A DNA stretch of 48,051 bases, the filler included, from Jimgerdemannia flammicorona (Eukaryota): the NCBI GenBank assembly GCA_003990765.1. It is 2 parts of 2 records of this genome, joined end to end, with 100 filler letters (N's around TTAATTAATTAA, not from the genome) between each part and the next. Parts side by side here need not be neighbours in the genome. Positions count along the whole stretch, not along the records: positions 1 to 23,982 come from RBNJ01001038.1; 1 more part is not named here. The stretch is one strand, 5' to 3'. Below the pieces are notes generated by a model. The model did not search any database, was not told the origin of the DNA, and saw only the letters and a program-made list of their open reading frames with translations. Numbering within the stretch: position 1 is the first letter of the stretch; every line of letters begins with the position of its first letter. Positions 1-48,051 of the stretch are shown piece after piece. The translations under genes were made by a program, and so were the position numbers.

Positions 1-607
1 TTTTTTCTCTGAGCCTGAATACACTGGCTGATTAGGGTTGTGTTGGAATGAGTAGCGAGACAAAGCAAGGATGAGAGATGATGTCATGGTCAATGGGGCT
101 TGCAGCGAAAAAAACTTGTAACAATCTTTATAACATTGTAATGTATTACAAATTATGTATTTATGGAAATATTCAGTTAAACAATCAATACCCCGTTTCC
201 GTGACTACCCACGACCTGGAAACTTTGAACTGCATCCTTAATACAATCCCCAACACCACGATGACGAGAAACACACAAATTGATAAATAAATAAACCACT
301 CCAACCATCTTGACCGTTTTAACTTTAATTTTAATTTTTCCGCACGGGCCCTCGATCCACAAGAACATCACACAACTGCCAAGACAGCCTGCCCACGACG
401 TTGAGCGAAAGTGACAGCCGCCAAGACCCGTCCAATACCCCAACATCCCGTTTTCGATACGCGCATCAAACCCCGTCGCTAGCAACGGGTAAGGAAGAGA
501 ACCGAGATTCAAAAAACGAAAAAGAAATCCACTGTCTCCTTCCCGGTATGGAAATAGTCCCGATACGACACGACATGACACAACACCTTCCGCACCCACC
601 CCAGCGT

Positions 608-2755
608 TTAGAGCACGCTGCCAAACACACGGTTGTGCCTGGCGATACTCGGGCCATGCTCTTCGTACTCGGCCTTGGTATGGCAGTAGGTATGGAAATC
701 GGCCTAGGGGGGCGTGGGAGTGAGCATTAGATTCTTGCGTGACACCAAACAACGAGGACACGAAAGGCTCGGCAAATATCGACCGGAACAGCATACTCAC
801 AATAACCGAGACCAAACTGCCGCCATACCAGACGGCGTGTCGCTGCTTCTTGTGCGAGATGACGTTCACCTCCACGTCTTTGGCCTATTGATGGTTATTA
901 TACGTAAGTTTAAAGATGGGCACCAAAAACTCAATACCACCTACGAATATCATGGAGAGTCAACAGGGACGGAACCTCCCCCCCCTCCAAAAAAAAAAAA
1001 AACCTTCCACAAACACATTTTCCCCCCCAATACCAATATTACCTTTACAGACCCGCCGCTCAGCTCCTCGCTCCTCTTCACGCGGAAATCGACAGTGCGC
1101 TTGATCTCACGCTTTAAGCGCTTATCAAAGTCCTTAAACATGGTCGAGCCGCCGGAGAGGACGATATTCTTTCAAAGCCCCCAAAGAAATGACGACATTG
1201 GTCGATGAGATTTGGTACATGCACATCACACCCAAAGGAGCCGAACTGGTCACGTGACGCGTGCCCACCTTATAAAGCCCCCGACGAGTGTCGATGGGGC
1301 TGGACTGGATGACGGTGTCGACGACCTCGGGCAGCGGGGTGAGGTAGTCGGAGCTGGCGATCTCCGGATTAAAGAAGATCTCGGGGGCGAGAAAGCGCTC
1401 GAAACCCACGTCGACTGAATAGGGCTGGGAATATTATTATTGATGGGACAAATACGTGCGTTAGGCGATAGATCATGGACAGAAAGCAGTAACCAAGGTC
1501 TAAACCTCAAAAGTAAATAAAAATAAATTCTCCCCGCCTTCCGAACCCCTCCTCAGCACCCACCTTCCCCGTCACGCCATGGGTGCTCTCAAACTTCTTA
1601 AAGTACTTCTCGCCTTCCTGGTCATACTTCTTAAATTCCTTGACGATATCCGGGCAGACGTACGAGTACTGCTCCTTGATGAGCTCGGCGACACGCAGCG
1701 AATCCTCAGGCGGGATGCCCGTCTCACCGCGCTCGCGTAGCAGCTGCTGAACGAAGTACGTGATGTCGCGGCCGGCGATCGGGACACTCTTGATCGAGCT
1801 ACCTATCACATAGCCAGAAGCCTAAGAGGGTGTGGTAGTGCGTCGGATAAATGAATTCTGTTGGGGAACTTTGATATTTCCGGGTTTCCAAGTACCCTTT
1901 TCCGCGACGCAAAACCATAATATGACACTAATACTTTTTCGCCCCGCTCGGCTCCAGTTACGAGGCCGAGGCTCATCACGCCATCGTGTGACTTTCCTCC
2001 CCTCACACCCCTCCCTCATCCGATCCTCGCAACCAACCAACACACGAAATTATAAACAATATTAACAAAACCTACCACGGGGATGACGTGCGTTACACCA
2101 TCACCGCTGTCGATGACAGTCCCTGTTAGGACCTGCTCCTCGGCAGTCCAGGTGGAGGCGAGGGCGAGGACGGCCTGGACGGCGATGTAGAGGCCCTTGA
2201 TGTTGAAGGACTCGAACATGATCTCTGCGGTTTGCTCGCGGTTTTCGGGGGAATTGAGCGGGGGTTCAGTCTTATATTGGAGAGAGAGAAAGTTGGTGAG
2301 GGATCATGGTAGCAGAGGGATCAAATATTCTGTCATGATATGCAGACATAGGCCGTTGGCGGGCACATTTCTACACTCACCAAAAGGAAAAGGTGATCCT
2401 CCGGCTCGCACCTCAGGTACTTGAAGATGGACTGCTCCCAGAACCTCTCCATGTGGTCCCAGTTGTCGATCTGGCCGTGGCGGATCGGGTAGTTGAGCGC
2501 GTAAGTCTTTGAGTTCTGTATGGCCTCATCGCCGATAAAGAAGTCAAGGTCCTCGATGCCACGCTTGGACGCGAGGTTGCTGGACAGGAAGGAGGGCTTG
2601 GTGGGCAGGGAAGGGCCACTACCACCGGAGGAAGCGTGAGTCTCGCGAGTTGCGATGGCGGTGGGAAAGACGAAGGAAGGGGTGTCGTTGCCGCCGTAGC
2701 CGATCTTTGAATAGCCTGTGCCGTTGTCGATGACGATTGGGGGAAGTCTCGACAT
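608..2755 (-). CDS. ARP3: Actin-related protein 3 (Arp2/3 complex subunit), multi-exon
   Basis: Spliced translation [20 protein letters not shown]...[11 protein letters not shown]...[29 protein letters not shown]...[84 protein letters not shown] introns lie between the blocks. Confidence 0.97.
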
Positions 2756-2934
2756 TTTGTGGGGTTCACGGAGGAGGAAGGGGAGGTGGTTTGTTCGAGT
2801 TGGCGACGCTTCAAGGATTTGATGACGGAGGCGCAGATGTGATGTCACCGGAAATAATGGTGGCTTCAAAGATTTTCGTTTCGCGAAAAATTCTTTCCTT
2901 CTAGCCACGCGTCCTGTCGCGTACACCACACAAA
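2756..2934. promoter_or_regulatory. Short divergent (bidirectional) promoter region between ARP3 and the PPR/ProRS gene
   Basis: Only 179 bp separate the ATG at 2755 (-) from the ATG at 2935 (+); the region contains CGCG/ACGCGT motifs. Confidence 0.6.
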
Positions 2935-5879
2935 ATGTTATCCCTCCTGAGGATCAAACGTGCAACAGTGCGTCCCCCCCCCAATCTCCGTCTCCTCGAG
3001 CTGAAGAGGCCCATATATATCAAGGCCACGAGGACCTTTGGCGGTGGGACACCTGAGGATCCCTACCGCATGGCGGATAAAATCACCAAAATGGCGCGCA
3101 AGGACCAACTGAATGAAGCCATCAAGATGGTCCAGAAGTCACACATCAATGCTCAGTCCTCAGTCGTATGGAATCACTTGATTGCAGAGTGCGCAGCGAG
3201 TCAGAGGGCAAACTTGTCGTATAGGATGTTTACCGAGGTGGGGCTCGTGTTGATTTCGTCGGTTGATAAACGTCTTTCCCTCTCTCGGTAATAATAATCA
3301 TCCACACCGGCAACCTGACCCATCCTCCACACTAAATCTCTTATTACAATCAGATGAAACGCCGCGGCTTCAAGCCCAACGACCGCACCTATACCCTCCT
3401 CCTCAGCGCCCTAGCCGCGAACCCGTCCTCCCCTGAAGCGATCGAGCGTGCCGAGCAAATCTATGCTGGGCTCCAATCCTCCAGTACCATCCTCTCCCTC
3501 ATCCACACCAACGCCCTCATCAAGGTATTTAGTCGTGCAGACGACCTCCAATCTGTCCTGCGCGTTTACCACTCCATGCCCCGCGAAGGTGAGATGCGCC
3601 CGGATAAGTTCACCTACACCACCGTCCTGAGCGCGTGTGCGAGGACGACCGGCGACGACGGGTTCAGAGAGGGACTAAAGGTGTGGGAGGATGTCCTTGC
3701 GGCTGTGAAGAAGGATGCGGAGACGTACCGCCAGAGAGATTCCCCGTTGGGGAAGAAGGCCGAGACGGTCGAGATCGCTGTCAAGACCATGCAAAACGCC
3801 AAAACCGTCATCAGGCCCCAGCACAAACGCGCTCCGCTGGAGGTTGACTGTTTCCTCGCGACGGCCATGTTATCCGTGTGCAAGTCGGCCCGCGACCCGT
3901 TAGATGTGATGCGCGGGTTCGACGTTGTCTCAACAATCTACGGCATCCGTCCGCCTTCGATAAACCCTCCTCTCCTCGCGAATCCACCACCCATGACCTC
4001 GCCGGCGCTCGATGTGATCATCTCCCTCTGCTTCCGTACGCGACAGTACGACCTAGGGATTCAATACTTTGACCTTACACTCTCGGCCTTCCCGGACTTC
4101 GAACCCGACGTCAAGATCTTCAACTCGCTAATCTCGATCCAGATCGCCGCCAATCGGTACGCCAACGCCACGGCCACGCTCCAAACGCTGCGCACGCGCG
4201 GGCTCGTACCGGACGCTGCGACATATGCCGCGTGCCTGAGGGCGTGCGCAGAGGCCATGAGGAAGGAAAAGAACAAGCGCGAGGTCTGGGAACGCGCTGA
4301 GATGGTTCTTCGGGATCTAGAGGAAGAGAAGGCGAGGAAGCCCAAGGGAAAAAATGAGTTGGACGTGCAGATTAGGACGCTGTTGGACGTTGTGAAGTGC
4401 GCGCAGGAAGCGGCCGGGGCTGGGGTGAAGATAGAGAGGGAGATTTTGAAACGAGCATTGGTCTTTTTGGAAGAAGAGGGGTGGAACAAGAAGGTTATGA
4501 AGGTGCCGCCGGGGGAGGAAGGGAGGAAGGAACTTGTAACGGCGGTGTTGAAGGCGTATCGTGTTGCATTGGGGAGTGAGACGGATGAGGTGTTGGAGGA
4601 TAGGTTGAAAGCGGCGGAATTGATTGAAGTTAAGCTGACGGCGGCGATGGAGAAAGAGCAGACGATGGGGACAGGAGAGACAAGAAGGGATCGCGAGCGT
4701 GGGGGTGATGAGCAGGAGAGGTACCCGAGAAATAATCGCGAGGAGACGCGCGAACGTAGGAATGATGGACAGGAGGGGAAGGTTTTGAATCGGGGTCGCG
4801 AGGAGCCATATGAGGGACAGGAGGGGAGGTTTTTGAATCGGAGTCGCGAGGAGTCATATGAGAGAAGGCCTGCGTACGGTAATCGTGGCGAGGGGCGTGA
4901 GAGTCAGAGGGAGAGCAAGTGGAGTCGCGAGCGAAAGCCCGCGTACGACGATAGTCATGAGAAGAGTGGGAGTCTGAAGAGTGGGAGTCTGAGAGAGGGC
5001 GAGTGGAGTCGCGAGCGAAAGCCCACGTACGGCGATAGTGATGAGAAGAGTGTGAGTCGGAGGGAGGGCGAGTGGAGTCGCGAGCGAAAGCCCACGTACG
5101 GCGATAGTGATGAGAAGAGTGTGAGTCGGAGGGAGGGCGAGTGGAGTCGCGAGCGAAGATCCGCGTATGGCGATAGTGACGAGAAAAGTGGGAGTCGGAG
5201 AGAGGGCGAGTACAAACCCAAACCCGCGTACGTCGACCGCGATGTGCAGGACGAATTCGGCGAGGTCGGTGAGACAGTCCGCGTACTGCGCCGCTCCAGC
5301 TACGGGAGAGAAAGCGAGTACAAACCCGCGTACGTCGACCGCGATGTGCAGGACGAGTTCGGCAAGGTCGGTGAGACGGTCCGCGTGCTGCGCCGCTCCA
5401 GCAACGCCGGCCGTGATGCGCAGGAGGGATATCGTAAGGACGGCGAGGCTGACCGTGAACGCAGACCTGTGCATACCAATCAACAATCCGGGATTCGCGA
5501 CGATCAGAGTGCAAAACGATGGAATCGAGATAGTGACGTACGCGGCGGAGCTGGTCGCGATGAGCGGGGCTGGGGTGAGGAGCGCGGCGGGAAGGGTCGT
5601 GCGAAGTATGGAGCGAATGATGACGACGAAGGCGAGGCGAGGGAGTACGGGTTGTGGAATCAGAACAGCGACGATGGGTATCGGAGGGGCGCAGGCGAGC
5701 GGAGTGGGGGGTCGACGGCACGTGGAGCCAGGCATGAAAGTGGGAGGGAGAAGGAATGGGGAAGTGGAGAAGCGCGGGGGGCCGGTTCTTCTCGGGGACG
5801 TGGGTCGTTTGTCTCGACGAGGCGTTTTTCAACTGGGCCTGTGCAGATGGAGACCCAAGTTAGATTTCACTCAACTGTC
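2935..5879 (+). CDS. Mitochondrial pentatricopeptide-repeat (PPR) protein with a long R/E/G/S-rich repetitive tail; N-terminal part of a probable PPR-ProRS tandem precursor
   Basis: Exon 2935-3237, phase-0 intron 3238-3353, exon from 3354. A PPR motif spans the intron (VVWNHLIAECA...MFTE|MKRRGFKPNDRTYTLLLSALA); further PPR motifs include PDKFTYTTVLSACAR, PDVKIFNSLI and PDAATYAACLRAC. The N-terminus MLSLLRIKRATVR resembles a presequence. No stop occurs before the GTATGT donor at 5880. Confidence 0.88.
4915..5402 (+). repeat. Coding tandem repeats in the PPR tail: 69-bp (23-aa) units and two 102-bp (34-aa) units
   Basis: GAGTGGAGTCGCGAGCGAA recurs at 5001, 5070 and 5139 (REGEWSRERKPTYGDSDEKSVSR); KPAYVDRDVQDEFGxVGETVRVLRRSS starts at 5220 and 5322. 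Confidence 0.95.
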
Positions 5880-5992
5880 GTATGTATATGTTATGTGGTG
5901 TTCCTGTTTTTATTCTTTCACCGGTGGTTCATTTTTTTTTTTTTTTTTTTCACAAATTATCCTCACCGTACTCTCCTTTTCCGGCCATCCAG

Positions 5993-8372
5993 ACATCCCA
6001 ATACCGAAACCGCCTTTCCAAGATGTTTATTCCGACCACCAAGGACAGCCTGCTGGGTCCCAACGCCGTCGCGAGCCACCGGCTGATGCTGCGCGCTGGC
6101 TTCATCCGTCAGGTATCCGCCCGTACGAACTATCATCGCACCTTACGCTCCTTACCGGTGCCCTCCGTTCTCACCGTCGGCAGCGTGTCTTTCTACGTAG
6201 TCCGCGTCGGGGGTGTACAGCCTACTGCCCCTCGGGCTCAGGACACTCGATAAGCTAGAGACGATCATTGATGAGGAGATGAGGTTCATTGGTGAGTTTC
6301 TCGGGCAAAGTGGATCGGGTTTACGAACTGTTGGGAAAACAACGCGTGCTGATTTATGATGTGAGTTTTTGTGATTTAGACGCGCAGAAGCTCTCCCTAC
6401 CGGCGTTGCTCTCGGCTGAGCCTTGGAAGCAAATGGGGCGATGGGAATCCTCAGGCGGCGAGGTTGATATTGTGCCTCACATCTTGCAAAATCCTCTCCA
6501 TCGCAGCATGTTCATGACTGGATTATCATTCTCCCTCACATTCTCATTCCTTATGATAATTGCTAGCTTTTCCGTCTCAAGGATCGTAAGTCCGCCGACT
6601 TTCTCCTCGCCCCGACGCACGAGGAGGAGATCACCCAGCTGGTTGCCGGCGAGGTGACGTCCTACCGCCAGCTCCCGCTACGGCTCTACCAAATTGGTAC
6701 GTCTCTCCTCCTGCCGCCTGACCCCTTACCATTTCTGTCTCGTATACTATTTCCTTAACCCCCACTCCGGGTATTCTGAGCAGGCCGCAAATATCGCGAC
6801 GAGATGCGCCCGCGTTCGGGTCTGCTGCGCGGGCGGGAGTTCTTAATGAAGGATCTGTATACGTTCGATGCGACGGAGGAAGAGGCCACGGCCACGTACG
6901 AGGACGTCAGGGTCGCATATGCCAAAGTATTTCGAAGGATCGGGGTGCCGTTTGTGGTGGTATGTTTGGCCTAGGGGGAAAGGGGTTGGAGGTGATGTAT
7001 AAAATAGATTGAATGATAGAACAATGTATTCAACTCGTTCAAAATGCGACCTTTCGGATACAGGCTGATGCGGATACCGGAAATATTGGAGGGACGAGTT
7101 CTCATGAATATCACTTTATTTCGGAAGGTATGCAGCAAGCGGCCAGTTGTTTGTTGTATATTCAATGGAATCTTGAAAGTTTGGCTAACGGGCAGTGCAT
7201 TTATCGAACCCTGCAACATAGTCGGTGAGGACTCCCTCCTCATCTGCCCTGAATGCGGCTACACTGCCAACGAGGAACGCGCACGGGGTATCATCCCTCA
7301 CCACCACCACGCACCCTCCATCTCCAACCCCTTCGATACTTTCGCTTCCAGCCTTCTCCCCTCGCTCTCTCTCCCTCCCTCCGCTCTTACCATCCAACTC
7401 GCGTCGGCGGAACTTGTGATCAAGAATGCCAAGGAGGCAGAGACAAGCTCCGAGCGGGACGTTGTGGCCATTGTGATCGAGTCTGGGCGGACGGTGAATA
7501 TGCTCAAGCTCCGCGACGCTGTCAAGAAGCAGCTGGGTGAAAAGGCTAAAGACGGCATCAACATGGATTTACTCATGGGAATGCAAACGCTCGAGACGAT
7601 GAGAAAGCAAGAGGAGCGGTGGTCAAAGCTTTCGGTGTACGTAGACGATTCCGTGAACTCTATCATTCCTGATCCGACATCCGCACCTCCTCTCCCACAG
7701 TCTATCGAATCCCATCCGCTCGCTGTCTTCGCCGTGCACACTGACACGACCTTGCACCACGGCGACTTCCACAACGTTCAACCGGGCGACACCTGCCCGC
7801 AATGCCCCGCCCCACTGACCCTTCACCGCGCCATTGAGGTCGGTCATACCTTCCTACTAGGTACCAAATACTCAGCGGCGCTGGGCGCGACCTTCCGTCC
7901 CGCCGGTCCCGTAGCTGGGGGTGTGCTACCGATTCAGATGGGCTGCTTCGGACTGGGCGTATCGCGCATGCTGGCAGCCATAGTGGAGTCGTCAAATGAC
8001 ACACGTGGGATCGCCTGGCCCGTCTCTGTGGCACCGTTCCGCGTCGCCGTCGTGCCTGTTGATGTGAAGAATGAAGGCATGAAAGCCGTGGCAGAGAGGG
8101 TGTATGATGCGTTGGATGGGATGGGAGGTTCGTTACGGGATGAGGTCGTTATGGATGATCGGCAGGGGGCCTCGTTTGGGTTTAGGATGAAGGATGCGGA
8201 GTTGGTCGGGTATCCGTATATAGTTGTCGTGGGGAAGAGAGCGGCGGAAGGGGTGGTGGAGATACAGGAAAGGAGGAAAGGGGAAAAGAACCGGAGTTGG
8301 GAGATCGGCGTTGGGGAGGTGGGTGGGGAGGTGGGGGGATTGGTAGCGAAGTGGTTGAGCGAGCGGCATTAA
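5993..8372 (+). CDS. Mitochondrial (bacterial-type) prolyl-tRNA synthetase, 7 exons, ~604 aa (AIM10/PARS2-like)
   Basis: Exons 5993-6112, 6201-6291, 6380-6462, 6567-6696, 6784-6959, 7064-7127 and 7222-8372 sum to 1815 nt in frame. Motifs: [32 protein letters not shown], motif 2 [49 protein letters not shown], motif 3 [10 protein letters not shown], and an anticodon-binding domain (DDR...KDAELVGYP). Confidence 0.95.
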
Positions 8373-8993
8373 TTAACGAGGCAAGGGATGTGATGTGATG
8401 TGATGTATGTATTCGAAACACATAAAGGAGGCTTCACGTTTCCCATAGATAAATCTCACTCACGACAGTTTTCCACCCACAAGATTTCTCACCATGCACT
8501 ACTTACTCTCTAGCATCTATAGTTCTTTGGAAGATCCCAAACCGGATCAATCCATACGTTCATGTACGCCCGTATAATGCAAACCACACTAGTAATAGCT
8601 CATAATCGAAGGGAGCCAGATGGCAATACTACGCTGTTCAACATTGAAGCACCATGCAATTTGTTGGATTAAATGGCATTGCGGATTTCGTTTACCACAC
8701 TTTAAAATTGTGAGCTCGCTTCGGTTTTCACTGTTCTTTGCCTATTGTTCGTCTCGCAGACGTTTGAGGCTGGCAAATGTGAATATGGAGACCAGGTGAC
8801 AACAATCATGCTACTCATATTGGCTGTAGAATTGAATTAGATTTTTGGAAAAAATAAAAATAAAAATAAAAATAACAATGAAATACAATCTCTGAATTTA
8901 ATATATAATACTTGATTATATTTTTTCAGTAATATTATTCAAAACTATCAATCAGAAATAAAATAGCTAATCTATAAAACAGATTACTATTAT

Positions 8994-9448
8994 TGTAATA
9001 GTTCTAGTTTCTTTAAGAGGAAGTAGCTAAGATTGGTAATTCTGGTAGGTCTAAAGTAGCTCAAAGAGATACTTATAAGTTTAAGTATTCTTAAAGAAAT
9101 TCTGAGAGAAAATATTCTGAGCTTTATTTAAGCAGAGAACAAGAATATTTATATAGAATCTGAAAGAAAGATCTGGAAGGATCTTAGAAAAGAAGAGAAA
9201 AGCCAAGAAATAGGTTCTTAGTAAAGATGACTAATAGAATTCTACAATGTTTCAAAAGGTTCTATGACTAGCTAAGATAAGATACTTGATACTGAGAAAA
9301 GATAAGAATGTTCTAATGATGTCTTGATATCAAGAGAAGATTTCTAGATATTCAGAAGATACTGGAATATAGTAGAATATTCAAGAAAAGGCAAGAAAAG
9401 ACTAGAGAAAAGATGCAAAAAAAAAAATATAACTATGAAACTGTTATA
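8994..9448 (-). mobile_element. ~455-bp Ty3/Gypsy LTR (3' LTR, minus orientation), same family as the LTR at 13163-13628
   Basis: Reverse complement of 13163-13628. It ends ...TATTACA on the minus strand and is preceded on that strand by a polypurine tract, AAGAAGAGAGAGA (9449-9461). Confidence 0.8.
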
Positions 9449-9567
9449 TCTCTCTCTTCTTAAGAACAATGTCCTTATTGAATTTTTAGATAATATAAGA
9501 CTAAATATACTTAATCAAAATTTCTCAAACTTATATCAGTATATTGGTGAGAACTGGCCATCCTTAT

Positions 9568-9625
9568 ATAGAGTAGAGGGCCTATTCTGTTAAAAAAAAA
9601 AAAAAAATAGAGTAGAGGGCCTATT
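9568..9625 (+). mobile_element. Minimal poly(A) retro-insertion with a 19-bp target-site duplication
   Basis: ATAGAGTAGAGGGCCTATT + CTGTT + A-run + ATAGAGTAGAGGGCCTATT. Confidence 0.75.
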
Positions 9626-10426
9626 ATCAGACTAATCAACTGAATCTAGCTAGTAGCTTCATTTTAGTAGACTTCTTATTCACTAGATGTTCTACTAGTT
9701 CTGGGGTTTCAAAGTAAACTTTCAATATATAAGGTACTGATTATTACTATAGATTATTGATAATCTAAGAAAAAGATATAACTCAGAATCAATAATATTC
9801 AAACTATATTCTGAAGACTATTTTCTCCATATTCTTCTCATTAATAAGGATCTAATAATATCCATTTTATAGATCTAGTAAAGAGAATATCTTGATCTTA
9901 AAGATCTGATAGAGTAGTTTATCAATCTTTGAAAGAGTATACTGATTCTTGATGGTGATCTTATTGAGGACTCAGTAGTCAATATATATTCACAAAGAGT
10001 TATTCTTCTTGATAAAGAAAATTAGTAGTTTAAAGAGTGATTTACTGAGTTTAATATATCTTTGAGTTAGTGGTTTGATTAATTCTTTCTTAAGAACTTT
10101 GAGCTCAGACTGGGTCAGTTGGTAGATACTCTTGTACGAGAGTTCTGCTCCTAAGATGAGACTAATTTTATATTGAATTTGATGCTTGAGTAAAAGATCT
10201 GTGGATTTCTGAAAAATATCTCAGGATTTCTCAAAGAGTTTCTGGACTTCTGGTAAGACTAAGCTGGTTAGAGTCTCTATTATCTCTTTTACTATGCAGA
10301 TGTAGTATGTATTTCCCTTTTTGTAAGATAGTCTCTTTATTTAGATAGTAGAAATAAGTTTAATTTCTTGATTGTTAGTTCTATTTTACTGGGGCATTAG
10401 AGTGATTCTTCTTTCTTTATACTATA

Positions 10427-12870
10427 TATAAGTGTACAACCTCTAAGCTACCAAAATCACATATCATCCTCAGATTGAATTTAGAAATTACATGCAAGAT
10501 CATAAAGCTGAGTCAAACTAAAGTTATAAAGTACAAAGCTGAGTCAACTTAAAGTCATAGAACACAAGACTCATACAAATAGAACTTTATCAATTAGGAC
10601 TAAATATATATATACTAAGTACTCAGATATATCAAAATAAAGAACTACAATAAACCAAACAAACAACCACAACTCTCAAACAATATATATAACTATAATC
10701 ACCAAGATCTACAACTATATCTATACTGACATTTAGAATATCATTATCAACTGAGCCACCCCTCTCCTGCTCCTTATAAATATCCATAGTCTAGTATCTC
10801 TCTACTTCATAGAAGCCTGATGGAATACTCTAAACATGCTCAGTAAAGTCTACTGAATCAGACAAATCTCAAGCTACTACCAGATCAACTATCTTCTAAA
10901 AGATATGATCAAACACTACTATAATACAGATATTATTCAGATATCTCAATATCAGAAACTCATCATTTACAAATATCAAGAACTCTTTTACAAGTATAGT
11001 ACCTTTATTCTCTATCTCTAAGTTACTATTACTAAAATAGTTACCACTCTATCTTATGGCCAAATCAATGATATAATATAAGAACTTAATCACAAGTATA
11101 TCAAATATGTCCAGATCATAGACAGAACCTTCCCACACCCCAATGACCATATCTTGCAAATATCTTAAGTTAGATATGTCATAAAAGACATCTACAATAT
11201 AATTCAGTTCAATAATAATAAAGCAGAAGATAACAATCCCTCTAATACTGATATGACCTCTAGCCAAGAATCTTTGCCAGCTCTGATCACTCTGCCAACC
11301 TTACTAATGAACTTATAACAGTTCATAACTACCTATGAGACCTATTTAAATAATGATCATTAGTATGAGTATTAATCTATATTTACTTCCAATTACTTCA
11401 ACTATAATAAAGAAACTAGAGAATATAATCTGTATCTCCAGATAACTCTTAAGATCAAATCAACAACTCTACTACCCAAGTATGAGTGATATGAATAATA
11501 GTCACCAGCCTACTATAATCTAGCAATATATAGTACTATAATCTATAGAAGGTATACAGACAGTGAATCTGATGAAAGCAAAGTTGATATACCTCTTCTT
11601 TGTCTACCAACTTCATACCCAATATATGAGACAGATGATGCTATCCTATAAGATAGTAATGAGGTCCCAATGTATTATTATCTGAACAAACAGAGAGAAG
11701 TAATCTGAGAATCACTCTTTCTAAATAACTACTTCATCAGAGATAATATTATTGATGGTGATATCATTGAAGGCTATCTAGATAGTATATAAATCTATAG
11801 ATAGCTTAGTAGTTATTAATATAGTTAGATTAGCCTTATATGATATAACTGTGTACTGACTCAGTCAGACAATCTCTTGATCAGTTCACACTTATACTAT
11901 GTGACTGCATTCCAACTCAGCAAGACACAAAGTACTATATCTATATTTAGTATAGTTCAGATAACCTCCCATTAGTATAAATATCCCCTCTCCCAGACCT
12001 CAGAATCTCAGACTTGAATAATCTGAATACAACCTCTGAACATTTCTCCACAATATTCCTTCACATAACTACTCTTAATATAGTAATATCATAAATAGTG
12101 AATAAACCTATTTAATAATCTACAAATTACTCTTAAGTAAATCTGCTCTTCATTAAGTCTCATCCCTAACTAGTACTCCCAAATGAGTTGAATCAATTCA
12201 AATTGAATCAAATTGGAGATTTTTCAATTTGAATCAATTTGAATCGAATCAAAAGTCGAATTGAATTGAGGGTCTGATTTGAACCCTAATTTTCAAAATA
12301 CAATATCTCAGCGTAAACTCATCCAAATCTAACATACTTTAGATTGTTAGAATTACATTAATACGGTGAATCTAACAAGCTAAAATATGTTAAATTTGGA
12401 TGAGTTTTTGTTGAGTTATTACATTTTGAAAATTAAGGTTCAAATCGAACTTTGAATTGAATTGGACCTTTAATTCGATTCAAATTGAATTGAATTGGAC
12501 CCTTGATTCGATTGAATCAAATCGAGTTTGGGCCAAATTCGATTTGATTCGATTCATTGGGAGCACTATTCCTAACCATATCATGAAATTTCCTAATTGA
12601 GTATTGTCTGTAGTAATATACTGATTCAACTAAGCTGGTCTTAGTCTTTTGAACTTTCTAAAATACAGAAAATTCTGAACATCCAGAACTAGTCCAAAAA
12701 AGGACTTTGGTTGAGACATCAATCTGATCTTGAAATCAATAAGTATAGAAGATATACTCTATATAAAATTGATCTTAATCTTAAAAAAATAGTCTTCTAG
12801 AATATCCAGAACTTTTAGAAAACCCTTTCAAAATTATGTAATGGTTACTCTAACAAGTAATCCTCTTATA
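10427..12870 (+). mobile_element. Solo ~2.05-kb chromovirus LTR (with a MITE inserted), flanked by 5-bp TSD CTATA
   Basis: Colinear reverse complement of 15448-17507; termini decayed from TGTA...TACA to TATA...TATA; CTATA at 10422-10426 and 12871-12875. Confidence 0.9.
12171..12568. mobile_element. hAT-type MITE, near-palindromic, rich in GAATC/GATTC pentamers
   Basis: TIRs TAGTACTCCCAA...TTGGGAGCACTA; 8-bp TSD TCCCTAAC/TTCCTAAC; absent from the sister LTR at ~15745; a second copy lies at 35739-36211. Confidence 0.92.
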
Positions 12871-13162
12871 CTATAGATTAACTTCATTTATTTTCTAGTT
12901 GAGATCTGGATTGTACTTAGTCAACTAAGTCTTTTTAAGAATAATATTATATTCTGGAAGATCTGCAATATTGAAATCTAGCTTCTCTTGATATTTACCA
13001 ATCTTAAGTAGTAAGTTTTTACAAACTTGGATCAATAGCTAGATCTTATTATTATCAAAGAATACTTATTTTTTTCTCAATTATTAGTTTACTTTGAGCT
13101 GTAATTCTCTTAACTGTCTTAATACTGATAAAGTTTTCTATAATACTGCTATCTAGTAGGAC

Positions 13163-15447
13163 TATAACAATTTTACAGTCATATTTAGTCTTAGTATATT
13201 TTCACATCTTTTAGTTAGTCTTTTCTTATCATTTCTTGAATATTCTACTATGTTCTGCCATCTTCTACTTACTTAGAAACCTTCTCTCAGTACCTAGACA
13301 CTATTAGAACATTCTTGTCTTTCCTTGATACTAAGTATCTTGTCTTAGCTAGTTATGGAACCTTTCAGAACATTGTAGAATAGTATTAGTCAGCTTTGCT
13401 GAAAACCTATTTCTTAGTATTTCTCTTTTTTTTCAAGATCCTTCTGGATCTTTCTTTCAGATCATATATAAATATTCTTGTTCTCTACCTGAATAAAGCT
13501 TAGAATATTTTCTCCCAGAAATTCTTCAAGAATACTTGAACCTTTAAGTATCTCTTCAAGCTACTTTAAGTCAACTAGAACTTCCATATTTAACTGCTTC
13601 CTCTTAAAAGAAACTAGAACTATTATACTTGGTAGCAGTAGTATCATTATACCTTATCTTATTAAGAAACCTTATATGAATTTGGAAACCAGTCACAAAT
13701 AGTCATATAAATCTAAAATGAGCCACAAAGAGTCAGTCTACCAGCTAGACCCCTCTGCTACAGAAGAAGCAAGAGGATTGCAGCTCAATATAGAGAATAT
13801 GATCAATGCTATGGCCCACCAAATCTAAGAACTTCAAGTATAACTAGAATAGCAGAAAACAAGAACTGTGAGTATATCATATTCTGCTATAGTACTAGTT
13901 AGTTTCAAGCCACTCAAGCCAGATACCTTCAACAGCCATCAAGGAGAGCTATCTATAGATGTATGGACCTTTCAGTTGGACCAATACTTTGAGCTCACAA
14001 GAATGGAAGAAGACATGTAAGTCCAATTTGCCACCATACTCCTTTGAGGAAATATAGCTATCTGGTGGTACAATCATATTATAGTTACCTCTGTATACTC
14101 ATATGCATGAATCAGAGACTGGAAAGCCTTCAAGAGAGCCCTTCACAAGCAGTTCAAGCCTGCTAATGCTATTAAACTAGCTAGAGATAAGCAAGCAAAC
14201 ATTAAGCAACTCAAGTCTGTATAAAGCTATAATGTACAATTCTTATCAATCCTATTTGAGCTATCAGTAATACATATCTGAGGATGAAAAGATAGACTGC
14301 TATGTCCAAGGCCTAAAGGAAAACACATGAGTCAAGGTCAAGCTAGAAGAGTCCAAAAATCTTGATGAAGCCATGAGAATTGCTGATGGGTTTGATGTTA
14401 TCACTTTTAATAACTGCTTTAAACCAGAATACTACAAGAAGAACCACTTTGAGAACTGTCATAAGAACCAACTAAGGACAGTTAGCCCAGCACTAATAGA
14501 TCTAGACACTATGAACAAAAAGAACACCAAGCTTATCTCTGAAGAGAAGAACTACCTAAAGAAATCCAGAACCTGTTTCTTCTATTGCCAAACAGAACAC
14601 ATTGTAACCAAATATCCTAAGAAGACTAGTGAATCCTCAAGACCAGTTACTGTATTGTCCAAAGATATATCTGTCAACCCTAATCTGAGCTCAAGATCAA
14701 GAAGCTTCATCTGAGGGCCTAGATCTCTCAATATCAAACAGAAGGAGCCATTGGTCTTGACCTATACTCAGTCAAATAAGTCACTATTCCAGCTAAGGGC
14801 CAAACTCTAGTATCTACTGGAAGTTCAATATCCTGAAGGATATTATGCCAAAATTGCACCATAATCAGGACTTAGTGTCAAATATCATTTAGATATAGGC
14901 ACTGATATCATTGACTCAGACTTTCAAGGACAAGTTTAAGTTCTACTTATCAATCAGAAGGATCAAGACTATACAGTTAAGGAAGGAGACCAAGTCATGC
15001 AAATGATTCTAGAAAAAGCCAGTTAACTCAAGATTATAGAAGTCCAAGAACTCCCTGAGACCAAATAAGATAAAAAAGGTTTTGGCAGCACTGATTAAGC
15101 AGTAAGTCTTAGTGAAAATTGAGCTCAAGCTATGCTCATTTTCAAAGGCCTAGTCAAAGGAAAGAAGTTCAAGTACTTATATATAGATAGTGGAGCTATA
15201 GGGAACTTCATTAATCAGAATCTCATTAAAAGCCTCAAGATTCTTACCAAGCCAATACTCAAGAATAATAGTATAGTTACTGTAGATGGTACTCTGTACC
15301 CCATTGAGTCAATTGTCACCAAACTACTCATTAAGATCCAGAAATATTGGGAATGAGTAGACTTTAAGATTACACTACTAGGAGATTATAATCTGATTTT
15401 AGAAAAACTCTGACTTATGAAACACAACCTAGATATTGATTAGTGCA
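13163..15447 (+). mobile_element. 5' part of a Ty3/Gypsy element: LTR, PBS, gag, zinc knuckle, dUTPase, protease (decayed), truncated by a chromovirus insertion
   Basis: LTR 13163-13628 followed by a TGGTAGC PBS. Gag from ~13718 (PLKPDTFNS...DVWTFQLDQYF...AIWW), degenerate CCHC (CFFYCQTEHIVTKYP), dUTPase, then protease YIDSGAIGNFI. Confidence 0.88.
14690..15097 (+). pseudogene. dUTPase domain within the Gypsy element
   Basis: LKIKKLH...GAIGLDLYS...LVSTG...YPEGYYAKIAP*SGLSVK...IIDSDFQG...EGDQVMQMILEK...KGFGSTD: all five trimeric dUTPase motifs, with stops at probable CGA/CAA codons and a frameshift after LVSTG. Confidence 0.9.
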
Positions 15448-17507
15448 TGTAAGAGGGTTACTTTTTAGGGTAGCCATTACATAGTTCTAGAAGAGTTTTC
15501 TGGGAGTTCTGGATATTCTGGAAGACTGTTTTCTTATAGTCAAGATCAATTTCATATAGAGTACATCCTATATGCTTATTGATTTCAAGATTGGGTTGAT
15601 GTCTCAACCAAAGTCCTTTTTCAGACTAGTTCTGGATGTTCAGAGTTTCTGTATTTCAGGAAGTTTAAGAAACTAAGACCAGCTTAGTTGAATTGGCATA
15701 TCACTGCAGACAATACCCAATTAGGAAATTTCATGATGGGGTTAGGAGTGGGACCCAACAGGGAACAGATTTACTTAAGAGTGATTTGTGGGTTATTAAA
15801 TAGGTTTATTTGCTATTCATGATATTGCTATACTAGGAGTAGTTGTATGAAGGGATATTGTGGGGAAGTATTCAGGAATGTTCTTGTGTGTTCGAGTCTG
15901 GTATTCTGAGGTCTGGGGGAGGGGATATTTATACTAGTGAGGGGCTATCTGGACTATACTGAATATGGATGTAGTACTAAGTACCTTGCTGAGTCAAAAT
16001 GCAGTCATATAGTATAAGTGTGATCTGACATGTCAAGAGATCGTCTGACTGCTGAGTTAGTTCACAGTTACATCATATAAAGCTAATCTAACTATACTAT
16101 GACTGCTAGGCTATTTATGGGTTTAGGCGCTGTCTGGATAGTCCTTGATGACATCACCATCAATTGCATCATCTCTGATGAAGTAGTCATCTAAGAAGAG
16201 TGGTTTGCGGATTACTTTTCCTTGTTTGCTGAGGTAGTAATATATTGGGACTTCATCTCCATCCCACAGAATAGCATCATCTGTCTCATAGGCTGGATAA
16301 GGTGTTGGTGGATGAAGGATGGGTGTATTGTCTTTGCTTTCATTGGATTTGCTGTCTGTGTACCTTCTATAGGTTACAGCGCTATGAGTTGCAGGATTGT
16401 AGTAAGCTGGTAGCTGTGGTTCATATCACTCGTACTCAGGTAGTGGAGTGGTTGGTTCGATCTTGAGGGTTGTCTGGAGGTATATGTTGTATTCTCTGGT
16501 CTCTTCATTATAGTTGAAGTAATCAGGGGTGAATGTGGGTTGGTATTCATACCAGTGGTCATTGTCCCAATAAGTCTTGTATGCAGTTATAAACTGTTGT
16601 AAGTTCATTGGCAAGGTTGGTGGAGTGATCAGAGTTGGCAGAGATCCTTAGCTAGAGGTCATGTCAGCATCAGAGGGATCATTGTCTTCTGCTTCATCTT
16701 CATCAAAGTGGATTATATTGTAGATATCCTTCATAGTGTATCCAACTTGGGGCATTTGCAGGATCTGATCATTGGGGTGTAGAAGGTTCTGTCTGTGGTT
16801 TCGATATACTCGAGGTACTTCTGGTTGAGTTCTTGTATCATGTCATTGATTTGACCATAGGATAGAGTAGCAACCATTTCACTGGTAGTAACTCAGAGGC
16901 AGGGAATAATGGTGCTGTACTCATAGAAGAGTTCTCGATATTTGTGGGCGATGAGCTTCTGGTGTTGAGACATCTGGGTAATGTCTGTATCATAGTGGTG
17001 TTCGACCATGTCTTCCAGGAGGTGGCCAATCTGGTAGTAGCTTGAGATTTGTCTGATTTTGTGGGCCTCACTAAGCATGTTCAGAGCATTCCATCGGGCT
17101 TCCACGAAGTAGAGGGGTGCTAGGCTATGGATATTCATGAGGGGCAGAGGGGGTGTGGCTCGGTTGACAATGGTATTCCAAATGTCAGCACAGATGTGGT
17201 TATAGATCTTGGTGGTCATGTTTGTGTGTTTGGAAGTTGTGGTTGTTGTTTGTCTTAGTTCTCTGATTTGACACATCTTGGTACTTGGTATATATGCATT
17301 TGGTCCTGATTGATAAGACTCCGTTTGTGTGAATCTTGTGTTCTGTGACTTCATATTGACTCAGCTTTGTACATTGTAACTTCGGTTTGACTCAGCTTCG
17401 TGATCGAGCAGGTAATTTCCAGATTTGTTCAGAGGTTGCATGAGATTTCAGTGGCTTGTTCAGAGGGTGACATATAATTTCAGTGGCTTGGAGGTTGTGT
17501 GCCTACA
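15448..17507 (-). mobile_element. 3' LTR (2060 bp) of a chromovirus, containing an internal ORF
   Basis: On the minus strand it starts TGTAGGC directly after the PPT AGAAGGGGAGAGT and ends CTCTTACA; a solo copy with TSD lies at 10427-12870. Confidence 0.9.
16123..17219 (-). pseudogene. LTR-embedded ORF, ~365 aa, unknown function
   Basis: MTTKIYNHICADIWNTIVNR...YFVEARWNALNML...DIYNIIHFDEDEAEDND...YWDNDHWYEYQPTFTPDYFNYNEETREY...FLDDYFIRDDAIDGDVIKDYPDSA*. One frameshift and one stop in this copy are open in the solo-LTR copy. Confidence 0.7.
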
Positions 17508-19382
17508 ACTCTCCCCTTCTTAGCTTTCGACATCCTCATTGGGGCCTACCAATTTTGTTCAGTAGTATAGGGAGGATAGGCTTGCTTTCAGTTTTGCCAT
17601 TTTTCCAGAGGGTCAGTATTCTTGTCTTGTTTTGCTGAGTTCTTAGTTTGGTTTGCAATAATTATATGTTCAGGAGGATAATATATAGTATGTACGGATA
17701 GGTGCAGAGTATTTGGTTCTAGTTGTTCAAGGAATCATATTTCTGAACTAGATCAGTAGCATTCTGAAGATTAGTCTTGGGTTCCCAGGTTGCATCATGG
17801 ATTGGGTAACCTTTCCATTTGACAAGGTACTCAGGGTGGCTCTTGTTGCCATGTTTGTTGAGGATTTGTTCAACTTCATATTCTTCTTGATCATTAATAA
17901 TGACAGGTGCAGGTGGTTTGGTGGTCCAGTTTGGAAATAGCTTGTCATCATTCTCATTATATTGCTTGAGGCATTAAACATTAAAGACTGGGTGAATCTT
18001 AATGATATTCGGTAGCACCAATTTGTAGGAGGTTGGAGAGACTTGTGCAATGACTTCAAATGGTCCAATGAACTTGCTGTTCAGCTTTGTAGATGGTCTA
18101 TGCTTGAGGTTGTCAACTTGGTATCCTCTGATGTCCAGTAGAACTTTTTCACCAATATCAAAGGTTTCTTCTCGGTGGTGTTGGTTAAAATACTGTGACT
18201 GTTGTTCTTGAGCTTGTGATAAATTCTCAATTGTGATCTGGCTTAGATTGTGCATTCAGAGTAGGAATTCTTCAATAGCTTTGACTGTGGAGGGTTCATT
18301 GGTAGTTTGGAGAAGCATCAAAGGGGTGTTTGGGTTTTGTCCAGTGTTGGTGAAGAATGGGGTCATTCCCAGGGAGGCTTGCTTGCTGTTGTTATAAGCA
18401 AACTCAACTGCTGTCAGGTATTTATGCCAATCATCTTGTCTGTAGGAAACATAGTTTCTTAACATTTATTCTAGAGTTTGGTTCATTCTTTCAGTTTGAC
18501 CATCAGTTTCTAGGTGAAAGGCTGTGGATAGTACAAGTTTTGTTCCAAGGTGTGGATGGAGGGCTTTCCAAAAATAGCTGGTGAATTTCAGGTCTCGGTC
18601 ACTAATGATGATCTTGGGAAGACCATGATAGTGGAAGATGTTGTCAAACAACAGTATGGCTATGTCTGGTGCTGTTGCAGTAGTGGTAGTAGACACAAAG
18701 TGGGTTTGTTTGCTGAGATAGTCCATAAAGACAACAATTGCATCTTTCCCATTCTTTGTTCAGGGTAGTTGTACAATGAAGTCCATAGAGATTTGTTCCC
18801 AATTCACAGATGGTACTGGGATAGGGTGAAGTAAGCCAGGTTTTGCTAGTGTTAAGGACTTGTTTCATTGGCAGGCATCACAGGAAGTGATGTAGGTTTT
18901 GAGCTGATCTGCCATGCGGAGCCAATAGAAGTTCCAGGAGATAACTTTATAGCATTTGTCAAATTCTAAATGTCCAGCTGTAGGAGCATCATGGCATTCG
19001 AATAGGATAGTCCTTCGGAGGTCTCAGTTGTTTGGGACATACAGTCTGTCTTTATAGTAAATAGTATTGTCCTTCAGTTGGTATTGATGATACTGTGTAT
19101 GCTTATTAGCATTATCACTATTCAGGATTTCTCGCAGTGCTTGAGCTTCCTTATCATCGGCACATGCTGTAATAATTTGTTCCATGATGGAGTTTGTAAC
19201 CAAGGTGAGAGTTTGGATAATTTCTTCGATTGGCAGTCTGGAGATTGCATCAGCAACAATATTTTCCTTGCCAAGGTAGTACTGGATTTCGTAGTCAAAG
19301 TTGGTAAGGACTTTCATCTATCTGGCTTGCTTTTGAGAAAGGGTAGCCTGTGTCTTGATATTGACTAATGATTTGTGGTCAG
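17508..19382 (-). mobile_element. Chromovirus pol 3' half: RNase H end, integrase, chromodomain (decayed)
   Basis: TDHKSL...FDYEIQY.LGKENIVADAISR; HHCC (HDAPTAGH...SCDACQ); ISMDFIVQLP; TDGQTER; KFIGPFEV; chromodomain EYEVEQIL...YLVKWKGYPIHDATWEP. Confidence 0.93.
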
Positions 19383-22143
19383 TAGTACATCGCAACCCAA
19401 GCCGACCTGTGTATATATTTAACCCGACCCAGAATTATATGTCACCCATCTTTAACCCGACCCAGAATTATACATCACCCGTCTTTAACCTGACCTGGAA
19501 TAATACATCACCCGTCTTTAACCCAACCTGGAATTATACGTCACCCATCTTTAACCCGACCTAGAATTGTACATCACCCATCTTTAACCTGACCCGGAAA
19601 GATATATTACCCATCTTTAACCCAATCTGGAAATGTATGTCACCTGACCCGTTATTTACCCTTAACCCAAACCTGAACCTGACCCCTGAACCCAACCCTG
19701 AACCTGACCCCTGAACCCAACCCTGAACCCGACCCTCTGAACTCTGCTCTGAAAAAATGATTCGGAAAATATTTGGATAATATTCAGAGTAATTGAAAGT
19801 GAAAAATATCTGAAGACCACCAAGAATCCAAACACATGCATGTACGAATTGTATTTACACACAAGCTATTTTGACATTCAGTCACTAGCTCACCAGCAAT
19901 AGAAAAAATACATTCAGATGGAATAGATGTTGCCAAAATAGCAAGATAATCGCGAGCCATTCGTGAAAGATTAGGATATACCGACTGATTTCACTGCCAC
20001 CAATCCAGTATATCTATACGAGGATCAGCTGGATTCTTTGACAAATAACTGAAACAGAGAAATATGAGTGAAAATTAACCAAGCCAATCAAAAAACATAA
20101 AAACAACACCCACCATTCAAGCTCATCATCTACATTGATGCACTGTTTCTTCTCATATATTGAGTTGATAAAATCATCGGCATCACGAGATATTGAGGGT
20201 ATAATGATAGCATTAACAGGCTTATACTCCTTTTCCCAGATACGTTCCATCTGATTCTTCCATTCATCAATTAAGGATTTTTTCCATTGCTCATGACAGA
20301 AATAATGCATGTTGATATGTAGATCTAAGGCCGAAGCTATGCTGTATAATGGTGTCGTCTTACAGTAATACTTTAGAAGTTTCGTATGTGCATTCTCAGC
20401 AGCAGTAAGCATTATCTATAAAAAATAAAAATATATACATATTACTTCCCAATTACTTACTAAATTAGTTCCTAAATTTACAAATAAAATTACTTTCAAA
20501 ATCATATATATGTATACCTGATTAAAATGTTCACTAGTTTGATATGTATCAATGATATCTTTGAGGTAATTACATAGCCGATTAAATAGTGGGATAACAG
20601 CCACTATTGTAGAATACTTCGAAGCTGACATCACAGTTGTCACTTTGGCAAAAGGCTTGAGAAATCGGCAAATCAATTCAAATTGTTACCATGCATCTTC
20701 AGATATATTGCTCATTTGTTTATCTATAGCACACAATATATCCAAGCCCTATTTGGATGTAATATCAATTTATTTAGTACCAAAATACTTCCGAATTGTA
20801 TTCCAAAATCTATACAAATAGATTCAAAATCTTACCTTATGAATCTCCAGAGCACGCACTAACATTTTATGTGTAGAACTCCATCTCATCGTAACATCTA
20901 AGAGAGGCTTCAAAATGGAAATTCTGGAGGATTCACAGACCTTTGCCAGTTGTGCTTGTCGTTGCACTGAATTTTTGATCTTCTTTATCAACTCCCGTAG
21001 CTTTCCAATGGGCTCGCTAAGAGAACCAAGAGCATCATGAACGACGAGATTCAACACATGCCCGAAACAGCGTACATGAGTGAGCGGATGATGGAGATTC
21101 TCAAACAGAGTATCATTGTTACTGGCATTGTCACACACAACAGCAATGATTTGATTGTCACTAGGCAATAAATCATCTATTACCAGCTCTAGACTTTTTG
21201 CAAGATTGGCACCCGTGTGTATTATTTCGCTGATATTCACAAAGTCTAAGATAATGTCATGCATCTTCCAATCACTATCAATCTAATGGGCTGTAATTCC
21301 AAGGAAAGCCTTGATGTTAATATCCGATGTCCAACAATCAAGTGTAAGTGACACCTTTGACTTGAGTCCTGCTAGCCTTGCTTTCACTTGAGTCTGCAAT
21401 AGTTCGAATTTCTTTCAAATAACTCACGAAATCGTATCAGCCAATGGAAGGGCCAGATCAGGGCATAATATGTGAAGGAGATACTTGAAGCCAGTATTTT
21501 TGATAGTGGAGAATGGCTGATATCCAGTGACAATAAAGTTGGCAATTAACCGATGGAAATTTTCATCACTTAAAGTCTTACTAGTATGTTCCTATTTGTA
21601 ATAATAAAATTTGATCAATTATTTTTCTAATAACCTCCTAAGTACTTCCCAAATTCCATTCTATCCATACTCACAATATCATCTTTCTTAGACCAGCGAG
21701 GATTCTCAGCACGCTGGAGAGGTAAGAGCATGGCATTGTGATGCTTCCAGAGATGTTGTTTAAGATTGTTGATATTGCTGTCCTTCGATATATAGCTCCA
21801 AGTCATGTAATGGTTGCAACTGATGAGCTTACTTTGTAAATTCTATTTGAATAGAGAGATATGAGACTATATTAGAACCTCAACCACTTACAACCAACCA
21901 CCCACCCTTACGACTGAGACCAATCACCCCTATGAATTCAACCATTAGTATAATGTATAAAACTACCTTTGTGGCATGATTCTACACCCAGCTATCATCA
22001 GGTTTTGTTTTTATTTTTATTCTCGTGCTCGTTGGTGATAACGAACTGGTGGAGATATCTGATATATCCTCTGATATATCCTCTGATATATCATCCAATG
22101 GTTCTGAGATTTCTCCTAAATATACTTCTTGATCATTAGACAT
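19383..22143 (-). mobile_element. hAT DNA transposon: intron-containing transposase (pseudogenised) plus 3' subterminal repeats and probable TIR
   Basis: Minus strand: LTLDCWTS...FLGITAH, VVCDNASNN, RCFGHVLNLVV, DVTMRWSSTHKML and hATC YPNLSRMARDYLAILATSIPSE. A TAGTACATCGCAACCC terminus at 19383 interrupts the RNase H TDH motif. Confidence 0.9.
19418..19745. repeat. Subterminal arrays: 7 x 33-bp unit followed by AACCCTG/ACCCCTG heptamer-like repeats
   Basis: TTTAACCCGACC(C/T)RGAATTATACATCACCCRTC with its AACC core at 19421, 19454, 19487, 19520, 19553, 19586 and 19619. Confidence 0.9.
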
Positions 22144-22485
22144 TTTGAATGTTTGATGATAGCAGGAACTGGGAGCTTGAGTGGGAGGCCAAGAGCTGGA
22201 AAGTGGCTAGGAAGTGGCTAGGAAGTGGTGAGCTAGGGAGTGGTGAACTGGGAAACGAGCTGGGGGGGGCAGTGAACTAGGGGGCAGGGAGTTGTGGGGA
22301 GGCGGCGAGCAGTGAGCGGCAGGAAAAGCCAGAAACTGTGGGGGACAGCGAGAGAGAGAGCAGCGAGGTGGCATGCGATAGCCAATGATCGATTATGGAC
22401 AGAAGATGGATGAATAAATATGCATGGGTGGTGAACTGGTACCCATCACGCAACTGCAAACAGCAAACAGCAAACATACTTTGGA

Positions 22486-23140
22486 GATTCAGCGTGTTCT
22501 GCATTGAGCAAGGTTTGCAACGACATTTGAGCAAGGTTTGTAGTGCGTTTGAGCGAGATTTGCAGTGAGGTTCAAGCAAGATTTGCAAGCAAGATTTGCA
22601 AGTGAGATTTGCACATAAGATTAAAGCGAGATTTGCATAAGCTAGGCTTTGCAAGCCTTGTGCTTGTAAGCCTGGACTCAGTCACAAGCTGATATGATGT
22701 ATATATAAGCTGATATCATGTGATATCAGCTATCAGCTGAGCTTGCAAGCACAAGGCTTGCAAATCTCACTCGAACCTCGCTGCAAATCTCGCTCAAATG
22801 CACTACAAATCTCACTCAAACATCGTTGCAAACCTTGCTCAATCGGGGCTTACACAGAACCCACTGAATCACGCAGAGAGGAGTAGAATGCAGTGAGGAA
22901 AGCTCCAGATTACAAGCATAAGTGTAAGCATAAGTGTAAGCATAAGCGTAAGTGTAAGCATAAGCATAAGCGTAAGCGTAAGTATAAGCTTTGCTCCGCT
23001 CAGTCTGATAAGCTGATAATAAGCTGATATCACATGATATCAGCTATCAGCTGAGCGGAGCAAAGCTTGTGCTTGTGCTTATACTTATACTTACGCTTGC
23101 AATCCGGAGCTTTCCTTACTGCATTCCACTCCTCTTGCAT
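22486..23140. repeat. Two adjacent long imperfect inverted repeats sharing one palindromic core
   Basis: Arms 22486-~22670 and ~22740-22870; arms ~22876-23003 and 23050-~23138. Cores AGCTGATATCATGTGATATCAGCT (22708-22731) and AGCTGATATCACATGATATCAGCT (23022-23045). Confidence 0.85.
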
Positions 23141-23244
23141 TCTACTCCTCTTGCATTCCACTCCTCTTGCACAACTCTCACATATTCCTTCATCTCCCTC
23201 ACCCTCATTCCTCAGATTGCAAACAACATGCAATTTAGAAATGG

Positions 23245-23516
23245 GTTTTGAAAGAGATTTCAAAGAGATTCCGAAAGAGATTTCGAAGAGATTCGGAAAG
23301 AGCTTCTGAAAGAGATTTCGGAGAGATTCTGAAAGAGCTTCTGAAAGATGTTATAGCTTTTGAACATTTAAGATATCGAAAGCTTACTTTTGCCTCTTGT
23401 TCTTTTCGCCTCATCCTTCGCTTTGCCTCATTCTTTGCTTCGCCTCGTCCTTTGCTTCACCTCGTCCTTCGCTTCGCCTCATCCTTCGCTTCGCCTCATC
23501 CTTCGCTTCGCCTCAC
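23245..23516. repeat. Short tandem arrays (GAAAGAGATTTC-like 12-mer; CTTCGCCTCATC-like)
   Basis: Visible periodic repeats at 23245-23348 and 23405-23516. Confidence 0.8.
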
Positions 23517-23982
23517 TTAATTCACTGCTATGTTGAGAAAACATGGATATGACTGCCTGGCCAATAAGTATTTACTTGGCCCCCCCCCAAGCTCAACGTG
23601 CTTCAGCTCACCGTCCCAAAGCTCGGCACCCTAAAGATGCCCAGCTTGCTAACACTCAGCCTGCCGAGCTTGCTGACACCCAGCCTGCCGAGCTTGCCGA
23701 CACCCAGGTTACCAAGCTTGCCGACTCCCAGCTCACTGACCCTCAGCTCCCCACTCTCCAGCTTGACCACCAGCTTGCCGCCAGTCCGCAAGCACAAGGT
23801 CCCCCACCAGATCCCAATAACGCAGCTCAAAAAAGTTAGTTTTTTTTTTTTTTCTTTTGAAATCAATGTCTGACTTTTTTTCCTAATAACATTCGAAATA
23901 TACATATCCTCCAGCTTCTAAGCCTGGGCCGGAGTGCAAATCTTGCTACAATTGTCATTTTTGCCATCAAGTTTGCCCAAAC

Positions 23983-24082
23983 NNNNNNNNNNNNNNNNNN
24001 NNNNNNNNNNNNNNNNNNNNNNNNNNTTAATTAATTAANNNNNNNNNNNNNNNNNNNNNNNNNNNNNNNNNNNNNNNNNNNN
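23983..24082. other. Scaffold gap with an artificial TTAATTAATTAA spacer
   Basis: An N run with a stop-in-all-frames linker in its centre. Confidence 0.95.
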
Positions 24083-24096
24083 AAAAAAAAAAAAAA

Positions 24097-27000
24097 TAGG
24101 GCAGAAGAGATATAGTGTTGACAGAGGGGGGAGCCAGGTGACTGGTCAGGTGGTAGGTCAGGTGACTGCTAGGAGACAGGGGTCTGGAAGTGGGTTAGCT
24201 GGGACTGGTATTCCTGGGGCTGGGCTGGTGGCTGGACTGGTGGCTGGGGGAAGGACTACTAATGGGCTTCCTGGGACTGGTGGGGTAACTGCCAGTATCT
24301 TGAGATGTAAGAGGAAGATGACAATGGTGGCAGGCTCTGATGAACTAGTGGTGTGCCCCTTTTTCCACAAATCAGTGTCAATGTGGGCAATCTCAGTGAA
24401 TTTTCTGGGGCTGAGTCTGTCTGCCAGAGAAGTTTTGGGGCTAGTGGGTGAGGAGATTGCTAGTGCAGAGTCTCTGAAGTTTATTCCTTTGACAGAGGTG
24501 ATAGAGATTGGTTTTGTAGAGGAGGAGGAGATGGTGAAGACTCTGGAGAAAGGATTGATGGTCAAGAGCATCAAGATTGGAATAGTGAGATATCTGAGGT
24601 AGGATCCACATACCATCCACCTGGTGGTAGAAGAGTTACTGACTCTTAGAAGACAGGAGACCAAGGAGATAGTGGCAGAGGTACTGGTGGGCTTTAGTGA
24701 GATGGTTGACTTCAGATTCATGTCCTGGGAGAGGACTAAGCTAAGGAATGGCAACTGTGAGATAATATTAAGGCTGGAGGGCAAGGAGGCCACAGGGCTT
24801 GATAGAGACTGGCCAGAGGTGATTCGAATTGGCAGACAAGAGTGCAAAGTGTGGAAGAGGAAGGGATCAGAGCAAGAGAAGGAGGAATTGTTATTGGCTC
24901 TGGAAGAGAGGGAGACTGCAAAGAAATTGAGAAAAAGGAGATGGAAGAAGTTTGCAAAGGACTGGATATGGGTTTCAATGGATGGGAAGAGGAAGAGATA
25001 GAGGAAAGAGAACTGGGAATGTCTGCAAACAGTTCTCTAGGATTTACAGACAGAGGAGGTAGTAAGAGTGAAGGCAGCCAGGAATTAGATAGAGGAGATA
25101 AAGACAGCCAAGGTGTCATTTTCACAGTTAGATGGTGTAGAGAGTTCAGCTCATATACCAGTGACAGGGAAGTGGGCTGATAAGGAGGAGGTGAGAGAAG
25201 GGAGTTTTGAGAAGATCACCAAGATAGTACCAGAAACTCAAGTGGAGGATGTTTGAATGGCTGGAGCAGCAAATGTCTATTGAGATTACTCAGAGGCTGG
25301 TGAGATTGTATGACTGGAGAAGATAACTGAGAAGGATGACCTAGTGGATGTGGTCTCTGATATCTTAGCTGATAGAGAGATACTTCAGAAGTTGAGTAGA
25401 ACTCTCAGGCTGGCCACTCTGGGGCTATTGGTGATGATGACTAATAGTTGGTACCAGGTAGTTCTTAAGGAGCTTGCAGAGGAAGATATCAAGGAAGTGG
25501 ACATATATCACAGATCTTGGGAGGCTTGGGAGGGATTCCACAATATCAAATTATAAGGATCAAAATTGGTGATGGTGATGGCAGCAGTACTGCTGGATGA
25601 TGAAGAATATGAAGTTGATGAGGCCAAGATGACTGAGATCAGGAAGGTGGTATCAGAATAAGTGGACTCATTCTGTAGCAGTACTAATAGGATATATATT
25701 TGGAGGACAATCTTTAAGAAACAAAAAGAGATAATCTATAGCAGGGCTGAGAAGGTAGTGGCAATTTCAACTGAGTTTTAAACAATTTTATCAATGATGA
25801 TGAACAGTTTGCATATATTATCTCTAAATATCAATAGTCTGCATAATAGAGTTAAGTAGTGGCATCTGTTTTAGTGGCTGAAAGTCAGGAGGTATGATAT
25901 GGTGCTTCTTCAGAATGTTTGAGCTTATGGCAAACAGGACTATGAGGAGTAGTGTAAGAAATAGTATGGCAGTGCTGGTTGGAATAGGTAGGTGGGCATA
26001 TTAGTGGACATTGGTAGAGAAGAATTAATGGAAGTGGAAGTCTATAGTAATTAGATGATTTAGGGAAGACTAAAAGAAGGACTGAGAGATGGACTGGTAG
26101 TGGCCTCTGCCTACCTTCCAGCAGTTGATAGAGAGTGAAAGCAATGAGTAGAGAATTGGCTAGCATAGGAGAGCCAGGTAGAGGTGGGGTTGGACATTCT
26201 GGGGAGAGATTTTAATATAGTATATGACAGAACTCTGGATAGGTATGATGAGGGAGTAGGTGTGGCAGTCTCAGCAGGGCTGACTCAATAGCTCTAGGTT
26301 GAGAGAGATATAGGTCTGGTGGATGGTGTTCAACAGTAGTAAGGAGAAAAGCTAGGGCCCTTTACTCAGTGGCATTCAGTAGGCAAAGGTCTGATGGGGA
26401 CAAGGATTGATTGGATTTTGGTGGCTGAAGGTTGGGGAAATGTTTTGGACATTGTGGAGGCTAGGTGGTACTCTTGGTCAGATCATTAGGAAGTGGAGGT
26501 AAGTGGCAGATTTCAGGTAGTCAGTGGGGGTGAGAGTCGCTGGCAGCTCAATATAGTACTCCTCCATAGGCAGGTAGAGTAGGATAACTTTGTAGAGATA
26601 GCAAAACAGGAGGTGGCAAGATGGAAGGAGGAAGGGCAACAGATCGAGCAGTAGTGGGGTAAATTCAAACATTTGGCTAGTGCCTATTGGTGGGATATAG
26701 GAGAGGTTGCTGAGAGAGAGCAAAAGAATAAGAAGAGAAGAGTGGAGCAAGGACTGTGGTGGCAGTTGAGGTTGATGGAAAAGGGGAATCTGTCTGAAGC
26801 AAGGTACTCCCAGTTAGCTACAGAGTTGGCCAAATTGCAGCTGGATCTTCAGACAGCTGAGGATAGAGTAGTTGATGGCCTACTAGTGAGACTGTGGACA
26901 AGGCAGTTGGAGGAAGGGGAGCAACCTACAAAGTATCTATCAGGCATCTTGAAGAATAGAAAGGTGTAGTATAGCTGGGCTTCTATATTATATGAAGATT

Positions 27001-29829
27001 CACTAGAATTACAGAAATGCTGGATGAGATTTCTGGGCAATGGTGGGATCTCTGACAGAATGGAGGGGGACTAGTGGAGGAAAGGATGATATAAGAAGAC
27101 AATGACAATTTGGTTAGAAGTTGGCTGGTAGTAGCATAGCCTGAAATAGAGGGGGTAATAATGGACAGAGTAGCCCTAGAAGAGATGTTGGAGATATTGG
27201 AGAAAGCACAGACAGCTTTGTCTTTGGGGGAGGATGGGTTGTTATGGGAATTCTGAAAGGAGTTCTGGGTTGAGTTTGGGGACTGGCTAGTTGAAATGGC
27301 AAACTTTGTCTTAAAGAAAAGAAGCTGAATTGACAATAACTCTGTAGGGCTGATCTCTTTACTATATAAGAAGAAGGGGAATTAGTGGGTGTAGCAGAAT
27401 TGGTAGCCAATTATATTACTAAATATAGACAGAAAACTGGTGTCCAAGTTACTGGCTGGAAGGATGCAGCAGTAGATCAGTAGACTGATAAGAGAGGACC
27501 AAAGAGGCTTTGTCAAAGAGAGGCAGATTAGAGATAGTATGGCTTGGATACAGAATGTCTTAGAGGGCTATCAGAGTCAGTAAGTAGATGGGAGGATGAT
27601 CTTCTTGGATCAGGAGAAGGTATATAACAGAGTGTGGTGGAACTATCTTGAGGTGATACTGCAGAAAGCTGGGTTCTATTCTGAGGAGGCAAGGAGGTTG
27701 ATGGGGCTAGTGTGAGATTACTGAGCTGTAGTTCTGATGAATGAGTAGAGTGGCCTAGAGTTTGTCTTGAAGAGGAGAGTATCACAGAGTGACCTGCTCT
27801 CTCCCCTTCTCTATATTCTTTTCTTGGAGCCTTTGTTGGCCTAGCTGAAGGGACAGCTAACTGGATTGCAAATGAGAGATGTGGTCTGGAAACTGGGGGC
27901 ATTTGCTGATGATATAGTGGTTGGACTAGACTGCTTAGAGGATGTAGAATACCTGCAAGAAGGGGTTGGAGAGTATGAGAGGTTGGCAGGTGTGAAATTG
28001 AACTAGGACAAATGTGAGATGATGGAGCTTAGTGTGGGTTTGAGAGAAAATGGGAGATTTGGAAAGACAGTGGCTGCTGGGAATATAGTTCAATATTTGG
28101 GTATCTGGTTTTTGGTTTATGAGACAGTATTGCCAAAAGAGTAGTAGTATAGTATGATACCGAAGTGGGAAGGAGCACTAGCTGGTTGGTCAGAGTGGTA
28201 CTTCTCCTTAATAGGAAGAGTAGTGGTCCTGAATGTATATTAGTTACTGAAACTATAGTATTTGGAATATCATCTGGATTTTTCAAGTTGGGCGGTGCAG
28301 AAGTTGAAGAAGGTGATAGAAGAATGGTTATGACAGAGAATATAGCTGCAGATTGGTTATGAGACAGTGGTATTGAGGAAAGCTCATGGTTATAAAAACT
28401 GGAGCCCAAATGGGAAGGACCCTTCTACATGCAAGATATCAAGGGAACTATGTACCTTCTGGCTTAGAAAAATCTCAGAGACCATACTGCCTACCATAGT
28501 ACATAGGAACAGACTTAAGAAGTACCATGAACCTATATAAGAGAAGCAAAACATAATGACTGCCCATGAGGTTCTAGTCTGTGAATCATAACAGCATGTC
28601 CCGTGACCAGCAGGCTATCTGTCTGGACCATTCTCTAAGGGATATAGCACTGGCAACTACTCATCCATGAGACTTTTGAAGTCAGAGAAGTTTGAACCAT
28701 CAACTGATTGATGGAGGTCTGAGATTGGTGGACTTTTGGAGGAGGTTGAAGGTACTTTGGAGTTGGTGGGATATCAGCTAGTGGAGCTGGGGGAAGAAGG
28801 CTGAGGCAGACTAGCTATGGACAATTGAGAGATCAGGTTCTGCCTCCATGATGAGATCTGGAAGGATATGCAAGGGCTGCTTCAGATAGAAAGAGTCAGT
28901 AGATTGTGGTTTAAAGGGTTCTGGTGGAGTATTGTAGAGACCTGACTGGCTATGAGATTGACAGGGCCAGAGATAAAAGAGGGCAAGAATTTGGAGTAGC
29001 AATAGTAGTAGTTGGAGAATCTGCACATTGGTGGGTACCAGTTGGTGGAGTATTCTCTGTCAGAGATGATGAAGTGGATCAGGTTGAGCCCTCTTGAAAG
29101 ATGGCTGGTGGGCTGGCAGAAGGCTGGGTTTAGGGAGGATTGAGATTGGAGAAAGATCTAAAGCTGGGGAGATTTCTTACTTAAGGTTGTACCACCTAAG
29201 TACTGGATGATATAATAGAGATTTATGAGAAGAAATGTGATACTTAGTTATAAGGTAGGATAGACAGAAGTAAATAGAGATAGAGATTGTGAGTGGTACT
29301 GTGAGGTGGATAGCAGAGTGATGCTGATACCAGAGTATGTTCTGGTAGAATATCTGAGAATAGAAGAGTACTGACAGATACTAGAAGGATATTGGGACCT
29401 AAAGGAGAGGATATTAGGAGAACTCACTGGCCTGGTGGTCAAGAGGTATTTAGTTGGAGTCTCTAGAGATATTTGGGGTAGGCTGAGCTGTATTCTTAAA
29501 GTTTGGGTTTTGATGGTAGTATATTAATGAAGGGTATTTGAGCAGGAACCTTAGATGGAGATAGGGAAATTGATTGAGAGATAGTGATGGCTCATTAGGG
29601 AGATATTGCAAGAATGGTGGTTTCAGGAGAAGTGGCAACAGCTGGAGATTTTGAGAAAGATACAGGATATTATAAAGAAGAGTTATGATAATTTGTGCTA
29701 GATAACTGAGGAGTAAGGTGGAAAGAAGAGATTGGCTGAGAGGTCTTTCTGTATATATACCTTAGTAGTAGTTGGGGTGAGGGTCTTATTTATGTATTAG
29801 ATTCTAGGTAATAAAGGAGCTCAAGAGAC

Positions 29830-29887
<58 letters not shown>
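24097..29887 (+). mobile_element. Near-full-length decayed L1/Tx1-like LINE (ORF1, ORF2 APE-RT-zf, poly(A))
   Basis: ORF1 is homologous to the 46686 ORF. ORF2 from ~25800: SLNINSL, ILGRDFNIV, RIDWIL, SDH, PIILLNIDRKLVSK, RGVSQSDLLSP-like, AFADDIVV. AATAAA then a long A-tail at 29833-29887. Confidence 0.9.
28382..28705 (+). mobile_element. Gypsy/Ginger-like integrase C-terminal fragment inserted in LINE ORF2
   Basis: KLEPKWEGPFY...VHRNRLKKYHEP (GPY/F module) separates the LINE peptides GYETVVLRK and DGGLRLVDF, which are contiguous in the copy at ~38240. Confidence 0.7.
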
Positions 29888-29891
<4 letters not shown>

Positions 29892-30265
29892 TATCTTTAA
29901 ATTTATCTCAAACAAATAAGTAAATATTATAATAGAAATACTCCTGATATTTCAATTCTATCAAAAGAGATTTAATTACTAGAAATAACAAAGCTTTAAT
30001 TTTTTCTATAACTTGAAGAGTTGTAAATTTACTAGTTTTCAATAACTTGAATTTCTGGAAAAGACTATTTGTAACTTCTTGAGCTTTAATAGTACCTAAA
30101 TTCACTCTGGTAAAAAGAAAATATTGAAACTTTTGCAGACTAAATAATTTTTAAAATTAGTTTCTAAGCTACTTTTGATGACATAATATTGAAAATCTTC
30201 ATCACTATTATAATATTGAGCTTTGTTTAGTTCAGTGATACTAGACCTTTTTATCACATCTATAA
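29888..30265 (-). pseudogene. C-terminal fragment of a Sola-like DDE transposase
   Basis: Reverse-complement homolog of ~36235-36615 (QKFQYFLF...GTIKAQE...FKLLK). Confidence 0.75.
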
Positions 30266-30847
30266 TGTGGGGCATACTGCAACAAAACCAGACAAAGTGA
30301 ACATTTCATGCTCAGCTCGAAGATTTTTAATTCGATCCTCTGTTTTGCTTTATATTCCTGAGCAACTTGCACGTTTGGCTACTCACAGCTGTTGCGAGTT
30401 TATGGGATCTTGCTATGTAGTAAGCAAAACACGCATTACTCTCCTCAAAGCCAAACATCAAATTCTCTCAAGTTAAGTGTCTACTCTTTATCTCTCTTTT
30501 TATTCATGCGCCTCTTTTTGTTGCTTGGGCACCACCAATGCCGCCTGGCAGTTCAACACGAAAGGCGACCAACTGGTCACCCCGCCTCCACGAGAAGCGG
30601 CCACTTGATTGGATAGTCAGAAGAGATGCTGGAATTGGCGTTCCAGGGTTTACTTGCAAATCTTCCGTGTTCAACACACGTGTAAGACGAAAGGTTGCAG
30701 AAAGAGCTAACTTCTGGGAGAGTGTCGGTCTTTGTCGCAGGAGCTCCACCACCTCGTCCGATCTTTCAACAAGAAAGGGTGGCAAGAGTCAATATACTGC
30801 AGTGTCAGGGATTGCCTGCGATTGTCATGTATCTCAACATACATGAT

Positions 30848-33773
30848 ATGACTGAATTACTTAAACCTGGATCGGAGCTAGAGGTACATTTAGTAAATAA
30901 TTATAGGACCACTTGTGGCTAATTTTTTTTTTTTTACGTTTTTGATGCACAGATGAACAAGTTTAGATTGAATGCAAGCGTTTGCCAACCCTACACATCA
31001 ATCAGCAAGTTTTTTGCTACGACACCCATTGAGCATTGGAAAGACGTTGATGCTTTCACAAAACACGTATACGAAGAGAATCCTATGACAACAGCGCAGG
31101 AGGTGTTCAATAATTATACTCGAAGCCTCTCTGACATCACGAGGGTCAAAGATACCCCTCCGGCCGTCGCACAGTGCGCTCAAAGACTCAGAGAAGATGC
31201 TGTATGTGGCTTCTATTGTTATCATGTCTTGCGTGATGGACTTCAATCTGAAAATTTTGTTCATAAATGATACAGAAAATGAACCGTTTAAAAACCATCG
31301 GAGATACTTTGCTGGGTATAAGAAGAGAACGGGCGAAAGTAAGTATAAAAGTCATTTTGTTGTCAATAGAAACGTTCTTCGTTAACATAATGTCTTTTGT
31401 AGCGAAGAAAACTTATAACCTATAAAACACGGCGGAATTTTCAAGCCACAGCAATGAATGATAAAATAAATTTGCTAGCTGATGTTTACGCTGATGTAAG
31501 TTTAACAGTTGTAACTATTTTGTGTCAGCATGTAAGCAAATTGTTTGATTTATTTCTACTGGCATACCTTGGTGTACTTCAAACAATAGGAGTCGCCGCG
31601 CAAGGGTGGCGACAGTGACGGAGAGGTTGCGGTTGAGGGATTGATCAGCGGTGAGAGCACTAGTCGTACGTTTACGTTGAATGTTGATCAGGACGAGGAA
31701 GACTCCTCAAACCCTTTCCTCGTCTCTACTACGATCGCAAAAAATTCCGTGGAGGAAGATGCAGGAGGGGATGGGAAAATGAGCGACCAGGATTATGAGG
31801 AAGAAGACGAGTATACAGACGCACAATATAATATTGATGACTTGAAATTAAAAGGCATGTTAAATGCCAGGAAACACGGTCTGGACGGTGATAAGACCTG
31901 CCAATTGAGAAAAAAGGTGAGACCACAGAATAATCCGATTTTAATGTCGCATGTGTTACAGTGTTAACTCATAGAATGGTTCTATGTATTATAGATTACA
32001 ACCATGGATTCCACAGAGGACTTGGACGAGGACGAAAATGTCCCGGCCGTTGTACTTGGTGATACAGACGGTGATAAAATTGTCGATGCCGGAACCAACG
32101 GAAAGGTTATTGATGGTTGGATGCTGCCCGACGGTAGAAATGTCGGTGAATTGTTCACAAAATACAGGGCGACGGTAAAGGAGAGGGACATGTAAGTTCA
32201 AATTTCATGCTAATATAGTAAGACTCGCGCGCAGTAGTGAAACACTAAGAGCAGTGTGCTTAAAATGCATGCCTATCCTATCCTTCCAGATTCGCTGCGT
32301 CCCATATCTTTGACCTTGCTGATGTTGCACTAGTTCATCACGCACGTTCATTGTCGGACGACGACGAATTGTGGAGTGAGATTGAAGATGCGTGGGACGC
32401 GAAATGGGGGAACTACCGGCCTAGTGAACATGTCAGGGAGTATATGACATCATTGCGGAAGGTATGAAGTGTCATTTCGTGAAGCACCGCTCTCTAATGC
32501 TGGATCATTTTCGGCGCTACATCAGCAGTAGTGCCTGAGCAACCCCTCGTTCTCTCCTTTTTTGCGCTGCATTGGTATTTTTATATCCAACTCAATTAAA
32601 CCAATTCCACACCGCCGTGCAGTCGAGTATCGAAGACGTCCGCAGCGTGCTAATGAAACCATACATGAATGATACCTATAACGTCAAACTGCACTATGAT
32701 ATTGAATACGTCCACACTGTAGTTCGAGCCTTGTACGCTTGTTTTTTTTTTCGCTTTATCAGTTCAATTCGATATTGAAGCGTGAATTGAAATATCCACT
32801 CCATATTTTACATAGCATATCAAGGGTCGAGCAAACAATCAACCCACTCCTTGACAACTCGAATTCGGAAGGCTTCTGGCAAGTACATGTCTACGGGCGC
32901 TTGGTAGACGATCTGTTCATGGATATTCCTGAGGTCCAGATCATAAGGTAGGTGTACTTCTCATTATGTATTTGAAGTGGAAATGAATGTACCATTATAG
33001 CCTTTTCTTGGATTTGTTTAGGGGCGAGAAGGCATCTCGCGCGGTCAGCTACAGAGAAAACTCGCAGCGGCAACTTGGTGAAACAAAGGTAGCTGCATCG
33101 AGGTTGGATGCTACAGTCGTAACAAGGGACACGTGGCGTGTGGAGTTTGACGATGGAGGCTGGGCGCTAAGACACTATTGAGGGGCAATCCAAATGGTTG
33201 TCAGATCGGTACAAACTCGCCAGGGGCCTAAAAGACCAGATCGACTTCATCTACAAATTGCTTCCTGGCAGCCAAAAGCACCGGATCACTGAAGTCGAGG
33301 TATTTGGAGTGTTGACATCTGGTGCGTCGAAATTTTGATGTTTACCCGCTCACTAACATATCAATAATCTACTAAAGCCTTTCGTTTTCGTTCGCTTTGC
33401 CGTATATTAGGGCTAGAAGGATCTGTATACGCCTTGGACCTGCCATGCTCCGGTCTATACCGGTTCGGCGAGTTGTTTCGATTTGAATTGCCCCGCCAAT
33501 TTGACACTTACGAACTGCTCATCAAGGCGCTGGCGAGATTTCTCGCCCTCAAGGTCTGTAGACTAATCAGAGGATTGCTGTTTAATGCATTTTGCATGAC
33601 TTAATATTCTCGTTTTACAGGCTCGTCTTCGTGCTGTCCTTGAAATCCTACAAGACATCAAATGGACGAGTACTACTGAGACGCTTCAGGAGCCGGATTT
33701 GTTCTGGTCGCCTAGGAAGAACTTGAGAACTCAGCCAACGCGATCGACACCGCCTTCACCTACTCCATTGTAG
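30848..33773 (+). pseudogene. Multi-exon gene encoding a putative PD-(D/E)XK / restriction-endonuclease-fold protein; one frameshift plus one stop near 33150
   Basis: GT-AG exons splice in frame from MTELLKPGSELE. The C-terminal part reads SEGFWQVHVYGRLVD...RGEKASRAVSYREN...RLDATVV...VEF/TMEAGR*...KWLSDRYKLARGLKDQ...VFGVLTSG...YALDLPCSGLYRF. Confidence 0.65.
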
Positions 33774-34016
33774 AACAAAAAGCGAGCAGCTGTGTTCGGG
33801 AACAGGACAGAGAAGCAGGGTCAAAAGTCGAAGCGAGGAAGAGCGCACTGCCCACCACAAAGTGGTACTCTCAAAATATAGATGGAGACAACAATAGGGT
33901 GCCCATTATCTGAATGCATCGTGGCCAAACCAACAGCGAACCCGTTGGAATCTAAGTTTGAAATTACGCCTCCCCGATCGAATATATAGGACTATCCCTA
34001 TATAAAAAATAGGAGT

Positions 34017-34300
34017 ATGAAACTAATTTACATCAAGTCCATTATGGAACCGAAAATTACAGCACTATCCGAAGCATTTTGAAACAAGAACAAGGTGAGA
34101 AAATTGCTTTTTATATCTTCAAAGTATTCAATACTAAAGCTATTCAAGAATATTTAGATACAGAGAGAATTATTTACAAAATTTACCCACAATTATATGT
34201 TGGTTTCAAAAGTATAAATTTTTCTTATTTATAAGAATTAAATTTTAAGAAGTGAGAATTATTAGAAATTTCTGAAGAATCAAGGAAAAAATAAAAATAT
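34017..34300 (+). pseudogene. Small AT-rich intronless ORF relic, homologous to 46236-46410 (-)
   Basis: MKLIYIKS..EP..YSTIRSILKQEQGEKI...FNTKAIQEYLDTERIIY (frameshifted) versus MILIYIKSTKEPKNYSTIRSILKREQGEKIVPHIFKLLNTEVIQEYLDKERIIY. Confidence 0.7.
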
Positions 34301-34408
34301 AAAGAGTAAAAGATTGTATATATATATGGGTATTTGTTTATAATTTTAATATATTATATAGAAGAAATTTACAAAAACAAACAAACTGTATATAAAATAT
34401 AAATATAT

Positions 34409-36630
34409 GATGAATGACAAAAATCTAACTAAATATAAGAAAGTTCTCTAATTTTTAAAAGTAGAATGTAATTGCAGTTGCTCATCTAAGGTTTCTAAAG
34501 AAGAGTTTGTTGAATTACAGAAAGCTTTTCAAGTACTTTTCAAGCTCAAACAAGATATCTTTTTAATGGCCCAACTCAAGGTAATGGATGGGAGAGTGAT
34601 CTATATTAATTGATATCTCAAAAATAGAGCTTGAGTCAATAAGAGAATTATCTATTACTAGAATTATAATATATCTCTTTGCTAGAAGATCTATTTGAAT
34701 ATACTGGAGATTGGTTGTACCTATTTTGAGAATATCAGAAATCATTTGCTAATTAATAGTCTTTTATTAAGACTCTATAGCAATACCAAAAGGATGTTTA
34801 AGTAAAAAACCGAGATAATTATTGACAAAGATATAGCTACTATAGTCAAGAATTTTCTTATAAATTATACTGAAGTTTATGATTTATCCAGCCTAGTGAG
34901 AAATATTAATTGAGTTATCCAATTAATTAGCTTTTTATCTGTAGAAATGAGCTACAAGTCTGTTTATTATAAATTTTTAGCTGGCCTAGAAGAAGATAGT
35001 ACTCTGTGTATATAGAAATATGATATCTTCTACAAATTGTAGCATCAGCTAACTCTATATATCCAAATTATGAGCCCCTGAATTAATTTATATATACTTA
35101 TTAATACTATAGAATGACTTGCAATTCAAAGCTCATAAAGAGGAAGAGGTCCAAGACTTGCTAAAAAGATATAAAGAGTATCTTGCCAAAGCTAAGTTAG
35201 AGTAAAACTATTATAATAAAAATACTAAGCTAGCAAAAAAATATAGAAAACTGATCAATCAGAATTACAATATAGTGAAAGATGAGATACTATATTACAG
35301 TATTGATGCTGTTACCTATTATAGTTATAACTGAGCTCAAAATGTCTATGTATCTCATTCAGATCAACAAATTAATAAGGTATATTATCTTAATACTCAT
35401 AAAGTACATTTATTTAGTATCTAAGATAAAGTAGTCTGCATGCAAATTAATTATATACTGGATGAGAATGAACTTCTTAGAAAGAGTCCAAATAGTATAC
35501 TTAGCCTAGTCTTTGATAGAATTAAGCAATTGAACCAAGATAAAAGATATGTAAAAATTACTTGTGATAATGTGAGTGGATAAAATAAGAACAATACTAC
35601 TCTTTGGTTTTATTTGTATTTGGTAATTTGTAGGTATTATGAAAGTATTGAATTGAACTTCATAGTTCTGAGCTATAACAAATTTAAATATAATAGTAGT
35701 TTTAGCCTAATTAAAAAGCTTTATTGCAAAACTACAGTTAGTACTCCCAAACGAGTCAAATCAATTCGAATCGAATCGAATTGAGGGTTAAACGAGTCAA
35801 ATCGAATTGGGGATTTTTCAATTCGAATCAATTCAAATCAAATCAAAAGTCAATCGAATTGAGGGTCTGATTCAACCCCTAATTTTCAAAATGCAATAAC
35901 TCAGCATAAACTCATCCAAATCTAACGTACTTTAGCTTGTTAGAATCAAATTAATACGGTGAATCTAACAAGCTAAAATACGTTAAATTTGGATGAGTTT
36001 CCGTCGAGTTATTACATTTTGAAAATTAAGGTTCAAATCGAACTTCGAATCGAATCAAACTTCAAATTGAATCGAACTTTGAATTGAATCAAACTTCGAC
36101 CTTTGATTCGATTCGAATCGAATCGAATTGGACCCTTGATTTGATTGAATCAAATCGAGTTTGGGCCAAATTCGATTTGATTCGATTCGATTTGATTCAT
36201 TGGGAGCACTAACTACAGTAGACTATATAGATCATATTATTAATATAGTAAAAAGGTCTAGTATTGCTAGATTAAATAAAACACAGTATTACAATAGTAG
36301 TGAAGGTTTTCAATACTTTTACATTCTGAGTAGTTTGAAAGTATACTTTAAGAAATTATCTGGTATACAAAAGTTTCAATATTTTCTTTTTATCAGAGAA
36401 AATCCAGGTACTGTCAAAGTACAAGAAATTATCAATGATCTATTCCAAGAATTCAAACTATTAAAAAGTAGTAACTCTAAGGCTTCAAAAGTTATAGAAA
36501 TAATCAAGATCCTATCATTTCTAGTACTAGTACCTCCTCCTATAGAATTGAAACATTAGAAATATCTTTATCATAATATTTGCCCATTTGTCAGAGATAA
36601 TTTAAAGATATTACTTATCTAAAACTAATT
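34409..36630 (+). mobile_element. Decayed Sola-like (DNCxGQNKN-type) DDE transposase interrupted by a MITE
   Basis: ECNCSC, KNFLINYTEVYDL, MSYKSVY, SYN*AQNVYVSHSDQQ...KVHLF...QINYILDE...KSPNSILSLV...ITCDNVSG*NKNN...IELNFIV...FSLIKKLY. Confidence 0.75.
35739..36211. mobile_element. hAT-type MITE, second copy
   Basis: TIRs TAGTACTCCCAA...TTGGGAGCACTA; perfect 8-bp TSD ACTACAGT at 35731-35738 and 36212-36219. Confidence 0.95.
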
Positions 36631-36662
36631 TATATTATCAATGAATAAAACTATTTAATTCT

Positions 36663-37870
36663 TTACTTTTGATCAAGGTTACTTTTTAAGTCAATTTGAG
36701 TTGCAAATTAGCTATTTTATTTCTCTAATTGGGCTTTTAATTTATTAATTTTCCTTATTAGTTCTTTGAGAGTTAATTTTTTTAACCTTTCTACTTCTGC
36801 TTCTAATTCTTTAATCTTGTCTAATAAATCTTACTTCTGTCCTTTACTTCACTCTTCAGATTTTTTTATAAATTTCTCATGGGCTTTTCTTTTTTTAGCT
36901 ATTGTTCATTCAGTATTATTTTATTATTCTTGTAAGATATTTATTTGTCATTCATATCTAGTAGATGCTCTTTCTTTATGAGACAAGATGGGAAGTTCTT
37001 TTTTATTACTGTCAGAACAATTGTACTGAAAACTCATTCTAATCTTTAATTTTCAATATTTCTCACATTTAGATAGTTCATTATTCTCAAATTTTTCCTT
37101 ACACCCTTCATAAGTATAAGCATTACTTCTATTTGAGCAACTATTTCTTGAGTTTGAGACTTAATTTTTTCTACCAATTTCTGAGCCTTAACTTTTATTT
37201 CTATTTCTAAGTATTAAAATCTATTTTGCTTTTTAGGTAAAAGAGGTGAGGGCTTATCAGCTAAATTAAGCAATTTTTCTGTATTGGAATTGTTTCTCTT
37301 ACTTTTCTCAATAATTCTACATTATCTCTTACTTTTTCTTACAATTTTTGAATTTCTCTTTCTTGATTTTTAATTGTAACACAGTTTTGCTAAATGGTTT
37401 CTGAATTATCTCTAATTTCCTCTTTTAAAGATGCTTCCTTTTGTCATTCTATTCCTTACTAATTTCAGTAAAAGAGATAAAGTGAGTTTTGGTATCCACT
37501 TTCTATTTCTCAATAATTCTCATAACAATCTCATTGAGTTTATCTAATTCACTACTTTTGATTTTCTCTAATAATTTTTATAGTTCTCCTTTCAACCAAT
37601 AAACTCTTTTATTTTCTATATTCTCTTCTGTTAATTCAGAATGATCTAATAAAAGTTCCTTGATAGTTTTCTTAAAACTTTCATGTTCAATTTTAACTTT
37701 TGCAGTTTATTCAGAAATATCTTTTACTATATCTTCAAGAGAAACACTATGAAAATAATAATAATTTCTAAACTCTTTCCTTTAGTCTTCTTCAAATAGT
37801 TCTTTTTTTATCTTATTCTCTTCTTACTTTCCTCTAAATCTAAATCTTATAGAGTAGAGAAAATATCTTT
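36663..37870 (-). pseudogene. Two abutting intronless, K/E-rich coiled-coil ORF relics, possibly of endobacterial origin
   Basis: The upstream ORF ends ...KAQKLVEKIKSQTQEIVAQIEV. The next begins at ~37123 (YTYEGCKEKFENNELSKCEK) and ends DLLDKIKELEAEVERLKKL...FATQIDLK. Confidence 0.5.
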
Positions 37871-37880
37871 TTTAATATCA

Positions 37881-39150
37881 TTTATTTTATTTTATTTTAT
37901 TTTATTTTTTTTTTTATTTTTTTTATAGTCACTTGGACTCACCCTTTATTACCCCATCTATCCTATATAAGTACAGTAGTCCCACCCCCTATCCAATCCC
38001 ACCTAGGGGGGCCCCTCCCCCCTATTCCTTCTCAACAAAAAACTACTCTATTGAATACAATCCCCACTCTCCCACCACTCTGTTTGCATATCCTCACCAC
38101 CAAACCTTGCTGCCACCCCCCTGAAGGACCCCAACCTATCTACCATCCAGTCATCAGATCCCCCAACAGCTCCTCCCACCTTAAAACCTTCTTCTGCAGT
38201 CTTATCTGCCTGTGGCAAGGAAGAAGACTATAGATTAGTTGGGAGATGGTAGTCATGTATACAGTAGATAGTGGATTGGGGCTGGTGAATTTTAGGAGGT
38301 AGCTGAAGGTGCTTCAGGGTTGGTGGGGCTGTTGATTGGTGGAATTAGGAGTGGATAGTTGGGGCAAACTGGCCATGGACAATTGGGAAGTCAGGTTTTG
38401 CCCCTGTGGTGAGGTTCAGAAGGATATACATGGGTTGCTGCAGGTTGGCAGGGTTAGCAGATTGTGGTACTGGGGGTTCTGGTGGGGCATTGTGAAAGCT
38501 TGGCTGGCAATGGGCCTTACTGGTCTGGAGCTAGGTGAAGAGGAGGATGTGGAATAGAGATGGTAGTGCCTGGGTGATATTTGGATTGGTGGCCACTGGT
38601 TGGTGGAATACTCTCTATCCAGGGCTATGGAATGGATCCAAATGGGTCCACTTGAGAGATGGCCAGTTGGCTGGCAGAAGGCTGAGTTTGGAGAGAATTG
38701 GGAGTGGGACTCGGTTTGGGAATGGGGGACCTCATTGCTCAAGGTTGTACCACCTAAGCTCTGGGTGGTATGGTGGAGATTTTTGCAGAGGAATATCATG
38801 CCGGGGTATAGGACAGGGTGGATGGAGGCTGAAGGTGTGAGGGTATGCAAGTGGTGCTGTGAGCTAGATAGGAGTGTGGTGCAGATGCCGGAGCATGTCG
38901 TGGCAGCATGCCCAGGGGTGGAGAGATTTTGGCAGACATTGGAAAGCTACTGGAGTGGCAAAAGTGAGCATGCAGGGGGCCCCACTAGTCGGGTGATCAA
39001 GCAGCAACTAGTGGGAGAGATTGGGGACATTTGGGGGGGCCTAGGCTGGATTATTGGCATCTGGGTCCTGATGGCGGTGCACTGGCAATGGGTGTTCAAG
39101 AAGGATCTTTGGATGGGGATTGGCAAATTGGTGGAGTGGTGGAAGGGGCA
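37881..39150 (-). mobile_element. 5'-truncated LINE with an internal inversion (twin-priming-like)
   Basis: A T-rich tail and 3' UTR lie on the minus strand (37881-~38200) and match the 3' end at ~29800. They are joined to a plus-strand ORF2 C-terminus at ~38200-39150 (CKWCC...PEHVVAACP, zf-RVT). Confidence 0.7.
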
Positions 39151-39159
39151 TAGTCCACT

Positions 39160-42100
39160 ATATTTCACGTTACACACGTTTCACAACACTCTTTCAAATC
39201 ATTTATTGGAGAAAGATATTAAGAAGATATCAAGCAGCAAGCAAGCTGATGTATATACTAGGTTGGGTGGACCTGGGGCTTTTGACTGGCAGTCTTTCAG
39301 TGGCTCGAGTGGACTGGGCAGCTTGGATAGTGGAGGCAGCACCAGTGGGGGGGCTGGAGGGTGGCAGGGGAGGAGCTTTGCAGACACACTGAGGACTGGG
39401 GGTTGGCCGATGGGAGCCTGTAGTGATCAGGTAGGAGGGAAGGGGAAGCAGAAGGCTGGGGATGCTAGGGGAGCTGGGCCTTCACTGGTGGGAGGTGGGG
39501 GAAGTAGAGGGACTGCTGGGGGTAGTGGCAGGACTGCTGATGGTGGTATGATGACAAATTAGGAAAAAAAAAGAGATGTGATTGTTGATGGTCAGGGGGG
39601 GCAGGGATTCCCAATGTGGAAAGAGGACCTGGCAGATGGTGAAACAGGACTGGTGGTGGCCCCATTGCTCAAGAAGTCGATTTCGGAGTTTGTGGCTACC
39701 TTGTGCTTCTGGGACTTGGCAGTGATGGTAAGGATGGTCCCAGGGCTTATCTCAAAGCAGGTGGCTGGGGTGGCCTCGGTGAAATTCTTGAAGGGCCTGG
39801 AGGGGGTTGAGGTGGGCTTTGAGGAGGCAGGCCTCCTAGATGAGGCCCTGAAGACTGGAGTGGTGGTTGGGGAGGTGGCAGTCCCCTTGGTGAGGTGCTT
39901 GAGGTGGGACCCCAGGGTGGTGCAGCTTCTAGTGAGGGGGGTGCCCACAGTGACTAAGAAGGAGACTAGGAGGAGAGTAGAGGAGGTGATGGCAGAGTAT
40001 GGAAATATAGTGGACATCGGCTTTTAGGTGTGGGAGGGGATGATGATCAGGACAGGCGATGTTGATATCAGGATTGGGCTGGCAGGGAAGGAGGCCACTG
40101 GAAAGATAAGTGACTGGCCCTTAGTGTTGATGTGGGGGGCCTTTGTCTATAAGGTGTCGAGGGTGAAAGGGAGTGAAGAGGAGGAGGAGGACTTGTTGGA
40201 GGCACTGGAGGAGTTGGGTGGTGCTGTAGAGAGGAGGGTGAAAGCCTGGAAGCTCTATGAGGAGTCAACATACCTGGAGATTGTTGAGGGAAAGCAAATC
40301 TGCACTGACAAGAGGCAGTGGGAGTGGGCCCAGAGGTGCCTGAGGCAGAGGGAGCTCTTGGCAAGTATGACAGGAGGGGAGAAGAGGAAGGTAAATGGGG
40401 CTGAGGAGTCTGGAGGTGTCAAAGCCAGTGGGCTAGTGAAGGAGAGAAGGAGGCAGTGGTGATGGAAGAATGGGCTGCGAAGGTGCTGGGCAAGGATCTC
40501 TATACTGATAGTACTTTTGAAGTTTGGGAGGAGGAATTGTATAGCATCCCCCCCCTCCACTTGTCAGGAGGGGCCCAGTGGGGCAGAGAGGGGCAGCAGA
40601 GAATGTACCAATGCAGGGGGCTCAGTGAGTTACCTTTGGGGTCTCAGATGTGGCGAAAGGGGGTCAGGTGGTGGCAGTTGGTCAGGATGAGCTGGTGGAC
40701 ATCCCAGAGGAGGAGTGGAATGAGGATGCCAGTGTAGGTTGATACTATGATACTGGATACAGGGTGGCTGGAGACCCCTGGAGGGAAGAAGATCGGGAAT
40801 CTGCTGTAGATGAGCAAGGTGATGGATAACCTTGTAGCTGAGGTGTTGGGAGAAGTGGATCTAGGGGTCATGCCGGAGGAGCACTGGGCACAGATTCTGC
40901 AAGGTGATGGAGTGATGGAGGCACTGAAGGTGGAGATTCTTGTGATCTTACTGGAAGAAGAGGGATATGAGGTGGATGAGGTGAGGAAGGCAGAGCTGGT
41001 AGTTGTTGCTGGTGAGCGGGCTGCCTACTGTTGGGCAGAACAACATGGTTTGCAGTTCTGGCAGGAGGCCTGTGTGGAGTATCGGGAGGACTTTGAGGAG
41101 AAAGAGGATGGCGCTATGGTTGAACTTCTGGGGGGGTTGGAGGCACAAGAAGTTGAGAAGAAGGAACTGGCTGTGATATACATTTTGGATTTGATACAGG
41201 AGGACTTGAGTGTGGAGTTGTAGAGGAGAAGTTTGATCTTTAACAATATTCCATATGAACAGTATAACTAGCATTTTCTCTCTCAATGTGAATGGCCTTC
41301 AAGGATCAGTGTGGCATAAGAACATTTTTACATAGCTAAAGGGATTGGAGGCTGATCTCTTTTTACTACAAGATATAAGGTGTGAGGATGAGGATGATCA
41401 GGTAGAGTGGACTAAGGAATGGGGTGGGGCTACCACTTGGTTTGGAAAGGTGGCGATTCTGGTAAAGAAGGGTAGAGGAGATTTGGAGGGAATCAAGAGC
41501 TGGGGAGATCATTTGGTCTGGGGTGAATGGCACTAGCCAGGGTGGAAATTGGTGAGGGTGGGCTCTTGTTACTGTCCAGTGGCTAGGGGAGAGAGAATTG
41601 CATGGATTAGGGAGCTACTGGAGGAGGGCATTCTCTTGGAGGAAGGGGTCAATGTTCTTGGTGGTGATTTTAACATGGTTCGGGATTTGTGGCTGGATAG
41701 AACTGATGGAGAGAGGAATACCGGTGGGAGAAGTGGTGGTCTAGATGCGTGGGAGGAGGTGGAAAGCCTTAGCTCCATAGGGGATATGGGCAGAACATAG
41801 TGGGGCAACTCCAGGGTCTACACACACTGGGTGAATGGACTAGAGATGAGGATTGACGGGATTTTGATGGCCAAATGTTGGGATACTGATGTCTGGAAGA
41901 CTTTGGAGGTGGTGTGGTGCCTGTGGTCTGATCACTGGAGACTGCTTGGGCAGGGGCAGTTTGGGGGGAGTGGAGATGGACCCAGACATTGGCACCTTAA
42001 CTCCTCCCTGCTGACTGAGAAGGGGTTGTGGAACTTATAGGTAGAGGATGTCCAGGCAAAGATTCTGCTCTGGAGGCAGGAGGGTTTGTCTGTAGGTATT

Positions 42101-43620
42101 CATTGGATGAGGTTGAAGGAGGCTGCGAGGGTCTATCGGGGTGGAGCTGGTAGAGAGACAGGGAGACAGAGGAGGAGGCAAGTACAGTGTGCTTCAAATA
42201 GGCTGAGGGGATTGCAGTTGGAGTGGGCAGATTTGCTTACGTCTGATGAGGTGGGGGATTGGAGGTTAGAGAGGGCGAAATTGGAAGTAGTGGAACTGCA
42301 ACAGGTGTTGAGAGAGGAGGAGGAGACTCATATGCGAGAAATGGCTGCCAGGCTATGGTGGCAGGGGCTTGAGGAGGGGGAGAGGCCTACTAGGTACTTG
42401 TCTAGGCTCCTCAAAGCCAGGCAGGTGAGACATTGGTGGGATGGGGTCTTTGATGCTGAGAGAGAGTTGGTGCATGGTATGCAGCAGATCCTGAGAGTAT
42501 TGAAGGAGAATTGGCAGGGTCTGTGGAGTGAGGAAGAAGGGAGTACTGATGCAGAGGCGATTGGCGACACACTGGAGGAGTGGGAGCTGCCACAGGTAGA
42601 GAGACTGGGTGACCTAATCTTACCAGTCTGGGAGGAGGAGATTCAAGGAGTTCTGGCCGCAACTAAGCTTGGGACAGTGCCTGGGGAGGATGGGTTACCA
42701 TGGGACTTCTGGAAGTAGATGGCAAAAGTCTCTGAAATGCTGGAAGAGATAGCTGTCCTCTGTGAATATGTTATTCTATATAGCATGTGGGTTGGAGAGC
42801 AGAACTTAGGGCTGGTGGCATTATTGTACAAAGACAAGAGCAGGCATGAGGATTGGAAGAATTGGAGACCAATCATGCTTCTAGATATGGATCGGAAGTT
42901 GGTGACTAAGGTGATTGTTGTGAGACTACAGAAGGTTGCCCAACAGGTGCTGAGTGAGGAGCAGTGGGGCTTTATAGGTGGTAGGCTTATCAGAGATGGA
43001 ACTGCCTGGGTGTATGGTATTATTGAAGGAGCCCAGGCCTGTGGACTAGATGGTAGACTGGTTTTTTTTGGAATAGGAGAAGGCCTATGACCATGTTCAG
43101 TGGGTTTGGCTGGGCAAGATGCTGGACAGAATTGGTGTTCCACCACAGTTTCGAGCCTCTATGTTAAGTTTGTTGGATGGGAGTAGAGCAGCACTATTGT
43201 ATAATAGTCACAGGGGTTTGATGTTCCCCTTGAGGAGGGGTGTCCCTCAAGGGGACCTGCTATCTCCTATTCTTTATGCACTCTCCTTGGAACTTTTGAT
43301 AGATAGGATCCATAGGAGGGTGGCTGGGCTCTCTATGTATGGTGTGGAGTGGAAGGTGGGGGCCTTTGCAGATGATATGGTAGTTGGACTTGGATCAGTA
43401 GTAGATGTAGAGGCTCTTCAGGAAACAGTGGAGTGGTATGAGGCACACTCTGGAGCAAGGCTCAACTGGCATAAGTGTGAGACAATGGTGTTGGGGAATG
43501 GGCTAGTGGGAGGGAATGTCATTGGAATAATTGTCTCTACAGGAGAGGTGGTGCAGTATCTTGGTATCTTCATCTCTGTATATGGATCAGTCCTGCCATG
43601 GGTGTGGTGGAAGAGGAGGG
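39160..43620 (+). mobile_element. L1/Tx1-like LINE: 5' UTR, ORF1, and ORF2 truncated after the RT domain
   Basis: The 5' UTR matches ~46620. ORF1 ~39226-41223. ORF2 from ~41255: SLNVNGL, LFLLQD, VLGGDFNMV, RIDGIL, WSDH, PGEDGLP, NWRPIMLLDMDRK, RGVPQGDLLSP, AFADDMVV. Confidence 0.92.
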
Positions 43621-46050
43621 TCCATTCTACCTGATCATCTTCATCCTCACACCGTACATCCTGTAGTAAAAAGAGATCAGCCTCCAATCCCTTTAGCCAT
43701 ATAAAAATGTTCTTACACCACCCAGATCCTCAAAGACCATTCACATTAAGTGAGAAAATATTAGTTGTACTGTTTATGAGGAATATTGTTAAAGATTAAA
43801 CCTCTCCTCTACAAATCCACACTCAAGTCCCCCTATGTCAAATCCAAGACATGTTCCACAGCCAGATCCTTCTTCTCAGCTCTCTGTGCCTCCAATCCCT
43901 CCAGAAGTTCAACCATTGCCCCATCCTCTTTCTCCTTAAAGTCCTCCCGATACTCCCCACAGGCCTCCTGCCAGAACTGCAAACCATGGCATTCTGCCCA
44001 ACAGTAGGCAGCCTGCTCACCTGTGACAACCACCAGCTCAGCCTTCCTCATCTCATCTATCTCATAACCCTTGTCCTCCAGTAGTATGATAAGAATCTCT
44101 ATCTTCAGTGCTTCCACCACTCCCTCACCTTTCAAAATCTGTGCCCAGTGCTCCTCTGGCATGACTCTCAGATCCACTTCCCCCAACACCTCAGCCACAA
44201 GGTTATCCACCACCTTGCTCATCCACAGCAGATTTCCAATCTCCTTCCCTCCAGGGGTCCCTGGCTGCCCTGCATCCAGCATCATAGTATCTACACCTAC
44301 ATATACTGGCATCCTCATTCCACTCCTCCTCTGGGACATTCACCAGCTCGTCCTCACCAATTGCCACCACCTGGCCCCCTTTTGCCACATCTGGGACCCC
44401 AAAGGTAACTCGCTGGGCTCCCTGCATTGGGACATCTTCTGCTGCCCCTCTCTATCCCACCGGGCCCCTCCTGATAAGTGGGGGGGGGGTGCTATCTGAC
44501 TCCTCACTGCCACCACTCATCCTCCTTTTGGTATATCAGAAACTCTAAAGTGTACTTGCTGAGCACTCCACATTAACTCATTCTCTGCCATCTGACCTCT
44601 CACAGCAGGACCTTATCTGACTAGAGGAAGAGTGTCTTTCAAGACTGGTTTCCAGACTTTGAACATACTATCAGCAAATGGGTCCTTGTCCAGTATCTTC
44701 CTGACCCCATCCAGGCTCTCTTCTACATCTTCTCCTCCCTTACTAGTCCAGATACTTGCCTCTATACCCCCAGACTTCTCAGTGCCCCCAGTATTCTTTT
44801 TCACCCCTCCTGCCATGCTCACTAGCAGCTTCCTCTGCTTCTTGCATCCTTGAGCTCTCTCTCACTGCCTCTTGGCAGTGTAAATATGTTTCCCATTGAC
44901 AATCTCCAAATGCATCATCTCTATATACAACTTTCAGGCCTTTGCCCTCTACTCTACTGCTCCACTCATCTTCTCCAGAGTCTCTAACAAGTCCTCCTCC
45001 TTCTCTTTACTCCCTTTCACCCTTGATATCTTACAGATAAAAGCCTCCTACATCATCACTGAAGGCTAGTCACTTGTCTTCTCCATGGCCTCTCTCTTAG
45101 TCAGTCTAATTCTGACATCCATGTCTCCTGTCTGGAAAGTGGTCCCCTTCCATATCTGGAAACTGATATTGACCACATTACTATACTCTGCCATCACCTC
45201 CTCCACTCTCCTTCTCGTCTCAACCTTCATTACCATAGACATCCCTTTACTAGTAACTGAACCACTCTGAGATCCTACCTCAAACACTGCACCATGGAGA
45301 CCACCACTTCACCAACAGTTACTCCAGATTTCAATACTTCCTCCAGCAGGCCTGCCTTCTCAAAACCCACTTCAACTCCCTCCAATCCTTTCAGGAACTT
45401 TACTAAGACAGCTCTAGCCATATGCTTCAAGATAATCTCCAGAACTATCCTTGCTATCACTGCCAAGCCCCAGAAGCACAAGGTTGCTATGAACTCTGAG
45501 ATCAACTTCTTGAATAATGGTGTCACCACCAGTCCCATAATACTATCAGCCAGATCTCTCTTTCTCTTGGGCTCATCTGCCCAGCCCACTCATCAACAGT
45601 CATATCTGGATTTTTTTCCAGATTCTCAGTCATACTACCATCAGCAGTCCTGTCTCTACTCCCAGCAGCTACTCCACCAGCCCTTCTTTCTACTGGCTGA
45701 GGTCTAGCACCTCCAACTTCTCCTTCTTTCTGCTTCCTCTTCTCTCCTACCTGCCTGCTACAAGCTCCCACCAGCCAACCTCCAGCCTTCAGCATATCTG
45801 CAAAGCTCCTCTTCTTCTGCCCTCTGGCCCCTCCACCAGAACTGCTTCTACTGTCCAAGCTGCTCTGCCCACTCAGACCACCAAAAGACCTCATTCTAAG
45901 CCCATACTCTTATCCAATATATTGCCAGTTGAAGGCCCCAGATCCACCCAACCTAGTATATATATCTACTTGCTTGTTGGTTACTATAACCTTAGTATCT
46001 TTCTCTAATAAATGGTTCAAAAGTATATTTTGAAGTTTGTTTTATGTGAG
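43621..46050 (-). mobile_element. LINE 5' half in inverted orientation (5' UTR, ORF1, start of ORF2)
   Basis: Reverse-complement homolog of ~39170-41410, ending in the APE domain at EDEDDQVEWT. Confidence 0.9.
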
Positions 46051-46235
46051 TAGTAGTGGAGAAAGATGTCTGGACTATATCTATATATCTTTACTCTTTA
46101 TATTTTTCTTTTTTTTCTTAATTCATCAGATGTTTCTGGTAATTCTTGCTTCTTGGAATTTAATTCTCATTGACTTTGTTCAGAAATATCTTCTTGATAA
46201 GATGGATTTATGTTTCTATTAGAACTGACATCTAA

Positions 46236-46410
46236 TCATTGATAAATTTCATAGATAATTCTCTCTTTATCCAAATATTCTTGAATAACTTCGGTGTTAA
46301 GTAGTTTGAAAATGTGTGGCACAATTTTTTCTCCTTGTTCTCTTTTCAATATGCTTCTGATGGTACTGTAATTCTTGGGTTCCTTTGTGGATTTGATGTA
46401 AATTAGTATC
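46236..46410 (-). pseudogene. Second copy of the small AT-rich ORF
   Basis: MILIYIKSTKEPKNYSTIRSILKREQGEKIVPHIFKLLNTEVIQEYLDKERIIYEIYQ*. Confidence 0.65.
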
Positions 46411-46569
46411 ATATTGATACAAGTAATTTTTATATAGAGATAATCATATATTTCTAACCACTTAATAATTTTATGGTTCATAAAAAACACATTACAGGAT
46501 GAATAACAAAAAGGTGAAATGTATCACCAAAAGTACAGTCTACACTCTTATGATTAATAGGCTCTCTAT

Positions 46570-48051
46570 AGGGGAAGTGCTTGAGATAGCTGTAAAGACA
46601 AAACACCTTTCTCCTGTACAATTCACGTTACACAAACCTTCAAGCAACAGTTCTCGACACAACTAGGAGTAAAGGTACTAGCAATATGTCTTCAAGCAAG
46701 AGTTCCGACGGGCGTACTGGGTCGGGGGGAGCTGGGGCTTTCGGCTGGCAGCAAGTGGGGAGGGGTTATGGCCTGGGGATGGGGGCCTTTGGAGGGTCGA
46801 ACGGTGGTGAGGGCTCTCGAGGAGGACTGGCGACAGGTGGTGTTGGCGGAAAGGCTGGTCCCTCGAGCTTTGCTGACAAGGTGAAGGGGAGTGGATGGCC
46901 TGCTGGAGACAGGGCTGGTGCTGCTGTGGGGAAGGGCAAGGCGAGCCTTGGGAGGGGGGGAGGTCCCCAGGCTGGGGGTGCGAGCGTAGGGGCTGGAGGG
47001 GCAGTGGCTGGGGGCGTGACTGCTGATGGGAGTGTGACGGGGAATCAAGAAAAAAAAAGAGATGTGACGGCTGATGGCCAGGTGGGGCAGGGGCTCCCGA
47101 TGCGGAAGGGGGACCTGGCCGATGGTGTGACGGGGCTGGCGGTGACTCCGTTACTCAAGAAGTCGATCTCGGAGTTCGCGGCAACCTTGTGCTTCCGGGG
47201 CCTAGCGGTGACGGCGAGGATGGTTCTGGGGCTTGTCTCAAAGCAGGTGGCTGGGGCAGCCTCGGTGAAGTTTTTGAAGAGGCTGGAGGGGGTTGAGGTG
47301 GGCTTTGAGGAGGCAGGCCCCCTGGAGGAGGCACTGAAGGCTGGGGTCGTGGTTGGGGAGGTGGTGGTCCCTATGGTGAGGTGCCTGCGATGGGACCCCA
47401 GGGTGGTGCAACTTCTGGTGAAGGGGGTACTCACAGTGACTAAGGAGGAGACGAGGAAGAGGGTGGAGGAGGTGATAATGGAGTATGGTGATGTGGTAGA
47501 CATCGGCTTTCAGGTGTGGGAGGGGACGACGATCAGGACAGGCAATGTTGATGTCAGAATTCGGCTGGCGGGCAAGGAGGCCACAGGGAAGGCGTGTGAC
47601 TGGCCTTCGGTATTGATGTGGGGGGCATTTATTTGCAAAGTGTCGAGGGTGAAGGGGAATGAGGAGGAGGAAGAGGATCTGCTGGAAGCGTTGGAGGAGA
47701 TAAGTGGAGCGGTGGAGCGCGGGCAAAGGCCTGGAAGCTCTATGAGGAGTCGACGCATCTGAAGATTGTAGAGGGGAAGTGCGTCCGTACTGACAAGAGG
47801 CAGTGGGAGAGGGCTCAGGGGCGCTTGAAGCAGAGGGAGCTCTTGGCGAGTATGACAGGAGGGGAGAAGAGGAAGGTTGATGGGGCTGAAGGGTCTGGAG
47901 GCGTCAAGGCTAGTGTATGGGCTGGCGAAGGCGGAAAGGAGGCGGTGGTGCCAGAAGAATGGGCTGCAAAGGTACTGGGCAGGGATCCTTATGCTGATGG
48001 TACTTTCGAGGTCTGGGAGGAGGAGTCGGATAGTACCCCCCCCCCACTTAT
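46570..48051 (+). mobile_element. Youngest LINE copy (CpG-rich): 5' UTR and ORF1 from 46686, one frameshift at ~47725, continuing past the window end
   Basis: 358-aa open ORF1 (Gly-rich N-terminus; LKKSISEFAATLCFRG...RCLRWDPRVVQLLV...GFQVWEGT) homologous to the other copies. Confidence 0.9.

Follow-up and report, generated by a model that had tools for sequence, protein, structure and literature searches.

The locus studied here raises the question of whether a pentatricopeptide repeat (PPR) protein and a bacterial-type mitochondrial prolyl-tRNA synthetase (ProRS) are encoded by a single gene in Jimgerdemannia flammicorona, and in which form the product would act. The window, that is, the whole stretch of DNA analysed (48,051 nucleotides, filler included), contains both coding regions in tandem, and the data described below indicate that their fusion into one gene is very probably real. 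The features of the locus are collected in Table 1.

Analysis of the reading frames revealed a stop-to-stop ORF of 916 aa on the plus strand (3336..6086), so that, as claimed in a previous sequence-only reading, the interval 3354-5879 is free of stop codons and the unspliced stop is located at 6084-6086, at the end of the ORF. All statements of that reading about the sequence proved correct. The phase-0 intron that it had placed between the PPR and ProRS regions is also present: its ends are GTATGTAT...CCATCCAG, and its removal joins PPR residues ...QMETQVRFHSTV in frame to the ProRS N-terminus. The resulting coding sequence agrees with the 9 exons and ~1547 aa that had been anticipated, with a PPR half of 943 aa that lacks a stop codon (2 exons) and a ProRS half of 604 aa (7 exons, 5993-8372), and with every intron of the GT..AG type. 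Since the stop-free PPR frame runs through the spliced intron into ProRS, both proteins are apparently made as one long precursor. The start codon at 2935 is the first ATG past the in-frame stop at 2902-2904 (context AAAATGT), the N-terminus encoded by PPR exon 1 matches that of the public model P0004, and the exon boundary right before MKRRGFKPN is common to the distant PPR relatives L001 and L003.

Table 1. Coordinates of the features of the PPR-ProRS locus, numbered from the first letter of the window.
Feature	Coordinates	Strand	Remarks
Full exon list of the fused coding sequence	2935-3237, 3354-5879, 5993-6112, 6201-6291, 6380-6462, 6567-6696, 6784-6959, 7064-7127, 7222-8372	+	
PPR exon 1	2935..3237	+	101 aa; opens with acid-free basic segment MLSLLRIKRATVRPPPNLRLL, likely an N-terminal mitochondrial presequence
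Intron 1	3238..3353	+	116 nt, GT..AG; removed in X1 and X2 contigs
PPR exon 2, folded part: P-type pentatricopeptide helical-repeat domain	3354..4679	+	Pfam, PDB matches, AlphaFold
PPR exon 2, disordered R/E/D/G/S-rich tail/linker	4680..5771	+	Tandem repeats at 4762-5406
Presequence-like segment ARGAGSSRGRGSFVSTRRFSTGPVQMETQVRFHSTV, former ProRS presequence, now internal	5772..5879	+	Acid-free basic windows; stand-alone ProRS start Mets align here
RRFS, R-x-[YFL]-[SA] (R-3 type) candidate MPP site	5820..5831	+	Residues 924-927
In-frame ATG, alternative ProRS start	5847..5849	+	Context CAGATGG
Junction intron	5880..5992	+	113 nt, phase 0, GTATGT..CAG, poly-T tract
ProRS exon 1 (fusion exon 3)	5993..6112	+	Mature N-terminus aligns with bacterial start MRWSKxFIPTxKE
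In-frame stop, first reached on junction-intron retention	6084..6086	+	ORF 3336..6086
ProRS class II catalytic core exons (6201-6291, 6380-6462, 6567-6696, 6784-6959, 7064-7127) with introns	6201..7127	+	tRNA-synt_2b; spliced in X1
ProRS last exon: insertion region, motif 3, anticodon-binding domain	7222..8372	+	HGTP_anticodon; stop TAA 8370-8372

The upstream half is made of tandem PPR motifs (helix-turn-helix units of ~35 aa) recognised by Pfam and belongs to the P-type PPR proteins. Its exon 2 matched PPR_2 (8e-22; 77.5 bits for a cutoff of 30, in 3 stretches) and PPR_3 (2.9e-10; 40.5 bits for a cutoff of 25), as well as PPR_1 and PPR, and its PDB matches included designer and plant PPR proteins, with values as low as 4e-34. 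In the AlphaFold model, residues 10-448 fold entirely into paired helices, mostly at pLDDT values of 60-88. In the search for named relatives of this half, only unnamed fungal PPR clusters were obtained, without a yeast PPR factor identified as its orthologue. The downstream half has the domain order of a bacterial-type class II ProRS, with a tRNA-synt_2b core followed by an HGTP anticodon-binding domain: tRNA-synt_2b matched 3 ProRS exons (single-exon E-values of 5.5e-06 and 1.1e-08), HGTP_anticodon matched the last exon (1.8e-13), and 5423 relatives were retrieved at E<=0.001. By alignment, the ProRS N-terminus is collinear with those of the bacterial ProRS P0068 and P0173 (MRWSKxFIPTxKE...SHxLMxRAG). 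The INS editing domain, inserted between motifs 2 and 3 in many bacterial ProRS, is not required for membership in this class; a search of the last exon for Pfam tRNA_edit gave no match at E<=0.01, whereas the bacterial-like P0134 does carry this domain (2.5e-21).

Transcription of the locus was followed in contigs assembled from two RNA runs (X1 and X2), not in reads, and such a contig does not amount to proof of a single transcript. All 8 introns were removed in X1 contigs; in X2, joints were seen for 6 introns and, for the other 2, loose ends that match the adjacent exon, the ProRS-internal introns accounting for 4 of the joints and for both loose ends. The joint 5879|5993 was present in one contig of each run, with 118 and 73 nt on the shorter side for X1 and X2, respectively. 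The X1 contig (record 2, 2228 nt) is gapless from 5327 to 5879, thus carrying 553 nt of the PPR tail across the joint, and continues from 5993 to 8230. No contig retaining the junction intron was found in X1 or X2, since spliced contigs alone account for the depth of both runs in bins 5710-5903 and 5904-6097. Furthermore, neither AATAAA nor ATTAAA occurs within 4400-6200, and no poly(A) loose end was found among the contigs. A separate PPR message would therefore lack a natural end, as no stop precedes the one at 6084-6086, inside a ProRS exon, and no such hexamer lies in this interval. The predicted use of the 5880-5992 intron is thus observed in two runs, and the outcomes named beforehand as contrary to a fusion (intron retention or an earlier message end) were absent from the contig data. 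None of the records extends from the PPR start into ProRS, the X1 contigs being interrupted in the repeats between 5025 and 5326.

The 1.2-kb repeat-rich tail has the properties of coding sequence. Within 4680-5879, 0 stops occur in the linking frame vs 6 and 33 in the other two plus-strand frames, and none of 5000 first-order Markov simulations of this interval was stop-free (mean of 14.9 stops); the open linking frame exceeds chance. The periods of the tandem repeats detected by TRF (48, 15, 84, 69, and 102) are multiples of 3 in 5/5 rows, as are the indels between strains within the tail (15 nt and 2+1 nt), and an indel of 10 nt was found past the stop codon, at 8387. Up to 5879, the GC content remains in a coding-like range (0.57-0.63), and the intergenic DNA after 8400 is AT-rich. 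The tail is devoid of secondary structure in the AlphaFold model (pLDDT 25-38), and differences between strains are mostly amino-acid-changing, which indicates that constraint on it is weak.

Within Endogonales, the PPR-ProRS fusion occurs in Jimgerdemannia and in Endogone, hence in two genera or more. The public model P0005 of Endogone sp. (1131 aa), which is predicted and partial, combines PPR_2 (1e-30) with tRNA-synt_2b (1e-22) and has the same junction as J. flammicorona. In addition, no stop interrupts the Logan ORF P0006 (690 aa) between MKRRGF and ...YSTT, after which it continues into the donor, the passage from ...STT to VC... fitting a GTnTGn donor at the same position as that of the 5880 intron. 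In the public annotation of J. flammicorona, the model P0004 represents PPR as a protein of its own (856 aa), whose 3' end requires an intron near 5606-5663; the gapless X1 contig has no such intron. A protein search retrieved no fused protein of at least 1475 aa, a result of little evidential weight. Searches by tblastn with ProRS in the flanks of PPR relatives found it at 0/4 loci, and those relatives end in a stop; stand-alone ProRS exists in Mortierella (P0002 and P0027). Altogether, one mRNA and one ORF encode two proteins that are separate elsewhere, as is characteristic of composite precursors, and the spliced contigs, the open linking frame, and the fused Endogone model with the same junction uphold the central proposal of the sequence-only reading, namely one in-frame PPR-ProRS coding sequence.

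That reading had also described a switch from an acidic tail to an acid-poor Arg/Ser segment before the junction, and the content of D/E indeed falls from 23% in residues 546-905 to 5% in the last 38 PPR residues. By a crude heuristic for presequences, 20-aa windows without D/E and with at least 4 R/K, 17 of 1528 windows were selected, located at 1-21 (acid-free, with 5 R/K), 242-263, and 908-960. The start Met of the stand-alone ProRS P0002, P0027, P0026, and P0035 lies 25-35 aa before RNRLS, aligning to GAGSSRGRGSFVSTRRF. The ATG that the sequence-only reading had placed at 5847 is present, 15 aa before RNRLS and 4 residues before the conserved RF motif; as the stand-alone N-termini align upstream of it, the ancestral presequence is now internal. 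The Met near the junction differs in position among the Endogonales sequences (MQYRF in Endogone, TQYMF in P0006), each of the 3 having one at most 11 residues off; the Met of P0006 replaces the R of the RF motif, leaving ~8 residues before the mature domain.

Motifs of the form R-x-[YFL]-[SA] represent the R-3 type of MPP sites. Only 2 are found in the 1547 aa, including RRFS at 924-927; at the corresponding position, P0005 has SARHLST and P0006 has SARQFST, the motif S-[TA]-R-x-[FL]-S-T being kept in 3/3 Endogonales sequences. Judged from the sequence, the alignment to stand-alone ProRS N-termini and this conserved R-3-type motif support the presequence-like character previously attributed to the junction.

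We somewhat favour a model in which the fusion precursor is made as one mRNA and ORF, imported, and cut into PPR and ProRS. This model builds on four established points: the ORF, the removal of its introns, the conservation of the junction, and the fact that the former ProRS presequence now lies internally. The N-terminal presequence of the PPR protein would direct the 1547-aa precursor to mitochondria, and MPP would cut it during matrix entry within the retained ProRS presequence (~RRF|ST, possibly also near VRFH|ST), releasing a ProRS of normal size and a PPR protein that ends in a long, disordered acidic/basic tail. We infer this MPP cleavage into two proteins by analogy with Arg5,6, Atp25, and Rsm22-Cox11; of the sequence-only interpretation, the fused coding sequence and the presequence-like junction stand as such, and its protein-level part (import, cutting at the junction, and 1:1 delivery or a lasting fusion) is putative. 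The fusion probably arose by loss of the PPR stop and the ProRS start, with the DNA between them becoming a repeat-expanded coding linker.

The evidence on ORF, splicing, and conservation applies equally to a fusion that stays uncleaved, in which ProRS bears the PPR as an RNA-binding module on a ~400-aa disordered tether and could bring proline charging close to the mitoribosome or to one particular mitochondrial RNA, or assist in tRNA-Pro binding. Many aminoacyl-tRNA synthetases bear appended RNA-binding domains, the linker is in frame in both genera, and PPR domains bind tRNA precursors in PRORP, whose Pfam family PPR_long gave a weak match (1.9e-4, below its cutoff). Such a permanent fusion appears unlikely to us, given that the acid-free presequence-like segment and the conserved R-3-type motif sit where stand-alone ProRS presequences are processed, that the linker is poorly conserved (28% identity between genera, many gaps), and that every composite mitochondrial precursor listed in PMC8734313 has such a site at its junction.

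It is also quite unlikely that ProRS is produced mainly from a promoter of its own in the PPR tail (start within 5757-5846) and from ATG 5847, with the fused message as minor or unproductive read-through. This overlapping transcription would agree with the in-frame Met near the junction in 3/3 species, the separate PPR of the public J. flammicorona annotation, and the net basic character of a 23-residue segment. In X2, the junction contig has its start at 5807, which falls in the sole uATG-free zone (5757-5846), and no X2 contig lies over 5733-5806, a pattern that an internal transcription start fits as well as patchy assembly does; an additional ProRS-only transcript starting within that zone is compatible with the contig data. 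However, the PPR frame would be left without its own stop codon, and the X1 junction contig reaches 520 nt upstream of ATG 5847, so that a leader extending to 5327 would hold 10 out-of-frame ATGs, 8 of which open ORFs of 174-300 codons that run past ATG 5847. Moreover, the Met position shifts between species, stand-alone presequences span 25-35 aa, and the composition up to 5879 is coding-like, unlike the DNA after 8400. An artefact, with a stop codon deleted by an assembly or sequencing error or with two genes wrongly merged, is highly improbable. Repeats do favour misassembly, and X1 contigs end within them, but the frame is likewise open in the window, in both runs, whose variants are independent, in the second J. 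flammicorona record P0004 (up to residue ~847), and in a pair of Endogone-type sequences, and the junction region 5327-6110 is non-repetitive, with contigs matching at >=99%.

Beyond the favoured cleaved precursor, it is possible, though doubtful, that the fusion is more than a delivery trick, either because a tethered PPR links tRNA-Pro charging to the mitoribosome or to a specific mitochondrial RNA, or because the composite form keeps ProRS, a translation enzyme of bacterial type, harmless in the cytosol until import, as proposed for Atp25. If true, either form would represent the first natural PPR-aminoacyl-tRNA-synthetase protein, fixed across an order of plant-symbiotic fungi. Full-text literature searches found no PPR-aminoacyl-tRNA-synthetase fusion and, within their scope, no earlier description of a PPR protein paired with mitochondrial ProRS.

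Stand-alone fungal mitochondrial ProRS, of which yeast Aim10 is an example, provide a close comparison for the downstream half. The Mortierella enzymes P0002 and P0027 are collinear with it from RNRLSK to the C-terminus, including the class II core and the anticodon-binding domain (38-39% identity in the last exon), but they have a start Met of their own and an N-terminal presequence of 25-35 aa, whereas here this segment is internal, with 907 residues before it. PRORP, a PPR domain with an NYN nuclease, and metazoan EPRS, a Glu-ProRS, resemble the uncleaved form in that a PPR or other RNA-binding module is covalently joined to a tRNA-handling enzyme; they differ in their catalytic partners and linkers, with no homology beyond the PPR repeats.

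As regards processed precursors, PMC8734313 and PMC5063612 describe the cutting of composite precursors by MPP at internal presequence-like sites. S. pombe Rsm22-Cox11, Etp1, and SPAC22A12.08c, and rice RPS14, are likewise lineage-restricted mitochondrial fusions with a presequence-like junction, but none of them, as listed among the composite precursors in PMC8734313, has a PPR protein or an aminoacyl-tRNA synthetase. According to the same source, S. cerevisiae Arg5,6 and N. crassa arg-6 share with the PPR-ProRS gene one ORF for two proteins that are separate in other lineages; this composite precursor carries a presequence at its N-terminus and, right at the junction, a second, internal presequence-like stretch that contains an Arg-based MPP motif, features for which the PPR-ProRS gene has candidate counterparts. 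Cleavage of Arg5,6 has been demonstrated, whereas that of PPR-ProRS is predicted, and the halves of Arg5,6 are consecutive enzymes of one pathway placed close together (PMC8734313), unlike an RNA-binding repeat protein and an aminoacyl-tRNA synthetase with ~400 aa of disordered repeats between them. S. cerevisiae Atp25 (Rsf and M domain) belongs to other protein families and lacks a long repeat linker, but, as described in PMC5063612, it also consists of two complete mitochondrial precursors in tandem, its internal presequence has two MPP sites (Endogone likewise contains a pair of R-x-[FLY]-S-T motifs, at a distance of 14 aa), and both of its partners, like those of PPR-ProRS, act in mitochondrial gene expression.

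Reconstruction of exons and introns yielded a single reading frame from the PPR gene into the mitochondrial ProRS gene, in agreement with the nine exons and 1547 aa proposed in the sequence-only reading. With intron 1 removed, the PPR reading frame contains 943 codons and reaches position 5879 without a stop. Removal of the junction intron joins ...QMETQVRFHSTV in phase 0 to the N-terminal segment of ProRS, which comprises 604 codons and has six further GT..AG introns. Pfam analysis of exon 2 identified PPR_2 (8e-22), PPR_3, PPR_1 and PPR domains, and the ProRS exons matched tRNA-synt_2b and HGTP_anticodon (1.8e-13), with no match to tRNA_edit. In addition, a comparison with PPR clusters (Atlas) returned only unnamed fungal PPR clusters, with an Aep2-like one at rank 16.

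Coordinates of the PPR-ProRS gene and of neighbouring features along the window
Feature	Position	Strand	Details
Actin-family gene	2336-2755	-	Arp-like N-terminus; Pfam Actin 3.5e-22
PPR start ATG	2935	+	first ATG past in-frame stop 2902-2904; context AAAATGT
PPR intron 1	3238-3353	+	116 nt, GT..AG
Stop-to-stop frame	3336..6086	+	916 open codons
Antisense open frame	4630-5859	-	409 codons, opposite the repeat tail
Repeat-rich PPR tail	4680-5879	+	final 1200 nt of the PPR frame
Junction intron	5880-5992	+	113 nt, GTATGTAT...poly-T...CCATCCAG, phase 0
Stop if junction intron is retained	6084-6086	+	within the next ProRS exon
ProRS stop TAA	8370-8372	+	
(GTGAT/GATGT)n microsatellite	8380-8405		directly past the ProRS stop

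The window was compared with assembled contigs from two sequencing runs of one organism, X1 and X2, in which 54% and 49% of sampled words were present, respectively. The RNA status of the runs is a tool guess; since no intron is present in the contigs, however, these derive from spliced RNA. All eight exon joints were present in X1. Six were found in X2, the remaining two introns appearing as loose ends whose letters match the neighbouring exon. The junction joint (5879|5993) was found in both runs. X1 record 2 (2228 nt) is gapless on 5327-5879, then on 5993-6110 and onward to 8230, and thus holds 553 nt of in-frame PPR tail and ProRS on one assembled molecule. The sequence-only reading had regarded intron-retaining transcripts as evidence against a fusion, and no such contig was observed in X1 or X2: over bins 5710-5903 and 5904-6097, depth corresponds to the contribution of the spliced contig alone (25.3 x 105/194 = 13.7 in X1; 17.4 x 105/194 = 9.42 in X2), indicating that no contig keeps the junction intron. 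Furthermore, neither AATAAA nor ATTAAA occurs in 4400-6200, and no poly(A) loose ends are listed among the contigs.

As contigs, these data do not make rare isoforms, transcript ends or strand visible; the GT..AG splice sites assign the transcripts to the + strand. X1 contigs are interrupted within the repeats (5025-5326), so that no single molecule links the PPR start to ProRS, and the X2 junction contig starts at 5807, X2 having no contig over 5733-5806. A root metatranscriptome, X3 (share 0.12), provided two contigs with 95-99% identity that cover only 5449-5750, short of the junction, and these were left out as evidence of splicing or habitat. The contig depths of 400 (X1 record 1) and 25 (record 2) are not an expression comparison and were set aside, record 1 also covering the adjoining actin-family gene. 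This gene is divergent from PPR, with an ATG-to-ATG distance of only ~180 bp, and X1 record 1 (3713 nt) extends 1619 nt upstream of 2800, through the actin-family gene, into PPR. Since this record spans both genes, either a bidirectional promoter serves the two or their 5′ regions overlap, the contigs being unstranded.

The final part of the PPR frame is purine-rich and repetitive. No stops were found there in the linking frame, vs 6 and 33 in the other two + frames, and none of 5000 first-order Markov simulations of the tail was stop-free (mean, 14.9 stops). All five tandem-repeat periods (48, 15, 84, 69 and 102) are divisible by three. Relative to the window, contigs of the runs differ in length within the tail at 4961 (15 nt) and at 4682 and 4685 (2+1 nt); the sole indel past the stop codon, a deletion at 8387 in one X2 contig, was of 10 nt. 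In the AlphaFold model of exon 2, residues 10-448 formed paired helices with pLDDT mostly of 60-88 (4-row alignment; mean pLDDT 51.6), and residues 449-842 were without secondary structure, with pLDDT of 25-38. The stop-free frame, the multiple-of-three repeats and indels and the unstructured, low-pLDDT model indicate that the tail is a translated yet disordered linker; it is also weakly constrained, the majority of single-base strain differences in it being amino-acid-changing. The open frame on the opposite strand, in which one stop occurs over 4680-5879, most likely reflects the purine-rich composition of the repeats and does not represent a gene. Around the ProRS stop, the 10-nt deletion and numerous X2 variants in 8262-8441 suggest a second allele or strain. 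Downstream of the gene, the intergenic DNA is very AT-rich, with a GC content of 0.19-0.33 at 8800-9000 vs 0.55-0.64 in coding parts.

The public J. flammicorona PPR protein P0004 (856 aa) was 100% identical to the window PPR over the first 440 exon-2 residues, which places the window in Endogonales. P0004 leaves the window frame after ...GGKGRAK, ending ...GGKGRAK|TATMGIGGA, and its 3′ end can be derived only by a frame-shifting intron of ~58 nt near 5606-5663. Because the gapless X1 contig over 5327-5879 shows no intron there, we take this end to be mispredicted, and the public model seems truncated or mis-spliced. The arrangement recurs in two Endogone-type sequences. In P0005 (Endogone sp. 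FLAS-F59071, 1131 aa, partial, 49% identical), already public as a 'hypothetical protein', PPR_2 (1e-30) and tRNA-synt_2b (1e-22) occur in one fused model. P0006 (Logan ORF, 690 aa, 47%) shows one unbroken frame from MKRRGF to ...YMFYSTT, then VCPVFVPI, the residues that a GTnTGn donor at the junction position would give. The Endogone tails are shorter than that of the window (~290 aa; 28% identity, many gaps), yet they too run on in frame into ProRS.

Outside Endogonales, only separate PPR and ProRS genes were found among the relatives searched. The stand-alone Mortierella ProRS sequences P0002 and P0027 have their own start Met. When ProRS representatives were searched with the last exon, a query blind to the partial model P0005, which lacks that exon, 149 of the best 150 matches were of at most 735 aa. 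The exception, P0134 (1401 aa), contains AAA, DUF234 and editing domains without PPR. A search for long ProRS forms gave three matches, none with PPR. P0002 (710 aa) is extended at its C-terminus. P0003 (1534 aa) is also extended there, by ~400 aa, and both its catalytic and its anticodon-binding region carry very long acidic insertions of low complexity. In P0001 (Podila epigama, 1287 aa), an N-terminal portion of 700 aa that contains bZIP is followed by a complete ProRS of mitochondrial type, beginning ...MPTPTAIEFRHRLSKTYVPTTKQ. P0001 is probably a merged model, and may alternatively be another ProRS fusion. A PPR search among proteins of at least 1475 aa returned no full-length fused protein, a result that the tool itself rates as weak evidence. 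The nearest PPR relatives outside Endogonales were four metagenome loci with 25-36% identity. The tblastn matches of L002 and L003 divide at the same exon boundary, which lies directly before MKRRGFKPN in L001 and L003, and in the two loci read (L003 and L001) the exon-2 frames reach a stop after 507-520 aa. No ProRS was detected by tblastn at any of the four loci, with 2.5-10 kb of downstream flank each.

Alignment of the ProRS N-terminal segment after the junction placed the bacterial ProRS start (MRWSKxFIPTxKE) within it. Stand-alone mitochondrial ProRS proteins have 25-35 residues ahead of this point, and in the alignment their start Met falls opposite ...GAGSSRGRGSFVSTRRF... in the window. 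By this alignment, the junction segment is the putative old ProRS presequence, now internal. In a crude scan, 17 of 1528 20-aa windows were acid-free and basic (no D/E, at least four R/K), located at the N-terminus (1-21), at 242-263 and at the junction (908-960). The R-3 form of the motif for the mitochondrial processing peptidase (MPP), R-x-[YFL]-[SA], occurs twice in 1547 residues, once as RRFS (924-927). At the RRFS position the Endogone sequences read SARHLST and SARQFST, and P0005 has a second motif copy, YRFYST, 14 residues further on.

Altogether, two genera share a single ORF and a single spliced message region in which the presequence of the downstream partner lies internally, and we are confident that the genes are fused, in DNA and in mRNA; an artefact is highly improbable. 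Given the fusion, cleavage is the probable outcome by analogy with known precursors: the precursor would be imported via the PPR N-terminal presequence and cut by MPP at the internal presequence-like segment, so that a normal ProRS would be freed from the PPR protein and its disordered tail. Persistence of the fused protein, with the basic junction segment left uncut, is unlikely; it would represent a new aaRS domain architecture.

Slightly less likely again is that ProRS is made mainly from an internal start. The X2 contig start at 5807 falls in the sole uATG-free leader zone (5757-5846), every species has a Met near the junction and PPR is a gene of its own in the public J. flammicorona annotation, all of which count against the main reading of one fused and cleaved precursor. 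The break between the PPR start and ProRS in the contigs, and the lack of a full-length fused protein among the database matches, count against it as well. Upstream of that zone, ten out-of-frame ATGs occur between 5327 and 5846, eight opening frames of 174-300 codons. The candidate ATG 5847 lies just 15 residues ahead of RNRLS and 4 ahead of the conserved RF; as a start it is not conserved, the Met being placed differently in P0005 (MQYRF) and P0006 (TQYMF).

A full-text search of one library (PPR with ProRS, aaRS or Mucoromycota) returned no report of a PPR-aaRS fusion; the fused Endogone sequence is public and the fusion, to our knowledge, undescribed. We file PPR-ProRS as a putative composite mitochondrial precursor with a previously unreported partner pairing, that of two mitochondrial gene-expression components, and with an unusually long disordered repeat linker. 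Each known composite precursor is informative on MPP and import, and this one is a natural candidate substrate for internal MPP cleavage. The still visible former presequence of the downstream partner would capture the path by which two genes evolved into one, and the fusion is a candidate synapomorphy for Endogonales. Our data also correct the public J. flammicorona PPR model, apparently cut short by an unsupported intron.

Composite mitochondrial precursors are rare, about half a dozen being listed in one source (PMC8734313). The course proposed here is that of yeast Arg5,6 and Atp25, whose imported precursors are cut at an internal presequence; Etp1, Rsm22-Cox11, SPAC22A12.08c and rice RPS14 are predicted to be processed likewise (PMC8734313, PMC5063612). 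According to the Atp25 paper, components of mitochondrial translation are frequent among such precursors, and the Atp25 fusion was suggested to shield the cytosol from a bacterial-type factor (PMC5063612), an idea that, by analogy, could apply to the bacterial-type ProRS.

Follow-up and report, generated by a model that had tools for sequence, protein, structure and literature searches.

A decayed reading frame inside the LTR of a Jimgerdemannia flammicorona chromovirus, probably a former accessory gene

A 2-kb LTR and its solo copy

The window, by which we mean the whole stretch of 48,051 nucleotides (filler included) analysed from Jimgerdemannia flammicorona, contains at 15448-17507 on the minus strand a 2,060-bp LTR, the 3′ LTR of a 5′-truncated chromovirus. 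This LTR, copy A, starts with TGTAGG at 17507 and ends with CTTACA at 15448. It is preceded by the polypurine tract (PPT) AGAAGGGGAGAG (17509-17520, minus strand), with one T between the tract and the LTR start, and the identical PPT-to-LTR junction was found in another copy, a contig of the public run X3 with a loose end behind 17458. Farther upstream, the minus strand at 17719-19380 holds the 3′ fragment of pol, the start of which near 19380 was read by eye from the translation. Domain matches in this fragment were Integrase_H2C2 (E 2.1e-17), SH3_Tf2-1 (E 1.5e-14), the chromodomain (Chromo PF00385, E 1.4e-17) and a partial rve (E 2e-4, below the Pfam cut-off). The presence of an integrase and a chromodomain upstream of the LTR indicates that the element is a Ty3/Gypsy chromovirus. 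It is truncated near 19400, where it adjoins hAT remnants, and for this reason self-comparison revealed no 5′ LTR in the window. The missing 5′ LTR is a property of the window copy and no test of the family. No RT or gag was detected on the minus strand in 18700-19599 or 22600-29800.

A second copy of the LTR, copy B, lies on the opposite strand at 10427-12870 (plus strand). It is a solo LTR with the exact first and last base of copy A and a 5-bp target duplication, CTATA, on both sides (10422-10426 and 12871-12875). The two copies are 77.5% identical over 1,711 nt and 85% identical over 299 nt. Copy B is heavily mutated from C to T and G to A, a massive load of the RIP-like C-to-T type. It also contains a palindromic MITE-like insertion of 421 bp (about 12149-12569, without assigned strand). 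This insert does not belong to the LTR and has a second copy at 35800-36211. The initial annotation had set the LTR limits by the PPT, the TG...CA ends and the solo copy flanked by a target duplication, and all three were confirmed in the sequence. Together with the junction in X3 and the adjoining chromodomain integrase, they make it very probable that 15448-17507 is a real LTR of a Ty3/Gypsy chromovirus. Direct repeats of 1 kb at 39.5 and 47 kb, considered as a further LTR pair, were found to belong to copies of an RT-bearing element.

A decayed gene with signs of past selection

Copy A contains a decayed sense ORF of about 365 codons (16123-17219, minus strand), running from a Met at 17219 to a terminal TAA at 16125-16123. 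Its ATG is 288 nt inside the LTR. On the same strand, the only TATA[AT]A[AT] match of the LTR, TATAAATA (15926-15933), lies about 190 nt past the stop of the ORF and is the presumed genomic-RNA promoter, and the only AATAAA (15805-15810) is the presumed polyadenylation signal marking the R/U5 border. Since both motifs are downstream of the ORF, we place the gene in U3, with the U3, R and U5 borders, as well as the internal promoter discussed below, read from motifs alone.

The frame in copy A is interrupted by a TGA at 16895-16893, a 1-nt deletion with frameshift at 16782/16781, a TAA at 16650-16648 and a second TGA at 16428-16426 (all minus strand), so that the damage comprises a few C-to-T type hits and the 1-nt deletion. 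The 364 codons read contain 3 stops, compared with a mean of 18.0 and a minimum of 5 in shuffled sequences, and the other two sense frames contain 14 and 34; the ORF of the initial annotation is thus borne out. In copy B the ORF (10695-11789, plus strand) holds one frame across 365 codons with 15 stops, and its start codon is now ATA. As had been claimed, the solo copy is in frame at the frameshift of copy A and reads CAA in place of its TAA. Both copies of the gene are dead, and a tblastn search of the window revealed none besides these two.

Further copies of the LTR were available from four public runs (X1, X3, X6 and X7), in which letters were weighed by contig depth. Letters were given for 40 of 446 differences, and both TGA sites are outside these 40. 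The plus-strand A at 16650 was replaced by G, so that TAA becomes CAA, at a depth of 611.3 of 613.3 in X1 (27 contigs), 114.9 of 118.4 in X6 (11 contigs), 387.4 of 387.4 in X7 (2 contigs) and 51.2 of 51.2 in X3 (8 contigs). The extra base behind 16781 was found at a depth of 129.8 of 145.5 in X1 (11 contigs), 16.7 of 29.4 in X6 (2 contigs) and 4.89 of 17.6 in X3 (1 contig). The TAA and the frameshift are therefore private to copy A, as nearly all copies from the public runs have CAA there, as well as the base that copy A lacks.

Two protein fragments, P0003 and P0004, provided independent relatives; both are singletons, from contigs of 998 and 1,180 bases. P0004 (128 aa, 86% identical) shares the Met start and has an Arg at the first TGA. 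P0003 (247 aa, 63% identical, E 8e-84) is in frame across the frameshift, shows no stop where copy A has its TAA and has a Gln at the second TGA. It begins at a Met just past the first TGA site, and this copy may therefore be broken upstream. The suggestion that the shared TGAs are mutated CGA codons fits the first, which is Arg in P0004; at the second, P0003 has Gln and CGA is no more than plausible. Because both TGA stops are common to copies A and B, the gene may have been lost already in their shared source. Alternatively, CGA-to-TGA hits could have struck both copies in parallel: 3 of the 3 CGA codons remaining in copy A are mutated in copy B, 2 of them to TGA. No complete intact copy was found, and the protein collections searched contained no complete ORF. 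In scans for related loci, none was confirmed among 217 pattern matches from a protein scan of metagenome contigs, 121 and 63 in viral contigs and 158 in genome contigs, and a 21-nt LTR pattern had no match in metagenome contigs.

We then asked whether the ORF carries a trace of selection, for which the material consisted of two DNA copies and two protein fragments. The NG86 dN/dS between the ORFs of copies A and B was 0.204, and the other five frames gave 0.40-1.29. A context-preserving permutation, a control that takes out mutation context but not every bias, yielded 0.389 ± 0.049, and none of 1,000 permutations was as low as the observed value. Run on these two copies, the dN/dS check proposed for this ORF came out in favour of a gene, at 0.20 against the 0.39 expected from the mutation pattern. 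Furthermore, 17 of the 27 transversions between the copies fall at third codon positions (p 0.0015). Gap events number 1 in the 1,097-nt ORF and 10 in the 963 nt outside (Fisher p 0.004), one of the latter (20 nt at 15450) being an alignment edge effect. Under neutral simulation, stop-free runs appeared in 52 of 2,000 cases at 72% amino-acid identity and in 296 of 2,000 at 86%. As judged from these sequence comparisons, past purifying selection on the LTR gene is supported, and the ORF is most probably a once-functional gene of the element.

An orphan protein and its closest parallels

The N-terminal part of the protein, some 145 residues long, is helical; an acidic linker joins it to a C-terminal half in which Tyr, Pro and Asp are abundant. 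Searches of Pfam, PDB and Atlas found no homologue with known function, family or fold. At E up to 10, Pfam returned only Ku_PK_bind, at chance level (E 0.098). There was no significant match in PDB, where SKA1 (E 0.18) was likewise at chance level, and no match in Atlas, where feature matches of P0004 (0.90-0.93) were below the bar for recognition and were taken as chance. An exhaustive search of 1.84 billion representatives retrieved P0003 alone and no cellular paralogue. AlphaFold2 on 3-row alignments gave a pLDDT of 42.7 for the N-terminal half, modelled with five helices, and 29.8 for the C-terminal half, and the Atlas model of P0003 has a pLDDT of 0.39; predicted confidence this low from so shallow an alignment is no evidence of disorder.

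Retrotransposon LTRs are regarded as control regions that do not code for protein and are masked by annotation pipelines. The fungal Ty3/Gypsy chromoviruses with a chromodomain integrase, such as the MAGGY, Tf1 and Tcn1-like groups, have non-coding LTRs of a few hundred bases. The element described here resembles them in its integrase (H2C2, core, SH3-like and chromodomain), its PPT, its TG...CA ends and its 5-bp target duplication, but its LTR measures 2.06 kb, more than half of which is a protein-coding frame.

Other parallels come from elsewhere. The nef gene of HIV/SIV and the bel/tas region of foamy viruses are accessory or regulatory genes downstream of pol that extend into U3; they start upstream of the PPT and merely overlap U3. 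The fungal gene is similar in being accessory, 3′ of pol and in U3, but its whole ORF including the ATG is inside the LTR, starting 288 nt in, and no homology was found. Sag of MMTV is a membrane-bound superantigen that targets the vertebrate immune system, a role without counterpart in the fungal LTR gene. In placement it is similar: one passage on MMTV refers to the 'LTR-encoded sag gene' (PMC12548423), and in both cases a sense gene of a few hundred codons is in U3 of the LTR, and hence in both LTRs of every provirus. The fungal ORF is likewise wholly inside U3, with the U3/R border placed by motifs. The two differ in that there is no sequence similarity (the Pfam and PDB searches were empty) and that the host here is a fungus and the element a chromovirus without env.

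Additional ORFs (aORFs) of plant LTR retrotransposons, such as gene23 of Grande and those of RIRE2 and Retand, are another parallel, being described in the sections available of PMC7264820 as orphan, family-specific extra genes with no assigned function, conserved across copies of a Gypsy-type element. The same sections assign them to the internal region, most of them lying between pol and the 3′ LTR, and the text of the review has no occurrence of 'in the LTR', 'within the LTR' or 'inside the LTR'. The fungal gene differs in lying inside the LTR limits, as set by the PPT and the solo copy, and not between the LTRs. We found no LTR-internal gene of an LTR retrotransposon in the literature searched, and as far as we looked both the protein and its placement in the LTR appear undescribed.

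Possible expression and role of the gene

The reading that we favour, with a probability of roughly 0.6, is that the LTR of this chromovirus bears an element-borne accessory gene placed in U3, perhaps as its own transcription unit and with a regulator as the guessed product. Since the gene is between the PPT and the only TATA and AATAAA motifs of the LTR, reverse transcription would copy it with U3 to both ends, giving two gene copies per new insertion, and recombination between LTRs would leave one copy in the solo LTR. The presence of the whole ORF in copy B agrees with the earlier proposal that the gene is copied along with the LTR and left behind in this way. The notion that it travels as a solo LTR was dropped, as a solo LTR is a remnant of recombination and does not travel.

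If the gene has its own transcription unit, its promoter would lie within the first 290 nt of U3 and its end at the AATAAA of the LTR, so that each of the two LTRs, and solo LTRs too, would yield an mRNA of about 1.5 kb. Motif matches provide a candidate U3-internal promoter at 17357-17394 (minus strand), consisting of two TGAGTCA motifs (17394-17388 and 17363-17357), which together with a TATATA near 17294-17289 lie 70-175 nt upstream of the ATG. Both TGAGTCA motifs are retained in copy B (at 10509 and 10540), and the ATG of the ORF has an A at -3. None of the 13 runs listed is on record as RNA. Run X7 is an RNA run only by conjecture; its depth reaches a maximum of 4,600-6,300 over 15655-15861, compared with 0-380 across the ORF, a pattern to which we give no weight here. 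That the gene has its own promoter is a tentative proposal, to which we give somewhat less than even odds.

It is rather unlikely, but deserves consideration, that the gene is LTR-borne without a promoter of its own and is translated, in the manner of nef or sag, from transcripts of the element, either the genomic RNA with its 3′-terminal U3 or a subgenomic RNA made by splicing. Copies in the 5′ LTR and in solo LTRs would then be silent passengers. On the genomic RNA, the ORF indeed follows pol and stops short of the R region, 3′ genes of retroviruses work in this way, and the U3 promoter is proposed from short motifs alone. Weighing against it are the TGAGTCA pair and TATATA upstream of the ATG, and the survival of the TGAGTCA pair in a copy as heavily mutated as B.

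Returning to the accessory gene with its own transcription unit, our best guess is that its product would act in trans, regulating either the expression of the element itself or host control. Given the acidic stretch, activation of the genomic promoter next to the gene is the foremost candidate role. As a description of the product, regulator or activator is a speculative suggestion drawn from sequence features. Nothing in the results speaks for the anti-silencing role suggested in the initial annotation, or for any other one function. Just as speculatively, the LTR might be a self-contained cassette, with enhancer and promoter at the edge of U3, followed by the ORF and the polyadenylation signal of the LTR itself. 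Every LTR, and every solo LTR remaining after loss of the element, would then express the putative regulator, which might be an acidic activator of the genomic promoter just downstream within that LTR or might block host silencing. Were this so, a fungal chromovirus would possess 'complex' regulation of a retroviral kind, its dose rising with how many LTRs the genome contains. A selected gene in U3 would itself mean that the length and content of LTRs can hide element-encoded proteins, that solo LTRs may be more than promoters and that accessory genes in the style of complex retroviruses are not confined to vertebrate retroviruses. It would also make the orphan protein a concrete candidate for retrotransposon control in an early-diverging fungus.

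Could the ORF instead be a captured host gene or fragment that rides in the LTR without service to the element, its selection signal stemming from a cellular past? LTR retrotransposons and retroviruses can transduce cellular sequence, according to the part of PMC7264820 available, and the protein has no known TE-related domain. However, selection was measured between two LTR copies and thus within the element lineage, relatives at 63-86% identity remain open, and the representatives searched held no cellular paralogue. The base composition of the ORF (A.34, C.28, G.16, T.22) is also like that of the pol fragment (.35,.25,.16 and.25) and unlike the gene-rich part of the window with its host genes, which argues for long residence in the element. 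We regard capture as improbable.

More improbable still is that the LTR is in truth short, so that the 2-kb unit would not be a single LTR and the ORF would be a 3′ internal gene at the position of env. The window has no 5′ LTR for comparison, which leaves room for this idea, but copy B shares with copy A both its first base, the one after the PPT, and its final CA, it holds the whole ORF between 5-bp duplications, and self-comparison detected no direct repeats inside the unit. Finally, a frame open by chance in A/C-rich, stop-poor sequence that was never a gene, for which one could cite the G-poor strand with its fewer TGA and TAG, is already refuted by composition-preserving shuffles (0 of 20,000 as low as 3 stops, with 14 and 34 in the other sense frames), by conservation of the protein in independent copies and by the dN/dS of 0.204.

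The LTR and its solo copy

In the ORF pieces directly upstream of the LTR and on the same (minus) strand, we found matches to four Pfam families: Chromo PF00385 (E 1.4e-17), SH3_Tf2-1 (E 1.5e-14), Integrase_H2C2 (E 2.1e-17) and rve (E 2e-4, weaker than the Pfam cut-off). These domains identify the region as a chromovirus 3' end. It leads into a polypurine tract (PPT), AGAAGGGGAGAG (17520-17509, minus strand), followed by one T and then by the LTR, copy A, which runs on the minus strand from 17507 (TGTAGG) to 15448 (CTTACA), a length of 2.06 kb. The element breaks off near 19400 with hAT sequence beyond, and no RT or gag was found on the minus strand from 22600 to 29800; the window is therefore without the 5' LTR. 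The hAT transposase remnants adjoin the truncated chromovirus at 19787-21282 on the minus strand (Dimer_Tnp_hAT, 19787-19990, E 2.4e-12; a weak DUF659 match, 20827-21282), and a tandem repeat occupies the junction (19415-19632).

A BLAST search of the window with the LTR unit returned one further copy only, copy B, on the opposite strand. It consists of 10445-12148 (77.5% identity to A across 1,711 nt) and 12570-12868 (85.3% across 299 nt), divided by a 421-bp palindromic insert with a second copy at 35800-36211. Copy B starts at 10427 with TATAAG, one transition away from TGTAAG, ends with CTTATA at 12870 and has CTATA on either side (10422-10426 and 12871-12875). This lone unit, whose ends coincide with those of the LTR and which is bordered by a 5-bp target duplication, bears the signature of a solo LTR, and its ends set the LTR limits without recourse to the PPT. 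In addition, a contig from X3, one of four public sequencing runs, continues past 17458 into the LTR start and then an identical purine tract, so the PPT-to-LTR junction recurs in another copy. The LTR limits first drawn from the PPT, the TG...CA ends and the duplication-flanked solo copy thus hold. We consider the unit very probably (about 90%) a genuine LTR of 2.06 kb.

The differences of B from A were chiefly C-to-T (187) and G-to-A (113). C-to-T changes affected 94 of 205 CpA sites (0.46), 11/20 CpG (0.55), 57/154 CpC (0.37) and 24/157 CpT (0.15). The pattern is RIP-like, being strand-symmetric and favouring CpA and CpG. The insert is a MITE-like palindrome, about 420 bp long and with inverted ends (12149-12569, within the solo LTR, and 35800-36211; 81% identity), and an inverted repeat pair of 460 bp (8996-9448 and 13163-13625; 79% identity) flanks the solo LTR region. 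AT-rich blocks at 8900-14500 and 34000-38000 (GC 0.25-0.32) contain repeat copies.

A decayed reading frame and its history

The copy A frame extends on the minus strand from a Met at 17219 to a TAA at 16125-16123 and carries four lesions: a TGA (16895-16893), a 1-nt gap (16782/16781), a TAA (16650-16648) and a second TGA (16428-16426). This amounts to 3 stops in the 364 codons read, against 14 and 34 in the remaining sense frames. Shuffled controls had a mean of 18.0 stops and a minimum of 5, and 3 was reached in 0 of 20,000, which bears out the sense ORF (17219-16123) that the initial annotation had placed in the LTR. Its claim that the frameshift is in frame in the solo copy was also correct, as copy B keeps one register through all 365 codons, with 15 stops and ATA as the start codon. 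Permuting B's mutations with context preserved gave a mean of 16.1 stops; B's 15 stops are thus expected from unselected post-insertion mutation. The gene is dead in this window.

We then asked of public data whether copy A's lesions are private. Contigs from four runs (three of them soil metagenomes or of unknown sample type, the fourth, X7, guessed to be RNA) were aligned on the LTR at 80% likeness, giving 3,333, 416, 400 and 382 pieces. At 16650 the plus-strand A was replaced by G, turning TAA into CAA, the codon that the initial annotation had read in the solo copy, in X1 (depth 611.3 of 613.3, 27 contigs), X6 (114.9 of 118.4, 11 contigs), X7 (387.4 of 387.4, 2 contigs) and X3 (51.2 of 51.2, 8 contigs). 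One additional base behind 16781 restored the frame in X1 (129.8 of 145.5, 11 contigs), X6 (16.7 of 29.4, 2 contigs) and X3 (4.89 of 17.6, 1 contig). Neither TGA site is among the 40 differences listed of 446.

Both TGA stops are common to A and B: either the gene was already lost in their common source, or CGA codons mutated in parallel in the two copies. Public protein fragments add some information on these two sites. Among 5.8 billion clusters and 1.84 billion representatives, the sole relative of the C-half query (P0002) was P0003 (247 aa, 63% identity, E 8e-84). Its frame is continuous across the frameshift site (FPHP, the same as copy B), and it lacks a stop at the TAA position and shows Gln where copy A has its second TGA. 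The N-half query (P0001) had one relative, P0004 (128 aa, 86% identity), which likewise starts Met-Thr-Thr and has Arg in place of the first TGA. Both relatives are singletons from contigs of about 1 kb. P0003 starts at a Met immediately past the first TGA site, and its copy may therefore be broken upstream. The CGA codons kept in A were all mutated in B (3/3, two of them to TGA), which makes parallel hits plausible. The proposed origin of the shared stops from CGA codons fits the first TGA, where P0004 has Arg; for the second, where P0003 has Gln, it is only plausible. No complete intact ORF was encountered.

Nei-Gojobori dN/dS between A and B was 0.204 in the ORF frame (348 codons), compared with 0.40-1.29 in five alternative frames. 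When the differences were permuted among sites of equal base and equal neighbours, a control that retains the RIP-like bias, dN/dS was 0.389 +/- 0.049, and the observed value was reached in 0 of 1,000 permutations. Transversions fell 6/4/17 at codon positions 1/2/3, with 17 of 27 at the third (p 0.0015). With the MITE-like insert taken out, only 1 of 11 alignment gaps lay in the 1,097-nt ORF, this being A's private deletion, and 10 lay in the other 963 nt (Fisher p 0.004; one of these, at 15450, arises from an alignment edge). Of 205 comparable columns, P0003 agrees with A or B at 148 (72%); in neutral simulations, 296, 52 and 12 of 2,000 were stop-free at 86%, 72% and 64% amino-acid identity, respectively. 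These results, drawn from two DNA copies only, support the inference that the frame was maintained by selection during divergence of the LTR lineage.

Inferred position, possible expression and predicted product of the gene

The LTR contains exactly one TATA[AT]A[AT] match (15933-15926) and one AATAAA (15810-15805), both downstream of the ORF stop. From these motifs, U3 would extend from 17507 to about 15900 and R plus U5 would be the last ~450 nt, placing the whole gene and 288 nt of upstream sequence within U3. Because reverse transcription of LTR elements places U3 at both ends, two copies of the gene would come with every new insertion. Recombination to a solo LTR leaves the gene behind, as had been proposed, and copy B is such a solo LTR containing the ORF. 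The ATG is preceded by a pair of TGAGTCA motifs, at 17394 and 17363, which B also retains, with TATATA about 70 nt upstream and A at -3. This candidate promoter could drive a separate mRNA ending at the LTR's own AATAAA. Contig depth in X7, a run only guessed to be RNA, was 1,300-6,300 at 15586-15861 (presumed R-U5) versus 0-380 across the ORF; the DNA runs showed only a 2- to 3-fold excess at 15586-15861. A short, abundant transcript of the LTR, or a segment more widely shared, could explain the X7 excess. The base composition of the ORF is like that of the pol fragment and unlike the window's gene-rich part, which points to a long stay in the element rather than a recent capture from the host.

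The predicted N-half has five helices (low confidence, pLDDT 42.7) and is followed by an acidic stretch and then the C-half, with a pI of about 4.1. In P0003, which represents the C-half, Asp, Pro and Tyr make up 9-10% each and Cys is absent; the C-half model was uninformative (pLDDT 29.8; Atlas model 0.39). No credible match to the LTR protein was found among Pfam families, PDB sequences or Atlas clusters. As a working guess, and a doubtful one, the product might regulate the element in trans, its acidic region serving as an activation module.

The nef and bel genes, which overlap U3, offer an analogy without homology. The closest one, again without homology, is the sag gene of MMTV, described as LTR-encoded in the available text of PMC12548423. 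In the portion available, review PMC7264820 places additional ORFs of plant LTR retrotransposons in the internal region, whereas the present gene lies inside the LTR; the phrases 'in', 'within' and 'inside the LTR' are absent from the review's text. Full-text searching of the literature outside subscription journals, assessed from listings and abstracts, gave nothing relevant on a gene or ORF lying in the LTR of a retrotransposon. Within the limits of sequence evidence, the initial annotation's reading of an accessory gene in the LTR is supported, and the element would be an LTR retrotransposon carrying such a gene, positioned as in MMTV.

Other features of the window

The sequence scan recorded two runs of N at 23983-24082. 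Tandem repeats of 69-84 nt (68-82% identity) lie at 4860-5406, within the window's GC-rich and probably genic part. The minus strand of 24083-29800 has strong strand asymmetry (GC skew 0.35-0.5) together with long open frames, one of 292 codons (24161-25036) among them, for which Pfam gave no match. An RT-bearing element (RVT_1, 43077-43634, E 1.9e-16) occurs as three partial copies at 38283-43700, 43620-46060 (inverted) and 46596-48051, which are 70-86% identical among themselves and have no LTR signs; its 388-codon open frame at 46596-47762 had no Pfam match. The element at 38-48 kb is probably a non-LTR retrotransposon. The segment 28726-29578 is 66% similar to 38283-39136.
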